In this document: positions 1 through 64,000 of the stretch, piece by piece
Numbering within the stretch: position 1 is the stretch's first letter
How the letters are laid out: the number at the start of each line of letters is the position of its first letter
DNA from: Candidatus Latescibacterota bacterium
GTDB lineage: Bacteria > Latescibacterota > CBDEFO01
Assembly (NCBI GenBank): GCA_965237525.1
Contig: CBDEFO010000008.1
Span: forward strand, 192,001 to 256,000
Direction of reading: 5' to 3'
Length of the DNA: 64,000 bases
Translations under genes and position numbers: made by a program
The notes under the pieces: generated by a model
The model's input: the letters and a program-made list of their open reading frames with translations, nothing else
Database searches by the model: none
Told to the model about the DNA's origin: nothing

Positions 1-107
1 AAAGTCTCTAAAGGTCAAGGTGTTCTGTACCCTTCGTGCAGCCGACACTTACATCACAGAAGATGCTCCGGTAGTGTTCGCCTGAAAATATGGAAACCAC
101 ACATTTG

Positions 108-677
108 CTAATAGAACAGAAAGTTGAGGGCGGATATCAGGAAAAACGCCATTATCGAAAATCTGAATGTCCGTTCGTTCAATCTTCCCACTATAAACTT
201 TCCTAACATGACTCCCAATGCGCCTGCAAAAGCCGCTATTGTGCCGATGATTAAAACCTTCTCATCGTAGAGTCCAATTTGAGAGTAAATAAATATCTTC
301 GGAATCATCATAGACAGCGCAATCGCTCCAAGTGTTCCGACTAAAGATTCTTTCGAGAGTCCGTACGCCAAAAGGAAAGGTGCCATAATCGGTCCAAACG
401 TGTGCATAATCCCCGAGATGTATCCCGCAGGAAGAGCCGCAAGTGTAAGTCCGCCAACACCGACTCTAAAATCCCTTCCCTTTTTCATCGTTTGAGACGC
501 AATGTATAAGACCAACAGGGAGCCGACTATCCTTTTCAGAGCTTCTGAGGGTAGATATACCAGGGAATAAGCCCCCACTATGCTCCCGAAAATGCTCCCT
601 GTCAAGGAGACCCCTAACGCCTTCAAATGCAAATCTTTGCGAAATGCATACGTCCTTACGGCGTTGGTAAATACTAA
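108..677 (-). pseudogene. TauE/SafE (TSUP) family membrane protein, 5'-truncated by IS1182 copy 1
   Basis: Hydrophobic ORF with GYISGIMHTFGPIMAPFLL motif; the first ~60 aa of ORF 108..857 are IS sequence; no TSUP N-terminus beyond the other IS end. Confidence 0.75.
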
Positions 678-2196
678 AAGCCTTGTGAAATAGTTATGTC
701 CCAGGCAGCGTCTGAAGCGCCGATTATGGGTCAAAGAGTAGCATATCGTATCGTTTTGCTGTGGAATAAGCAAAATAGTCTTATCAGAGTTCTGGTCAGC
801 AAGGAACAGGAGCTGTTTGAAGAACAGGATGCACTGTCTTTGACAGACAGGGCACACATAGACGCTTTCCCCCTTCTTATGAAAGATACAAGCCTCTTGA
901 GATTCTGTACTGTTGCAACAAGATTCAACTGTTCATTCAGTGAGGCTGGTCCTCTGTAACGGGCTCGTCCCATACCGTGTTGTTGCCTGGCTTCAGCAAA
1001 GATATGTTCACTGCGTTTACGGAGTCTCCGGGAGAGTTTGTAGTCAGCTGTTAATGAGATAGACCGTGCATGATTTCTGGCTTTCGCCTCTCGCACTTTT
1101 CTATCCCGTTCGGCCTGAATATGTGCTGAATTTGTCTTGTTTTTCCATGTAGGAATCGGTTCAATCTTCTCATCGGCTCGCAGAGGAATATGGGGTATGA
1201 TTCCCCGGTCAAGTACATCAGCGATAAAATTACCAGAACCGTAACCGGTATCGGCACTAAGTGTCTGAATGTCTTTGGGCATGGTCTATGTTTCAAGGTC
1301 ATCTACCATCTTAAGGGCACTTTCGGGCTCTGCTGTCCCTGTCGCCTGCGTGCCCTGAGTCTCAAGGATTACTCTGCTTTTTGTGTCGATCAGATCATGG
1401 CCCATAAACGAGAGAAAAGCCCCTTTGCCCTTCGATTTGCTGTATAAGCGCGCGTCGGGGTCTGTAGTCGAACGGTGTGTTTGGTTCGTCCACTTTTCAC
1501 CATGAAAGTCTTTATCCTGAGGATGCCCGGACCTACCCTTTGTCTTATCACCTTCAAAACCGATTCCCTTGAGATAATCATCAAGAGAAACAGGGGGTTC
1601 TATCGGCTCAATACTTTTCACTGAAGCATCAGCTTGTATCTGAGTGCCGTCGACACTAAGGTGTTTACCGCTCACAACACCGACATCTATGCAACACTGG
1701 ACTACCTGACGCATTATCCGTTCAAACAACCCACTGGATGCCCACTTGTGATTGCGAAGCTTGTTGATCGTGCTCCTATCCGGAACCGCATCATCAAATG
1801 TCTGATGACAAAACAACCGATATGCCGCATGCATCCCCACTTCCTGACAGAGCCGATTCTCACTCAAATTATACAGATAGCCAATAAGGATCATTCGAAC
1901 AACTAATTCAGGATCAATACCGGGTCTGCCATTGTCAGGGCAATAACAATCTGATACAACGTCTCGTACAAATGAAAAATCAACTGCCTCATCAATCTGA
2001 CGAAGGATATGATCCTCGGGAACTAAATCCTCCATCTGAAAATAGTGAAACATCGGATTTGTCTGTTCCTGCTTTTGTGGGGTCATTGTTTCCTCCATGT
2101 ATAATATTATCAATAACATAATATAATACATCGGAGCTGCTTTATCAATGCTTGTTCTATACTACTTTCTGAATCTAAGGGTTTTTCACAAGGCTT
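678..2196 (-). mobile_element. IS1182-family element copy 1 (1519 bp)
   Basis: Terminal IR AAGCCTTGTGAAA; CTAA at 674-677 and 2197-2200; near-identical to copies 2-4. Confidence 0.92.
731..2131 (-). pseudogene. IS1182 transposase with internal TAG (1286-1288)
   Basis: TAC in the other copies is TAG here; ORFs 1286..2131 and 731..1282 share a frame. Confidence 0.9.
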
Positions 2197-2267
2197 CTAA
2201 TACGATTGGACTTTGCTGTTGAGAGTTATCGATTTCAATTCATAAGGAAATTGTGGGGGTGTACGCT

Positions 2268-4550
2268 ATGAGAAACGGGCACTTTAAAGAGATTCTGATT
2301 AGCCTCTTGGTAGTTATCTCTTGTGTATTCGGGATGAATACTTATGCCGATGCTGCTGTAATCAGTGATGTTAAGGTCTGCAATCTTAAGGGGAGAGGCG
2401 CGACGATTACGTGGCTTACCGACGTTGCAGCGATAGGGGAAGACAGTGTACGCGTGGTCAACCCTTCCATCGCTCTAAACGCTGTGTTCACTGCGTCCAG
2501 AATCGGCTTCAACACTCACCTTGTGGATATAAGTGGACTAACTCCTAGTACTACCGGCTATTCGTTTGAGGTAATATCAGAAGGAGCTGAAAGCAGTGGT
2601 ACATTTGATACTCCAGCTGAGTTTGGTAATGCTCCGCAGACGGCTACTGTGAAGGTAATCAACCAGGACAGCACGGATGCTGAGGGAGTTTTAGTCTCAA
2701 CAATCGTGACTGACCTTTCCTTAGCTGGTCCTCCTTTCAATATTAAGTTACCCTCGTTGCCTATATGCGGCATCACTGGTCCAACTGGAATAGCTGTTCT
2801 TTCTTTGGATTTAGCAGTTAAAGAGGCTGGCCTGGGAAATATGGCGTTTAACGCAGCCTCCACAGGTGGATTCGATCTCATACTTGAGGCAAAGGACGGT
2901 AAGGGCAACAGCGCTTCGTCCGGTCCTTTCGTTACGCCTATAAATATAAATGTCGATATAGACACTCTTCGATTGAGCGCAGCCATAGAAGTGGTTATAC
3001 CTCTCCCAGAGGGATTGACCCTGATTTCGCCCCCAGTAGAGCCTAAAAATACTTTCACTTCCCATACTTTGCTTCCCTTGATACCGAATTCGAGGGAGAT
3101 AGACAGGTGGGACAATGCTGCAGGTAGATTCAGGCCTGTGGTGAGAGATGTGATCACAGGGAATATAATAACGCCGATAGACCAAGCGTTCGATGTAGCA
3201 GCGCCTGAGGGGTTCTTCGTTAAGGTCATATCCTCCTCCGCAGTAACTTTCAGTGGACTACCCATAACGATTCCCCTAAGCCTCACCTTACCTGAGGGGC
3301 TAACTCTCATAGGTGTTCCGTTACCTCTCGGCTTTACCTCTCATACGTTGCTTCCCTTGATAGCGAATTCGAGGGAGATAGACAGATGGGACAATGCTGC
3401 AGGTAGATTCAGGCCTGTTGTCAGAGATGTGATCACAGGAAATATAATAACGCCGATAGACCAAGCGTTTAATATCAACTTAGGGGAAGGCTACTTTGTT
3501 AAGGTAGTTGCCTCCACTGTGTTTACGCCTCCTACCTCAGCTCCCAAAGCTATTGCTCCAGAGCTGTACGAAGATTTTAGAAGATTTGAAGAAATCAGTA
3601 CTAATGTGTTGCCTTCTGAGGTGAAAGTATCTAATGTCACCGATCTGGGCGTCACTGTGTCGTGGCTAGGCGCTGAAAACCATTTGGCGCAGGTGCAGTA
3701 CAGCACCGATCCTGATTTGTCTTATTACGAGTCTGCATATGATGCAATGGAGGCAGAATACCCTGATGATATACACTGGGTGGATATACCGAGACTGTCT
3801 CCCAGTACGAGGTATTATTTCAGAATCTTGCCGTTGGATCCGAATGACAAACGTGAGGACAAAGTCAGATCGTTTACCACTACTCCTCGCCTGAACTCGA
3901 TACCATATCCTAACACAATTTACGGTAAGGTGATAGAGGAGGGCGGAAAGGACATAGGCGTTAGGGGAGTGGTCTATGCAAAGGTCATCCACAAGGGAAG
4001 AGAATCATATCCCGTATCGGCTACAACTTCTGCAAGTGGATATTGGTCTCTTAGTTTGGGTCATTTAAGGGATCGTGAAAGTGGTGATCTGTTCCGCTAT
4101 TCGAGTGGAGATGCGATAGTTTTGGAGTATTATGGTCTGTCGGGACGGTATGGAATTCAAAAGGCTGAGGTGGAAACTGATACTCCTCAGGATGTAGGTG
4201 AACTTATCGTGACAGACACAATAACGTTGAGAGTGCCCGGTTTCGACGGGGTTGATGGAAGTGACATCCCTCAGGCTTACGTTCTACACCAGAACTTCCC
4301 CAATCCGTTCAACCCCGAAACAGAGATCAGCTACGATATCCCTGAAGACGCTCACGTTTCACTCAGGATATACAATGCCTTAGGACAGTTAGTCAGAACG
4401 CTTGTGGATGGGAATCAAAAGACGTCTCACTATGTGGTGAGGTGGGATGGAAGGGACGATAAAGGGACTGATTTGGCCAGTGGAGTTTACTTCTACAGGG
4501 TCTTGACCGATAACTTTGCGAGCACCAAGAGAATGTTGCTTATGCGATAG
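2268..4550 (+). CDS. Secreted modular protein: Fn3-like domains, internal duplicated module, FlgD-Ig/T9SS-like C-terminal domain
   Basis: Signal peptide ending ADA; QNFPNPFNPET...WDG...SGVY C-terminus. Confidence 0.85.
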   Translation: MRNGHFKEILISLLVVISCVFGMNTYADAAVISDVKVCNLKGRGATITWLTDVAAIGEDSVRVVNPSIALNAVFTASRIGFNTHLVDISGLTPSTTGYSFEVISEGAESSGTFDTPAEFGNAPQTATVKVINQDSTDAEGVLVSTIVTDLSLAGPPFNIKLPSLPICGITGPTGIAVLSLDLAVKEAGLGNMAFNAASTGGFDLILEAKDGKGNSASSGPFVTPININVDIDTLRLSAAIEVVIPLPEGLTLISPPVEPKNTFTSHTLLPLIPNSREIDRWDNAAGRFRPVVRDVITGNIITPIDQAFDVAAPEGFFVKVISSSAVTFSGLPITIPLSLTLPEGLTLIGVPLPLGFTSHTLLPLIANSREIDRWDNAAGRFRPVVRDVITGNIITPIDQAFNINLGEGYFVKVVASTVFTPPTSAPKAIAPELYEDFRRFEEISTNVLPSEVKVSNVTDLGVTVSWLGAENHLAQVQYSTDPDLSYYESAYDAMEAEYPDDIHWVDIPRLSPSTRYYFRILPLDPNDKREDKVRSFTTTPRLNSIPYPNTIYGKVIEEGGKDIGVRGVVYAKVIHKGRESYPVSATTSASGYWSLSLGHLRDRESGDLFRYSSGDAIVLEYYGLSGRYGIQKAEVETDTPQDVGELIVTDTITLRVPGFDGVDGSDIPQAYVLHQNFPNPFNPETEISYDIPEDAHVSLRIYNALGQLVRTLVDGNQKTSHYVVRWDGRDDKGTDLASGVYFYRVLTDNFASTKRMLLMR

Positions 4551-4627
4551 AAGACCATTAGGATATTTGTCTGTTCTCACAGTGATGGATTTCATCTTAA
4601 ATGTTCTTGAGAAGGGAGGCTAAAAAG

Positions 4628-7600
4628 ATGTCTAAGAATTTTAAACTGTTAGCAGCACTCACGGGCATACTTCTGGTAGCTTATGTAAGTGCTAATGCCG
4701 CTGTAATTAGCGATGTTAAGGTGTGCAATCTTACGGGAAGAGGAGCTGATATTACTTGGCTTACCGACGTGGCGGCTACAGGAGAGGACAGTGTACGCGT
4801 AACGAATACTTCCGTTTCCTTGGATACTGTGTTCACTGCCTCCAGAATCGGTTTCAACACTCACTCTGTGGGTATAAGCGGCCTAACTCCCAGTACCGCA
4901 GACTATGTGTTCCAGATAATATCTGAGGGAGCTACCACAAGCGCTGATACCTTTGCTACTCCTGCCGAATTTGGCAACGCTCCACAGACTGCCACTGTGA
5001 AGGTAATTAACAAGGACGGTACGGATGCTGAGGGCGCTCTGGTCAGCGTGATTATTAATGACCTTTCTCTCTTCAATCTTAACCCTGCACTTTTTCCTAA
5101 GTTACCCTCTTTCCCTATATGTGGCATCACTAGTTCAAGTGGTGTAGCTGTTCTTTCTTTGGATTTAGCAGTCAAAGAGGCCGGTCTGGGCAATATGGCG
5201 TTTAACGCGTCCTCTTCCGGAGGGTTTGACGTCACACTCGAGGCAAAGGACGGCAAGGGCAATAGTGCTTTGTCCGGTACTTTCGTCACGCCAATAGATA
5301 TAAATGTTAACATAACTACCCTCCAATTGGAACCACCTACAATCCCCATAATCAATGTCTCTCCTGCCTCACTCAATTTCGGCCTTGTGGAGGTCACTAA
5401 CTCCAAAAGGGATACTGTGACCTTCCAGAACATAGGCGAGGATACGCTGGATATTAGTGGACTTCTCGACGTTGCAGCTCCGTTTAGAATTATATCGCCA
5501 GGAACACTACCAGATCTATCCAGTCCTATTTTAGTTCCGCCTAATTCCACGATAGAAGTTGTTATAGAATGTAGTCCTACCACTACTGGTTCTTTCCTGG
5601 GTACTCTGGTCGTTATAAGCAACGATTCTACGGGGAATGCTATCTTAGACATACCTTTAAGTGGAACGGGTCTTGCATCCGATATCGAAGTCTCTCCGAC
5701 GAACGTAGATTACGGTGTTGTGCTAGTAGGCAACAGTTTGGGTAGTACGATAAAAATTAAGAACTTAGGCAATGCGAATTTAGTCTTAGGGGCTTTGTCC
5801 CTTACAGGCACTAATGCAGGTGAGTTTTCGATTCAAGTTCCTCCAAGTTCGGTCGTTGGTCAAGGGGATAGTACTGAGGCTACTATCAGGTTCTCACCTA
5901 CGTCGGGCGGCACGAAGAATGCCACCTTAGTCATTCCGAACAACGATCCTGACGCCGCTGACGGTACTGTGTTTGTTGCCTTAATAGGTGTGGGCGGAGA
6001 ACCGAATATAACGGTAGTAAATACGGTGGATTTTGGCAGTGTAAGCACTATCGGAGCTCCTAAGGATATTGACTTGGAGATCCTAAGTGACGGCGGTCTA
6101 CAGTTGGCGATCAGTGCTGTGGTGCTTACACGCCCAGGTGCTGCGGCTTATACGTTGCTGGATACTCTGGATGGGGTTACCCTCCCTGCACTAACAGGAA
6201 AGGATACACTGGGGATAAGATTTGCCCCGACTAGTGTGGGTCCCTTCACAGCAGATTTGACTATCTTCAGCGATGATCCTGATACACCGGCGAAGACAGT
6301 TACCTTACTTGGTACTGGAATTGAGCCTGATATAGATGCGGCTCCGTTTGATTTCGGACCTGTGGAGGTAGACAGCTTTAAAACAGATACCTTGACGGTA
6401 AATAACGTCGGGACAGATACCCTGAATGTCTCCAGCATGACTTTGGTGTCAGGGACGTCTGTGACGTTTGATATGTTCTTCTCTAGTCCAGTAGCCATCG
6501 CTCCGGGAGAATCGTTCAAGGTAGGAGTTCAATTTACTCCCCAGTCCGTGGGAACTTTTACAGATACTGTGGTTGTCGTAAGCAACGACCCTGACGGTGC
6601 TTTCAAGGTTCCTCTGATCGGAGAGGGCGTTGGTGTACCTCCTCCCTCTGCTCCTCAGTTTGGTGAGCCATTTACAGTAACCTTAACAGGTGTAGACAGT
6701 AATACTACTATCTTAGCCAATCCAGGCGAGGAGTTTTTTATTGAGTCACGGGTAAGCGAGGTAACCCAGGGCATATTCGGCTTCTCCACTAAATTTGGGT
6801 TTGACCCGAACGTTGTAGAGTTGGTTACAGTTTTTGGTCAACCGGTTATAAGCCTCACACCGAACGTATTGCCCCTTAACCCCACACCTTCTGGCGGCCT
6901 GGTATTTGGCACAACTGATACTCTTAGTATGGGTGCCGCCGCATCCATAGGTATTGGGGCTACGCCGGTCAGCGGTACAATTCTCACGATTAAGTTCAGG
7001 GTCAAGAGCACTGCTAATCCTGGTGATTCTAGTCCTCTCAACTTAGTTAGTGCTGTAGTGGGTGTAGATACTACGCTAGATTTTGGAACCTTTACTGGCA
7101 TAGATATTCCTGCCGAGACTCTTATAAGCGCGGTGTTGCAGGTTTCTAGGAACATCACCGGTCAATCCGTTGTGGATGACGTAAAACTCGCGCCGACTCG
7201 TACAGGCGCCACTGTGACTTACGGTGGAGCGACTCTCGGTATAGCGAGTGTGACAGGCCCGGTTTCTGTCCTTAGGGTCGTCCTTGAATCTGACGTAGCA
7301 GGTGAGGGTGTTGACACCGTTAGAGTGAACATAAACAGGGTCGACGTGGGTGTTGGAATAGATAATCCAAGCACATATATAGCTTCTCCTGCTACTGATG
7401 CTACCCTAAGCGGCGTTGCTATATATAGAGACGATGGTGATAATGTCTTTGAGAGGGAAGTGGATACTCCTGTTAACGCAGCCAGTATCGCTTTTACTGA
7501 TACGATAGCAAGCGTTAGTGCTGATAGTATTTTGACAATCACCTTAGATTTTCCTGATGGCGTCCTTCCCATAAATCCCAATCCGTTGACGTTCTTTATC

Positions 7601-10600
7601 GTCGTCAGAGGTGGAGCTGGGATAAGTAACGGTGATCAGTTCACATTCAGCACGAACCTTTCGGATTGGGTATTTAGCGGTTTTTCGAGAGGAAGTTTCA
7701 CTGCCACTTCTGCTGTCATAACCGGTGATGTAAGCGCTCCTACTATATCTGCGGGCAATGCAGTAACGGTCGACGATGACAGCGATGGACTTTTAGACGG
7801 TCTGAAGATAACATGGAGTGAGAGCATCGCCGATATGAGCTTTGCCAACTTTGCCAGCGCGACGGCTAATTTTGACGTGACAGCGGGTACTACACTCATA
7901 GATGCTGGATTAGCCGCCGATCCTGACGGGGACGATGGGACGTTCACAGCTGCTAATAGGCTGCCCAAAATAGATCCAAACGGTCCTCCTCGCACTTCGG
8001 ATACCATAAACAACAACATCACCTTCATCACCTTCATCACCTTCCAGGAAGACCCGGGATCACCTGCGGATAAGCTCCTCAGTGCACTTAATACGGAGGC
8101 AGCACCCGCTTTAAGTATGGCAGGGGCAACAGTAACCGACCTTGCGGGCAACCCTCCTGGGGCTATTGTCGGATTTGCTTCGATAGACGCGGCTCGTCCT
8201 GTGGTCTACCAGAGCCTCTATCTGGACGCAGACGTTGACGGCAAGATAGATGAGGTGCAGGTCCAATTTTCCGAGGACATTGACGCTGCCACCTTTGCAG
8301 ACAACGACGGATGGAGTGTCGCGGGGTTTGCGTTCTCGAGCAATCCCGTTCTCATAGGGGCTGCTGCTTCTGTAGATCCCCCGGTTTCACCAACCGGAGG
8401 CGCTTTCGATGTCGCCAGGCTATTACTTACTGAGAAGGCTGACTTTAACACGAGCATAGACCCTGCAGTGGATCAGGTGACTTATAGCGCTGCTGCAGCC
8501 GATGTGGCAGATCTAGCGGGAGTTGCTCTTAACAACGTGTTTGTAGGAACCTCTAAAGAGGTTGATAAGGCCAGTCCGATTTTGATCGATGCGACCACTA
8601 AAGATGTTGTTTCTACCGAACCCAGAGGTCAGATAGACCGGTACACAATTAGATTCACCGAAGCTGTGAATCTAGCGGCAGGAGATTTTGTTATTCTGGA
8701 TGACTTCAATATTGCCGGGTTAGGTTCAGGCGCCGGTACCAGCACAGTCGATCTTACCATCACCGAGGCAGGCGTAGTAGATACTGGAATCAAGCCAGGG
8801 CTCGCCGTAAATATTGCAAATGTTGAAGACAACGCGTTAAATAGGCTGGGACAAGTTGATGCAAACAGTCTGGTCGCTCCTTCGGCCGATGCACTCCCCG
8901 GTACTGGCGAAATCCTCATTCCTGACTCAAAGCGCTTCGACGGTGCTCCGCCCTTGATAAGGAAGAGGGGTGCAGCAGCCGTCGGTGGGGATGCTGTGGT
9001 TACGGGAGACAGCAACAGGGATGGCAGGCTCGATCAGATTGTGGTGGAGTTTACTGAGATCATGCCTGTTGGTGGCGATTACGTTACTGGGGCCACCATT
9101 GAAGGACTCGTTATTTCCGGCGCCTCGCGGACGGCAGCCGATCAGGTGACCTATACGTTGACAGTAGCTGCAGGCGATCCGCCTAACACAGACGCTGTGC
9201 CCGACTATCTCTATAGCACGGCTACGGGAGCCATATTAGATCCCGCCGGGCTGGAGTTGGTGGATATCGGGAGCGCCGATATTACGGAGGTGGATGGAGC
9301 TGCTCCGGTCCTCGTGGGCGCTGTCACAGATGACGCTGACGGAGACGGAAAAATAGATAAATACGTTATCACTGTAAGTGAGCCTATATCGATAGCTGGT
9401 GTTGCGGACTCGCTAAGAGCAGGCCTGGGAGTTGCGGGTCACCTCGATACACTCGCCACCCTGGATGCAACTAAGGAGATTATCACCTTACTCTTCGTTG
9501 AAACAGCCGTGACAACGCTGGGAGATTTCGATACTGGAGTGACCCCTGAAGTTACTTATACCCGAGCTACAGTGCAGGATGTGGATGGCGAGATCAAGGA
9601 TCTTTCAGGCCCCGGCGGTACGGCTAGTATTCCTATGGAGGATATCACTGCTGACAATGCCGTTCTGACAGAGACCGACGGCGCCAGACCCGTTACTGTT
9701 CTCGCTGCTGATGATACCTCAAGCACAGGGGACAGAAACAGCGATGGCTTTATAGATCAGTTCACGGTGACCTTCAGCGAGCCTGTGACGGCGGACAGCG
9801 GTAACATCGGCATAACCGTTGATGCCACTGCTTCGGGCAACACCGTAACCCTCAGTGAAGTCTTGAGCGGCGGCGGCACCAACGTTGTGGTCTTCGGCGG
9901 AACTTCCGACGGACCCGCAACATCCGGAGATCCTGATACGGAGGACACTCCGCTCTTTGACTATATCGAGACCGGATCTATTCGTGATATATCTGCTGCT
10001 GAAAATACACTTCGAGCTGCTGCCGATCAGATAACGATAGATGAGGCCAAACCCGTTATTGTCTTTGCGACGGGAAGGGTGCAGGATACAGAACTGAAGC
10101 TAAAGTTCTCCGAGGCTGTTCGCGGCACTGGAGCCGGGGGCGATGTGGCTGTACCTGACTTATCCTATCTGGATGTTAGCTTAAGCAGAGCCGGAAGCAT
10201 CGTCGCTGTGGAAGATGAAGCAGCAGCTATCAATGGGGACGATGAACTCATAACAGTCAGTGTGGATAGTAGTTTTATCATTCAAGATGTGGTACAGGAC
10301 TCCATTTCGTTCTCTCCGTCAGTTGCGGATTCCGCCTTGAGCCTTGTTACTGATGCCGCGTCTGTGCCTAATCAAGCGCTGGCCATCCTCGTCACGATTT
10401 CTGTTCCTAAACTTTTTGTGACATTAATTAATCCCACTTCTGGAACGCAATTGGGAGGAAAGTCTGTGGCGATATTAGGAGGCAATTTCCAGAGTGGTGC
10501 AACCGTCACGTTCGGCGACACGTCAGCCACAAATGTAGTTGTAGCCTCCCCTGATACCGTTACTGCTGCGACCCCTGCTCATCCTGTCGGTAATGTGGAC

Positions 10601-11548
10601 GTGATAGTCACAAATCCCGACGGTCAGGCAGATACACTCTTTAACGGATTTACTTTTGTATTGTTAGGGGATGTCAGTGGCAACGGAGAGATAACGGCAT
10701 TTGATGCTGCTTTGGTGCTTAAATCTGTAGTCGGTCTCTTTGTAATCTCTGACACTGTGGCAGCAGACGTAAGTGGAGACGGCACCATAAGTGCCTTTGA
10801 TGCCTCTTTGATACTCAGGTTCGTTGTTGGGAAAATAACTCAATTTCCCGCCCAGACAGGAGGCATCTCTAAGGCTGTACTTGGCGAGAGGATTATAAGT
10901 TTAGGTAATATAAAAGCTTTACAGGATCGACGTTTTGCCGTTCCTATTCTCATAGACGAAACGGACGGTGTCTTATCAGGTCAACTTGAACTATCTTTAG
11001 ACCCGACAAAGCTTAAAGCCGTAGATGCTACGGTATCCGACCTGACCTCTGACTATCTTTTGGCTCATAATGCTCAAAATGGCAGAATAAGGCTATCCTT
11101 TGCCGGTGTAGAATCGGTTAACGGCAGCGGTAGTATCGCCGAGATCATATTTGAGCCAATAGGTTCTGAAATTGACGTTATTGGTGAGGCTGGTCTGATC
11201 TCCGCCCAATTGAACGAAGGTCTTTTCAGTGTGATTATTTCCCAACATGGAGGCATCTCCGATCTTCCTGACAGCTATTCATTGCATCAGAACTTCCCCA
11301 ATCCGTTCAACCCTGAGACAGTGATCCATTACTACCTTCCTCTTCAAAGCCACGTGGACATATCTGTCTATAATATAACCGGACAGAAGGTTGTGACACT
11401 GGTGGACAATCAGATGGACACAGGCAGTCACTCTGCAGTGTGGAATGGAGAAGATGACAACGGAGAAAGTCTTGCCAGCGGAGTGTACCTCTATCGGATG
11501 GAGACGGATGGATTTGTCAAGACAAGGAAGCTGGTCTTGATGAAATGA
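4628..11548 (+). CDS. Giant secreted protein (~2300 aa): Fn3-like, four ASH/choice-of-anchor D Ig domains, cohesin, Asp-rich repeats, IPT/TIG, dockerin, cohesin, FlgD-Ig CTD
   Basis: RBS GGGAGG; signal peptide; repeated FGxV...NxG...F-P...SND; dockerin GDVSGNGEITAFDA / ADVSGDGTISAFDA; QNFPNPFNPET. Confidence 0.88.
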   Translation: MSKNFKLLAALTGILLVAYVSANAAVISDVKVCNLTGRGADITWLTDVAATGEDSVRVTNTSVSLDTVFTASRIGFNTHSVGISGLTPSTADYVFQIISEGATTSADTFATPAEFGNAPQTATVKVINKDGTDAEGALVSVIINDLSLFNLNPALFPKLPSFPICGITSSSGVAVLSLDLAVKEAGLGNMAFNASSSGGFDVTLEAKDGKGNSALSGTFVTPIDINVNITTLQLEPPTIPIINVSPASLNFGLVEVTNSKRDTVTFQNIGEDTLDISGLLDVAAPFRIISPGTLPDLSSPILVPPNSTIEVVIECSPTTTGSFLGTLVVISNDSTGNAILDIPLSGTGLASDIEVSPTNVDYGVVLVGNSLGSTIKIKNLGNANLVLGALSLTGTNAGEFSIQVPPSSVVGQGDSTEATIRFSPTSGGTKNATLVIPNNDPDAADGTVFVALIGVGGEPNITVVNTVDFGSVSTIGAPKDIDLEILSDGGLQLAISAVVLTRPGAAAYTLLDTLDGVTLPALTGKDTLGIRFAPTSVGPFTADLTIFSDDPDTPAKTVTLLGTGIEPDIDAAPFDFGPVEVDSFKTDTLTVNNVGTDTLNVSSMTLVSGTSVTFDMFFSSPVAIAPGESFKVGVQFTPQSVGTFTDTVVVVSNDPDGAFKVPLIGEGVGVPPPSAPQFGEPFTVTLTGVDSNTTILANPGEEFFIESRVSEVTQGIFGFSTKFGFDPNVVELVTVFGQPVISLTPNVLPLNPTPSGGLVFGTTDTLSMGAAASIGIGATPVSGTILTIKFRVKSTANPGDSSPLNLVSAVVGVDTTLDFGTFTGIDIPAETLISAVLQVSRNITGQSVVDDVKLAPTRTGATVTYGGATLGIASVTGPVSVLRVVLESDVAGEGVDTVRVNINRVDVGVGIDNPSTYIASPATDATLSGVAIYRDDGDNVFEREVDTPVNAASIAFTDTIASVSADSILTITLDFPDGVLPINPNPLTFFIVVRGGAGISNGDQFTFSTNLSDWVFSGFSRGSFTATSAVITGDVSAPTISAGNAVTVDDDSDGLLDGLKITWSESIADMSFANFASATANFDVTAGTTLIDAGLAADPDGDDGTFTAANRLPKIDPNGPPRTSDTINNNITFITFITFQEDPGSPADKLLSALNTEAAPALSMAGATVTDLAGNPPGAIVGFASIDAARPVVYQSLYLDADVDGKIDEVQVQFSEDIDAATFADNDGWSVAGFAFSSNPVLIGAAASVDPPVSPTGGAFDVARLLLTEKADFNTSIDPAVDQVTYSAAAADVADLAGVALNNVFVGTSKEVDKASPILIDATTKDVVSTEPRGQIDRYTIRFTEAVNLAAGDFVILDDFNIAGLGSGAGTSTVDLTITEAGVVDTGIKPGLAVNIANVEDNALNRLGQVDANSLVAPSADALPGTGEILIPDSKRFDGAPPLIRKRGAAAVGGDAVVTGDSNRDGRLDQIVVEFTEIMPVGGDYVTGATIEGLVISGASRTAADQVTYTLTVAAGDPPNTDAVPDYLYSTATGAILDPAGLELVDIGSADITEVDGAAPVLVGAVTDDADGDGKIDKYVITVSEPISIAGVADSLRAGLGVAGHLDTLATLDATKEIITLLFVETAVTTLGDFDTGVTPEVTYTRATVQDVDGEIKDLSGPGGTASIPMEDITADNAVLTETDGARPVTVLAADDTSSTGDRNSDGFIDQFTVTFSEPVTADSGNIGITVDATASGNTVTLSEVLSGGGTNVVVFGGTSDGPATSGDPDTEDTPLFDYIETGSIRDISAAENTLRAAADQITIDEAKPVIVFATGRVQDTELKLKFSEAVRGTGAGGDVAVPDLSYLDVSLSRAGSIVAVEDEAAAINGDDELITVSVDSSFIIQDVVQDSISFSPSVADSALSLVTDAASVPNQALAILVTISVPKLFVTLINPTSGTQLGGKSVAILGGNFQSGATVTFGDTSATNVVVASPDTVTAATPAHPVGNVDVIVTNPDGQADTLFNGFTFVLLGDVSGNGEITAFDAALVLKSVVGLFVISDTVAADVSGDGTISAFDASLILRFVVGKITQFPAQTGGISKAVLGERIISLGNIKALQDRRFAVPILIDETDGVLSGQLELSLDPTKLKAVDATVSDLTSDYLLAHNAQNGRIRLSFAGVESVNGSGSIAEIIFEPIGSEIDVIGEAGLISAQLNEGLFSVIISQHGGISDLPDSYSLHQNFPNPFNPETVIHYYLPLQSHVDISVYNITGQKVVTLVDNQMDTGSHSAVWNGEDDNGESLASGVYLYRMETDGFVKTRKLVLMK

Positions 11549-11690
11549 GCTTCTTTATTTATTTATAACCGTCTTTAGCCAGCAGATGAGGAGGTGACAC
11601 AAATTCACCCGGGTTTGGGTACTACAACGCAGCAATATAGGTAATTGCACACTCATTTCAGTTAATGATTCTCAATGAAAGGATAGCCTG
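11549..11690 (+). repeat. Intergenic spacer duplicated at 14667-14805
   Basis: Near-identical ~140 bp between a CTD stop codon and the next start codon. Confidence 0.9.
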
Positions 11691-14666
11691 ATGAAGAAGA
11701 TATTCCCGATATTCATGGTGCTGGGATTTGTGCTTTTTGCCGCTTCGATGAGTTCTGCTCACCTCGGCGCCGACCGTTTCGCTGTCCAGGTGCCCAATGG
11801 GACGGATATGGCGGGGATCTACCAGAACTTTGTAGCGGATGGTGACGACAGCGAGTGGGAGATGATTCCCCCTACGTTCTGGTGGACACACGAGGATGCG
11901 TTTCAGCTCTGGGAAGGGTCAGAGTTAATAGACGCCTCCGACCTAGCCTTGCGTGTTATTTTAGGATGGAATGAGGCTACCAACCATGTAATCTGGTTTG
12001 AGGATAGATATGACGATGTCTATGTCGGTTGGGTAGCTGACTTCATTCAGGAGACTGTTGAGCTTGGCATCGATGGGGACCACAGCGGAGGACGGTACAT
12101 GCAAATGAACCTGGACGACCTGGATTCGAACAGGTTCGACGCCGCTTTTGCACAGAATTGGCGCTATTTTGTGATCCGAGAGAATCCGGTCTGGCTGTGG
12201 GGAGCAGCTACGTGGGTAAACGTGGCTCCTTATTCCGACTTCGGCTGGAGCTTCGACGGCAACCTGGGTGACCCGGGCAACCTGATTGCTGAGATGGCCG
12301 TGACTCCGTTTGACGATCTGGATCCTGCAGGTATACAGACCAGTATAGTACACGACCTTACAGCGGGCGAAGTCATCGGAGTAGGCATTAACGTTCAGGA
12401 CGTCGACATGATTGGGAGCATCAACGATCCCAACCAACAAGGTGGCGTCCAACAGACTAACGGTGGCTACTATACCAGCGGAGGCGAGCAGGTCGGCAAA
12501 TTTGCGGATACCTTCCTTGACGTCACTCTACTTCCTTTTGATCCGTCAATATGGGTACGCGTGGACGGTCTTCCTCCAATGGGTACAATCTCAGTCAGTC
12601 TCCCGCACACATCTATCCCTATGGGCGGTACGCTTTCAGCCCCTATCCTTATGGAAGGGGATGTGACAGGGCGTGGAATCATATCAGTGCAGATGAATAT
12701 CAGCTACGATTCAAATGTAATAGAGGCAATAGATCTAATATCGCAAGGGACACTGAGCCAAGGTTGGACGATTGCTGACACAGTCGCGACTGGAATTGGA
12801 ACATCTATAGACACTGTAAAGGTTGCGATGGCGGCTCCGGGGCCCGACACACTATCAGGGTCTGGAGATCTTGTCCTTATCAATTTTGTAACATCAGATT
12901 TGGCAGCTATTGGAGATTCCACAGCGTTAGTCTTTGAAGATTTCTTCTTCAATGAGCGCGATCCTGTGGCAGCTACACGTAATGGATCTGTGCAAATTTT
13001 TGGGCCAACTGTAGCCGGTGTATCCGTTTCCAGAGCTCTCGTTCCAGTGGGCCATCCTGTCGTGATCTTCGCTGACGTTACCAATGCAGATTCCGTGGAA
13101 GTCAGGGTGTGGGATCCGAACGATATGACCTTTGCTCCTGTGCATTTGACGCTCTTCGATGACGGGGCACACAACGACGGGCTTGCCGGAGATAGACGCT
13201 GGGCAAGCGACCCCTGGCTTACTCCCGCTGATCACCCCCGGTTTTTCTATGTGGACATCTTGGCAAGGAGCAACCTGGGAGCAGAGAGCCGTATAGATAG
13301 CGTCGCCTCGTTCGAGACAGCAATCTTCGTGACCCTGGGAGCGGGTGAAGAAGTCGCAGGTCCCGGAGGACAGGCTTTAGTTCCTATCTTTGCTCGTAGT
13401 CTGAATGGCGCAGACGTGGTATCGGGCGAGGTAACGCTCCGCTTCGATCCAAATCTTGTGCAGTTTATACGAGCATTTCCGGGACCAGGACAGAGCTTTC
13501 CCAGTGGTTTTGTCTTTAACTCTGCTGAACCTGGAAGAGCCGTAATAGCCTTCGCCTCGATAGCTCCACTTTTTGATACTCCAGAAGGTATCCTGGCATT
13601 TGCGGTATTTCAGGTATCCCCCGGTGCATTGTTAGGCTCAAGGATAGATATATTTGTGCCAGAAGATCAATCAAATGTAAATGAAGGGCTTCCCCCTGTG
13701 ACTACGTTCGACGGCGGCATCACAGTAGAGCTTGTAGGCGATATCAGCAGAAACGGTCAGATTAAGTCGTTCGATGCTGCTTTAGCGCTGATGCATTCGG
13801 TCAGGTTCAGGGACATACTAGTCGAGTTTTTCGGCGGCGACGAAAGCTTATTCCTGGCGATCTCGGATGTGACGCGCAACGGGAGCGTGACAGCTATGGA
13901 CGCCGTCCGGATCCTACAATTTGTAGTTGAGTTGATCCCAGGACTACCGTTACTCGGATCCGATGGCCTTGCGAAGGTCACAGATGCCGAACCTCGCACA
14001 GTCAGCATGTCAGATGCCTTGGAAATATTCGAAGGGGGCTTAAAGGTGTCCCTTTCCATAGACGATATGTCAGGAGTTCTTGGAGCGGATATATCCATAA
14101 GCTACGACTCATCGAGGTTGAAGGCAGTGAGTGTGTCTCCCTCAGATATGCTGTCGTCCTTTATGTTCCAGAGCAACATTAAGGGAGACGAGGTTAAGAT
14201 AGCCTTTGCTTCTATTGATCCAGTGGAAAGCGGTGGAGAGATAGCCTACATCGAGTTTGAGATCATCCGCGGTGTGAGCGACTACTCTGAGGTTGAACTG
14301 TTAAGGATTAAGGACGTCCAGCTTAACGAGGGGCTAATTCTTGCCATAACCGGGGAGACAGAGCTGTCCTTAGAATCCTCTATTCCCGAGACTTACTCCC
14401 TCTCCCAGAACTATCCCAATCCCTTCAACCCTGAGACAGTGATCCATTACGACCTTCCCGTTCGAAGCCACGTTAATATATCTGTCTACAATATGATGGG
14501 ACAGAAGGTTGCAATATTGGTTGACAGAGAGGTGGACGCAGGTAGTCACTCTGTCGTATGGGATGGCAAAGATTACAATGGAGAAAGCCCCGCCAGCGGG
14601 ATCTATGTGGTTCGGATGGCGGCGGATGGGTTTGTGAACACGAGGAAACTTGTCTTGATGAAATAA
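11691..14666 (+). CDS. Secreted protein: DOMON/CBM9-like domain, three cohesins, choice-of-anchor X-like motif, dockerin, FlgD-Ig CTD
   Basis: Signal peptide; DGDDSEW, IDGDHSGG; LFDDGAHNDGLAGD; GDISRNGQIKSFDA / SDVTRNGSVTAMDA; QNYPNPFNPET. Confidence 0.85.
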   Translation: MKKIFPIFMVLGFVLFAASMSSAHLGADRFAVQVPNGTDMAGIYQNFVADGDDSEWEMIPPTFWWTHEDAFQLWEGSELIDASDLALRVILGWNEATNHVIWFEDRYDDVYVGWVADFIQETVELGIDGDHSGGRYMQMNLDDLDSNRFDAAFAQNWRYFVIRENPVWLWGAATWVNVAPYSDFGWSFDGNLGDPGNLIAEMAVTPFDDLDPAGIQTSIVHDLTAGEVIGVGINVQDVDMIGSINDPNQQGGVQQTNGGYYTSGGEQVGKFADTFLDVTLLPFDPSIWVRVDGLPPMGTISVSLPHTSIPMGGTLSAPILMEGDVTGRGIISVQMNISYDSNVIEAIDLISQGTLSQGWTIADTVATGIGTSIDTVKVAMAAPGPDTLSGSGDLVLINFVTSDLAAIGDSTALVFEDFFFNERDPVAATRNGSVQIFGPTVAGVSVSRALVPVGHPVVIFADVTNADSVEVRVWDPNDMTFAPVHLTLFDDGAHNDGLAGDRRWASDPWLTPADHPRFFYVDILARSNLGAESRIDSVASFETAIFVTLGAGEEVAGPGGQALVPIFARSLNGADVVSGEVTLRFDPNLVQFIRAFPGPGQSFPSGFVFNSAEPGRAVIAFASIAPLFDTPEGILAFAVFQVSPGALLGSRIDIFVPEDQSNVNEGLPPVTTFDGGITVELVGDISRNGQIKSFDAALALMHSVRFRDILVEFFGGDESLFLAISDVTRNGSVTAMDAVRILQFVVELIPGLPLLGSDGLAKVTDAEPRTVSMSDALEIFEGGLKVSLSIDDMSGVLGADISISYDSSRLKAVSVSPSDMLSSFMFQSNIKGDEVKIAFASIDPVESGGEIAYIEFEIIRGVSDYSEVELLRIKDVQLNEGLILAITGETELSLESSIPETYSLSQNYPNPFNPETVIHYDLPVRSHVNISVYNMMGQKVAILVDREVDAGSHSVVWDGKDYNGESPASGIYVVRMAADGFVNTRKLVLMK

Positions 14667-14805
14667 GCTTCTTTATTTATTTACAACCGTCTTTAGCCCG
14701 CAGATGAGGAGGTGACACAAATTCACCCAGGTTTGGGTACTACAACGCAGCAATATAGGTAATTGCGCATGCATTTCCGTTAATCACTCTCAATGAAAGG
14801 ATAGC
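14667..14805 (+). repeat. Second copy of the intergenic spacer 11549-11690
   Basis: Direct sequence comparison. Confidence 0.9.
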
Positions 14806-15161
14806 ATGATGAAGAAGATATTTTCGGTATTCATGGCTCTGGGATTTGTCGTTTTTGGCGTTTCGATGGGATCCGCTCACCTGAGGTTAGATCAGACCTT
14901 TGTCGCTCCCATGCTTCCCATTGATGGGACTCCGGGGATGCCACCTAATTTCCCTGTGAGGGTTGTACTAGACGGTGATGGGTCCGAGTGGGATATGCTT
15001 CCTCGACAGTACTATTTAACGCACGATGATCTGAAAGAGGTCATCAAAGGGGGGTTTCCTGAGCCGAACCCCTCCAGCCTCGCCGTGAAGGTAGTCTGGG
15101 GATGGAGCCCGGTGACCAACTTGCTCTATGTGATAGAGGAGAGATTTGACGACCGCTCTAA
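14806..15161 (+). pseudogene. 5' fragment of a paralog of 11691..14666, cut by IS1182 copy 2
   Basis: Similar signal peptide and LDGDGSEW...GW...ERFDD pattern; reads into the IS end. Confidence 0.85.
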
Positions 15162-16680
15162 AAGCCTTGTGAAAAACCCTTAGATTCAGAAAGTAGTATA
15201 AAACAAGCATTGATAAAGCAGCTCCGATGTATTATATTATGTTATTGATAATATTATACATGGAGGAAACAATGACCCCACAAAAGCAGGAACAGACAAA
15301 TCCGATGTTTCATTATTTTCAGATGGAGGATTTAGTTCCCGAGGATCATATCCTTCGTCAGATTGATGAGGCAGTTGATTTTTCATTTGTACGAGACGTT
15401 GTATCAGATTGTTATTGCCCTGACAATGGCAGACCCGGTATTGATCCTGAATTAGTTGTTCGAATGATCCTTATTGGCTATCTGTATAATTTGAGTGAGA
15501 ATCGGCTCTGTCAGGAAGTGGGGATGCATGCGGCATATCGGTTGTTTTGTCATCAGACATTTGATGATGCGGTTCCGGATAGGAGCACGATCAACAAGCT
15601 TCGCAATCACAAGTGGGCATCCAGTGGGTTGTTTGAACGGATAATGCGTCAGGTAGTCCAGTGTTGCATAGATGTCGGTCTTGTGAGCGGTAAACACCTT
15701 AGTGTCGACGGCACTCAGATACAAGCTGATGCTTCAGTGAAAAGTATTGAGCCGATAGAACCCCCTTTTTCTCTTGATGATTATCTCAAGGGAATCGGTT
15801 TTGAAGGTGATAAGACAAAGGGTAGGTCCGGGCATCCTCAGGATAAAGACTTTCATGGTGAAAAGTGGACGAACCAAACACACCGTTCGACTACAGACCC
15901 CGACGCGCGCTTATACAGCAAATCGAAGGGCAAAGGGGCTTTTCTCTCGTTTATGGGCCATGATCTGATCGACACAAAAAGCAGAGTAATCCTTGAGACT
16001 CAGGGCACGCAGGCGACAGGGACAGCAGAGCCCGAAAGTGCCCTTAAGATGGTAGATGACCTTGAAACATACACCATGCCCAAAGACATTCAGACACTTA
16101 GTGCCGATACCGGTTACGGTTCTGGTAATTTTATCGCTGATGTACTTGACCGGGGAATCATACCCCATATTCCTCTGCGAGCCGATGAGAAGATTGAACC
16201 GATTCCTACATGGAAAAACAAGACAAATCCAGCACATATTCAGGCCGAACGGGATAGAAAAGTGCGAGAGGCGAAAGCCAGAAATCATGCACGGTCTATC
16301 TCATTAACAGCTGACTACAAACTCTCCCGGAGACTCCGTAAACGCAGTGAACATATCTTTGCTGAAGCCAGGCAACAACACGGTATGGGACGAGCCCGTT
16401 ACAGAGGACCAGCCTCACTGAATGAACAGTTGAATCTTGTTGCAACAGTACAGAATCTCAAGAGGCTTGTATCTTTCATAAGAAGGGGGAAAGCGTCTAT
16501 GTGTGCCCTGTCTGTCAAAGACAGTGCATCCTGTTCTTCAAACAGCTCCTATTCCTTGCTGACCAGAACTCTGATAAGACTATTTTGCTTATTCCACAGC
16601 AAAACGATACGATATGCTACTCTTTGACCCATAATCGGCGCTTCAGACGCTGCCTGGGACATAACTATTTCACAAGGCTT
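15162..16680 (+). mobile_element. IS1182-family element copy 2 (1519 bp)
   Basis: IR AAGCCTTGTGAAA; flanks CTAA (left) and TTAA (right) differ. Confidence 0.92.
15272..16627 (+). CDS. IS1182-family DDE transposase (intact)
   Basis: EDLVPEDH, GRPGIDP, VDGT, ADTGY, RKRSEHIFAEA motifs; RBS GGAGG before MTPQK. Confidence 0.92.
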   Translation: MTPQKQEQTNPMFHYFQMEDLVPEDHILRQIDEAVDFSFVRDVVSDCYCPDNGRPGIDPELVVRMILIGYLYNLSENRLCQEVGMHAAYRLFCHQTFDDAVPDRSTINKLRNHKWASSGLFERIMRQVVQCCIDVGLVSGKHLSVDGTQIQADASVKSIEPIEPPFSLDDYLKGIGFEGDKTKGRSGHPQDKDFHGEKWTNQTHRSTTDPDARLYSKSKGKGAFLSFMGHDLIDTKSRVILETQGTQATGTAEPESALKMVDDLETYTMPKDIQTLSADTGYGSGNFIADVLDRGIIPHIPLRADEKIEPIPTWKNKTNPAHIQAERDRKVREAKARNHARSISLTADYKLSRRLRKRSEHIFAEARQQHGMGRARYRGPASLNEQLNLVATVQNLKRLVSFIRRGKASMCALSVKDSASCSSNSSYSLLTRTLIRLFCLFHSKTIRYATL

Positions 16681-19238
16681 TTAAAGTGGATCCGGATACC
16701 GGAACTGTAATACCCCTCTTAAGGGATCCCTCCATTACCTTTCCGTACGGGGTTGCCATCGATCACTTGGGAGATGTCTTCATCTCGAATCTGGCTCACT
16801 TTAATCCAGTGACAGGGGAGTTCGAAGGGGGAAAGCTGATCAGGCTGGACCCTGCCACAGGAGAATTTACCACCGTAGTTAAAGCTGAACTGGATTCTCT
16901 GGACTCCTTCTTCTCTTTAGGCGCTATAGGCCTTGATGCAAGTGGTGCTGTAATCGCCATAGACCCTGGTTCTTTAGCATTCGGTCTCCAGCCAAAGATA
17001 CTCAGGATCGATCCAGCTACAGGTGAGGTTCGGATTTTAGCGTCTGGTCCACCCTTCCGCACTCCTGTAAATCTTGCGGTGGCAGAGGACGGTTCCATCC
17101 TCATTGCCGATTCCAACGCTGACCCTAAAGGGCTTGGAATCACCACAGGAGCGATCTTTAAACTGGATCCGGAGACTGGAAGTCTGACCACCTTAGCTAC
17201 TGGCGGTTTGGTTACAGGCCCGTTCGGATTGGCTCTGGGCAAATCTGGGGAGGTCGTGTGGACCAATATCTCTAAGAGGGTCCGTATATTGGACGTTAAG
17301 GTCTCAGGAAACTTAGCCGTGATATCCAATGAGGTCCCTCCATTTCCAGACTTTTTGGATGCTGACCTGGGAGGGATCCAGATCCTGGACGTCTCCGATC
17401 CGTCAAACCCCGTGGAACTCGTCAAGTATACAAACAAGCTTACATTCGGCGTCCACAATTCCTTTATAGACGGGAGTCTTGTCTATCTGGTCAGCGATTT
17501 TGACGGCCTCCGGATAGTAGATATATCTGATCCGTGGCAGCCCTTCGAGATAGCACACTGGGAATTGCCCATATCAGAACACCCTGAGCGAGGTTTTAGG
17601 TTCAACCATCTCCACGATGTCTCTGTCTCAGGAAACAGAGCCTATTTAGCCTATTTGGAGGCCGGACTCAGGATCCTGGATGTCGCAGATCCCGAAAACC
17701 CAAGGGAGATCAGCGCTTACACCTATCCCGACGCCTCTACGCACAGTGCGGAACCCTCCGCAAATGGGGATTTCGTTTATATAACCGATGAGCAGCCCGG
17801 CGGCTTTATGCGGGTTATAGACATAAGGGACCTTTCCAGTCCCAGAGAAGTCGGCAGTTATAAAAGCTCCAGTCGTATCGTTGTTGGGAATCGAGAGGTC
17901 TCGATCCACAATATCCTTGTGGAAGGCGACCTTGTATACATAGGGTACTATCAGGACGGCTTCAGGGTTGTTGATGTCTCTGATCCGACGGACCCTGTAG
18001 AGGTCGGCTTTTACATCCGAAGCCAGAGCTACTCCCGGGGGTTATTAAACGGGGTCTTTACTTCCTTCCCCTCAAAGGGTCTGGCCTTCGTAAGCGATAC
18101 AGATCATGGACTTTTTATCCTCAGGTTCAGAAGGCCGTCTTACCTTGTCCGCAGCCGTGATGTTTCGGTGACCCCTCCTAAGGTGCACTCGGGTATTGAA
18201 ACTGATATGACCATCACTGCAAAGATCTCCCCTTCAGGGGACGGTGGAGGTCCGGTCAAAGTCACTGTGGATTTAAGCCCGATAGGCAGTGAGGTTGAAA
18301 TCCCTATGGCAGATGACGGAACTGGAGGCGATGAATTCTTTGGCGACGGGATATTCACTGCTTCGGTTAGCTTGGTGCCCATGGTCCTTACGAGAGAGAA
18401 CACCCTAACAATTACCGTCGAGGACACCGCTTCAGGCAGGGTCTTTGCCAGGAGCAAGGTCGAGCTCATTCCCTCAGATGATCTATGGATTTACAGGGAT
18501 GGGATCGAACCTGGATGGAAGGTTGAGCTCGTCGGACCCACCAGAGTTGAATCTGATCTGAAGTCCTCAAAATTCGTCTATAGTGGCAGCGCCTCTCACG
18601 CCATCTCGTCGTTACGCGGAGTAATCAGATATGTGTTGGACGATCCCAGAGGGATTGATCCCTTCTTCCTCTACACCCACCTGGAGTTCTACATCAACGG
18701 GGGAGATGCTTCGCGGCAGAATCCTATTACTGCGGGCAAGCAGTTGAGCAGCTTGGGGATTGTGCCGCAGCCGGACACCTGGCAGTTGGTGTCTATCCCG
18801 ATCTCAGAGGTCCCTGTTAACCAGGAAGGACGCATCGTGTCGATCCGAATCTATGGGGCGATGAAGGAGGCATTCTACCTCGACAATATAAGATTGGTGA
18901 CTCAGGAGATTGAAGAGATCAGCACGGCTGTGGACGAGTCAGAAGAGATGGCTATACCTTCAGGATACTCCCTTTCCCAAAACTATCCCAATCCGTTCAA
19001 CCCCCAGACAGTGATCCGTTATGACCTTCCACTCCAAAGCCATATTAACATGTCTGTCTATAACATAATGGGACAGAAGGTTGCGATATTGGCGGATAGA
19101 GAGATAGAAGCAGGCAGTTACTCTATAGTCTGGGATGGCAAAGATGACAATCAAAAGAGCCTTTCCAGCGGAGTCTATTTCTATCGAATGGTGACAGATG
19201 AATTCGTTCAGACGAGGAAGCTGTTATTGTTGCGGTGA
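16681..19238 (+). pseudogene. 5'-truncated secreted protein: NHL-like repeats, LVIVD repeats, choice-of-anchor X-like motif, jelly-roll domain, FlgD-Ig CTD
   Basis: Starts mid-repeat at the IS end with no signal peptide; repeated GLRILDVxDP; QNYPNPFNPQT. Confidence 0.8.
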
Positions 19239-19274
19239 ACCTCTCGTAGACCTGTAATGAAAGAGGTTTGAACC

Positions 19275-19406
19275 ATGTTCAAGATATACTTTTGCATAGC
19301 GTTCTGGCTGTTAGTCGCCTTGAATGCGCCTGCCTATGCACAAGCCCTTTTCGGACCCAAGACTGACTATGCCATCATCCGAAAACTATGGACGTGTACA
19401 CTATGA
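19275..19406 (+). pseudogene. Remnant 5' end of a secreted protein
   Basis: RBS GAGG; signal peptide MFKIYF...AYA then QALFGPKTDYA; stop after 43 aa. Confidence 0.55.
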
Positions 19407-19422
19407 AAAAGGATCACTTTAA

Positions 19423-20941
19423 AAGCCTTGTTAAAAACCCTTAGATTCAGAAAGTAGTATAGAACAAGCATTGATAAAGCAGCTCTGATGTATTATATTA
19501 TGTTATTGATAATATTATACATGGAGGAAACAATGACCCCACAAAAGCAGGAACAGACAAATCCGATGTTTCACTATTTTCAGATGGAGGATTTAGTTCC
19601 CGAGGATCATATCCTTCGTCAGATTGATGAGGCAGTTGATTTTTCATTTATACGAGACGTTGTATCAGATTGTTATTGCCCTGACAATGGCAGACCCGGT
19701 ATTGATCCTGAATTAGTTGTTCGAATGATCCTTATTGGCTATCTGTATAATTTGAGTGAGAATCGGCTCTGTCAGGAAGTGGGGATGCATGCGGCATATC
19801 GGTTGTTTTGTCATCAGACATTTGATGATGCGGTTCCGGATAGGAGCACGATCAACAAGCTTCGCAATCACAAGTGGGCATCCAGTGGGTTGTTTGAACG
19901 GATAATGCGTCAGGTAGTCCAGTGTTGCATAGATGTCGGTCTTGTGAGCGGTAAACACCTTAGTGTCGACGGCACTCAGATACAAGCTGATGCTTCAGTG
20001 AAAAGTATTGAGCCGATAGAACCCCCTGTTTCTCTTGATGATTATCTCAAGGGAATCGGTTTTGAAGGTGATAAGACAAAGGGTAGGTCCGGGCATCCTC
20101 AGGATAAAGACTTTCATGGTGAAAAGTGGACGAACCAAACACACCGTTCGACTACAGACCCCGACGCGCGCTTATACAGCAAATCGAAGGGCAAAGGGGC
20201 TTTTCTCTCGTTTATGGGCCATGATCTGATCGACACAAAAAGCAGAGTAATCCTTGAGACTCAGGGCACGCAGGCGACAGGGACAGCAGAGCCCGAAAGT
20301 GCCCTTAAGATGGTAGATGACCTTGAAACATACACCATGCCCAAAGACATTCAGACACTTAGTGCCGATACCGGTTACGGTTCTGGTAATTTTATCGCTG
20401 ATGTACTTGACCGGGGAATCATACCCCATATTCCTCTGCGAGCCGATGAGAAGATTGAACCGATTCCTACATGGAAAAACAAGACAAATCCAGCACATAT
20501 TCAGGCCGAACGGGATAGAAAAGTGCGAGAGGCGAAAGCCAGAAATCATGCACGGTCTATCTCATTAACAGCTGACTACAAACTCTCCCGGAGACTCCGT
20601 AAACGCAGTGAACATATCTTTGCTGAAGCCAGGCAACAACACGGTATGGGACGAGCCCGTTACAGAGGACCAGCCTCACTGAATGAACAGTTGAATCTTG
20701 TTGCAACAGTACAGAATCTCAAGAGGCTTGTATCTTTCATAAGAAGGGGGAAAGCGTCTATGTGTGCCCTGTCTGTCAAAGACAGTGCATCCTGTTCTTC
20801 AAACAGCTCCTATTCCTTGCTGACCAGAACTCTGATAAGACTATTTTGCTTATTCCACAGCAAAACGATACGATATGCTACTCTTTGACCCATAATCGGC
20901 GCTTCAGACGCTGCCTGGAACATAACTATTTCACAAGGCTT
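19423..20941 (+). mobile_element. IS1182-family element copy 3 (1519 bp)
   Basis: IRs (left has one G>T change); TTAA on both sides. Confidence 0.92.
19533..20888 (+). CDS. IS1182-family DDE transposase (intact)
   Basis: Near-identical to 15272..16627. Confidence 0.92.
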   Translation: MTPQKQEQTNPMFHYFQMEDLVPEDHILRQIDEAVDFSFIRDVVSDCYCPDNGRPGIDPELVVRMILIGYLYNLSENRLCQEVGMHAAYRLFCHQTFDDAVPDRSTINKLRNHKWASSGLFERIMRQVVQCCIDVGLVSGKHLSVDGTQIQADASVKSIEPIEPPVSLDDYLKGIGFEGDKTKGRSGHPQDKDFHGEKWTNQTHRSTTDPDARLYSKSKGKGAFLSFMGHDLIDTKSRVILETQGTQATGTAEPESALKMVDDLETYTMPKDIQTLSADTGYGSGNFIADVLDRGIIPHIPLRADEKIEPIPTWKNKTNPAHIQAERDRKVREAKARNHARSISLTADYKLSRRLRKRSEHIFAEARQQHGMGRARYRGPASLNEQLNLVATVQNLKRLVSFIRRGKASMCALSVKDSASCSSNSSYSLLTRTLIRLFCLFHSKTIRYATL

Positions 20942-21687
20942 TTAAAATGGAGCGTTATCTGGACCGGCTCATCAAATCCGCTTTCTCCCACATCTTCACC
21001 TGTCGAGTCATCCGTGGCTGTGAACTCATACACAACAGCTATTCTCCCCCTGCCTTTGGCATTTGCAGGAAGATTCTGCTCCCCTCTTTTCTCCACTAAC
21101 GCGATAAATGCCCTTGAGCGGGCATTAGCCGGGAAGTTGACAAGGGTTAAGGTGTCGTTTTTAGAGAAAGCCCTGGCTCCTCTCCCCACTCTGAACTTGG
21201 TCGGTCCTCCCATAACAACGACCTCTGTTGAGTCTCGGTTGGCTCCCTCATCCATCACTGTAACGATGGTAGAACCTCCTGTCTTGGCTGTAAATACGCC
21301 AGTTGAATCGATCGTGCCTATATCTGGATCTTCACTCACCCAGGTCAACGTGCCCGTACCGCCGGTCGCCCTAATCTTTTTGCTCTTCCCCACTCCTACT
21401 CTTATCTTGGACTGTCTAATAGTAATAGTTCCAGACTTTCCACCGCCTCTGCCTTTACCACCACCGCCTACAGTATCTTCCTCAGCAACTCCTAAAGTGT
21501 CTCCATCAGCAACTTCAACTTCTACTGTATCTCCATCAGCAACTCCCACAGTATCTGCATCAGCACTGCCTCCTCCACCACCTCCACCTCCTTTCCCTCC
21601 TTTGTCTCCGCTTTTACCTTGAGCTTCCAAGATGGATACACTGGCAAAGAACATCAGTACAACGACAAATAGGGATAGATAGCGCAT
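20942..21687 (-). pseudogene. Secreted Gly-rich/Ig-like (Big_2-like) protein, 3'-truncated by IS1182 copy 3
   Basis: RBS AGGAGG, signal peptide, Gly linkers, WVSEDPDIGTIDSTGVFTA; reads into the IS end. Confidence 0.75.
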
Positions 21688-21848
21688 CGGTGTTACCTCC
21701 TATCTAAACAACCTCGCAAAAAGTCTAAGTCGGGGTACGAAGCGGGCGATATTTACCTCACAGCTATTTAAGATATACAATGACCTAAAGGATTTCTGTG
21801 ATCTGGATCACGAAGAGAGCAATATTTTTAGGAGAAGAGGACATGGTC

Positions 21849-22403
21849 TCAACTGTTCTCCATCTCCCCCGATCTGAGTCTGTCCAGTAGCCCCAATCTA
21901 ACTTTCGTGAAGAAGTCCAGAGCTATGTCCGTCAGATAGTCGGGATACGTCCACTCAAACCGCTGGAATTTTCCGTGTACGTAACTCAAGGTCACTTCGG
22001 CAAATATACCGTCGGCTATGTACAGCCGATGCGAAAAATCCTTGGTCGAGGCCAGGACAAGTTTCGAAAGGCAGACGTATCCGGGGTCTATATTGACCCT
22101 CCTCTTTATGCCATCATCAGTTTTGATCCCGATTTCATCTTCTATCTTGTTCGTAGCTGTCTTAATTCTGGGCAGGTCGCTCATATCTATAAGATCTTTG
22201 AAGCACACGAAGCACTTAGTCAATCCGCTACCCATCTCCTTGTCGTAATACGAAGTGTGAGTACACGGAAATACAGGACTTTCCATCCACAGCGGGCTGA
22301 ACATCTCTGTGAGCCGCTCTTTTGCCACTTCCATCACCGACACATCACAAGCCATAATAGCGGCAATAAGCACTGCTGGATCAGGCTTTCCGATCTTTCC
22401 CAC
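21849..22403 (-). CDS. DUF4416 family protein
   Basis: TSYYDKEMG, RRVNIDPGY, LASTKDFSHRLY, WTYPDY. Confidence 0.85.
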   Translation of the reverse strand: MGKIGKPDPAVLIAAIMACDVSVMEVAKERLTEMFSPLWMESPVFPCTHTSYYDKEMGSGLTKCFVCFKDLIDMSDLPRIKTATNKIEDEIGIKTDDGIKRRVNIDPGYVCLSKLVLASTKDFSHRLYIADGIFAEVTLSYVHGKFQRFEWTYPDYLTDIALDFFTKVRLGLLDRLRSGEMENS

Positions 22404-22521
22404 TTTACCGTCCCGGTTTTTTACTTGATTTTGGCTCCAAGATCGAGTATAATAAACTTCGATAAAATGTCAACTATGCAATGATACGCTATTCCTTTAA
22501 ATTACGCAAGGAGGAACACCT

Positions 22522-23814
22522 GTGGGAGAAAAATCCGGGCAGATGTTTGATGAGGCTAAGAAGTATATTCCGGGCGGCGTGAACAGCCCCGCCAGAGCCT
22601 TCGGCCCCGTCGGCTGTGACCCGATATTCATCGAAAGGGGAAGCGGTTCGAAGGTCTACGATGTGGATGGATTAGAATACATAGACTATATATGTTCGTG
22701 GGGCCCCCTGATAGCGGGTCACGCTCATCCCAAAGTTGTGGATGCGCTCAAGGATGCCTGCGGGAGGGGGACGAGCTTCGGTGCTACTACTCAAATAGAG
22801 ACACAGCTTGCTAAATTTATTGTGGAGTCCGTCCCTTCTATAGAGATGGTCAGAATGGTGAATTCGGGCACAGAGGCTGCAATGGCGGCCGTGCGTCTAG
22901 CCAGGGGCTACACAGGAAGGGATAAGGTGATAAAGTTCGAGGGGTGTTATCACGGACATGCCGACTCCTTTCTGATCAAGGCAGGATCATCGGCTGCGAC
23001 CTTGGGAGCGCCCGACAGTCCGGGCGTAACACAGGCTACGGCAAAGGACACCGAAATCGTTCCGTTTAATGGCATAGAAGCCGTGGAGACCGCAGTTGAA
23101 GCTTCAAATGGGAATATAGCAGCCATCATCGTGGAACCGATAGCCGGAAACATGGGCGTTGTCTCCCCTAAAGAAGGGTTCCTTGAGAGATTGAGAGAGA
23201 TGACAGCAGCAGAGGGGATCATCCTGATATTTGACGAGGTTATTACGGGCTTCAGGGTGAGCTTAGGCGGCGCTCAGGAGCTATACGGGGTCATCCCCGA
23301 TTTGACCTGCCTGGGTAAGATAATAGGAGGGGGCCTCCCTGTCGGAGCTTTCGGAGGCAGCAGGGAGATTATGGAAAATGTATCGCCTTTGGGGGTGAAG
23401 GTCTTCCAGGCGGGAACCCTTTCGGGGAATCCATTAGCCATGACTGGAGGCTACGAGACCCTAAAGCTCGTAATAGAGGAAGGGTCGTACGATCGGCTTG
23501 AAAGCAAGGCGTCCGAGCTTTGTGAGGGATTTGAGGAGAACATAAGAAAGCTTGGGCTCAATCTGACCTTAAACCGGGTAGGCTCGATGTTCTGCCTCTA
23601 TTTCACGGATCAACAGGTACTAGATTACGCCTCCGCTTCCACCTCAGATACCTACAGGTTCGCCAGGTACTTCAGGTCGATGCTCAAGCTGGGGATCAGC
23701 ATCGCTCCTTCTCAATTCGAGGCGGGCTTCGTATCTTTGGTTCACACTGATGACGACATAGAAAAGACTATAGAGGCCAACTATAACGCCTTGAAGGCAG
23801 CAGACAGTATATAG
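22522..23814 (+). CDS. hemL: Glutamate-1-semialdehyde 2,1-aminomutase
   Basis: [52 protein letters not shown]. Confidence 0.97.
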
Positions 23815-23859
23815 TTGACAGCGGATACCACCTCTCCTAGCTTGAGTCCCAGATCGAAC

Positions 23860-23880
23860 CCCCGATAGATTCAATCGGGG
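23860..23880 (+). repeat. 21-bp palindrome CCCCGAT-AGATTCA-ATCGGGG (copy a)
   Basis: Perfect 7-bp stem; followed by an extra ATCGGGG. Confidence 0.9.
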
Positions 23881-23896
23881 ATCGGGGCAGAAGCCC

Positions 23897-23955
23897 CTCG
23901 CAATGACTGAAGGCGAAAGCAAGAAACGTCATTGCGAGCGAAGCTAAGCAATCTC
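23897..23955. repeat. GTCATTGCGAG...GCAATCTC REP-like inverted repeat
   Basis: CTCGCAATGAC / GTCATTGCGAG pair; same family at 49092-49212. Confidence 0.7.
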
Positions 23956-23998
23956 GTAGACAGGGTATTCTCCACTTGTCCACCATAAGAAGAGAAAA

Positions 23999-24376
23999 AT
24001 GTTTAATCTGAACCGGAAGGAACAGGTAGCTCTCCTGACCTTGAGCCTGTCGCTCTTGGTGGGCGGTACTATCTCCTACTTGGACTGGAAGGATCCTTCA
24101 TATATAGAGGATTTTAGAGTTATCCCCGAGGCAATCCAACCGACATCGGACAGCTTAGAGGTACCACCGGATGAGATTGACATTACGATTAACATAAATA
24201 GGGCCAATTTTGAGCAACTCCAGAGGCTGCCGAACATCGGTCCTAAACTTGCGGAAAGGATAATAAAGTTCAGAGAACAAAACGGTCCCTTCAAATCCGT
24301 AGAGGATCTGGATAAAGTAGAGGGCATCGGCTCCAAGACGATAGAAAAGCTGAAAGAGTTAGCAAGTATACAATAG
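23999..24376 (+). CDS. ComEA-like helix-hairpin-helix DNA-binding protein
   Basis: N-terminal TM; ININRA...LPNIGPKLAERII...GPFKSVEDL...GIG. Confidence 0.9.
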   Translation: MFNLNRKEQVALLTLSLSLLVGGTISYLDWKDPSYIEDFRVIPEAIQPTSDSLEVPPDEIDITININRANFEQLQRLPNIGPKLAERIIKFREQNGPFKSVEDLDKVEGIGSKTIEKLKELASIQ

Positions 24377-24951
24377 TGCTACTAACTAGCACACGCGCAA
24401 GCCTCTTGTTATTATCTAAAATCCCTGCCATCTGGTAACGGTGTTGTCCTTAGGTTCGATTTTCTTGTAATCTGAGTAGCACCAATATTTCCACGGGCCA
24501 GTCTTTCGTATCCTTACAGACTTACCAAGAACCTCTCTGGTTGTACCTTTAGGCCTCCCTGTGCTTAACACGTGTCTAACCTCATCGGTATTCAGAACAG
24601 TCGGAGTTGTACGCCGAGTCGCGCCGGAGTTCTGGCCTTATTCTATACGTTTCTTTCTTCCGGTATCTCAATCAGAACGCCCCGTCCTAACTTTTCTACG
24701 TCCGTCTTTTTCACTGAATCCATAAGATGACCGAATCTTGCACAGGCATTGCCTCTTGGAACCGAAGTGACGACACAAACATTGTAGGATAAGCCGACTC
24801 TACGCCATGTAGTCGTAGCTGATATATCACGACGGATCTGGAGATATAGTATCTTCCATAATGCTTCGTAGATGCTGAGAAGTTAAACGTGTTTCCGTTT
24901 AGCGTGGCTTTCCCTCGAGTAGTAGAGGAACAGGGAACATAAGACTCTGCA

Positions 24952-25030
24952 CCATAGAAGTCAGTCTATGAGAACTCCATAGAAGTCAGTCTATGAGAAC
25001 TCCATAGAAGTCAGTCTATGAGAACTCCAT
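24952..25030. repeat. Tandem repeat, 25-bp unit x3 plus 4 bp
   Basis: CCATAGAAGTCAGTCTATGAGAACT exact, no spacers. Confidence 0.95.
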
Positions 25031-25256
25031 CATATTGTGTTCGTTAAGAACATCAAACAGATCTTGATCGAATACGTTCGAGTGGGAGGAAGTGTATTCG
25101 CAGACAGGATTTCTTTGCAGAAGTGCTTGCGTGCTGTCGGACAAAAGCCCTTTCGGACTCGTTTCTGGATTCCAAATCAGAACAAGAGGTGACAACAAGA
25201 ATGCGGCGGAAATTAACGCTGCCAGATAGAAATATCCGTTCTGTTTGCATCAAGGT

Positions 25257-25277
25257 CCCCGATAGATTCAATCGGGG
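25257..25277 (+). repeat. 21-bp palindrome (copy b)
   Basis: CCCCGATAGATTCAATCGGGG. Confidence 0.9.
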
Positions 25278-25437
25278 ATGAGAAACTTCAACCCTTTACG
25301 GCGATATAGTGCTCACACTAAACGAATTACATGGTATTGCAGCAGATCGTTCAGCGCTTCCTACCCGAAGGGAATTAACTCCTGGATCAAAGAAATGCAA
25401 ACATCTAAAGCCTGAAGCTTTCTTTCAATTGACTTGT

Positions 25438-25458
25438 CCCCGATAGACTCAATCGGGG
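25438..25458 (+). repeat. 21-bp palindrome (copy c)
   Basis: CCCCGATAGACTCAATCGGGG followed by ATC. Confidence 0.9.
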
Positions 25459-25587
25459 ATCCGAACTTACTTTTCTCATTCCTGGCTCCTTGAGTTAAAG
25501 ATTTGAAGTTTTTATGCTAACTACCATATAAATACCCAATTTAACCTCGGAGCCTTCTCTATTTCAACTAATTTAAACACATCCCCG

Positions 25588-26064
25588 TTAAAAGCCTGGA
25601 ACAGGATACTTTGCTTCCTCTTGAGCTATAATCTCCCGAACTTCTTTTGCAGTTTGGGCGGATATTAGGGTCTTCCTGAACTCGGTGTTTTTGAGCAGTC
25701 TGGAAATTCTGGCCAATGCCCTTATGTGAGGGCCAGAGGTATCGGGCGGAGAGACCAAAAGGAAGAATATAAAGACTGGTTCGCCGTCCAGAGAGTCGAA
25801 AGCTGCGCCGCTGCTCCTTATGCCCATAGCCGCCACCAAGTCGCTTACGTGTTCTGACTTGCCATGAGGTATAGCGATTCCGTTTCCTATGCCTGTGCTC
25901 ATTATCTTTTCTCTTTCCATGACCGCCTGTAGAACTCCTTGAGGATCGAACGCCTTCTCGTCACTCTCCAAAAGATGAACAAGCTCCTCTATTATCTCCC
26001 CCTTATTTTCTCCTTCCAGTCCTACCTTTATAGCGTCTTGGGGTAATATATCAGTCAGATTCAT
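25588..26064 (-). CDS. PTS EIIA component (PtsN/fructose type)
   Basis: REKIMSTGIGNGIAIPHGK, FDSLDGEPV. Confidence 0.93.
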   Translation of the reverse strand: MNLTDILPQDAIKVGLEGENKGEIIEELVHLLESDEKAFDPQGVLQAVMEREKIMSTGIGNGIAIPHGKSEHVSDLVAAMGIRSSGAAFDSLDGEPVFIFFLLVSPPDTSGPHIRALARISRLLKNTEFRKTLISAQTAKEVREIIAQEEAKYPVPGF

Positions 26065-26178
26065 CCGTGGCTCCGTATTGAAATCAGTAGACAGGCTAAG
26101 GGGCTTCAGGCACCAGGGCGCACAGATACCAAGAATCGTATCTTTGTGGCTGACTTTCGCCTTCTTAGCCTTCGCCTC

Positions 26179-27078
26179 TCAAAAGAGCTTGACCTTGATC
26201 TGAGTGTATTTCTGTGGATCCTCTCTAAACTCCTTTATAAGCGTACTCAGGTCCTGCACCAATATATCCAGATCTTCGTAGAGCTGCTCATCCTCTAACA
26301 TCCTGCCTAAAGTGCCATGACCTTTATCCAATTTCCCTGTAATGCTCTCCATAGACTTTGATATTCTCTCTAAATAGGACGATGCATTCTTCAAAGACCG
26401 GGATCCCTCCTCAAAGTTATCTATCATCGCTTCTATCTTCTGCTTTTGAGACCCTGTGACATCTTTTATATCGCCTGAGACGGACTTAACATCCCTGAGT
26501 ATGGGGCCCAGTTCGTGCATATCGTTGGAGATCAGATTCTCAAGATCTGCTGTAAGGTCGCGTATATTCTCCAAGCTGCCCTTGATCCTTTCTTCCGACC
26601 CCTTGTCTAAAAGCGAATCGAGTTTCTTTAATAGATCTGAGATGTCCGACAACATCGGATCTAAAAACGATGTCAACTTCCCCGTCCCTTTCTGATAGCT
26701 TCCGTCTATCGTATCCCCATCCTGTAGCATCTTTTGGACCACCCCCAAGGTTATCCCCACGTACTTTTCCCCCAGCAAAGAGATACTCCCGATGTAGACC
26801 TTTGAATCCTTTGGAATTTGAAACTCCCTCTTTATCCTCATATCCACTGTCACAGTGTTATCGTCCTCCAGATGCATATCCTTTACCTTCCCGACCTTAA
26901 AGCCCGCTATCGTTACAGGATCGTCCTTACCCACACCCTGGACGTTCTTCATGCGCACGTGTATTGTGTACTCAGCGCTTCTTATATGATAATCCCCGAA
27001 GTAGATCAAGCCCACTATAAGTACTATAACCGCAACGAATATCACCATCCCTACCTTCGCCTCTTGACTGTATCTCAT
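26179..27078 (-). CDS. mlaD: MlaD/MCE family protein
   Basis: N-terminal TM, PVTIAGFKVGKV, LLGEKYV, helical tail. Confidence 0.88.
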   Translation of the reverse strand: MRYSQEAKVGMVIFVAVIVLIVGLIYFGDYHIRSAEYTIHVRMKNVQGVGKDDPVTIAGFKVGKVKDMHLEDDNTVTVDMRIKREFQIPKDSKVYIGSISLLGEKYVGITLGVVQKMLQDGDTIDGSYQKGTGKLTSFLDPMLSDISDLLKKLDSLLDKGSEERIKGSLENIRDLTADLENLISNDMHELGPILRDVKSVSGDIKDVTGSQKQKIEAMIDNFEEGSRSLKNASSYLERISKSMESITGKLDKGHGTLGRMLEDEQLYEDLDILVQDLSTLIKEFREDPQKYTQIKVKLF

Positions 27079-27140
27079 CTTTGGTTCCCTGTATGCAATG
27101 ACTGCAGCATTAGATACTACAGCACATTCTAACGAAAGGG

Positions 27141-28214
27141 CTATGCGGATACTAAACTTACATCTAGCATAGGACTATTCACCGCGTTGCTTTCTATACA
27201 TAGCGTTTCCAACTGTTTATCCTCCAACTTAGGAGCAAATCTGATCGTCACATCCACTCTTGACGATGGCTCAACAGATAGAGGAAGCTTGGGCAGCGAA
27301 AGCAGGCGGAATTCCTCACCAGCGGACGCTATATGTACCCTTGTTATCTTCAGTGGGGCAGAACCTGTGTTATCTATTGTCAAGCTCTTATCCAGATGTT
27401 CGTCCTCCGACACGTGGCCAAAATAGAGAGGTGAGGGTGAGGCGGATATGAGGGGCTCCTTGATCACTCCAGAAAGGGGCAACTCTTCTTCGGCCAAGCC
27501 CTTGACAAACTGATGAACTATCGGGTCTTCTGCTCTGTCTATCTCTTCAGGCGTTCCCACAAACCTGACTCCTCCGTCGTGCAGCATCGCTATCTTGTCG
27601 CCGACGTAGAACGCGCTCTGCATATCGTGAGTTACAACTATAGCTGTAACTGACATAACATCGTGCATACGAACCATCAATTTATCTATAGACCGAGCCG
27701 TGACAGGGTCCAGACCCGTCGTGGGCTCATCGTACAATACGAACTTAGGGTCCATCGCCAGTGCCCGTGCAAATCCCACTCTCTTTTTCATCCCTCCCGA
27801 CAGCTCGGCAGAATAGAGGTTTTCCGTCCCCTCCAGCCCTACCATTTCCAGACAGTGATAGATTCTACCCTTTATCTCATTTTCCGGAAGACCGGAGTGC
27901 TTCCTCAAGCCGAGGCCTATGTTTTGGTCCACCGTCAGCGAATCGAAGAGCGCCGAACCCTGGAAGACCATCCCGAACATCTTTCTTATCCCCATAAGCT
28001 CCTTGTAGCTTATCTTCGTTATATCGCGGTCATTTACAAGGACCGAGCCGCCGTCTGACTTTAAAAGCCCGATTACAATCTTGAGGAAGACGCTCTTTCC
28101 GCATCCACTCCGGCCGACGACTACGACGGTCTTCCCTTCGTCTATCTGGAGGTTCATCCCTTCCAGAACATGATTGTCGCCGAAGCTCTTGTAAAGGTCC
28201 ACAACTTCGATCAT
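27141..28214 (-). CDS. mlaF: MlaF-type ABC ATPase with C-terminal ASH/Ig-like extension
   Basis: GRSGCGKS, LSGGMKKRV, YDEPTTGLDP, VTHD; start at MIEVV. Confidence 0.9.
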   Translation of the reverse strand: MIEVVDLYKSFGDNHVLEGMNLQIDEGKTVVVVGRSGCGKSVFLKIVIGLLKSDGGSVLVNDRDITKISYKELMGIRKMFGMVFQGSALFDSLTVDQNIGLGLRKHSGLPENEIKGRIYHCLEMVGLEGTENLYSAELSGGMKKRVGFARALAMDPKFVLYDEPTTGLDPVTARSIDKLMVRMHDVMSVTAIVVTHDMQSAFYVGDKIAMLHDGGVRFVGTPEEIDRAEDPIVHQFVKGLAEEELPLSGVIKEPLISASPSPLYFGHVSEDEHLDKSLTIDNTGSAPLKITRVHIASAGEEFRLLSLPKLPLSVEPSSRVDVTIRFAPKLEDKQLETLCIESNAVNSPMLDVSLVSA

Positions 28215-28216
28215 GA

Positions 28217-28999
28217 CTACAATATCGTCTCGGCCAGAACGTAATCCAGCGTCAAGATTATAAGGCAGGCGTTCACCACAGCTGAGGTTGTCGCAAGTCC
28301 CACTCCCTCGGCACCCCTTTCGGCGTTGTAGCCCTGATAACAGCCGATAAAAGTTATGATCAGACCGAAGACACACGCCTTGGTCAGACCGTAAGTGACA
28401 TCTTTATACTCAAACAAGAGCCTCGCCCCCTTCATAAATTCTCCCGTCGTCAGTCCTATCGACTGAACCGCCACGAACCATCCCCCTAGTATCCCGATAG
28501 CCATAGCAAAGACTGTAAGCACAGGGATCATAATCATTCCAGCTATAACCCTTGGAACCACCAAATATGCCACTGAATTGAACGCCATTGACTCCAGGGC
28601 GTCTATCTGCTCTGTTACCTTCATTGTCCCCAACTCCGCCGCTATTGTAGCTCCTACGCGCCCTGCTAAGACCAGAGCGGGCAAAATCGGCCCCAATTCC
28701 AATATCACAGACTTGCCCACGACACTGCCGACCAGATATAAAGGTATATATTCTCTGAACTGATAGGCCGCCTGGACAGATGTGACCATCCCTGCAAAGA
28801 CGGATATGTATATTACCATAGGGAGGGAATTTATCCCTACCCTTACCATCTGCTCTACAGTCAACTTTCTGTACGTCGAAATCTCTCTCAGAGCTAAAAT
28901 AGTCCTCCCGACAAGGATGGAAAATCTCCCCAGATGTTCCAACAAATGCATCGCTTTACGACCTATAAAGTCGAAGAAAGACAGCACAGCTTTGCACAC
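28217..28999 (-). CDS. mlaE: MlaE family ABC permease
   Basis: ELGP...LAGRVGATIAAELGTMKVTEQIDALE. Confidence 0.93.
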   Translation of the reverse strand: MCKAVLSFFDFIGRKAMHLLEHLGRFSILVGRTILALREISTYRKLTVEQMVRVGINSLPMVIYISVFAGMVTSVQAAYQFREYIPLYLVGSVVGKSVILELGPILPALVLAGRVGATIAAELGTMKVTEQIDALESMAFNSVAYLVVPRVIAGMIMIPVLTVFAMAIGILGGWFVAVQSIGLTTGEFMKGARLLFEYKDVTYGLTKACVFGLIITFIGCYQGYNAERGAEGVGLATTSAVVNACLIILTLDYVLAETIL

Positions 29000-29027
29000 C
29001 TTTCCACAAATGACAACGGATTATATA

Positions 29028-29861
29028 CTAAAGATCGAAGAAGAATCCACCGCCCAGATAATTCTCCACCTTGTCGTAATACTGTCCCTCCTGCCTCATC
29101 CCTCTGTGATACACAAGCGCTAACATTATTCCGCCACTGTCCTTGAAGCCGAACTTTAGCCCCAACTGTATTTGATGAATCAGAAAATTGCCTCCCCTTT
29201 TCCTCCCCTGGAGGTCATATGCAAAATATGGAAAAATATTCTCTCCCAGCGTTGAACCCTCTACTTTTCCCCCTAATTGAAACCAGCCCTTGGGAAGAGA
29301 AGGAATGTTGTGATAATCGTAGCCGACTCTCGAATACATTCTCAGATTCTCAAATCTGTAGGAGAAAGCAATGTCGATAAACTCCTTGCTAAACGTTCTC
29401 CTTTCGTCCTGCACGTTTCTGTGGCCGTCTCCGAAGTGCGCGCTTATGTGGCTTAGTCTGAATCGCAAAGAGCTCATCCCCACGGCCCCATCGACTCGAA
29501 TAGAGACGAGGTAATCCACAGTATCTAAAGGGAACCCGACCCCTTCTTTTCCAAGCCTCGACGACACTCCCCCGTCTATGCCGCCGTTCAACTTCAACGG
29601 CTCGCTGTTGCCCCTATCTATCAGGATTCCGACAATTTCTGTCGATTTCCCTATGATTCCCCTGAAGTAAGAGCCTGCCTTTACCATCCCAGTCTGAACT
29701 TCCCAGGGATCGGCTGTCAGGGACTCAAATAGTCTCTCCTTGGGCATAAACTCCCACACACCCGCGCGCGCCCTGGACGACGCAACCGTCAAAGTCATAC
29801 CCAGAACCATTATGGCCCTTACTATACAAAATAGTAAATCTGATGGCCATTGGCAAGCCAT
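29028..29861 (-). CDS. DUF1207-like predicted outer-membrane protein
   Basis: Signal peptide, LFESLTADP, RLSHISAHFGD, beta-rich with terminal FFFDL; start uncertain. Confidence 0.65.
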   Translation of the reverse strand: MACQWPSDLLFCIVRAIMVLGMTLTVASSRARAGVWEFMPKERLFESLTADPWEVQTGMVKAGSYFRGIIGKSTEIVGILIDRGNSEPLKLNGGIDGGVSSRLGKEGVGFPLDTVDYLVSIRVDGAVGMSSLRFRLSHISAHFGDGHRNVQDERRTFSKEFIDIAFSYRFENLRMYSRVGYDYHNIPSLPKGWFQLGGKVEGSTLGENIFPYFAYDLQGRKRGGNFLIHQIQLGLKFGFKDSGGIMLALVYHRGMRQEGQYYDKVENYLGGGFFFDL

Positions 29862-30497
29862 TTATGTTCCTTGGGATTCTAACTCTTTCAACTCCCTCCT
29901 GTAATCCTCGGGAGTATCTATATCTTTCAATATATCCTCTGAATCTATCTTTACTTCCAACACATCGTGGGCATGTTTGGTTATAACCTGCCTCAAACCC
30001 AACTTTACGGACGTACTGAGAACCTCCTCTTTATATTTAATATCCAGAACTAAGGGATGACCCCTCGAACCTCTGTATGTAGGAATAGCTATCCCCATCC
30101 CCGATCCCTTGTAGCCCTCCACGATCTCGTTTACGATGTTACCGCTTATGAACGGCTGGTCTCCCAATGCGATTAAGAAGGCCCTTGTCTCATCGGATAA
30201 GGCTCTCAGTCCGCATTGGATAGAGGATAACATCCCATCCTTATAACGTTCATTTACGGCTATTCGCACAGGACGGAGTCGACGTTCTACCTTCGATAGT
30301 ATTATTTCTCTTATTTCATCTGCTCTGTGACCCAGCACTACTATCACATCTTCTAAAGTTAAGCCGTAGAAAGCATCTATCACGCGCTCTACGATAGTGC
30401 TCTCCCCGATCTTCAGGGTCTGCTTCATCACGGCGTCGCCGCCCGACTTCCCCATCCTGCTGGACTCGCCCGCCGCCAATATTATGCCCGATATCAT
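29862..30497 (-). CDS. MocA/MobA-like NTP transferase
   Basis: ILAAGESSRMG, LGDQP, RGHP, DIDTPEDY. Confidence 0.9.
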   Translation of the reverse strand: MISGIILAAGESSRMGKSGGDAVMKQTLKIGESTIVERVIDAFYGLTLEDVIVVLGHRADEIREIILSKVERRLRPVRIAVNERYKDGMLSSIQCGLRALSDETRAFLIALGDQPFISGNIVNEIVEGYKGSGMGIAIPTYRGSRGHPLVLDIKYKEEVLSTSVKLGLRQVITKHAHDVLEVKIDSEDILKDIDTPEDYRRELKELESQGT

Positions 30498-30559
30498 AGA
30501 GAGTCTATGCTCACTAAGCTTTAGCTACTTTTTTGAACGCCCCCATATCAATCTAACCT

Positions 30560-30914
30560 CCTGCGGCAAAGAACGCAAGCAAAATCAGCAATCTTGGGAT
30601 CATCTGATATCAAAGTGCTCTTTCCCTGTGTCCGACACCTGAGAGCATCAGATATTTCGAGCCCACGGCTTTCATAAGTTCTATTGTCTTTTCTATATTG
30701 CCGATATCCCCGCAGCCCATATGCACACCCGCTAATTTCAGTCCGCAGGAGTCCAAAACTCCTGTTACATAACCGGGATTCAGATACTCACTAAGACTTC
30801 TGTTTCAACTCCATCGCAGCCCTTCTCTGACACTTCTTTCAGCACTCCCTCAAAATCGTCGCCTGCCCTCTGTCCGTAGACGAAAAGCTGACAACCTATC
30901 TCGGATTCCTCCAT
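30560..30914 (-). pseudogene. Degraded sugar-phosphate isomerase/epimerase fragment
   Basis: MEESEIGCQLF...VSEKGCDGVET, frameshift to ...GLKLAGVH..., then stops; 3' limit approximate. Confidence 0.6.
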
Positions 30915-30943
30915 CTTGGTTCTCCGTTTGGTCCGACAAGCGA

Positions 30944-32125
30944 TCAGTTGACACCTTCGCAAAAATCCAGCGCGGTCAATGCGTATATTTGAGCGTTTAA
31001 AAAGAGCTGATCCACTGCGATATGTTCGTTGTCCGAGTGAGCTGTTATGTACGTAGGCCCATAATATGCTGTAGGGACCCGGGCGTCGTTTCGGAAGATG
31101 TGACCGTCGGCGACGAGCTTCATCCCGATAATGTCGCAACTTCCCCTTATCTTTTCTGCGGCCGATTTGAGCTTCTGAACGATCGTCTCATCGGGTGATG
31201 TCTCGTAGGGATCGGCCACCTTTGAAAGCTCCAACCTAAAGGCGATGCCCGACTCCTCTGAGAGACGGTCTAGCATATCTCTGAGCTCTGAGGTGACGTC
31301 TTCCTCCGATTTTGCCGGCACCCATCGCCTTGTTCCCACCAGCTTGCACAGGGCGGGCACTCGATTGAAGTAGTCGCCGGCTTCTACGATCCCTAAATTT
31401 ATGTGCTCCTTCCCACACAGAGGATGGCCCGGTTCGGATTCAAACTGCTCTTGAAGATCGTGCAACTCCTGGATCAGCTTGGACATCCAGAAGATCGGGT
31501 TTTTGCTCAAGGGCACCGTTAGAGTGTGCTTCGTAGCGTCCGGACTCTCCAAAGCTATTGTAAAGATTCCCATCCCGAGACTGCTAATCCATATACTTGG
31601 AGGTCCTTCGACTACCACAATGGCATCGGCATTGATTTGGCCCTTTCTTACCCTCTGTGCGAGATCTATCGCTCCTTCGTGGTGTCCTGCAGGGGACTCG
31701 TGTCCGACTGTGCCTGTTATCCATAGATCGCCTTTGAGCCTTATTTTCGAATCTGAGATGTCCTTCACAGCACAAGTTGCAGCGGCCAGCCCTCCTTTCA
31801 TATCCTCAGAGCCCCTTCCCCACAAAACCCCACCCTCCAACTTGGGGCGCACACAGTTTCCTATCGGAATCGTATCTAAGTGACCGTTGAACATCAGACT
31901 CGGTCCGTCCCCTGCCCCCGGCAATTTTCCTATCACATTATGTCTGTTCTCTTCGATCTCATCCATCTCCACTTCCAGTCCAATTTTCTCTAATTGTTCT
32001 GCGTAGAACTTGCCTACTTTTCCCTCTTTTCGCGTCGGGCTTTCGATCTGCACCATCTCGAACGCCAGTTGAGCCACATCCCTTTGGCTTATACTATCTA
32101 AGATCATTTGATCTGCATCGTCCAT
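30944..32125 (-). CDS. M20 family (ArgE/DapE-like) metallo-amidohydrolase
   Basis: FNGHLDT, GRGSEDMKGG, GHE, AHSDNE. Confidence 0.9.
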   Translation of the reverse strand: MDDADQMILDSISQRDVAQLAFEMVQIESPTRKEGKVGKFYAEQLEKIGLEVEMDEIEENRHNVIGKLPGAGDGPSLMFNGHLDTIPIGNCVRPKLEGGVLWGRGSEDMKGGLAAATCAVKDISDSKIRLKGDLWITGTVGHESPAGHHEGAIDLAQRVRKGQINADAIVVVEGPPSIWISSLGMGIFTIALESPDATKHTLTVPLSKNPIFWMSKLIQELHDLQEQFESEPGHPLCGKEHINLGIVEAGDYFNRVPALCKLVGTRRWVPAKSEEDVTSELRDMLDRLSEESGIAFRLELSKVADPYETSPDETIVQKLKSAAEKIRGSCDIIGMKLVADGHIFRNDARVPTAYYGPTYITAHSDNEHIAVDQLFLNAQIYALTALDFCEGVN

Positions 32126-32471
32126 CTTTCTTTCCTGTATTGAGAGGCAGCGAGCCCAAGAACTGCTGCAAATACAGACCTTCACGTCATCAATGACAGT
32201 ATATGTTGAAACGTTTGAGTAGTCAAGAACAATTTGCTACCTCTTTGCAGAAAAGATATTCACTCTGGACGTGGGAATATACCTTGGTAGCACGGATACT
32301 CGTATGCCCTGTGATCTCCTGATCTACTATGAGGATTCTCTTTCTGATCACTTTTTTATTGACATCCAACAAGACATCGTGTATCTTGATCAATCAAGTC
32401 CCTGTGCGATGAAAGTGCATCGTTCACAAGGAGGAATTCTATATGAGATAGCGCCTTGGAGTATCGTTGAT

Positions 32472-32492
32472 CCCCGATAGATTCAATCGGGG
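32472..32492 (+). repeat. 21-bp palindrome (copy d)
   Basis: Exact consensus, overlapping GATC on the left. Confidence 0.9.
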
Positions 32493-32601
32493 AGGGATGT
32501 TTCAGGCGTCTTTCTGTTTGTACTGGACCTTGGAAAGAGTAAACTGTTAAAAACACTGAACTCCGAAGGACTCTGTTCTTTCTTTAAAGGAGGATCGAGC
32601 A

Positions 32602-34935
32602 ATGCACAGCTTCTCAAGAATCTCTCTGGCGATCACAGCTATCCTGACAGCGCTTTTTGGGGCTTTCCCCTCTTCTGCTCAACAGCCGGTCACCAGTGCC
32701 CGCGCCTTGGGGATGGGAGAGACCTTCCTGGCGATAGCTGACGATGGAAACGCGCTGTTCTACAATCCCGCAGGACTGCCCTCTTTGGGGCACCATGAGA
32801 TTGTCAGCGGATACGCCGATCTGTTCGGGATCGGGATAACGAACAACACGATAGGATATGTCTTCCCTGTAGATAACAACTATGCCCTTGGGTTCAACTG
32901 GGGACACCTGAGCTTTGAGGATCCCGAATTAGATTATAAGAAGGACAACTTCAAGTTATCCTACGGGCATAGGGTCTGGAAGGAACTTTCCTTTGGATCT
33001 GCTTTAAGATATATCACCACAGATATGATCCTGGACTCAAACTCGTTGGGGAAAGCCTCTGGATGGGGGATAGATATGAGTTTTCTGTATGCTCCGGTCA
33101 AGTGGCTTAAATTGGGGATGGTGGTGCAGGATGTGACAGATACAGAGGTGCAGTATGATGACGGGGGGACTGAGGTGATTGATCCCAGATCGTTCCAGTT
33201 CGGGACGGCCTATCGGCCGATAGACGATCTGACGGTGGCCCTGGATGTGGACGATCAACTCCATTTCGGCGGGGAGTATTGGCTCAGTGATAATATGTTG
33301 GGACTGAGAGGCGGCCTGCAGAAGGATCTGGATACCTCTGAGCCGATGACGTATTCGGGCGGAGCGAGCATCCGCTATAAGCTGTTCCAGTTCGACTACG
33401 CCTATGTCATACCGCCGACGTTGCCCTCCAGCCATCGCTTCTCCCTATCTCTCTCCTTCAACCTGTATCCTTCGATGGTGCGGATCACGGAGACAGAGAT
33501 CAATAACCTGTTCCCAGCGTTCCACAAGCGGTATGGCGTGCATCCACTGGGGAATGTGAAATTGGTCAACAGGGACGATAAGCCCTATCAAACTACGGTA
33601 AGCTTCTATATCCCCAAGTTGATGGATGCCCCTACAGAACAGCAGGTTATAATCCGGCCGAAGGAGACGAAGGAGGTTGGGGTTAAAGGGGTCTTTTCCA
33701 GTTCCGTCACCGATTTGACCGAGGATATACTGACGCAGGCGGAAGTCAGGGTCTCCTATACGACAGAGCGCAGGATGAGGTCGGACAGGGAGTCGGCCAG
33801 TTTCTATGTCTACAGTCGCAATGCGACTACCTGGGACGATGTGGGGAAGGCGGCGGCCTTTATCACATCCAATGACCCGATCATAGCTGGATTCGCTCGG
33901 CCCACCTTGGTCTCGTTCGAGGAGGAGATCAAGAACCTGGGGCGTGGCGGTAGGAATCTGATGAGGGCGATGGTGCTCTTCGATTCGGTGAACGAGTACG
34001 GGGTGCGCTACATCGCCGATTCCAACAATCCCTACTCCCGGGTATCTGCGGACAAATCCGCTGTGGACAACATTCAGTATCCTGTCGAGGTGTTGAGGAA
34101 GAAGTCGGGGGACTGCGACGATCTCACTGTGCTCTATTGCGCTCTTTTGGAGAACGTCGGTATTCCCACGGCGTTAGTGGATGCCCCTGGACACATCTAT
34201 ATGATGTTCGACAGCGGTGTTCCTATCCAAAAGGCTTACAGTCTCCCTATAGGCGAGAAACTGTATGTGGTGCGGGACGGCAATATTTGGATCCCTGTGG
34301 AGATCACCTTGTTCGGGAAATCTTTTATCGAGGCCTAGCGGTCCGGGGCAGGTGAATCCGCACGTCTCTTAGAGGAGGACAGGCTCAGGGTCGTGGACAC
34401 TTCGGATGCGTGGCAGGAGTATGAACCTTCCCCTCCTAAATTTGAGGGGGAGATTTCCGTGCCAACCAAGGAGCATATAAAGGGAGTTTTCTCCTCAGAT
34501 CGGTCGGGCTTGAAGGAGATGATGAATGCCTTTATAGAGCGCACCCACCTTGGGCCTCTGGGCGAGAGTCCAGAAGATTTTGATCTGCAATTTAACCTTG
34601 CCAAGATCTACACAGCGATCCGAGAGTACGACCGTTCGATCTCCGAATATCAACTGCTTTTGGAGTCAGGTGCGGATCCTGCTCGGGTATATAACAATAT
34701 AGGGAGACCCTACTTTTTGATAGGACAAGTAAGGGATGCGGCTGAAAGCTTCAAGCGGGCTATGGACTTGGATCCGGCCGATGAGGGGATCAAGAACAAC
34801 TTCGAGCTGGCAATTTCCTTTTTGGGGGATGAAGAGCGGATAGCATTTGCAAGAGAGATCGGCGTAGTCGTGCCTGAGGGGCTGAAGGCAGCCGACTTTG
34901 AGGTGGATGAGGAGAGTTTCTACTGGAGGGAGTAG
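32602..34935 (+). pseudogene. PorV/PorP-like beta-barrel fused to transglutaminase-like and TPR domains; internal TAG at 34336-34338
   Basis: ARALGMGE...DGNALFYNPAGL; GDCDD...GHIY...WIPVE; frame continues through the TAG into ORF 34393..34935. Confidence 0.8.
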
Positions 34936-35159
34936 GGATCGCTGATCACTGTCGATAATAGGAGCAAGAGATGCACAGGGACATTTGTCGGATAACAACG
35001 CTAACAGCTATCATCGCCATTGTCCTCGACGCTGCACCTGCAATGACTGGAGAGTGGGATAAGTTCACAACGGAAGACGGTCTGGCGGACAATGTGGTCT
35101 ATTCGATTTTGGAAGATAGCGGGGGCGATTTGTGGTTTGGAACCGCTGCAGGTGTTAGT

Positions 35160-36461
35160 GGTTATTTATCAAATGAAATCGGTGCACTTCTCTTTCGATC
35201 TTTGATTGATCTTGAATGATAGGTTTTCGACAATCTTTGGTTTCTGTTCTTTTTCAAAATGGATGTATAATTGTTCTTCTTTTAGGTTCCATTCAGCCAG
35301 GACAAAGTAGTTGGTGTAAGAGGAGGGAAGAGATACTTTCTCATTTAGGACATCGATAAAGGCTTTATCTGTCTGTTCTGTGTCCTGTTTGACTTGTCTG
35401 ATAAAATAGGTCTTGGGAATGAAATCTTTCTCGTTTGACTTCTCTTGCTTAGGTGGACGGTAGCCGGTGTATCTCTGTGATGAAAGATTAAACCATTCTA
35501 ACTTCTGATCAACTTCTTGTAAGCTTTTGAACTGAATTCTGTTCCAGAACTTCCTTGAAAATACAGAATTGTTGCCTTCTATAGATGCTTGAGAAAAGGG
35601 CCTTCTGGGAACGGCAAATATCGGAATCACTTGATTTTTCAAGAGAAACTGCATTGCTTTGCTGACATTCCTTTTACCTGAAACACTGCCAATAGTCGCC
35701 GAGCAATTGTCCACCTTAACGAAATCTGGTTTTTCAAACCTGTCAAAGAAAGACTGACACTTCTCGATAAAGTTAGTTGCTGTTTGACCGTCAACCCGCC
35801 GAAAATACCTTAACTTAGGCTCTTTCTTAAAGGAAAATCCAACGAAGTTGACCGGCTCAGTTCTGCCGGTAAGATACTTTTTACCAATAAAGTCTGATTC
35901 TAGGACTCTGCCTCCTGAAAGATAGTAAATGGTATACTCTGGATAACAAAGATAACGAGATGCACCCTTGTTTTTACCTTTCTTCCTTCTCTGGGAAAGT
36001 CCTAAATCTGAAAGCATTCTGCCGATAGTCGGCAACGACGGAGGAGGGGTGCTAGAATATCGATTCCTCCATTCTTGTTCAATAACAGTGGCTCCTGAAT
36101 AGAACTGATAAGGATCGTCCTCTAAGCTATGGTAAATCTCTTTGATTCTCTGTTCGTCAACTTTAGCCAATTTTCGCCTTTTTCCTTTTGGCCAACCCCG
36201 ATTATCTATGGCAAAATCCTGATCCGGAGATTTAGTCCAAGCTGTAACGAAATCATTGGAAACTCTCGCTTGTTTGATAACTTCTCGCTTTGACATTTCT
36301 TTCTTAAAATACATCTCGTTGACTTCTTGTCTTAATACGGCCAATCTCTCTTTGTCCATAGGACTCCGTAGATTAAAGTTAAGACAATCAACTCAACTTA
36401 ATCTACTAATACTCTAAACAAAGATCAAATTAGGTGCACCGATTTCATTTGATATTCAACC
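35160..36461 (-). mobile_element. 1302-bp IS with rve-type transposase, copy A
   Basis: ~27-bp imperfect IRs GGTT..TATCAAATGAAATCGGTGCA; 6-bp duplication GTTAGT. Confidence 0.92.
35169..36359 (-). CDS. DDE integrase-like transposase (IS481-like, family uncertain)
   Basis: ESD / VDN / SIE acidic triad; stop codon lies inside the IR. Confidence 0.8.
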   Translation of the reverse strand: MDKERLAVLRQEVNEMYFKKEMSKREVIKQARVSNDFVTAWTKSPDQDFAIDNRGWPKGKRRKLAKVDEQRIKEIYHSLEDDPYQFYSGATVIEQEWRNRYSSTPPPSLPTIGRMLSDLGLSQRRKKGKNKGASRYLCYPEYTIYYLSGGRVLESDFIGKKYLTGRTEPVNFVGFSFKKEPKLRYFRRVDGQTATNFIEKCQSFFDRFEKPDFVKVDNCSATIGSVSGKRNVSKAMQFLLKNQVIPIFAVPRRPFSQASIEGNNSVFSRKFWNRIQFKSLQEVDQKLEWFNLSSQRYTGYRPPKQEKSNEKDFIPKTYFIRQVKQDTEQTDKAFIDVLNEKVSLPSSYTNYFVLAEWNLKEEQLYIHFEKEQKPKIVENLSFKINQRSKEKCTDFI

Positions 36462-36656
36462 GTTAGTCGCTACAATGGGACGTGGACGACCTTCACCACA
36501 GAAGATGGTCTTGCGGGCGATGACGTCGTTTCCATCTTGGAGGATAGTGGGGGCAACCTGTGGTTTGGAACCGGTACGGGCGCGAGCCGTTATAATGGAG
36601 AGAGGTGGACAAGCTACACCAGTTCAAATGGTCTGACGAATAACCTGGTCTATTCG

Positions 36657-37427
36657 ATCTTGGAGGATACCGAGGGCAGCCTGTGGTTCGGAACTAACGG
36701 AGGTGCAAGCCGCTTTGATGGGACGTGGACGACCTTTACGGTGACAGATGGTCTGGCGGACAATGCGGTCAACGCAATCTTGGAGGATACTAAAGGCAAC
36801 CTGTGGTTCGGAACTAACGGAGGTGCAAGCCGCTTTGATGGGACGTGGACAACCTTTACGGTGACAGATGGCCTGGCGGACAACACGGTCAACGCAATCT
36901 TGGAGGATACTAAAGGCAACCTGTGGTTCGGAACTAACGGAGGTGCAAGCCGCTTTGATGGGACGTGGACGACCTTTACGGTGGCAGACGGCCTGGCGGA
37001 CAACACGGTCAACGCAATCTTGGAGGATACTAAAGGCAACCTGTGGTTCGGAACTAACGGAGGTGCAAGCCGCTTTGATGGGACGTGGACGACCTTTACG
37101 GTGGCAGACGGTCTGGCGGACAACACGGTCAACGCAATCTTGGAGGATACTAAAGGCAACCTGTGGTTCGGAACTAACGGAGGTGCAAGCCGCTTTGATG
37201 GGACGTGGACGACCTTTACGGTGGCAGACGGTCTGGCGGACAACACGGTCAACGCAATCTTGGAGGATACTAAAGGCAACCTGTGGTTCGGAACTAACGG
37301 AGGTGCAAGCCGCTTTGATGGGACGTGGACGACCTTTACGGTGGCAGACGGTCTGGCGGACAACACGGTCAACGCAATCTTGGAGGATACTAAAGGCAAC
37401 CTGTGGTTCGGAACTAACGGAGGTGCG
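36657..37427 (+). repeat. 120-bp coding tandem repeat, ~6.4 near-identical units
   Basis: ATCTTGGAGGATAC recurs every 120 bp. Confidence 0.95.
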
Positions 37428-40400
37428 AGTAGTTACGATGGGAAAAGGTGGACGCTCTACAAAGCTGCAGAAGATGGGCTGGGGGGAAATTGGGTCAATT
37501 CCATCGTACAAGATAGTGTGGATAACTTGTGGTTTGGGATTGGCGGGGATGTAAGGCGCGGAGGCGGCGGTGTAAGCCGCTATGATGAGATATGGACAAT
37601 CTTCAGCAAAGCTGACACCTTGGCGGACAATGAAGTCTGGACGAGCCTAAAGGATAGCCAGGGTAACTTGTGGTTTGGAACCAATGAAGGCGTCAGGCTT
37701 TATGATGGTGAAATGTGGACGGAATTCACCGAAAGCAACACAGATGTCGGCTTGGCAGACAATGTGGTGAATTCGATCTTGGAGGATAGTGAGGGGAACC
37801 TCTGGTTTGGAACTAAGGGAGGCGCAAGTCGCTACGATGGGACGTGGACAACTTACACGATATCAGATGGGCTGGCTGACAACTGGGTCAGTGCGATCTT
37901 GGAGGATAGCAAGAGAAACTTGTGGTTTGGAACTAAGGGAGGAGTTACCCGCTATGATGGGACGTGGATGAGCTTCACCACAGAGGACGGGCCGGCTGAC
38001 AACTGGGTTAAGGCAATCTTGGAGGATAGCAAGAGAAACTTGTGGTTTGGAACTGAAAGAGGAGTTACCCGCTACGATGGGACGTGGATGAGCTTCACCA
38101 CAGAGGACGGGCTGGCTGACAACTGGGTCACTTCGATTCTGGAGGACAGAGAAGGCGGCTTGTGGTTTGGAACTAATGGTGGAGGCGTCAGCCGCTATGA
38201 CGGGGAGAGATGGAGGACCTTCAACGTTGAAGATGACCTGGCAGACAATGTGGTCTGGACGATCCTGGAGGATAATGACGGTAACCTGTGGTTCAGTGGT
38301 GTGGGAGGGACAAGTAGATACAGAGTTGACAGGACGCCGCCGGACACGTTTATCTCCGAAGGTCCAGACGGCACGATCGGCGTCGGACAGGTTTTCTTCC
38401 AATATCGCGGGGGTGATAGATTCTTGCCAGACGAAGAAGTGCAGTATGCGTATGTCACCAAGAAGGATGGGGACAAGCCTGCAAGAGCCGATTGGTCCAG
38501 CTTTTCAGATATCACCTCTACCCTCACAGATCCGCTCCCCAGTGGAACCTACACTTTCTACGTTCGGACAGTGGACGAAGTTGGAAACATAGATCCCTCT
38601 CCCGCCGAAAGAACATTCACTGTGGATTTAACCCCGCCGATAGTGGGGATCAGTTCCCCATCGAGCAACGAAATTATTCATGGTAATGTAAACATTCGGG
38701 GCTCGGCCTTTGACAACTCCGATGTCCCCGATTTTACGAGCTATACGTTGGAATATGGGAGTGGCTCGGATGAGGACAAGATATCAGAATGGCTCAGGAT
38801 AAGGGATAGCGCGGTGAAGCCTGTCGTAAATGACCTTTTAGGCATGTGGGACACCGAGGGGCTATTCGGCACCTATGTTCTCCGGCTTAGAGCTGTGGAC
38901 GGCTTCGATCACAGGAGCAAGTTTGCCATCACCATCCACGTGGTTGCGGCAGCCGTTGAGGTAGATCACAGTAGTGGAGGACATATCACCGATTCAGCGA
39001 GCAAGGTGGATCTCTACATTCCCCCCAATAGTATTCCCAAGAGCACGCAGGTGACAATCACTCGCGTTGCGCTTGAAGGTGTCGCAAAGCCCTCTGCTCT
39101 GAATTTGCGCCTTATTGGGATGGCATACGATATCGGTCCGAAGGATCTTGCGGTCCTGAAACCTGCAACCTTTACGATATTCCTCAATGAAGACGACATA
39201 CAGGACGTGCCATATCTTCGGAAGTTGGCAATCTTTACCCGGTCATCTGTGGACAGTCCCTGGGAGAGAATCGGCGGCACGGTCGATGAGAGGACGGGGA
39301 GGATCACAGTAGCCCTCACACACTTTGGGAGATTTGCATTGATGGAGGATCTTTCTGCGGATGAGGGGAGTCTGTCCATTTCGGATGTGAACTGTCAGCC
39401 GAGGGTCTTTTCTCCAAAGGGAGGCGGCTACGATACCAAGACCACGATATCCTTTAATCTTGGAAGAAGGTCAGCGGTTACAGTGAAGGTTTACGATGTC
39501 TCAGGACGTTTTAAAAGGAAGTTGGTAGAGGACAGGGAAATGAATCGGGGGAGCAATGCGGTGGAATGGGATGGCAGGGATCATGAAGCGGAGGTAGTAG
39601 TAAGTGGACTCTATGTTGTGGCTGTGCAAGCTGATGGGAAGGTGGAAACTAAGACAGTGGGGGTGTTAAATAAGTGATTTCGGAACTGTGCATGCTCAAG
39701 GAACGAGGTCACAGGCAGTTGCTTTCTCGAATAGCTCTAACTGTGGTCATAGCTATTCTCCTCTACGCCACACCGGCAAGGGCACAAAGGTGGACCACCT
39801 ACACCACAGCAGATGGTCTCGCGGGAAATTCAGTCGGCGCGATCTTGGAGGATAGTGATAGCAACCTTTGGTTTGGGACTTCAGAGGGAGGTGTGAGTCG
39901 CTATGACGGGACGTGGACTACCTTCACCACAGCAGATGGCCTGACCAACAACTCGGTCAATGCGATCTTGGAGGATAGTGATAGCAACCTTTGGTTTGGC
40001 ACCGATATGGGGGTGAGCCGATATGATGGGTCGTGGACAACTTTCACCACAGAAGATGGCTTGGCGGGCGATGACGTCATTTCCATCTTGGAGGATACTG
40101 AGGGAAACCTGTGGTTTGGAACTGGTACGGGCGCGAGCCGCTATGATGGAGAGAGGTGGACAACTTACACTACATCAGATGGCCTGACGAATGACTTGGT
40201 CCATGCGATCTTGGAGGATACTAGGGGCAGCCTATGGTTTGCAACTAATGGAGGTGTAAGCCGCTTTGATGAGACGTGGACAACCTTTACGGTGACAGAT
40301 GGTCTGGCGGACAATGCGGTCTATTCGATCTTGGAGGATACTAAGGGCAATCTGTGGTTCGGAACTAACGGAGGTGCAAGCCGCTTTGATGGGACGTGGA

Positions 40401-42237
40401 CGACCTATACCGTGACCGATGGTCTGGCGGACAACAGGGTCAACGCAATCCTGGAAGATAGCGAGGGCAATTTGTGGTTTGGAACTGAGGGTGGTGCAAG
40501 CCACTATGATGGGTACAGGTGGAAGACCTACCGCACATCAGATGGCCTGGCAAACAACTTGGTCTTAACGATCTTGGGGGACAGCGAGGGCAATTTGTGG
40601 TTTGGAACTGGTGGGGGAGGAGTGAGCCGTTATAATGGGACGTGGACAACCTACGCTACAGCAGATGGCCTGGTGGACAATGGGGTCAGTGCAATTTTGG
40701 AGGATAGTGAGGGTAACTTGTGGTTTGGAACCGGTACCGGCGTGAGCCGCTTTGATGGGGACGAGTGGACGACCTACACCGCTGAAGATGGCTTGGCGCA
40801 CAACAGCGTTAATGCGATCTTGGAGGACAGAGAGGGGAGCTTGTGGTTTGGAACTAAAGGGGGCGTAAGCCGCTTTGATGGGGAAAGGTGGACAACCTAC
40901 ACCAGAACACAGATGGCCTAGCGGGCAACTGGGTCGAGGCAATCTTGGAGGATAGTGCAGGCAACCTGTGGTTTGGAACTGGTGGGGGAGGCGTGAGCCG
41001 CTTTGATGGGACGTGGGCGACCTACACTGCGACAGATGGTCTGGCGGACAACGTGGTCAATGCGATCTGGGAAGACAGTGAGAGCAACCTGTGGTTCGGA
41101 ACTGTGTCTGGCGTGAGCCGCTATGACGGAGAGCAATGGACAACCTTCACCACAGCAGATGGCCTGGCGGACGATGAAGTCAATGCGATCTTGGAGGATA
41201 GTGACGGCAACCTGTGGTTTGGAACCGGAGGAGGTGTAAGCCGCTTTGACTTGGGACATGGACAACCTATACCGTGACCGATGGGCTGGCACATAATGCG
41301 GTCAACGGCATCTTAGAGGATAGTAAAGGCAACCTGTGGTTTTTGAATGGACTTGCCGACAGAGGTGCAACACGATATGGAAGTGACAGGATACCTCCAA
41401 ACACTTTCATCTTAGATGGACCAGAAGGAATAGTCGGCACCCCACAGGCTTTCTTCCAATATAGCGGCGGTGACAGGTTTTCCCCAGGGACAGATGTGCA
41501 ATATGCTTATGCCATCAAGAGCAATCGGGATAGGCCTACTGAAGGCGATTGGTCAAACCTTTCACATTTTACCTCCCACCTTACAGATCCCTTCCCAAGC
41601 GGAACCTACACATTCTATGTAAGGTCGGCGGACAAAGCGGGAAACATCGATCCTACTCCCGCCAAAATGACCTTCACTGTGGATTTGACCCCGCCGATGG
41701 TGATGATAAATTCTCCATCCAATGACGAGATCATTCATGGGCAGGTAAACATCCTGGGCTCGGCTTTCGACAACTCCGATATTCCCGATTTTGAAAGCTA
41801 TGCGTTGGAATACGGGAGTGGATCGGATGAAAACAAGATCCTAGAATGGCGGACTATTAGGGAAGCTATGGAGCCTGTAAGGAGCCTTCTGGGCGTGTGG
41901 GACACCGAAGGGCTATTCGGCACCTATGTCCTCAGGCTCAGAGCTGTGGACGGCTTCGATCATCGGAGCAAGGACGTTATTACCGTCCACGTCGTTGCGG
42001 CAGCCGAGGTCGTGGATCCCCGTCGTGGGGGGCATATTACTGATGCGGTAAGCACGGTGGACCTCTACATCCCCCCCAACGGTATTTCCAAAAGCACCCA
42101 GGTGACGATCACTCCCGTTGCGATTGAGAGTATGACGAATCTGTCTGCTCCGAACGTACAGCTTATTGGGATGGCCTATGACATCGGTCCGCAGGGTCTT
42201 GAACTCTTGAAGCCCTCAACCTTTACGATGTCTCTTT

Positions 42238-42258
42238 CCCCTATAGAATCAATCGGGG
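42238..42258 (+). repeat. 21-bp palindrome (copy e), in-frame in coding sequence
   Basis: Encodes SPIESIG, absent from the paralog. Confidence 0.9.
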
Positions 42259-42358
42259 ATCAGGATAACATAGGGGAGTTGCCAGATCTCGGGAAATTGG
42301 CAATCTTTACTCAGTTATCTGAGGACAGTCTTTGGGAGAGGGTCGGCGGCACAGTCCT

Positions 42359-42390
42359 CCCCGATAGAATCAATCGGGGATCAATCGGGG
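42359..42390 (+). repeat. 21-bp palindrome plus half copy (copy f), in-frame in coding sequence
   Basis: Encodes LPDRINRGSIG, absent from the paralog. Confidence 0.9.
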
Positions 42391-42804
42391 ATCAGGGGGC
42401 GAGGAAGATCGCAGTAGCCCTCACACACTTTGGGAGATTTGCATTGATGGAGGATCTTTCTGATAAACAGGGGAGTCTTTCCATTTCGGATGTGAACTGC
42501 CAGCCGAGGGTCTTTTCTCCAAAGGGAGGCGGATACGACACCAAGACCACGGTATCCTTTCATCTTGGAAGAAGGTCAGCGGTTACAGTGAAGGTCTACG
42601 ATGTTTCTGGACGATTCAAGAGAAAGTTGGTCGAGGACAGGGAAATGAATCGAGGTAGCAATGCTGTCGAGTGGGACGGGAAGGATCATGAGGGAGATGT
42701 AGTGGTAAGTGGACTCTATGTGGTGGCTGTGGAGGCTGATGGGAAGGTGGAGACTAAGACAGTGGGGGTGTTGAATAAGTGATTTCATTTCAGGTCATTC
42801 TAGT

Positions 42805-43509
42805 TTAGTAGATCACCTCCTCCTGCTCGGTTCTGGCCATTTTCCCCTCGTAAAGCGATATAACCTCCCGGCTTAATGAACGCGCCTGAGAGGGATCGTG
42901 TGTTGTGAAAATGACGGTAGTATTCTCCTGCTCGTTTATATCCCTCATGAGTTCCTCTATGATATGGACGTTCTTGCTGTCTACGTTGGCGGTCGGCTCA
43001 TCTAAGAACAACACCTGAGGGCGCGCACAGATGGCCCTTGCGATCGCCGCCCTCTGTATCTCTCCTCCAGAAAGAGTTTGAGCCGCCCTCTTTTCAAAGC
43101 CTGAAAGCCCTACCATCGCAAGACACTTTGATACTCTCTCCTCTATGACATCTCCTGAAGTCTTGCGCACCTTCAATCCGTAAGCTACGTTCTTGAATAG
43201 AGTCCCCCGAAACAGAAATGGATTTTGCGCCACCAGTGTCATCAGGTTCCTGTATTCTGTCAGCTTCCCGTGGGATTTGTACACATCCTGCGACTCAAAA
43301 AGTATCTTCCCTTTAGTAGGTCGAAGGAGTAGACTCAGAATATGCAGAAATGTCGTCTTTCCCGACCCGTTGGGTCCCACAATAGCATATATCCCTCCTC
43401 TTTCGAACGAGAGATACGGAATATAGAGCCTGAAGCCCTGTGGATATGCCTTTTCAAACTCGTGAAGCTCGATTATCCCGTTCTGGACTCCTTTAGAAGT
43501 GGACGCCAC
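42805..43509 (-). CDS. tupC: Tungstate ABC transporter ATPase
   Basis: GPNGSGKT, LSGGE, LDEPTANVD; operon context. Confidence 0.82.
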   Translation of the reverse strand: MASTSKGVQNGIIELHEFEKAYPQGFRLYIPYLSFERGGIYAIVGPNGSGKTTFLHILSLLLRPTKGKILFESQDVYKSHGKLTEYRNLMTLVAQNPFLFRGTLFKNVAYGLKVRKTSGDVIEERVSKCLAMVGLSGFEKRAAQTLSGGEIQRAAIARAICARPQVLFLDEPTANVDSKNVHIIEELMRDINEQENTTVIFTTHDPSQARSLSREVISLYEGKMARTEQEEVIY

Positions 43510-43524
43510 CTTTTCTATCCTAAT

Positions 43525-43633
43525 GTAGGGGCGAACCCATGTGTTCGCCCAATAGAGACAAGGTATCCTGCAAAATCAATGTAAGGGCAGGGTCACCCCA
43601 CGGATCAGGGCAGACACACGGGTCTGCCCCTAC
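43525..43633. repeat. GTAG-type REP inverted pair
   Basis: GTAGGGGCGAACCCATGTGTTCGCCC ... GGGCAGACACACGGGTCTGCCCCTAC. Confidence 0.8.
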
Positions 43634-43647
43634 GACTGTCTACTTAT

Positions 43648-44340
43648 CTACGTCCCTTTGGACTGATAGTAGTGGAAAAGAAGATTTAGGGAAAAAGCCA
43701 CGCAAAGGAGCACTATTCCCAGCGCTATTCCGAATCCGAACTCGCCCTTGCTGGTCTCTAAAGCTATCGCCGTAGTCATTGTTCTTGTACTTCCCCTGAT
43801 ATTCCCGCCAAGCATCATAGCCGAACCGACCTCCGCGATCACCCTCCCGAATCCTGCTACGACCGCCGCTATGACGGAGAACTTAGCCTCACTGAGGACA
43901 GCCAGTGTCGCTTGAAACTCGCTCGCTCCCAAAGTTAGAGCCGTGGGCATTACCCTTTTGTCTATTCCCTGCGCCGCAGATAGAGAAAGAGCAGTTATTA
44001 TGGGCGTCGCTAAGATGAAACCCCCGATTACTATAGCTGTGGGAGTATATAAGAGTCCAAGAGATCCGAGCGGACCTCTTCGGGAGATCAGCGCATAGAT
44101 AGTCAGCCCTATAACCACTGTCGGAAGCGCCATGAGCGTGTTTAGGACCGTTACGACAGCGCGCTTTCCCCAGAAATTCCTCACTCCGATGACCAAACCC
44201 AGTGGCACACCCACAACACAGGCAAGAAGAGTGGCAGCAGACGATACCTTCAAAGAGACAAGAACCACATCGAATGTCTCCCCATCCAGCGATAAGATGA
44301 GCCAAAGGGCGCGTCGAATGCCTTCAGATATATAATCCAA
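43648..44340 (-). CDS. tupB: Tungstate ABC transporter permease
   Basis: LPTVVIGL, SRRGPLG, GFGRVIAEVG, GGNIRGSTR, ETSKGEF. Confidence 0.92.
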   Translation of the reverse strand: MDYISEGIRRALWLILSLDGETFDVVLVSLKVSSAATLLACVVGVPLGLVIGVRNFWGKRAVVTVLNTLMALPTVVIGLTIYALISRRGPLGSLGLLYTPTAIVIGGFILATPIITALSLSAAQGIDKRVMPTALTLGASEFQATLAVLSEAKFSVIAAVVAGFGRVIAEVGSAMMLGGNIRGSTRTMTTAIALETSKGEFGFGIALGIVLLCVAFSLNLLFHYYQSKGT

Positions 44341-44422
44341 CCTTTGTCTCCAGGGTCATCCACGAAGCGAAGCTTAGCCACAAAGACACAAAACCTCAAA
44401 CCTTAATATGTTTGGACCTTGT

Positions 44423-44443
44423 CCCCGATTGAATCTATCCGGA
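44423..44443 (-). repeat. 21-bp palindrome (copy g, degenerate)
   Basis: CCCCGATTGAATCTATCCGGA inside an AGCCAC...GTGGCT hairpin. Confidence 0.75.
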
Positions 44444-44462
44444 TTTGGTGGCTGAAGCGCCT

Positions 44463-45308
44463 TTACATTTTCCTGTCATAAGGGTGGAAGATCGTCTGTC
44501 CACCTACTCTAAAATCCTCTATTATCTTCTGCCCCTGTGGCGAGGTCATCCAGCCTATCAGCGCCATAGAATAGACATAGTTTACGTGGGGGTGAATACT
44601 CGGATTGATCGCTATGACTCCGTAGGGGTTGAACAACGCAGAGTCGCCTTCAAACAACACCACAATATCAACTTTTCGCGAATACGCAAGGAGTGTTCCT
44701 CTATCAATCAGGACGTAGGCCCCCTTCTCATCTGCTATCTGAAGCGTAGCCCCCATGCCCTGACCCGTCTCTATGTACCATTTTCCCGTCCGCGACCCCG
44801 GATTGAATCTATTGGGGGTCAATCGGGGATCTACCCCAGCCTTTTCCCATATCTCCATCTCCTTTTTATGAGTCCCGGAGTCGTCTGCTCTGGAGGCAAA
44901 AAGGGAGTTCTTTTCAAATATCCTCTTCATCGCCGAGAGAGCATCAGAGGTTTGAGCTATCCCAGCAGGGTCATCTCTTGGACCTGCTATCACAAAGTTG
45001 TTGTACATTACATCTCGTCTGTTGACCCCGAAGGCCTTTTCTGCGAAGTCTTCCTCGGCTTTCCTTGCATGCACGAGCACGACATCAACATCTCCGTTCT
45101 CCCCCAACTTTAGCGCTTTCCCCGTCCCCACAGCTATTACATCCACCTTAACACCAAATAGTTTCTCAAAAGGAGGGAGTAGCTCTAAAAGGAGACCTGA
45201 ATTTTCGGTACTCGTGGTCGTTGCAAGCTTTATTCTCTCTTGGGCATCCGCCGGAGACCATAAAAGGGTACAGATCAAAAGGAGGCTAATGGCTGCTATA
45301 ACCCTCAT
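44463..45308 (-). CDS. tupA: Tungstate-binding protein with palindrome-derived insertion
   Basis: ATTTSTENSGLL, VGTGKAL, SRADDSGTH, GQGMG. Confidence 0.93.
   Translation of the reverse strand: MRVIAAISLLLICTLLWSPADAQERIKLATTTSTENSGLLLELLPPFEKLFGVKVDVIAVGTGKALKLGENGDVDVVLVHARKAEEDFAEKAFGVNRRDVMYNNFVIAGPRDDPAGIAQTSDALSAMKRIFEKNSLFASRADDSGTHKKEMEIWEKAGVDPRLTPNRFNPGSRTGKWYIETGQGMGATLQIADEKGAYVLIDRGTLLAYSRKVDIVVLFEGDSALFNPYGVIAINPSIHPHVNYVYSMALIGWMTSPQGQKIIEDFRVGGQTIFHPYDRKM
44794..44828 (-). repeat. Palindrome plus half copy (copy h), in-frame inside tupA
   Basis: GACCCCGGATTGAATCTATTGGGGGTCAATCGGGG then ATC; encodes PRLTPNRFNPGS. Confidence 0.85.
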
Positions 45309-46364
45309 CTATGCCTCCATATCGAGCAGAGTCTTAACCGCCGTAGCTCCTCTCTCTTCAAATTTGTCTAGTCCCTCCGTTACTCCTTGAGCAAGTGGAA
45401 GCGTCCCTGTGATGATGGCATCAGGAGCCATCCGTCCGTCCGCTATAAGCGAAAGGACTATCGGGAACTCGTCCCCATATCCCAGAGATGTTACAAGCGA
45501 TTTTTCTCCGCTCATCAGATCGTTGAAATTGTACCCAAAGGGCTCGGTGAATATGCCTACGAGGCAGGCAATTCCCTGCTTCCTGATGATGTCCACGCAC
45601 ATCTTAGCGGTAGCTTCCACGCCGACGCACTCTATAGCCAAGTCCACACCTATTCCATCAGTGAGCTGGAAGACAGCCTCAACCGGATCCACTTTGCCCG
45701 GGTTTATCACCTCTGTTGCTCCCAAATCTCTTGCAAATTTCTCCTTGACCTCCGACTTTTCCAGGACATAAATTTGGGACGCACCTGCCGCTTTGGCGCA
45801 CTGCAGCGTGCAAAGACCTATCGTACCTCCTCCTACAATCGCTACCCTATCTCCCACACTTATCTCCGCTCGTTTGAGGGCGTGCATTCCCACAGAGAGC
45901 GGCTCGATCAGAGCACCCAACTGATACGACGCAGAGTCCGGCAATCTATGACATGACCACTCAGGGACTACCGTATATTCTGCAAATCCACCGTCCCTGT
46001 TGAAGCCTATGAACGCGCCTTGTTGGCATACAGCGTACAGTCCCCTTCGGCAGTAGTAACAATCCAGACACGGATCGCAGGCGTTGACGCAGACCCTATC
46101 GCCTACTGTAATCCTTTTTACATTGCTCCCGATTTCCACAACCTCTCCAGAAAACTCGTGTCCTAAAACTATCGGAGCTCCCCTCCCGGTCCTCGGATGA
46201 GGCTTAGCAGAAAGGTATATAGGTCCGTAGGAGTACTCCGTAAAATCCGTGTGGCAAAGACCGGCGTACTTAACCTTGATCTTGACCTCGTTTTGTCCTA
46301 TCTGTGGCTCAGGAAAGTCCTCATACCTTAAGTCTTTCCTTGCGTGCCATACCAAAGCTTTCAT
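45309..46364 (-). CDS. Zinc-dependent MDR dehydrogenase (2,3-butanediol dehydrogenase-like)
   Basis: CHTD, GHEFSG, CxxCxxC, GGGTIG. Confidence 0.9.
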   Translation of the reverse strand: MKALVWHARKDLRYEDFPEPQIGQNEVKIKVKYAGLCHTDFTEYSYGPIYLSAKPHPRTGRGAPIVLGHEFSGEVVEIGSNVKRITVGDRVCVNACDPCLDCYYCRRGLYAVCQQGAFIGFNRDGGFAEYTVVPEWSCHRLPDSASYQLGALIEPLSVGMHALKRAEISVGDRVAIVGGGTIGLCTLQCAKAAGASQIYVLEKSEVKEKFARDLGATEVINPGKVDPVEAVFQLTDGIGVDLAIECVGVEATAKMCVDIIRKQGIACLVGIFTEPFGYNFNDLMSGEKSLVTSLGYGDEFPIVLSLIADGRMAPDAIITGTLPLAQGVTEGLDKFEERGATAVKTLLDMEA

Positions 46365-46708
46365 CAGTCTATCTCCTTATCGTTACCGATTTTGTACTCC
46401 TGCACCTTCTCCTATTATCCTTTCCTACGCTCTATTCATCTGAATTCTACTGAGGAAAGTCCTTGACATAGTTCTATTTACTATTTATTTTGATTTGAAG
46501 TATTGTCTTAGACAGCGCTCATAACGCATATAATGTTGAATCTCCACAAGACATAGTACCGAATTTAGGGATTAAGCTCGAACTTGTCAACAAGAAAGTC
46601 AGAAGAAACTGTGCTGCCGATGGCAAGTGGCATTTAAGTTATCTGCGAAATTAAAGGGAATCTGTGTAGTCTATTCTAACACCGAAGGAGCAAAAAAGGA
46701 GCAACACA

Positions 46709-47566
46709 ATGTTCAAGAACTTAAGTACTGATGCGATAGGAATTCAATGCAGTTTAGTTGAGGCTGTCGAAATTGCCAAAACTGCAGGATTTGAAGGTAT
46801 AGACATCTCAATAGAGGAGGTAGCAGATCTTGCTGATGAAAAGTCGATTGACTACGTATTAGAGATATTCAAAACAGCGGGGATCAGGATGGGGGGATGG
46901 ATGCTGCCTGCAACCTGGCTCGGTGATGAGTCTTCCCACAACGAAGGACTGCAGAAGCTCCCTCGCTTGGCTCGCGTCGCTCAGTCTATAGGATGCTTGA
47001 GAATAATCGCCTGGGTTTGGCCATTGTCGGATGAAAGGCCGTATAAAGAGAACTTCGACTGGCAGGTTGCACGCTTCAGGCCTATTGCCGAAATCCTGAA
47101 AGAATACGACTGCCGTCTCAGTTTAGAATTCATCGGCCCTGCGACGTTGAGGAAGGACCACAAAAAAGACCACAAATATGAATTTATCTATACGATAGAC
47201 GGCGTGCTCGAACTGTGTGTGGCCATCGGGACGGGAAATGTGGGTCTCCTTCTGGACTGCTACCATTGGTACACATCCCATGGCACACTGGACGATCTGG
47301 AGAAGCTGACATCAGATCAGGTAGTTTACGTCCACATCAACGACGCGCCCTCTGGGATTAAGGTGGACGAGCAGATGGACAGGGTCAGGTGTCTGCCGGG
47401 GGAGACAGGCGTAATAGACATTTCCAGCTTCATGAGGAGCCTGCGCAAGACGGGTTACGACGGCCCTGTGGCGGTTGAACCGTTCAACGAGACAGTAACA
47501 AAGATGGACCCTCTGGATGCGGCAAGGGCGACCTACGAGGCCCTGTCTGGAGTCTGGGGATCGTAA
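46709..47566 (+). CDS. Sugar phosphate isomerase/epimerase (TIM barrel)
   Basis: LEFIGP, LLLDCYHW, VHINDA, VEPF. Confidence 0.9.
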   Translation: MFKNLSTDAIGIQCSLVEAVEIAKTAGFEGIDISIEEVADLADEKSIDYVLEIFKTAGIRMGGWMLPATWLGDESSHNEGLQKLPRLARVAQSIGCLRIIAWVWPLSDERPYKENFDWQVARFRPIAEILKEYDCRLSLEFIGPATLRKDHKKDHKYEFIYTIDGVLELCVAIGTGNVGLLLDCYHWYTSHGTLDDLEKLTSDQVVYVHINDAPSGIKVDEQMDRVRCLPGETGVIDISSFMRSLRKTGYDGPVAVEPFNETVTKMDPLDAARATYEALSGVWGS

Positions 47567-47571
47567 ATCTC

Positions 47572-48365
47572 CTATGCAAACTGTCTGAGATATTCTATTG
47601 CCTTGATGAAACCCTCTTCTCTGCCCAGTGCGCTGTCTTCGTGCTCTATGCTCAAAACGTTGTTGTAGCCATTTCGCCTGAGAGCGGCGATGAATTGCCC
47701 CCATTTTATCTTGCCGTAGCCGGGGATACAGCAGCGCCACCAGCCCTCCGGGCTTTGAGAACTCTGGTTGCCCCAGTATTTGAGTCTATGCTCGATCACT
47801 TCTGTGTCCTTGGCGTGAACGTGGAATATCCTGTCGGCGAAGCGATCGACAGCCAAGATGTAGTCTATGTCCTGCCAGAGCAGGTGCGACGGATCGAAGT
47901 TGAGTCCGAAGTTCTCATTGGGAAGGACCTGGGAGAAGGACCTGGAATATCCTGTCCCAGCTACCCAGTTTTCTAAGGCTATCTTTATCCCTTTTTCCTC
48001 AGCGTGCTGCAAGATAGGTACATAAACCGCTGGAACATCCTCCTCGATAGTCTGCATTCTGTCCTTACCAGGCACAGGCGATCCCTCCATAGCACAGACG
48101 ACGTCAGTGCCTAAAAGGGCGGCGGCGTCTATGACGGATATCAGCTTTGAAGAGTTGTCCACTCTTTTTTCGGGATCGGTCATGTTTAGAAAGGACTCAA
48201 GGGCCGATATTCTCAAGTTTTTGGCCTTCAGCATCCCACAGATCTGATCGGCTTCCCAGGACCGAATTTATTTTCCAGTGCGTCAAATCGAGCCTGGCTT
48301 GCAAAATACGCAACCGCTTGTAGGGATTCGCTTCCAAAGAGCGCCGTTGACAGTCCAATTTCCAT
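47572..48365 (-). pseudogene. Sugar phosphate isomerase/epimerase, frameshifted near 48250
   Basis: N-terminus MEIGLSTALF... is in a different frame from FDPSHLLWQ / HVHAKD / SIEHED. Confidence 0.75.
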
Positions 48366-48447
48366 TATAGTCTCCTTTCAAAACAAAAATAGCCCCATCA
48401 ATGTTCATCAGGGGCCACAAAAATTACCGCTTAATCTCGGCAATCGG

Positions 48448-48975
48448 TCAGACTATCTCTTGCAATTTTTTCTTTTGCCGTATTTTCTCCAGCTGTTCGG
48501 CTGACTGATGCAGCCTCAGTGTCAAGAAACATCCGAGCTTATGGGCAATCTTCACTCCCAAGCGGGGATTGCGATCCATAAGACCTAAAAAATCAGGTCT
48601 GAAGAAACCTATCATCTCGCAGTCCTCACAAGCCACAGCAGAGGCAGAGCGCGGCAGTTCATTCAAAAGGGAGAATTCACCTGTGAAGGCGCCCTGCTCC
48701 AGATGCGCAATCTTCAATGATCCTCCTCCATCTAACTCCTTGAGAATGTCGATACTACCCTTTCTGATGATGTACATCCCCAATCCAGGATTCCCCTCTC
48801 TGAATATCTTCTCCCCTTTTGAGAACTTCCGCTTGTGGACTATCCTTTCTATATTCCTCAGTTCGCTTTTAGAGAGTCCTTCGAATATAGGAACTTCAGC
48901 AAGGACATCGCAAAGATCGTCCTGAGAATCCTTCTTATCCTTAAAGATATTTCCCCACAGAGCGTCAACGGACAT
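48448..48975 (-). CDS. Cyclic nucleotide-binding domain protein
   Basis: IFREG, YIIRKGS, GEFSL...PRSASA. Confidence 0.9.
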   Translation of the reverse strand: MSVDALWGNIFKDKKDSQDDLCDVLAEVPIFEGLSKSELRNIERIVHKRKFSKGEKIFREGNPGLGMYIIRKGSIDILKELDGGGSLKIAHLEQGAFTGEFSLLNELPRSASAVACEDCEMIGFFRPDFLGLMDRNPRLGVKIAHKLGCFLTLRLHQSAEQLEKIRQKKKLQEIV

Positions 48976-49010
48976 CGTAGAATATAGTTTATGACGTTAA
49001 GGACAACTAA

Positions 49011-49238
49011 CCCGAATAATCCACAAAAAAGGACGTGTTTTAATTAAGGGTTTGTATTATGTTATAGTTATGCCGTTTAACCACCTTCGGTGTCATTGCG
49101 AGCCCAAGGCGAAGCAATCTCGATTCTGTGGTAGATGTAATACTCTCCGGCTCTCATAGGAGACCACTATAAAACCTTGAGATTGCTTCGTCGCTTTGCT
49201 CCTCGCAATGACTCCAGCAAGTTTATGAATTAATCGGG
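49011..49238. mobile_element. MITE-like element with nested GTCATTGCGAG repeat (49092-49212)
   Basis: Imperfect terminal IRs CCCGAATAATCCACAAA / TTTATGAATTAATCGGG; flanks CTAA and TTAA. Confidence 0.6.
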
Positions 49239-49274
49239 TTAATAGAGATTTTACGAGAGGTGCAAAGGACCTCT

Positions 49275-49619
49275 TTATCGTTTCTGCTTTTTGGTCCTTT
49301 TCTCTTCGAGCTTAGTTATCTTATCCCTGATCTCGGCGGCCTGCTCGTAGGCCTCTTCTTCCACCAGACGCCTAAGTTGAGCGTTTAGTCGTTCTAACTC
49401 GATCTCGTGTCCGACTTGCTTGTACTCATCTACCTCACCGGATAGGGTAACGATATTGTCGGCTTTTCCTTTTGTCACAGCTACAGGCCTTCCGAGCTTG
49501 CTTCTGTTGCGTCTCCTCATCTTTCTGAACTTCACGTAGCCGCTGAGAGTGGAGATAACCACCAGAGCGCCAGTCAATACGACCAGCCAGATGATCACCC
49601 ATATAGGTATATCGGGCAT
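49275..49619 (-). CDS. Membrane-anchored UvrB/UvrC-motif protein
   Basis: N-terminal TM; EEAYEQAAEIRDKI. Confidence 0.75.
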   Translation of the reverse strand: MPDIPIWVIIWLVVLTGALVVISTLSGYVKFRKMRRRNRSKLGRPVAVTKGKADNIVTLSGEVDEYKQVGHEIELERLNAQLRRLVEEEAYEQAAEIRDKITKLEEKRTKKQKR

Positions 49620-49878
49620 GTCGTCTTCCTTTCCAGCAAAGATAGCACCTCAAGGACCAAAGAGGACTATCCGGTCTAACAGAATATTTCCATCAGTGCT
49701 AATATACCGAAAGTGTATGTAATAGTCAAGAGGAATGTCCTGTTATGTTCATAGAATTGTCTTGATCAGATGTACACTCTTCATTATCTTATTTATGTCC
49801 GAATAATGTCAAGATTACTAGCCGCACTTAACACGCACCTATCACAATCGAAGTTGACATACAAAAAGGAGCCAGATA

Positions 49879-50817
49879 ATGGACATAACCGAAGTGAAGC
49901 AGACCCTCTGTGGACCTATGATACCTGTAATCTCGGTCTTAAAACCGGATCTGAGTCTGGATATCGAGGGAACCCAGTTCAACGTTCGCGACGTAGTAGA
50001 AAGGGGATTTACAAGGGGAAAAGGCGTCCTTTTAGCGGTCGGTGCCGGCGGAGACTTTCCTATGATGACCGTTCAGGAGAGAAAAGATGTAACAAGGGCT
50101 ATAGTTGATGCCGCAGTTGGCAAAGTTCCTGTCCTTACAGGAGCACAGGATACAGACCCTAAAGTCTGCATAGAGATCGCCCAGTTTGCAGAGGAAGTAG
50201 GAGCTTACGGCATTCAGTTGTCCGCACCATACTACTACCAGCCTTCGGACGATGACGTTATAAAGCACGTTACGTCTATCCACGATGCGACAGAAAGAAT
50301 TGCCATTATGATCTATAACACATGGTGGCACGGATATAACATGCCCCTGGACGTACTAGACACGCTTTCTCAATTAGATCGCGTCGTATCTTTGAAATGG
50401 TCTACTCCCGACGGGGCGAAGTCCTACACTAAAGGTATATCCAGATTCTCTGGCAGATTGGCTATCGTGGATAATCAGGGACTTCAGGTGTTGAGTTACA
50501 TGCTCGGCGGCACAGGTTACATCACGCACCTGGCGACGGTGTGGCCGGAACATGACCTGTCCCTCCACGAGCAGATGAAAAACGGGGACTATATGTCCGC
50601 ATTGGAGGGCTTTAAAGATGCGAACTGGCCCTGGGGAGATTTCAGGGGCAAGATGGCGCAAAGGACAGGTGGAGAGGCAAACGTCGTCAAGGCAGCGTTG
50701 GAGCTATGCGGACGACCCGCCGGACCCTCAAGACCTCCCACGAGGGCGTTGAATAGTGACGAACGCGAAGAACTCAGGCAACTTTTGATCAAAATCGGCG
50801 TTCCGAATGTCAAGTAA
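49879..50817 (+). CDS. Dihydrodipicolinate synthase family aldolase
   Basis: GAGGDF, APYY, MIYN, LKWS, RPP. Confidence 0.88.
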   Translation: MDITEVKQTLCGPMIPVISVLKPDLSLDIEGTQFNVRDVVERGFTRGKGVLLAVGAGGDFPMMTVQERKDVTRAIVDAAVGKVPVLTGAQDTDPKVCIEIAQFAEEVGAYGIQLSAPYYYQPSDDDVIKHVTSIHDATERIAIMIYNTWWHGYNMPLDVLDTLSQLDRVVSLKWSTPDGAKSYTKGISRFSGRLAIVDNQGLQVLSYMLGGTGYITHLATVWPEHDLSLHEQMKNGDYMSALEGFKDANWPWGDFRGKMAQRTGGEANVVKAALELCGRPAGPSRPPTRALNSDEREELRQLLIKIGVPNVK

Positions 50818-50867
50818 GATCGGGACTATAGTTGATCTCGATCTGTGAAATATATAGGAGAAATCAA

Positions 50868-51551
50868 ATGGCTGCTGATCTGACGTCCGAGCAACTGGAT
50901 GCATTAAGGAGCTTCGACAGCCCTACTATTGCCAACGCTATTGAAGCCTTTGAAGTCAGGGGACTCATAGAGGGTTTTATGGGCTTAGACATAAAGTGCC
51001 GCTTTCCCGATATGGGGGTGATGTTGGGATACGCCGTGACGGCGACAGCCGACAGCATGACGCCCAGAAGGCCCAAAGACAGAAGACCCGTCTTGGAGCT
51101 GTGGAGAACGCTTGAGGCGTCGCCCAATCCTGCGGTCTTAGTCTTCCAGGACGTGGGACCAAAGCCCCTCCAAAGCTGTCACTTCGGAGATAATATGGCG
51201 CATATCGCAATGAGATTAGGCGCTCTGGGACTGATCACCAACGGAGGGGTCAGGGATTTGGAGGAGGTAGAAGCTATAGGATTTCAATATTTTGCTGCGG
51301 GGACTGTCGTCTCTCACGGAAATCACGGGATCGTAGATGTCAGTGTACCTGTAGTGCTGAGCGGTGTCAGGATAGAGCCCGGAGATCTCATACACTCCGA
51401 TAAGAACGGCGTGGTCGTCATCCCCGGAGAGATAGCCGAGGTGGTAGCCAAGGAGGCTATGCAGGTGAGAGAAAGAGAGAGCAAGATAGTGGAGTTTGTG
51501 GACGGCCCTGACTTTTCGCTGGATGGATTAGCCAAGATGTATGGTCTATAA
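50868..51551 (+). CDS. RraA/HMG-aldolase family protein
   Basis: DSPTIANAIE, GYAVTA, TNGGVRD, PGDLIHSDKNGV. Confidence 0.9.
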   Translation: MAADLTSEQLDALRSFDSPTIANAIEAFEVRGLIEGFMGLDIKCRFPDMGVMLGYAVTATADSMTPRRPKDRRPVLELWRTLEASPNPAVLVFQDVGPKPLQSCHFGDNMAHIAMRLGALGLITNGGVRDLEEVEAIGFQYFAAGTVVSHGNHGIVDVSVPVVLSGVRIEPGDLIHSDKNGVVVIPGEIAEVVAKEAMQVRERESKIVEFVDGPDFSLDGLAKMYGL

Positions 51552-51692
51552 CGTTGATTAATAGTAATGATCTATCTTCTTAAGCGGGCAAGGAGTCCTT
51601 GAGTCAACATATCCTCCGATCCATTGCAATAGTTGCGGAGTACTTTTTCAACAAATTCAGTTCGGATAATTTACCACGTAGGAAGGATAGTT

Positions 51693-52094
51693 ATGTATAA
51701 ATGGAACCTTGTCCTGACTTTGATTACGACACTTTCGTTATTTAGATGTGCAACGACAAACAAAATGCGTACCGCCCCACTTTCCGCTGGTGTTCCACGA
51801 ATATTCACTGCCGATTATAATCGAGTTTTAAAAGTAGCTCAAGAAGCTGTTGTTGAAGCTGGGTTGATGATTGAAGATGTTAATCAAGTTAATGATAAAG
51901 CTTGGATGATAATAGGCAAGAAAGGTGCTTCAGGTTGGAGTGTAGGGGAGCTTGTCCGTGTTGTAGTTGAAGAGATGAATGATGCCAAAACAATCGTACG
52001 AGTGTATACAAAAAGAAGGCTTGCTACAAATATTACGGCCAAAGGGGATTACTCTCAATCTATTCTATCAAATATAGATTTGAAGCTGCAGTAG
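51693..52094 (+). CDS. Hypothetical lipoprotein
   Basis: RBS, hydrophobic leader ending LFRC; AT-rich. Confidence 0.65.
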   Translation: MYKWNLVLTLITTLSLFRCATTNKMRTAPLSAGVPRIFTADYNRVLKVAQEAVVEAGLMIEDVNQVNDKAWMIIGKKGASGWSVGELVRVVVEEMNDAKTIVRVYTKRRLATNITAKGDYSQSILSNIDLKLQ

Positions 52095-52123
52095 AACAAT
52101 GCCATCGCCTAACATACATTAGA

Positions 52124-53425
52124 GGTTGAATATCAAATGAAATCGGTGCAACTAATTTGATCTTTGTTTAGAGTATTAGTAGATTAAGTTGAGTTGATTG
52201 TCTTAACTTTAATCTACGGAGTCCTATGGACAAAGAGAGATTGGCCGTATTAAGACAAGAAGTCAACGAGATGTATTTTAAGAAAGAAATGTCAAAGCGA
52301 GAAGTTATCAAACAAGCGAGAGTTTCCAATGATTTCGTTACGGCTTGGACTAAATCTCTGGATCAGGATTTTGCCATAGATAATCGGGGTTGGCCAAAAG
52401 GAAAAAGGCGAAAATTGGCTAAAGTTGACGAACAGAGAATCAAAGAGATTTACCATAGCTTAGAGGACGATCCTTATCAGTTCTATTCAGGAGCCACTGT
52501 TATTGAACAAGAATGGAGGAATCGATATTCTAGCACCCCTCCTCCGTCGTTGCCGACTATCGGCAGAATGCTTTCAGATTTAGGACTTTCCCAGAGAAGG
52601 AAGAAAGGTAAAAACAAGGGTGCATCTCGTTATCTTTGTTATCCAGAGTATACCATTTACTATCTTTCAGGAGGCAGAGTCCTAGAATCAGACTTTATTG
52701 GTAAAAAGTATCTTACCGGCAGAACTGAGCCGGTCAACTTCGTTGGATTTTCCTTTAAGAAAGAGCCTAAGTTAAGGTATTTTCGGCGGGTTGACGGTCA
52801 AACAGCAACTAACTTTATCGAGAAGTGTCAGTCTTTCTTTGACAGGTTTGAAAAACCAGATTTCGTTAAGGTGGACAATTGCTCGGCGACTATTGGCAGT
52901 GTTTCAGGTAAAAGGAATGTCAGCAAAGCAATGCAGTTTCTCTTGAAAAATCAAGTGATTCCGATATTTGCCGTTCCCAGAAGGCCCTTTTCTCAAGCAT
53001 CTATAGAAGGCAACAATTCTGTATTTTCAAGGAAGTTCTGGAACAGAATTCAGTTCAAAAGCTTACAAGAAGTTGATCAGAAGTTAGAATGGTTTAATCT
53101 TTCATCACAGAGATACACCGGCTACCGTCCACCTAAGCAAGAGAAGTCAAACGAGAAAGATTTCATTCCCAAGACCTATTTTATCAGACAAGTCAAACAG
53201 GACACAGAACAGACAGATAAAGCCTTTATCGATGTCCTAAATGAGAAAGTATCTCTTCCCTCCTCTTACACCAACTACTTTGTCCTGGCTGAATGGAACC
53301 TAAAAGAAGAACAATTATACATCCATTTTGAAAAAGAACAGAAACCAAAGATTGTCGAAAACCTATCATTCAAGATCAATCAAAGATCGAAAGAGAAGTG
53401 CACCGATTTCATTTGATAAATAACC
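52124..53425 (+). mobile_element. 1302-bp IS, copy B
   Basis: Same IRs as copy A; 6-bp duplication ATTAGA. Confidence 0.92.
52226..53416 (+). CDS. DDE integrase-like transposase
   Basis: Near-identical to 35169..36359 (P/L change seen at TKSxD). Confidence 0.8.
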   Translation: MDKERLAVLRQEVNEMYFKKEMSKREVIKQARVSNDFVTAWTKSLDQDFAIDNRGWPKGKRRKLAKVDEQRIKEIYHSLEDDPYQFYSGATVIEQEWRNRYSSTPPPSLPTIGRMLSDLGLSQRRKKGKNKGASRYLCYPEYTIYYLSGGRVLESDFIGKKYLTGRTEPVNFVGFSFKKEPKLRYFRRVDGQTATNFIEKCQSFFDRFEKPDFVKVDNCSATIGSVSGKRNVSKAMQFLLKNQVIPIFAVPRRPFSQASIEGNNSVFSRKFWNRIQFKSLQEVDQKLEWFNLSSQRYTGYRPPKQEKSNEKDFIPKTYFIRQVKQDTEQTDKAFIDVLNEKVSLPSSYTNYFVLAEWNLKEEQLYIHFEKEQKPKIVENLSFKINQRSKEKCTDFI

Positions 53426-53550
53426 ATTAGAGGCTAAAACTCAAGACAAGAAAGTATCCCTACAAGGAATGCTATTGGGATTATTGGATAATAAATGCTC
53501 TTGAAAAGGGCAATCAATATTTTGAAGAGATTCATCCTTATGTTTGGCTT

Positions 53551-54129
53551 ATGGATGATCATAAATGGGCTTATTATGTGTGGGAAAAATATCGTTGTGA
53601 ATCTGTTCATAACCCACCATTTACGCTCGTCCACTTGGATCGTCATTGGGATGGAGTAGACGATTTTACAAATAATCCTTCAGAGAAAGAAAAGCTTATC
53701 AAAATAGATACTCTTAAACCGATATATCAATTATTAGCGTCGGGTTCGAATCTTATTCGAAAAGACTCCTTTATTGCTCCGGCAATTATGAGAGACTTAG
53801 TAAATGAAATACACTTTTATTGCAGACAGACTGACACAGAAATTGGAATAGACGAACCATTACTTCGAGAGTTCGAAGCAAGACAATTTATTCATGTGGA
53901 TATTAAATCTCTTATTGAAAGAGTTTCTGGCCAGCGAATATTTTTCGACATTAATTTGGATCTATTCAATAAATCTGATATGTTTCTTGAAGGTGATCTT
54001 TGGGAGGAAAATGAAATAGTAGATTTTATAGATCAATGTTCACCTATTTTGAAAAATTCCTCTACTATAACTATTTCAATGTCATTGGGTTACTCTGGAA
54101 CGCAACAAGATATGTATTATCTTACTTAG
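53551..54129 (+). CDS. UPF0489-like protein; start uncertain, stop possibly premature
   Basis: MDDHKWA, LVHLDRHWD, DSFI, DINLDLF; frame open upstream to the IS and for 12 codons after the TAG. Confidence 0.65.
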   Translation: MDDHKWAYYVWEKYRCESVHNPPFTLVHLDRHWDGVDDFTNNPSEKEKLIKIDTLKPIYQLLASGSNLIRKDSFIAPAIMRDLVNEIHFYCRQTDTEIGIDEPLLREFEARQFIHVDIKSLIERVSGQRIFFDINLDLFNKSDMFLEGDLWEENEIVDFIDQCSPILKNSSTITISMSLGYSGTQQDMYYLT

Positions 54130-54206
54130 CTTGTCGTTCCAAGGTTACTTCATTATTTTGAAATATAACGTAAAAGTATACACCTAAACAAGGAGTTCTT
54201 TAGTCT

Positions 54207-55457
54207 ATGAAGATCACAGACATTGAAGTTCACACTATATGTCCGCCCTTTTGTGAGTGGAACAGCGAAGCCCTGACGCGCTATCAGGGCCCTGACTTCC
54301 GGTGCCGTACTATCTATATATTGCACACCGACAACGGTCTGGAGGGTTTAGGGGAGCAGTCCGGCAAACCCTGGCCGCAGTCTGAAGAGTATATTGACCA
54401 GCTCCGGGGAAGTGATCCTTTTGACTGGTTGCATCACCCGACATTGAATATCGGTCTGGCTCCAGCCATCTACGACTTGATCGGCAAGCACAACGGCGTC
54501 CCGGCATACAAACTCTTTGGGCCTAAGGTGCGCTCGTGGGTGCCTATGGGCTTTTGGACAGTCTCGCAGACTCCCTCCAAGATGGCAGAGGAGGTGGAGC
54601 ACGCCGCCAGAGGGGGCTACACCTGGCTCAAGTACCACACCAGCCACTTCCATAATGCAATTGAGCAGACGAAGGCTATGCAGGAGGTCGCTCCGCCGGG
54701 CTTCAAGATCCACTACGATTTAAACTTTGATAACACGGTGGACCACGTCTTACAGCTTGCTTATGAACTTGCAAAGTATCCCATCGCTGGAGCAATCGAG
54801 GACCCTCTTCGCACCCACCACTCTGAGGGATACCGCCTCTTGAGAGAGAAAAGCCTCCTGCCGATCTACTTTCATCAAGTGCCAATAGGCGTCCGAGAAG
54901 CGATATTGGGATTGGTCGACGGCTTTATGTTAGGACACTCTCCTATCGGATCAGTCATCAGCAGGGCAGGTCTTTTTGAGGCTGCCAATGTCCCCTTTAT
55001 GACACAGAACATAGGGGGTAACATTATGCGCGCAACCGTCGCTCACATGGGCGCGGCCTTCCCGATGGCGACGCTCCACCATGTCAACCTCTGCCACCTC
55101 TGGTCGGAGGACGTAGTGACACCAACTTTTAAGGTCTCCGGCGGGGCAGTTCAAGTCCCTGAATCTCCGGGACTCGGTGTGACATTGGATCGGGAGGCGT
55201 TGGAACGTTGGGAGGCGGCAGAGCCAGATCCTTTGCCAAGAGCGCTGATCCGCATCCAGTACGCCTCCTTCCCCACGATCTACGCAAGGCTCCCTGTCAC
55301 AGATATGAGAGATCATTTAGGGACAGGTCCCAGCCACCTTCCCGGATATGGTCCTGGCTACAATAGACCAGTCGATTTGGACTACTGGGACGATGACGGT
55401 TCTCCGGAATTTGCCGATTTTTGGGAACGCACTGCCTCTGGACCCGTAACTGAATAA
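54207..55457 (+). CDS. Mandelate racemase/muconate lactonizing enzyme family protein, copy 1
   Basis: MKITDIE, YDLIGK..GVPAYKLFG, IEDP, PESPGLGV. Confidence 0.9.
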   Translation: MKITDIEVHTICPPFCEWNSEALTRYQGPDFRCRTIYILHTDNGLEGLGEQSGKPWPQSEEYIDQLRGSDPFDWLHHPTLNIGLAPAIYDLIGKHNGVPAYKLFGPKVRSWVPMGFWTVSQTPSKMAEEVEHAARGGYTWLKYHTSHFHNAIEQTKAMQEVAPPGFKIHYDLNFDNTVDHVLQLAYELAKYPIAGAIEDPLRTHHSEGYRLLREKSLLPIYFHQVPIGVREAILGLVDGFMLGHSPIGSVISRAGLFEAANVPFMTQNIGGNIMRATVAHMGAAFPMATLHHVNLCHLWSEDVVTPTFKVSGGAVQVPESPGLGVTLDREALERWEAAEPDPLPRALIRIQYASFPTIYARLPVTDMRDHLGTGPSHLPGYGPGYNRPVDLDYWDDDGSPEFADFWERTASGPVTE

Positions 55458-55824
55458 ATTAAGTAGACAGCAAACAGCATACAGTAGGCAAGGAGAAGAG
55501 GATGCCCTGCTACTACTATATTACTATGAAGTGATTGAAACTTTTTAAGTTTTTCATAAGTATATGTAATACAACAACTTACATTGTTTAAAAGAGGGAT
55601 TGCTAAAAATCATCTTCAAGAATGGTTATACAGTTGAGGCTCGATTGGAAGCCTGCTAAGCCTGAAAAAATAGCGTTCCAGATGCTTTCTTTAAGAGCAT
55701 TTACAAGCTTGACTTACCGAAATAAAAACTTGCGAAAGTTACTTTAAGTTCACAATTTACAAATTGTTAAATTAATTTCAAAAAGTTTCAACGAGTTCTA
55801 TATAAGTAAGCAGTGCGTTATTCC

Positions 55825-57078
55825 ATGAAGATCACCGACATTGAAGTTCATACGATCTGTCCACCCTTTTGTGAGTGGAACAGCGAAGCCCTGACGCGCT
55901 ATCAGGGCCCTGACTTCCGGTGCCGTACTATCTATATATTGCACACCGACAACGGTCTGGAGGGTTTAGGGGAGCAGTCCGGCAAACCCTGGCCGCAGTC
56001 TGAAGAGTATATTGACCAGCTCCGGGGAAGTGATCCTTTTGACTGGTTGCATCACCCGACATTGAATATCGGTCTGGCTCCAGCCATCTACGACTTGATC
56101 GGCAAGCACAACGGCGTCCCGGCATACAAACTCTTTGGGCCTAAGGTGCGCTCGTGGGTGCCTATGGGCTTTTGGACAGTCTCGCAGACTCCCTCCAAGA
56201 TGGCAGAGGAGGTGGAGCACGCCGCCAGAGAGGGCTACACCTGGCTCAAGTACCACACCAGCCACTTCCACAATGTAATCGAGCAGACAAAGGCTATGCA
56301 GGAGGTCGCTCCGCCGGGCTTCAAGATCCACTACGATCTAAACTTTGATAACACGGTGGACCACGTCTTGCAGCTTGCTTATGAACTTGCAAAGTATCCC
56401 ATCGCTGGAGCAATCGAGGACCCTCTTCGCACCCACCACTCTGAGGGATACCGCCTCTTAAGGGAGAAGAGCCCCCTGCCGATCTACTTTCATCAAGTGC
56501 CAATAGGCGTCCGGGAAGCGATATTGGGATTGGTCGACGGCTATATGGTAGGACACTCTCCTATCGGCCCGGTCATAAGTCAGGCAGGTCTCTTTGAGGC
56601 TGCCAATGTCCCCTTTATGACACAGAACACAGGGGGTAACATTATGCGCGCAATATCCACTCACATAGGCGCGGCCTTCCCTATGGCGACGCTCCACCAT
56701 GCCAACCTCTGCCACCTCTGGTCGGAGGACGTAGTGACACCAACTTTTAAGGTCTCCGGCGGGGCAGTTCAAGTCCCTGAATCTCCGGGACTCGGTGTGA
56801 CATTGGACCGGGAGGCGTTGGAACGTTGGGAGGCGGCAGAGCCAGATCCTTTGCCAAGAGCGCTGATCCGCATCCAGTACGCCTCCTTCCCCACGATCTA
56901 CGCAAGGCTCCCTGTCATAGGTATGACAGATCATTTAGGGACAGGTCCCAGCTACCTTCCCGGATATGGTCCTAGCTACAATAGACCAGTCGATATGGAC
57001 TACTGGGACGATGACGGTTCTCCGGAATTTGCCGAACTTTGGGAGCGTACCGCCTCCAGACCCGCAGAAGCTAAGTAG
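55825..57078 (+). CDS. Mandelate racemase/muconate lactonizing enzyme family protein, copy 2
   Basis: Highly similar tandem paralog. Confidence 0.9.
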   Translation: MKITDIEVHTICPPFCEWNSEALTRYQGPDFRCRTIYILHTDNGLEGLGEQSGKPWPQSEEYIDQLRGSDPFDWLHHPTLNIGLAPAIYDLIGKHNGVPAYKLFGPKVRSWVPMGFWTVSQTPSKMAEEVEHAAREGYTWLKYHTSHFHNVIEQTKAMQEVAPPGFKIHYDLNFDNTVDHVLQLAYELAKYPIAGAIEDPLRTHHSEGYRLLREKSPLPIYFHQVPIGVREAILGLVDGYMVGHSPIGPVISQAGLFEAANVPFMTQNTGGNIMRAISTHIGAAFPMATLHHANLCHLWSEDVVTPTFKVSGGAVQVPESPGLGVTLDREALERWEAAEPDPLPRALIRIQYASFPTIYARLPVIGMTDHLGTGPSYLPGYGPSYNRPVDMDYWDDDGSPEFAELWERTASRPAEAK

Positions 57079-57162
57079 ACAGGAACTCCCCTTTTTCCCT
57101 ACCCACTTGAATAGTGGATAACATATAGGGATTGTGAGGATCAAACATAAATCAATGGTTAA

Positions 57163-57378
57163 ATGATTCGCGAGTTAGATACGGTCGTTCTCACACATGA
57201 CCTTGAAGAGCATAGCCTGAAACAAGGTGATGTGGGGACCGTAGTGCAATGTTACAGTGATGGTGAGGGATTTGAGGTCGAGTTTGTGACTGCTGAAGGG
57301 AAAACGATTGGCTTATTGACGCTCAAACCGGATGATATTCGGCCAATGAAAAGTGGTGAGATGTTGCATGTGTGGTAA
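57163..57378 (+). CDS. DUF4926 family protein
   Basis: ELDTVVL..DL...GDVGTVV...FEVEF. Confidence 0.85.
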   Translation: MIRELDTVVLTHDLEEHSLKQGDVGTVVQCYSDGEGFEVEFVTAEGKTIGLLTLKPDDIRPMKSGEMLHVW

Positions 57379-57509
57379 TTCGCTCCGATATAGGATCATC
57401 TCAGCAGGTGCAAGACACTACAATAATATTACATCGTATAACACCTTCTACTCAGGTAGACAGCAAAGAGGGACAGGAGGCGGTGCCCTGTCTACTGCCT
57501 ACTATCTTA

Positions 57510-59381
57510 TCACGTTACTTCAACCACACAGTCGAAGATCTCACCTACATGCTCGTCGTCGAAGACGACGTCCGCTGTAAGGGCGTATGCCCGTTTCTTT
57601 GCACCGCTTGGAACGCGAATTCTGAACCTGGTCTTTAGGCTGTCCTTAGGAGGGATTGAGGCATCTACAGTCTGAGGATCAGCTTCCCACCCTTGAGGAA
57701 TCATAAGCCTGTAATATACCGGGACTTCTCTCTCCTTGTGATTGGTAACGCACACATCCAACTTGAAGGCGCGTCCTGCCCTGGAACGCTTCCTGTAAGG
57801 ATAGAAGCTTACCCAGTAGGGGTCTATGAAGTATTCGTATTCTTTATAAGGAGACAATTGCGTTAGGGCTCGTCTGAAGTTATAGCTCCACTTGAGGAAC
57901 AGTTCCAACTGTTCCTTAGGATTAGGTATCTCTTGGGCGTGTCCTCCCAGGATCAGGTCGGGCTGGAGCTTACTCAAGATCTGAGCGCACTTTATATAGC
58001 CCTTTTCAAGTATCCCTCCGTTCCTCGCAACAAAGGCATCGTGACCGGACCTGTCGGGGCTGTAAAATATGTTGTCTCCTGAAAAGACAATGGTCTTTCT
58101 GTCAATCTTTCCTGCTATTCCGGCTGAAAACTCCGTCTGTCCCGGAAGGTGGAAAACTTTCAGCCGGAAGTCCTCCCATACTATCTCTTCTCCATCGTTG
58201 AGGACACGATGCACTTGGATCCTGTTGAAGGGGAGGTCATAGCTATTTACAAGACCGGTAAGATTGAACCGCTCGGGAGATTCCAGCATCTCTTTGAAGT
58301 TATGGTAGCACCAGACTTGTGCGCCGTATTTTTTGACCAGGTGAGGTATCTGCAGAAGGTGGTCTCCGTGATACTGGGTCGGTATAACAGCGACGATCTT
58401 TTTCAATCCTAAGAAATGCTTCATATCCTCAATCTTGTCGTCCAGCCACCTTATCGTCTCCTTGTAATCCATCCCCATAACGCCGCAATCTATAAAGAGG
58501 GCGCGGCCAGAATCCGAGAGGAGGATGTAGAGATTGCATCCGATGCCATAACCCCTCCCTTTGAAGATGTGCTCTGTGACCCTTCGTATGCCCGGTATCT
58601 CTGTCGGTTGACTTATCCTATCGAGTTCACCTGGATTTCTCTCCAGGTCCCAATCTCGCAAAAGGAGGCGGTTTACAAATCGCTCGAGATGCTTTATCAA
58701 GGTGGAAAGCTCCCGTTCAGGCGAGGTTATGATCCTCCCGTGAGAGGGGCACAAAATATCAGGAGCGTCGCTCTGGAGTGTCCTTAAAGAAGAAAGGAGA
58801 GTCTTGAATCCTTCTGCGTATCCGTAGTCCCATTCTGAATCGTAGTAGTTGTGTAACTTGGACGGCGAGACTATCAGGTCCCCGCAGAAGACGATGTTTC
58901 TGCCTCCTATTTTCGTGTAGAAAGACATTGCCCCGTGCGAGTTTCCAGGTCTTTTATATGCGCCCAGATGATACTTCCCCCACTTGAAGCTGTCTCCATC
59001 CACAAAGGAGCGATCCACCTTAACCCCTTGCCTTAAAGGCCTGACAAAGGGCGCCCCGTGAACCGACAGTTCCTCAGGATTTTCCCAATGTGTTAAAGGA
59101 TTGCTAAAGAGTGTCCTTTCGTAGGATGGAACCCCTATTTTGGTTTTGAGGGGCCTCAACAGATGATCTCCCTGACACTGTTCTCTGTGATGATGCGTAT
59201 GCAGCACCCAGTCAATCTTCTTTATACCTATCTCTGGAAGGCGCTTTAGAACATCTCCTGACCCGAAGTCGATAGCTATAGCCTTATCCTTTTCTCTGAG
59301 AAGATAGACGTTGCAGGTATCTTTAAATAGATACAGATCGGGGAGTATCTCTTGAAACTTTTTTCTGGACGTATAAGACAT
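57510..59381 (-). CDS. Tandem MBL-fold metallo-hydrolase
   Basis: THHHREQ and TQYHGDH motifs, PSHG, GGH. Confidence 0.85.
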   Translation of the reverse strand: MSYTSRKKFQEILPDLYLFKDTCNVYLLREKDKAIAIDFGSGDVLKRLPEIGIKKIDWVLHTHHHREQCQGDHLLRPLKTKIGVPSYERTLFSNPLTHWENPEELSVHGAPFVRPLRQGVKVDRSFVDGDSFKWGKYHLGAYKRPGNSHGAMSFYTKIGGRNIVFCGDLIVSPSKLHNYYDSEWDYGYAEGFKTLLSSLRTLQSDAPDILCPSHGRIITSPERELSTLIKHLERFVNRLLLRDWDLERNPGELDRISQPTEIPGIRRVTEHIFKGRGYGIGCNLYILLSDSGRALFIDCGVMGMDYKETIRWLDDKIEDMKHFLGLKKIVAVIPTQYHGDHLLQIPHLVKKYGAQVWCYHNFKEMLESPERFNLTGLVNSYDLPFNRIQVHRVLNDGEEIVWEDFRLKVFHLPGQTEFSAGIAGKIDRKTIVFSGDNIFYSPDRSGHDAFVARNGGILEKGYIKCAQILSKLQPDLILGGHAQEIPNPKEQLELFLKWSYNFRRALTQLSPYKEYEYFIDPYWVSFYPYRKRSRAGRAFKLDVCVTNHKEREVPVYYRLMIPQGWEADPQTVDASIPPKDSLKTRFRIRVPSGAKKRAYALTADVVFDDEHVGEIFDCVVEVT

Positions 59382-59618
59382 TTATCGTATCCGGCGCACT
59401 TCACGTGCTCTCTTACGGTGATCGTATCTGTTTCTGACTAACAAACTTTGGGGGTGCTCCCTGACATAGGGCGCAAGGCGCCCAAAGTTGTCATCTGTAT
59501 CACATTTCGAGGATTCCGAGGATCGTTTCTTTAGCTTTAGTTGCCTCGGGGTTGAGCTTTCGTCCGCATGTAAATCCAGGGCGCTACCAGAGCACACGCC
59601 ATATAGCTGAATCCGTCT

Positions 59619-60629
59619 TCATTCCTTCCAGCAGCTTGTATCCGTCTCTATCGAATTGCGGAGCTTCTCCGCCAGTGCCTCCAAATTGGAGCGTGACTCA
59701 GGCTTGGGAATATCTCGATATACGTTGAAATAGCCATCGTCTGGACATCTGGGAAAGATGTGAAAGTGAACGTGGAAGATCTCTTGTCCTGCAACTTCAC
59801 CATTGGATTGCCAGATGTTGAGCCCTGATGGCTTTAATGTTGACCTTACCGCCTGTGCAACTTTTACCACGGCCCGCGACACGTGCGAGGCAAGTTCGTC
59901 GTCCAAGTCATAAATCATCTCTACATGACGTCTCGGTATTACAAGTACATGACCAGGATTACCTTGCCGTAGACCCATAAACGCCAGGGTATATTTGTCT
60001 CCATAGACGCAACTCGCTTCCTCTTTCTGAGAAATTATTTGGCAGAAGATGCAGCTGTCCCTAATCGACCTCGCCCTGTCTATAAGCTGTCTCAACTCAA
60101 GATCAGTAGCTTCAGCCAGAGTCAGAAGTGTGGAGTAGGGATTCCCAGACAGGCAGAAGCGTTCAGCAAACGCAGGTTCTGTCTTTATACCTTTTGTTTT
60201 CAAGAGACGGATCGCTGACTTCGCCGGTTCTCCATCCAGCTTCAGCAGTCGCGCTTCTGCTACCAAGTGTCGATATGCATTCTGCTCTTTAACAGGACGT
60301 GACTGTCCGCAAATCTCCAGCGAAACGGCTGAATGAGAGAAATTACAGATTGTGACTGGTAGCCGATTAACTTCTACCCTGCGGATCGAGAAATCATAAT
60401 ATTGAGAGAATACCTCTTGAATTACCTCTTCAAAATTTCTGCGGCTGTCAACCTGGCAAATAATGTCGAGGTCACTATCGGGAGTATCTACATCGAGCGG
60501 AATTGTCCCAACCAGAACAGGATCGAAACCCGCAAGTCTCTGAAAGATATCAAGCCTGGTGAGAATCTCATAGGCTTGCCTCTGACGATGAGTTCCACTC
60601 TTTAAGTATGAGATATCATCCCACTGCAT
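59619..60629 (-). CDS. DUF4269-like nucleotidyltransferase domain fused to a HIT hydrolase
   Basis: LVGTIPLDVDTPDSDLDIIC, GIKTEPAFA; CIFC, GHVLVIP, HVHFHIFPR. Confidence 0.85.
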   Translation of the reverse strand: MQWDDISYLKSGTHRQRQAYEILTRLDIFQRLAGFDPVLVGTIPLDVDTPDSDLDIICQVDSRRNFEEVIQEVFSQYYDFSIRRVEVNRLPVTICNFSHSAVSLEICGQSRPVKEQNAYRHLVAEARLLKLDGEPAKSAIRLLKTKGIKTEPAFAERFCLSGNPYSTLLTLAEATDLELRQLIDRARSIRDSCIFCQIISQKEEASCVYGDKYTLAFMGLRQGNPGHVLVIPRRHVEMIYDLDDELASHVSRAVVKVAQAVRSTLKPSGLNIWQSNGEVAGQEIFHVHFHIFPRCPDDGYFNVYRDIPKPESRSNLEALAEKLRNSIETDTSCWKE

Positions 60630-60832
60630 AAGTGATCTCGTTAAACCATTGGTATGGCAAGGTTCAGCATGCTGTTTGCTACAAATGCTCGTCAAGGATG
60701 GTTAGGTGACAATTTCGGATAAGTTTGCCACAGGTGTATCACTCCACTATCGCTCAAATTTATCTTTCCGAAGTCAAGGTAATTTGTTATTTTGGTATAT
60801 CATCCACCCATAAAAGAAAGGAGTCGGAACTT

Positions 60833-61132
60833 ATGAAACTCGACAGGACTCTAAAGGTGCTCCTTGTTTTAATGTTGGCATCCTCGCTTGCGGACATGTT
60901 CAGCTCATCTGGGTTCTACGGCAGCGTCTTCGCCCAATCTGAGGAAGAGACAGGAGAAAAAGAAGAGGTCCAGTACCTGTCCATCAACGCCTGGAGAGAG
61001 GGCGAAGCCTCCTCAGCTATATCCATAGTCTGCAGCAGTGACGGCAGATACGTATTCGTCACAGACGGCGGATACATTTACCGCTCGGACGAGTACGGCA
61101 AGATAGGGAGCTGGGAGAAGGTGCTCAGGTGA
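60833..61132 (+). CDS. Small secreted hypothetical protein
   Basis: RBS AGGAG, signal peptide, single BNR-like blade IYRSDEYG. Confidence 0.65.
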   Translation: MKLDRTLKVLLVLMLASSLADMFSSSGFYGSVFAQSEEETGEKEEVQYLSINAWREGEASSAISIVCSSDGRYVFVTDGGYIYRSDEYGKIGSWEKVLR

Positions 61133-61139
61133 TCGATAT

Positions 61140-62012
61140 TTAAGCTAGTCCGATCAACAATATCGCTGAGAATATGACGACAGATCCCAGAAGCCTTATC
61201 CTCCCATAGCCCTCTTTGAGGAATATCCACCCGAAGAGGACGCTGAAGACGATGCTTACACTCCTGACCGATCCCACATAGCTGGCCTTGTCCAGAGAAA
61301 GCGCCCATAAGACCAGAAAGTAGGTCAAGAGCACCGCCGCTCCAGAGGTTATGATCTGGGCTTTGCTTCTTTTCCATTCACAAGATACAGAGCGCAACTT
61401 CCCGGAGGTAAGTCCATACACCGTAATACCCACAGAATTGAGGAGGAATATCAAGAAGCAGTATTTTAGATAATCTGATTCCATCACACCTACCTTGTCT
61501 ATGACGCTGTAGCAGGCGATGATAAATCCCACAAATATCGCCAGTTTCGATTCTACCTGCCCCAGCGACCTTATCGGACCCCAGAAGTTCGATATGTGGA
61601 ACGACTCCATAGACATGACATAGACTCCGGCTGACACCAGGAATATGCCCGAAATCCCTACGAGCGATGCTTTCTCATTTAACAGGGCAAAAGAAAGCAC
61701 CAAAATAAAGACCGGAGCCGATCCTCTCGAAAGCGGATAAACTACCGAAAGATCCCCTCTCTCATATACTTTTACCATCCCCAAAATGTAGCAGACCTGT
61801 ACAGCTGCGCTGATGGCGGCTACGTAGAACGCCTTCGGTGGAAAGTCAGTCCAATCTACATACAAAATGATAATCGGAGTAAGAAACAGAGCCGCAAGAA
61901 GATGCATCCACCAGATAAATACAAGTTTGTCCACGCTCTTTTTCAAAAGCAAATTCCATATAGCATGAAAGATGCCGGAAGTCAAAACCATAAGAAGAGG
62001 CAGAGGCTTCAT
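61140..62012 (-). CDS. EamA/DMT family transporter
   Basis: HAIWN, GDLSVVYPLSRG, YSVIDK, multiple TM segments. Confidence 0.9.
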   Translation of the reverse strand: MKPLPLLMVLTSGIFHAIWNLLLKKSVDKLVFIWWMHLLAALFLTPIIILYVDWTDFPPKAFYVAAISAAVQVCYILGMVKVYERGDLSVVYPLSRGSAPVFILVLSFALLNEKASLVGISGIFLVSAGVYVMSMESFHISNFWGPIRSLGQVESKLAIFVGFIIACYSVIDKVGVMESDYLKYCFLIFLLNSVGITVYGLTSGKLRSVSCEWKRSKAQIITSGAAVLLTYFLVLWALSLDKASYVGSVRSVSIVFSVLFGWIFLKEGYGRIRLLGSVVIFSAILLIGLA

Positions 62013-62405
62013 ACGTCCTCAACAGAGTTCAATCTATCACCTCATATTATATGTAAAAAGCGCGTAAGTATTTAATCTAAGTGAACTTGTAATCAAAAGA
62101 TATTACAGATTGGAGATCTAAAAGCCACATCGTATCTGTTAGCACAATATATTCGGTTGAGCGCTCAAAATCAAGGGAAAAGATAGTGTAAGACTATCTT
62201 TTTTCCTTTCAAAATTGAAGATTTTCCTTGCGATGTCCAAAAAACAGTGGTAAATTTGGAAATCTACAAGGCAAGCTTCGTCCTCATATAACGCAGATTT
62301 GATATATCCACAGATTGTAGGAGCGCACCCTTTTCCCCAAGAAAGCTTCGAAGAACTTTAGGGGGGCCTGAGTGTGCTCTTTTAACAGAAAGAAGGGGAT
62401 ACACG

Positions 62406-62845
62406 GTGTTAGAATACTACGATACCCTGATCAAGCTCGTGATAGCCTTGATTCTAGGAGGAATTATCGGCTGGGAGCGGGAGACACACGGGCAGATAGC
62501 AGGATTCAGGACACACATAGTCCTCTGCTTGGGAGCCACCTTGATTATGCTCGTCTCAATACACATAAGGAGTCTCTTTAGCACCGATATTCAGGCCGAT
62601 CCAAGGCGGATAGCAGCTCAGGTGGTAAGCGGTATCGGCTTTCTGGGCGCGGCCGCTATTCTCCGATTCGGTTTTTCCGTAAGAGGAGTCACCACAGCTA
62701 CGTCCCTTTGGTCGGTCTCCGGAGTTGGACTTGCCGTCGGATCGGGATTCTACGGTGGAGCCGTTATCGCCACAACTCTTATAGTACTCTCCCTTTCCCT
62801 GTTCGACAGATTAGAAAAGGCTCTCTTTATCAAGAAATACATTAG
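62406..62845 (+). pseudogene. MgtC/SapB family protein, 3' end interrupted by IS1182 copy 4
   Basis: IGWERE, AGFRTH, AAQVVSGIGFLGA; reads into the IS end. Confidence 0.85.
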
Positions 62846-64000
62846 AAGCCTTGTGAAATAGTTATGTCCCAGGCAGCGTCTGAAGCGCCGATTATGGGTC
62901 AAAGAGTAGCATATCGTATCGTTTTGCTGTGGAATAAGCAAAATAGTCTTATCAGAGTTCTGGTCAGCAAGGAACAGGAGCTGTTTGAAGAACAGGGTGC
63001 ACTGTCTTTGACAGACAGGGCACACATAGACGCTTTCCCCCTTCTTATGAAAGATACAAGCCTCTTGAGATTCTGTACTGTTGCAACAAGATTCAACTGT
63101 TCATTCAGTGAGGCTGGTCCTCTGTAACGGGCTCGTCCCATACCGTGTTGTTGCCTGGCTTCAGCAAAGATATGTTCACTGCGTTTACGGAGTCTCTGGG
63201 AGAGTTTGTAGTCAGCTGTTAATGAGATAGACCGTGCATGATTTCTGGCTTTCGCCTCTCGCACTTTTCTATCCCGTTCGGCCTGAATATGTGCTGGATT
63301 TGTCTTGTTTTTCCATGTAGGAATCGGTTCAATCTTCTCATCGGCTCGCAGAGGAATATGGGGTATGATTCCCCGGTCAAGTACATCAGCGATAAAATTA
63401 CCAGAACCGTAACCGGTATCGGCACTAAGTGTCTGAATGTCTTTGGGCATGGTGTATGTTTCAAGGTCATCTACCATCTTAAGGGCACTTTCGGGCTCTG
63501 CTGTCCCTGTCGCCTGCGTGCCCTGAGTCTCAAGGATTACTCTGCTTTTTGTGTCGATCAGATCATGGCCCATAAACGAGAGAAAAGCCCCTTTGCCCTT
63601 CGATTTGCTGTATAAGCGCGCGTCGGGGTCTGTAGTCGAACGGTGTGTTTGGTTCGTCCACTTTTCACCATGAAAGTCTTTATCCTGAGGATGCCCGGAC
63701 CTACCCTTTGTCTTATCACCTTCAAAACCGATTCCCTTGAGATAATCATCAAGAGAAACAGGGGGTTCTATCGGCTCAATACTTTTCACTGAAGCATCAG
63801 CTTGTATCTGAGTGCCGTCGACACTAAGGTGTTTACCGCTCACAAGACCGACATCTATGCAACACTGGACTACCTGACGCATTATCCGTTCAAACAACCC
63901 ACTGGATGCCCACTTGTGATTGCGAAGCTTGTTGATCGTGCTCCTATCCGGAACCGCATCATCAAATGTCTGATGACAAAACAACCGATATGCCGCATGC
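62846..64000 (-). mobile_element. IS1182-family element copy 4 (runs off the window)
   Basis: IR after TTAG; transposase 62899..>64000. Confidence 0.92.

Follow-up and report, generated by a model that had tools for sequence, protein, structure and literature searches.

A gene that begins at position 32602 of the window, the whole 64,000-nucleotide stretch of DNA analysed here, joins an outer-membrane barrel to a cysteine enzyme and is followed by two genes for propeller proteins with near-identical C-terminal domains (CTDs). Is this barrel a dedicated adaptor for the cargos encoded beside it, and does the enzyme act on those cargos or on something else? The first-pass annotation proposed both, namely an adaptor with its own acyl-transfer enzyme for processing or anchoring its cargo. 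Literature searches (PorV/transglutaminase/type IX secretion and CHASE2/transglutaminase), with subscription journals and supplements outside their scope, returned no description of such a system.

Architecture of the barrel-enzyme gene and its cargos

The reading frame with a barrel and GDCDD, GHI and VE motifs is confirmed, and it also specifies a signal peptide (residues 1-26 by inspection; 32602..32679, on the forward strand like all other parts of this gene and both cargo genes). This is followed by a 14-strand barrel with an N-terminal plug (32680..33465), an Ig-like domain predicted to be periplasmic (33469..33813), a transglutaminase-like cysteine enzyme core (33814..34446), TPR repeats detected by domain search and in the model (34579..34821) and a C-terminal tail ending ...SFYWRE, with a weak likeness to a G-V-R-G...Y-W motif (34873..34935). 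The Ig, enzyme and TPR regions account for about 490 residues C-terminal to the barrel. The barrel scores 100.8 bits against the PorV-family model NF033709 (cut-off 90) and 40.6 bits against the canonical-PorV equivalog NF033710, under its cut-off of 250, and is thus not a canonical stand-alone PorV. Its model is a FadL-like 14-strand barrel with a plug (pLDDT 93.8), for which the best Foldseek matches are the PorV chains 6h3i_F (top, E 5e-11) and 8gl6_F. The PorP/SprF model TIGR03519 has no match to the protein at E<=0.05, so that of the earlier label 'PorV/PorP-like' the first half stands and the second does not. The Ig-like domain aligns with a GH2 Ig domain over 102 residues (Z 12.9, rmsd 2.4).

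Cargo 1 (34971..39677) comprises a signal peptide, Reg_prop propellers, a Y_Y_Y domain, an Ig domain, a ZU5-like domain and a CTD of the QPR..SP class (39372..39677); cargo 2 (39674..42782) has the same architecture, with its CTD at 42477..42782. Both genes end with a CQPRVFSPKGGG...KTVGVLNK domain, and the two CTDs, as first described, are near-identical (95/101 residues) and unlike the CTDs carrying QNxPNPFNP at 2-19 kb. On the type A model TIGR04183 both score 22.5 against a cut-off of 23, and among 32 members of the class that model matches 20 at E<=0.001 and the type B model TIGR04131 one; these CTDs are also absent from the 17 TIGR04131 matches in the genome. The comparison drawn earlier with type B CTDs is thus not borne out, and with TIGR03519 also unmatched a type B CTD/PorP reading was rejected. 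The Arg of the QPR motif is invariant (32/32), and ZU5 and CTD together form an extended cargo signal of about 240 aa.

A decaying copy of the module

In this assembly none of the three genes is intact, which the first-pass annotation overlooked. In the barrel-enzyme gene an in-frame TAG (34336..34338) replaces Trp579, as judged from the homologue alignment and from contigs of other populations; the Trp is kept in 115/121 homologues and the site reads TGG in contigs of runs X2, X3, X6 and X7, with TAG retained in X1, which is the best holder and possibly the source sample, so that its agreement is not independent. The TPRs lie past this stop in an unchanged frame; hence the reported fusion of barrel, enzyme and TPRs holds for the enzyme and, in this copy, fails for the TPRs. 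Cargo 1 is split by an IS481-like element on the reverse strand (35160..36461; transposase 35169-36359) with terminal inverted repeats and a 6-bp GTTAGT target duplication, of which the genome has 47 near-identical full-length copies. Support for this insertion comes from the target duplication, because contigs of X1 and X3 extend 23-25 bases into the element, below the 31 bases of our bridging rule. Cargo 2 has two 2-base frameshifts, one near 40907, kept in X1, and one near 41250 that is absent from X1 and X2 contigs and is therefore probably an assembly error. Assembly error as the origin of every break was rejected for the TAG and the 40907 frameshift, both kept by the non-independent X1 contigs. 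Stop-codon readthrough was likewise rejected: of the two paralogues one has its TAG at a conserved Trp and the other at a conserved Lys, ARAGORN finds no amber or Pyl tRNA, and other populations have TGG. Both module copies of the genome are broken and open copies occur in a relative; the window copy is a decaying remnant.

Barrel and CTD as a probable cognate pair

Conserved linkage, one of the checks proposed at the outset, singles out the barrel rather than the enzyme: a ZU5-CTD of this class, recognised by scoring best on a model made from the four CTDs of this genome, lies within 2.5 kb of 26/30 barrel-enzyme genes and of 0/50 barrel-less enzyme genes. Of 151 genomes of the phylum 60 have the enzyme, and these include all 56 that have the ZU5-CTD; 65/73 CTD matches are no more than 11 kb from an enzyme gene. 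Many of the loci counted are kin. A further check, co-folding, places the CTD of the L001 pair on its own barrel with a score of 0.86, against 0.00 for the best of three controls (none of them a type A CTD), with at least 97% of contacts agreeing between runs and a partner pLDDT of at least 82; the mark used is reached by 116/157 solved pairs and 2/215 mismatched pairs. A PorV-CTD complex has already been solved (8gl6), and the co-fold may score well because the predictor knew that structure. All confident contacts fall in barrel residues 1-249, that is, the seven outer loops and the plug tip. The CTD Arg meets a D-x-E-L loop (loop 2), conserved as D in 74/79, E in 65/79 and L in 74/79 sequences and, as a short loop, not common to the genome's seven other aligned PorV paralogues; loop 2 is accordingly the predicted binding site for the cargo CTD. 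Linkage and modelling together make it very probable that barrel and CTD form a dedicated pair, and the adaptor part of the original proposal is to that extent upheld.

The pair resembles canonical PorV with its type A cargo in barrel family, in fold and in the binding of the CTD by extracellular loops. The search for sprA and porU, another of the checks envisaged, found both in open frames, SprA as 2,011 codons and PorU adjoining a canonical PorV at C4:434.8k. Searches for GldM, GldN and PorP/SprF were blank, and their controls were silent too, so that they say nothing about absence. PorV, however, serves all type A cargo and the window barrel one cognate CTD class; the roughly 490 residues after the barrel are an addition here; and the predicted contact centres on the invariant Arg, with the C-terminal Lys of the CTD not among the contacts listed. 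In other respects the system recalls PorP/SprF and type B CTDs (PMC12618676, PMC9143113), with which it has in common one barrel per cargo class encoded in an adjoining gene, the barrel gene usually being downstream of the cargo, an extended signal (ZU5 + CTD in our case) and likely retention without cleavage. It differs in having a PorV-family barrel, a CTD nearer type A by score and a fused catalytic domain.

The enzyme core and its possible relation to the cargo

The core scores 25.5 bits on PF01841 (cut-off 23). Its candidate triad consists of C505 in GDCDD (34114-16), H531 in GHI (34192-94) and E567 in VE (34300-02), conserved in 121/121, 120/121 and 117/121 homologues respectively. The enzyme is one of a large family (1,124 clusters at 50% identity, E<=1e-30). 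Structural comparisons are less telling: Foldseek gives only weak matches to transglutaminase 2 (E 2.4e-4, TM 0.18), the VIA fold lists for the region are occupied by Ig and TPR matches without isolating the core, the profile search of solved structures has TPRs only among the 60 matches listed, and the core alone finds no credible relative among solved structures by sequence. Since the enzyme comes after the last strand of the 14-strand barrel it is predicted to be periplasmic, on the opposite side of the membrane from the CTD site, and we consider an active periplasmic enzyme likely.

This predicted placement argues against a PorU-like private sortase, the first-pass model, in which the CTD would be cleaved and the cargo anchored at the surface by acyl transfer. 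A conserved candidate Cys-His-Glu triad and tight linkage to the cargo speak for that model, as does the Gln of QPR, present in 27/32 CTDs; a cysteine enzyme adjoining CTD cargo is a feature in common with PorU. That Gln is missing from the other 5/32, and as a transglutaminase donor it was set aside as not invariant. The enzyme is of a different fold family from PorU, which acts at the surface, and the sortase model NF033707 has no match to the barrel-enzyme protein. The predicted topology would separate the enzyme from a CTD docked on the outer loops, the L001 co-fold has no confident contact between the two, 50 barrel-less enzyme genes lack such a cargo neighbour, and the genome has its own open PorU frame. 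The enzymatic part of the original proposal is thus not supported, and we regard a private sortase as very improbable.

Only slightly less improbable is a release or quality-control protease resembling LapG, trimming the cargo before export or cutting a retention element under the control of an inner-membrane receptor, and so working inside-out rather than outside-in. LapG, a Cys protease with a transglutaminase-like fold family, cuts its adhesin between two alanines (PMC3032545), and the LapG/BTLCP-LapD-LapA system links such an enzyme with both a surface protein and a membrane receptor, much as inner-membrane receptors adjoin the present module loci. The present enzyme is fused to a barrel, has Glu rather than Asp as third triad residue and makes no confident contact with the cargo; BTLCP, LapD and T1SS adhesin domains gave no hit in the protein or the neighbours scanned. 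No common cleavage site was seen in the cargos, which have no conserved motif outside the ZU5-CTD and widely different N-termini.

Relatives, CHASE2 receptors and a small partner

The gene set is widespread in uncultured bacteria. Elsewhere enzyme and TPRs come as a unit directly behind other fusion partners: Reg_prop-Y_Y_Y propellers, NHL propellers, small barrels or an nSTAND2 (STAND) NTPase, the last in an ORF without an evident signal peptide; the propeller fusions fall within the window gene's own clade, clades being assigned from a quick-version tree. We count these varied fusion partners as output-like behaviour. A further link, missed in the first-pass annotation, is to CHASE2 receptors, their outputs being cyclase, PP2C, kinase or CHAT; they lie in the fetched flank of 26/47 barrel genes and 9/50 barrel-less genes, against a single CHASE2 gene in the whole of the window's genome. 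In addition, a small downstream protein with the G-V-R-G...Y-W motif follows 37/100 enzyme genes against a background of 20/11,429 ORFs, by patterns written after the sequences were seen; 16/50 barrel-less loci have it.

On these observations a signalling role is slightly favoured. The absence of CHASE2 from the window gene's own clade (0/18 fetched flanks), with the one CHASE2 gene of this 4.58-Mb genome unlinked to the locus and split, counts against it. Its peptide part is weakened by the tail of the window copy, which reaches only the 93rd background percentile on the partner motif, and by a profile test in which tails match in 7/35 genes with the partner and 7/63 without, leaving mutual exclusivity unsupported.

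The missing CHASE2 in this clade is also a point for an anchor or tether, in which an adhesin would be bound non-covalently by the barrel, itself tied by the periplasmic region of enzyme and TPRs to the cell wall or a periplasmic partner, through transamidation or binding, like PorE-PorP-PG1035, with CHASE2 neighbours as co-regulated passengers. The dedicated pairing, the giant, adhesin-like FG-GAP/Big_5 cargos (up to 3,126 aa) and the binding of PorP by periplasmic PorE (PMC9143113) fit it as well. An anchor sits poorly with enzymes that have no barrel, such as that behind the STAND NTPase, and with the recurrence of CHASE2 and the small partner in barrel-less loci; we judge it unlikely.

A damage or invader alarm, sensing envelope attack and triggering defence or death, would draw on the nSTAND2 fusion, the caspase and CHAT neighbours of five loci, the patchy spread and decay of the module, and a resemblance between the Ig-enzyme unit and the N-terminal part of anti-phage ProA that is weak (E 1.1e-7) and falls far short of the cut-off. 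With most neighbours being cyclases and phosphatases, and no PADLOC family matching any of three proteins searched, it seems to us as improbable as the private sortase.

A possible sensor across the envelope

In the signalling reading, the SprA translocon would deliver a propeller protein to the cell surface, where its ZU5-CTD, left uncleaved, would keep it docked on the outer loops of the PorV-family barrel dedicated to it. An outside signal would be coupled across the envelope through the barrel plug to the fused cysteine enzyme, which would face the periplasm and serve as output. The enzyme may cleave or release an R-G/A...Y-W peptide, either the small partner or its own tail, to be read by an inner-membrane receptor. 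That an intact module is such a trans-envelope sensor we hold to be nearly an even call, and the R-G/A...Y-W motif as the enzyme's substrate to be doubtful. Somewhat more doubtful, as a whole, is a fuller version in which the docked, interchangeable propeller is T9SS-exported, ligand or sensor loss activates a periplasmic protease, the R-G/A...Y-W peptide it cuts is the long-sought CHASE2 ligand, and the protease-peptide-CHASE2 relay also works without a barrel in Proteobacteria, Nitrospirota and spirochaetes.

A parallel is the Sinorhizobium meliloti barrel NsrA, which works with the CHASE2 cyclases CyaK, CyaD1 and CyaD2 (PMC7529298, PMC13001267), an outer-membrane barrel receptor coupled to inner-membrane CHASE2 enzymes. 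In the present module the predicted sensing part is a propeller exported as a protein of its own, a cysteine enzyme would stand between barrel and receptor, and CHASE2 is unlinked in this clade. Of the FecR-CHASE2 operons (PMC5192318) the FecR-like partner is weak here (PF04773, E 0.044, in 1/12 proteins tested).

The very probable pairing of a PorV-family barrel with a ZU5-QPR CTD would extend cognate shuttle-CTD pairing beyond Bacteroidota, as a third and sharply defined pair, and the predicted contact of the CTD Arg with the D-x-E-L loop provides a testable point of specificity. The signals of CHASE2 domains were described as unknown in 2016 (PMC5192318); should the relay prove true, the R-G/A...Y-W peptide would be a named candidate ligand for them.

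Architecture and conservation of the barrel-enzyme protein

The plus-strand ORF starting at 32602 of the window encodes a signal peptide followed by a barrel, then an Ig domain, and after it a transglutaminase-like core. The barrel scores 100.8 bits against the PorV/PorQ family model (cut-off 90) and the core 25.5 against PF01841 (cut-off 23). Among the known groups compared, the protein can be assigned to two broad ones only, the PorV/PorQ family and the transglutaminase-like superfamily; the enzyme core was not singled out by fold searches. A TAG at 34336 ends the ORF; TPRs lie beyond it in the same frame, with the terminus ...SFYWRE at 34935, and read through the TAG the protein has 777 residues. 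A homolog search recovered 206 proteins at E<=1e-20, the best 120 of which were used for comparison. Barrel and enzyme are combined in 106 of the 121 sequences compared; the other 15 carry the enzyme but lack this barrel. The candidate triad is strongly conserved (C505 in 121/121, H531 in 120/121, E567 in 117/121), and W579, the position of the TAG, is kept in 115/121. The barrel-Cys-His-acid-TPR fusion proposed in the first-pass annotation is borne out in its domains and conserved candidate triad residues, with the TPRs cut off by the TAG. The closest named locus, L001 from Candidatus Latescibacterota, is 92% identical, and source names among the matches listed include KSB1, Eisenbacteria, Gemmatimonadota, Marinimicrobia and Poribacteria.

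A distinct CTD class belongs with this barrel

The genome has 83 CTD-like ends, comprising 48 of type A, 16 type B-like, 4 of the QPR class seen in the propeller cargos downstream of the barrel gene, and 15 unclassified. All 4 QPR-class CTDs sit in the window operon and its paralog. As the first-pass annotation noted, these CTDs differ from those at 2-19 kb; in HMM comparison the class lies closer to type A than to type B. Across 79 loci, scored with CTD models from this genome alone, 26/30 barrel-enzyme genes had within 2.5 kb a same-strand neighbor whose best score was for the QPR class, versus 0/50 barrel-less enzyme genes (8 of the 50 cut at the 5' end); for one of the 4 exceptions the upstream DNA is missing. 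The cargo usually lies upstream of the barrel gene in other loci and downstream in the window. Cargos have in common only a ZU5-like domain and the CTD, their N-terminal parts being Reg_prop or FG-GAP propellers or Big_5 repeats. In 151 genomes of the phylum, the enzyme occurs in 60 and the ZU5-CTD in 56, all within the 60, and for 65/73 ZU5-CTD matches an enzyme match is no more than 11 kb away; the model was built from neighbors of such genes, only 18 candidates were scored per genome, and kin are not independent. The QPR-class CTD is a separate class that belongs with this barrel, and the linkage is conserved across genomes.

A cluster of type A CTD proteins at 2253-19238 of the window carries cohesin, dockerin, ASH/Ig and LVIVD domains. 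Within it, one gene is apparently disrupted by an IS1182 copy (15227-16627); another copy of this element is located at 19488-20888. By inspection, tungstate-type ABC transporter genes (42805-45308, minus strand) come immediately after the operon, with no link to it seen.

Predicted topology and cargo docking

The AlphaFold model of the protein (pLDDT 93.8, pTM 0.82) has PorV chains as its best fold matches. By manual count its barrel has 14 strands, the last ending at residue 286, where stand-alone paralogs also end. Outer-membrane barrels with an even strand number have both termini in the periplasm; therefore the Ig, enzyme and TPR parts are predicted to be periplasmic.

Co-folding of the intact L001 pair (751 + 238 residues) scored 0.86 versus 0.00 for the best control, with at least 97% contact agreement between runs and partner pLDDT of at least 82; the co-fold mark is reached by 116/157 solved and 2/215 mismatched pairs. 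The confident contacts all fall within barrel residues 1-249, at the tip of the plug and in the loops after strands 1, 3, 5, 7, 9, 11 and 13, giving a predicted CTD-barrel interface of the kind that the first-pass annotation had anticipated. PorV binds CTDs on the same face (PMC10994853). Because the PorV-CTD complex is already solved, the co-fold pass is to be read as a sign of likeness rather than of binding. In the co-fold, the contact of the invariant CTD Arg is with a D-x-E-L loop, which is conserved in the barrel-enzyme family and not shared by the 7 other paralogs aligned. No confident contact involves the Ig, enzyme or TPR region, residues not named being uncertain rather than contact-free. 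Cargo and enzyme are predicted to occupy opposite membrane faces, and processing or anchoring of cargo by the fused enzyme, as originally suggested, is not favored by an enzyme predicted to be periplasmic and a CTD predicted to dock outside.

The enzyme as a probable mobile output domain

Among 50% clusters, 1,124 relatives of the Ig-enzyme unit were found at E<=1e-30. The unit follows several kinds of fusion partner: Reg_prop-Y_Y_Y propellers, by inspection with no membrane helix between; NHL propellers, in Nitrospirota and Proteobacteria; and apparent small barrels, in spirochetes. An nSTAND2 NTPase is joined to Ig-enzyme-TPR in locus L005 (L005:8678-11506), an NLR-like arrangement for which no signal peptide is evident. 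A quick tree built from 97 enzyme domains places this gene's type in a clade of 18 rows (SH-aLRT 99), 9 with the barrel and 9 barrel-less, the latter mostly direct propeller fusions. The propeller would therefore be tied functionally to the enzyme rather than being mere freight. By sequence comparison, the enzyme appears to serve as an output domain that moves between architectures.

CHASE2 receptors, whose outputs are cyclase, PP2C, kinase or CHAT domains, are found in the flanks of 14/30 barrel versus 9/49 barrel-less loci. They also occur in 14/20 additional regions, which were picked because they contain the module and include 2 duplicates of earlier loci (pooled, 26/47 versus 9/50). Against a signaling role, CHASE2 was nearby in none of the 18 rows of this gene's own clade. 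By inspection, the genome's only CHASE2 gene, a cyclase (G000:C8:1209700-1215900), is unlinked to the operons and split near its C-terminus; a split Ser/Thr kinase gene and a PP2C gene lie beside it. Caspase-family proteins (Peptidase_C14 or CHASE2-CHAT) are encoded directly downstream of the barrel gene in five loci (L024:12499-15975, L027:12391-15858, L043, L053 and L055).

A small protein with a T-x-x-x-G-V-R-G-A...Y-W motif, signal-bearing where inspected, is encoded downstream of 37/100 enzyme genes (background 20/11,429), and a looser form of the motif is the C-terminal end of 33/100 enzymes (background 42/2,023). In FecR domains a G-V-R-G-T hairpin resembles this motif, with weak Pfam support. 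When 98 enzyme tails were scored with a profile from 28 small proteins, 14 exceeded the 99th background percentile. Also speaking against the signaling reading, 7 of these have the small partner as well, and the window copy's tail stands only at the 93rd percentile (its paralog's on contig C3 at the 98.9th).

Decay of the operon in this lineage

The window copy is a pseudogene set. Besides the TAG in the barrel gene, cargo 1 (start 34971) is interrupted by an IS481-like element, which is flanked by a GTTAGT target duplication and has 47 near-identical copies in this lineage's genome, and cargo 2 has two 2-base frameshifts. The stop site reads TGG in contigs of sequencing runs X2, X3, X6 and X7 and TAG in X1; the first frameshift is present in X1, and the second is absent from X1 and X2. 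The second operon (G000:C3:328800-338400), with a barrel gene ~90% identical to the window copy, has a TAG in that gene at another residue, a TGA in cargo 2 and an open cargo 1. Of 184 ORFs sampled as background, 48 were set aside (partial, multicopy, <80% identical or no match), leaving 136 single-copy genes of at least 250 aa open in the same-genus genome G002, of which 12 are broken here. Since 5/6 genes are broken over both operons, and the barrel gene and three cargo frames are all open at the syntenic G002 locus, the system is decaying in this lineage.

A 21-bp palindromic repeat (210 matches genome-wide) occurs at 23860, 25257, 25438, 32472 and 42359, the last copy being an in-frame insertion within the ZU5 domain of cargo 2.

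Type IX context and relation to known systems

The sprA and porU genes named in the first-pass annotation were both found in the genome, as was canonical PorV; PorV-family barrels number about 9. A whole-genome search for GldM and GldN gave no match, its controls being likewise silent; possibly, the type IX system here lacks the known motor. The 16 type B-like CTDs end in Tyr and are clustered on contigs C4, C6, C7 and C8; a whole-genome search whose control was silent found no PorP, and no PorV-family match lies adjacent to these proteins. Four spirochete-labeled bins (L050, L073, L039 and L065) carry the barrel-enzyme gene, adjoined by CTD cargo in 3/4, and their genomes contain long frames, of 879-2,344 codons, that match SprA weakly and under the cut-off; no such frame was found in the L068 genome. 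A type IX-like translocon may possibly exist outside the FCB group.

The module resembles the PorP/type B pair in how cargo is handled (PMC12618676; PMC9143113), NsrA-CHASE2 in probable purpose (PMC7529298; PMC13001267) and LapG in enzyme class (PMC3032545). Of the earlier label of a PorV/PorP-like barrel, the PorV part holds at family level, and the likeness to PorP/type B concerns cargo handling only. No description of the barrel-enzyme fusion was found in the literature searched. Taken together, the sequences point to a genuine variant of type IX cargo handling that is widespread, apparently has not been described before, and would most likely be used for sensing.

Follow-up and report, generated by a model that had tools for sequence, protein, structure and literature searches.

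The SDR elements of the Nostocaceae reportedly measure 21-27 nt and share a hairpin structure. As far as the available text of two papers goes, SDRs are very small, dispersed mobile repeats with 21- and 27-nt forms, a short preferred insertion site and no known enzyme, and no mechanism of movement is given there (PMC5861425, PMC4390886); the insertion of SDR5 is called precise and falls between bases 3 and 4 of HIP1 (PMC4390886). The accessible parts of other sources describe REPs and REPINs, which go with RAYT proteins, as 20-40-bp palindromes tagged with GTAG or CGTC and present in hundreds per genome (PMC3733652, PMC8266576); RAYTs cleave and strand-transfer single-stranded hairpins (PMC8266576), and CGTC REPs have been reported without a dedicated transposase (PMC3733652). 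In similarly partial texts, Ssn nucleases are presented together with NTS/dRS3 repeats (PMC11893778) and the Rickettsia palindromic elements (RPE) as sequences of about 105-146 bp that lie in frame in genes and are translated as loops (PMC3184786, PMC3733652).

The locus analyzed here lies in a stretch of 64,000 nucleotides from a Candidatus Latescibacterota genome (the window, to which all plain positions refer; the genome is designated G000). Two tandem paralogs at 36537-39677 and 39674-42782 encode propeller-repeat proteins that end in Y_Y_Y/Ig, ZU5-like and FlgD-Ig domains. The upstream paralog (36537..39677, plus strand, 1046 aa) is empty at both sites discussed below. The downstream, host gene starts at 39674 and has, in this assembly, two frameshifts (at about 40905 and 41250) upstream of a plus-strand C-terminal piece (41274..42782) that holds the Y_Y_Y/Ig, ZU5-like and FlgD-Ig domains; public contigs of X1 and X2 are 2 bases shorter at 41250, which would remove the second frameshift. 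Codon alignment upheld the earlier note's reading of two inserts in the host gene, both on the plus strand: a net gain of 21 nt at 42237..42257, encoding SPIESIG where the upstream paralog reads IFL-NEDD, and a net gain of 33 nt at 42357..42389, encoding LPDRINRGSIG where it reads GGTV-DERT. As had also been stated, the inserts are read in different frames; their repeat cores (42238-42258 and 42359-42379) lie 121 bp apart, and neither site bears a target duplication. The empty counterparts in the upstream paralog are, on the plus strand, 39180..39195 for site 1 (junction 39185|39186) and 39279..39290 for site 2, where CG (39284-39285) stands between five bases on each side, in agreement with the common CG-centred target of the repeat.

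Comparison with relatives indicates that the inserts were gained. They are absent from six of the eight copies of the domain in G000 and the compared part of its congener G001, among them a 56%-identical paralog that is the most divergent of the eight, and their only carriers are the G000 gene and its G001 ortholog. Outgroup homologs with the inserts, which the earlier note would have taken as a sign of deletion in the other paralog, were not found in any of 61 aligned homolog rows (one misaligned, one stopping before site 2 and five being G000 or G001 proteins). These are two real insertions by a very small mobile hairpin. Since hairpins promote deletion, the inserts might be thought ancestral and lost from the other paralog, or else dismissed as assembly errors. 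We give that reading virtually no credence: the paralog and homolog comparisons above refute it, as do the contigs, the inserts being found in G001 and in contigs of two studies. One contig of X1, which may be the source sample, covers both inserts with 0 differences to G000, and one of X6, from a separate study, runs through them without a gap at 15 differences; one X6 joint skips insert 2 and is most likely paralog-derived. This public evidence consists of assembled contigs, a level at which rare empty alleles are invisible.

The G001 ortholog of the host gene is a single intact ORF of 1032 aa that carries both inserts, so that both are tolerated by a gene of full length and are older than the split of G000 and G001. 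Both fall in loops of an AlphaFold2 model of the ZU5-like domain (mean pLDDT 90), in which the insert residues, 83-89 and 123-133, form predicted coils between strands with a local pLDDT of 66-77; the best fold matches of the modelled domain are the ZU5 domains of ankyrin and UNC5b (E 6e-8).

Both inserts contain one and the same 21-nt near-palindrome, which is a hairpin repeat dispersed throughout the genome. What escaped the earlier note is that they almost certainly belong to a family of tiny mobile hairpins. With up to 3 mismatches allowed, the 21-mer matches eight places in the window and none in 100 shuffles. Apart from the host gene, copies lie on the plus strand at 23860..23880 (consensus), 25257..25277, 25438..25458 (a loop variant) and 32472..32492, and on the minus strand at 44423..44443 (degenerate, intergenic) and 44797..44817 (degenerate, and in frame in the 281-aa ORF 44463-45308, where it reads TPNRFNPG). 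The whole of G000 holds 117 exact copies; the number rises to 552 when 3 mismatches are allowed and to 603 with 4, whereas scrambled sequences give 0-1. A search with one pattern returned 374 matches in G000, 360 in G001 and none in 39 other genomes of the phylum. Beyond the congeners, a scan of species genomes gave at least 56 stretches with the repeat among the matches listed, 44 of them from one Latescibacterota-titled record, 10 labelled Deltaproteobacteria, 1 Thermodesulfobacteriota and 1 Nanoarchaeia; the last, a single copy on a 3.5-kb contig that may be mis-binned, is excluded from our arguments. The exact 21-mer was also found in 96 metagenome stretches, many of which are redundant and whose G+C content spans 37-65%, and in none of the viral contigs searched. 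An Rfam search of 42100-44900 gave no match, and no description of the family was found in the literature searched, which did not extend to subscription papers.

The hairpin formed by the 21-mer has a stem of 7 bp and a loop of 7 nt (-6.9 kcal/mol, z -2.7). Its stem pair 5-17, the only informative inner pair, keeps its pairing in all six double changes, and the pair of bases flanking the hairpin covaries as well. In 205 independent loci, as delimited by single-linkage clustering, which over-merges, these terminal bases are Y (95%) and R (96%) and form part of a loose YYNRY|RYNRR motif; they are complementary to each other at 162 of the loci, where permutations reached at most 129. Insert 1 has one stem mismatch, which its G001 counterpart does not share. 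The 33-nt insert, treated in the earlier note as one unit, is in fact composite, consisting of 2 extra bases, the full core and the 11-nt right half of a second copy (42380-42390). Both inserts have the rarer loop variant, seen in 22 of the 205 loci, and each is followed, three bases downstream, by a C in place of the G or A of the empty relatives; these shared features point to a common or local donor.

With regard to target choice, the earlier note had placed both inserts directly 5' of GATC-AGG. This is true of G000, where the G of the motif is either the last base of the repeat or a target G, but not of G001, whose site 1 reads GAGCAGG, and the motif fails as a general insertion context: GATC stands at a junction of only 58 of the 205 independent copies and ATCAGG at 2, while empty site 2, which reads GTCGATGAG, has no GATC. 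GATC was accordingly rejected as the target. No over-represented palindromic hexamer of the HIP1 kind is enriched in the genome (highest ratio 1.1).

Among the described systems, the repeat works like the SDR elements of cyanobacteria, but with imprecise junctions. Like these, it is dispersed in many copies of less than 30 nt (552 of the 21-mer), with forms of 21 and 27 nt, a short preferred site and no known enzyme; its mobility is seen in empty and filled orthologous sites, and its hairpin is conserved with compensatory changes, a feature reportedly shared by SDRs and seen here at the one informative inner pair. The host phyla differ, however, and the repeat departs from SDR5 in its loose YYNRY-NN-RYNRR target, in usually replacing two bases and overwriting their neighbours, and in net lengths of 18 to 33. 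The likeness is one of size, hairpin and mobility. REPs and REPINs resemble it, as far as the available text describes them, in being palindromes present in hundreds per genome, mostly intergenic and sometimes in frame in genes (PMC3733652, PMC8266576). Unlike REPs, the repeat has no terminal GTAG or CGTC tag, its flank profiles showing Y/R preferences only; unlike REPINs, it occurs as single units instead of inverted dimers, and both REP types as well as its own copies serve as its targets. With NTS/dRS3 it has in common a short hairpin with C-rich and G-rich arms, as these are portrayed in the accessible part of PMC11893778. Finally, it is like RPE in bringing palindromic DNA in frame into genes, but it is 21 bases long compared with about 105-146 bp, and the copies found in frame are a minority left by filtering, most events causing frameshifts.

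G000 and G001 can be compared over 2.4 of the 4.5 Mb of G001, at about 95% identity, and more than 100 differing sites between them allow the junction rules to be read directly. Among G000 copies with a G001 ortholog, the full copy is absent from G001 in 69 of 238; in the opposite direction, 204 of the 313 copies found in G001 could be compared and 43 lack a full copy in G000. Polarity is fixed by outgroups at only a few sites. G001 has at least one lineage-specific insert, which neither the ortholog nor two paralogs contain. In one case the same codon position is filled in different paralogs in the two genomes (G000 C8:1372288; L121:14047 and L121:17135). From 122 non-redundant pairs with a gain of at least 5 nt, the removal of nested pairs and of 10 with poor flanks left 54 clean empty/filled pairs, in which the net gain is 19 nt in 14 cases, 27 in 11, 20 in 10 (mostly from one REPIN-like family), 18 in 6 and 21 in 3, with other values making up the rest; net event lengths range from 18 to 33 overall.

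In the commonest, +19 event, the 21-mer stands in place of two target bases, which are CG in 8 of 14 cases. A constant target-site duplication, as in MITEs, was thus rejected. Bases next to the junction are altered as well: in 10 non-redundant +19 events, 11 of the 60 positions up to 3 nt away are mismatched, compared with 8 of 300 at a distance of 11-25 nt. The 93 filled/filled pairs show no such excess (7.2% vs 7.6%), so that the overwriting of junction bases belongs to the insertion event itself. Longer events, those of the +27 class, bring in bases that are absent from the target, often as an RCAGG tail that the empty allele lacks at that place. Of 15 events of +24 to +28, 6 have this tail, compared with 11 of 410 flank 5-mers (the events were read by eye, after two doubtful paralog rows had been left out). 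A gain of 12 was found in 9 of 33 non-coding events nested in older copies, and given this frequency we infer that insert 2 may have arisen in two in-frame steps, first +21 and then +12. Short direct repeats of at least 4 nt flank 36 of the 205 loci, against 10 expected, in mixed geometries, and some events may therefore duplicate their target. CG-centred empty sites could in principle also result from deletion of the inner 19 nt. The junction anatomy of a 21-nt hairpin repeat is what is new here, and its rules, by which an insertion replaces two bases, overwrites their neighbours, carries flanks along and is filtered by frame, separate models of cutting and rejoining from models of annealing and copying.

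The effect of the reading frame is apparent from the length changes in genes called with a simple hexamer model made for this analysis: 18 of 20 are multiples of three, the two exceptions being weak gene calls, compared with 27 of 75 outside genes. Only 74 of the 603 copies lie inside called genes, although these cover 71% of the genome. The repeat has stops in two of six frames, and the genic copies all lie in the four open ones, partly by construction. An in-frame length, as in the two inserts first noticed, is thus not typical; given that the commonest event is +19, the in-frame lengths in genes are survivors of selection and not design. Even so, at least 74 called genes of a single genome have received loops from such repeats.

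Taken together, the two-base replacement, the overwritten neighbours, the carried tails, the variable lengths, the Y-R terminal pair and the preference for repeats fit copying guided by short pairing better than fixed cut-and-paste. The hairpin is gained and lost between relatives and, on balance, we think it probable that it spreads by annealing and copying, without a transposase of its own; if so, it would rank among the smallest mobile DNAs and would supply proteins with new loops. A particular course for this process can be proposed, to which we attach somewhat less than even confidence. A donor strand would fold out its hairpin from a single strand, and its short flanks, brought together by the folded hairpin, would pair with the target across about two skipped bases. 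Three-way junctions with two unpaired bases have added stability, and pairing across the two-base bulge would create such a junction. Hairpin and flanks would then be copied into the target. The substrate would be single-stranded DNA at forks or gaps and the agents host repair and replication enzymes, with a hairpin nuclease possibly releasing donors. Sharing of both flanks between independent loci exceeds expectation only modestly (39 vs 22.5, p=0.002), largely in one heptamer-repeat context, and a summed-match measure of flank sharing shows no excess (98 vs 98), which counts against annealing. We regard as doubtful the stronger view that the 21-23-base hairpin is a self-templating parasite, with neither an element-encoded nor a dedicated enzyme, that bridges a two-base gap, is copied by the host, and carries or overwrites flanks; if true, a self-templating hairpin would cross phyla with its sequence intact and seed new protein loops.

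No mobiliser common to G000 and G001 was found among RAYT, Ssn, reverse transcriptase (RT), IS110, integron integrase and Ku. The candidate with most in its favor, a RAYT (a REP-associated tyrosine transposase of the HUH type) or an Ssn-type GIY-YIG hairpin nuclease that would cut and rejoin the hairpin as a non-autonomous passenger, has genes to point to in G000. A RAYT-like gene at C8:1476118-1476648 is flanked by GTAG REPs, one of which contains a copy of the repeat 68 bp downstream of the gene, and a small Ssn-like GIY-YIG gene at C4:479836-480159 is bracketed by SRM-type hairpins within a local duplication. Moreover, the known action of RAYTs on single-stranded hairpins (PMC8266576, in its available text) would suit such a role, three other carriers of the repeat have 3-15 RAYT matches, and, among 518 non-coding copies, about 23% have a GTAG/heptamer tag nearby and 24% a CGTC tag, compared with 4% and 2% in controls, a 6- to 10-fold enrichment. 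On the other hand, both G000 genes are flanked by repeats of their own, different from this one, which bears neither tag and has variable junctions. Profile searches are no more favorable: IS200/RAYT PF01797 has 0 matches in G000 and G001, and RAYT NF047646 has one, below the cut-off, in G000 and none in G001, a single contig 98% complete with about 360 copies of the repeat. G001 also lacks a short GIY-YIG match and, at the orthologous site (L134:6500-6630), the RAYT-like gene, so that an entire REP-transposase unit has recently been gained or lost. RAYT matches occur, in turn, in 23 of the 39 repeat-free relatives. A recent loss of the mobiliser in G001 is possible; all the same, we consider a RAYT or Ssn-type mover improbable.

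Alternatively, the hairpin might be transcribed and its RNA, paired to the target through short flanks, copied back by an RT. This would equally account for spread by copying in, for carried flanks and for the conservation of pairing, and RT matches are present in G001 and G042. They are missing from G000, the genome with most lineage-specific copies, and from G041 and G044, both of which may be incomplete; this and the lack of Rfam matches near the insert sites make such a route quite unlikely. IS110 was found, among the genomes checked, only in G000 and G042, an integron integrase over the cut-off only in G042, and Ku in none of five genomes. The distribution of the repeat bears on a further alternative, namely that an unrecognized, horizontally moving family of recombinases or nucleases is dedicated to it. 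The same 21-mer in Latescibacterota, Deltaproteobacteria-labelled and Thermodesulfobacteriota genomes, on contigs of such disparate G+C content and in none of the 39 relatives, would be accounted for in this way, and its identity in distant taxa is more readily explained by a specific and perhaps mobile protein than by host enzymes of a general kind, which tells against annealing and copying. Yet the neighbours at the 96 metagenome loci, in clusters judged by eye, reduce to redundant strains and housekeeping genes, and no recurrent transposase-like neighbour was seen; such a family strikes us as very unlikely, and annealing and copying remains the preferred reading.

Several minor observations concern other repeats and rearrangements. 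Copies of the repeat are often nested in one another. Next to the copy at C4:17351 of G000, 12 bp of unique flank are duplicated in inverted orientation without a mismatch, and inverted flank duplications of at least 4 bp occur at 11 of the 205 loci (4.5 expected), suggesting occasional fold-back copying. At C8:1387677 of G000 the loop orientation is reversed in G001, the only such case among 93 shared copies, as by a micro-inversion between the arms. In a CGTC-type REPIN-like family (G000 C2:17978-18086 and about 36 similar places) the hairpin always sits at the same two positions, with a loop variant specific to each, and orthologous units in G001 are often empty; either homogenization by conversion or repeated insertion would account for the pattern. 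Within the window, two GTAG-tagged REP-like hairpins stand in inverted arrangement at 43525-43640, between ABC transporter genes, the genes at 42805-45308 being presumably those of a tungstate transporter, and two near-identical 396-aa minus-strand ORFs in low-G+C DNA (35169-36359 and 52226-53416) are probably copies of an insertion sequence. Finally, some Deltaproteobacteria-labelled genomes have a TGTC-tagged repeat whose stem is a near-identical hairpin, and in G041 (L022:240-380) a free copy of the hairpin lies between two such repeats, which points to a possible origin of the element.
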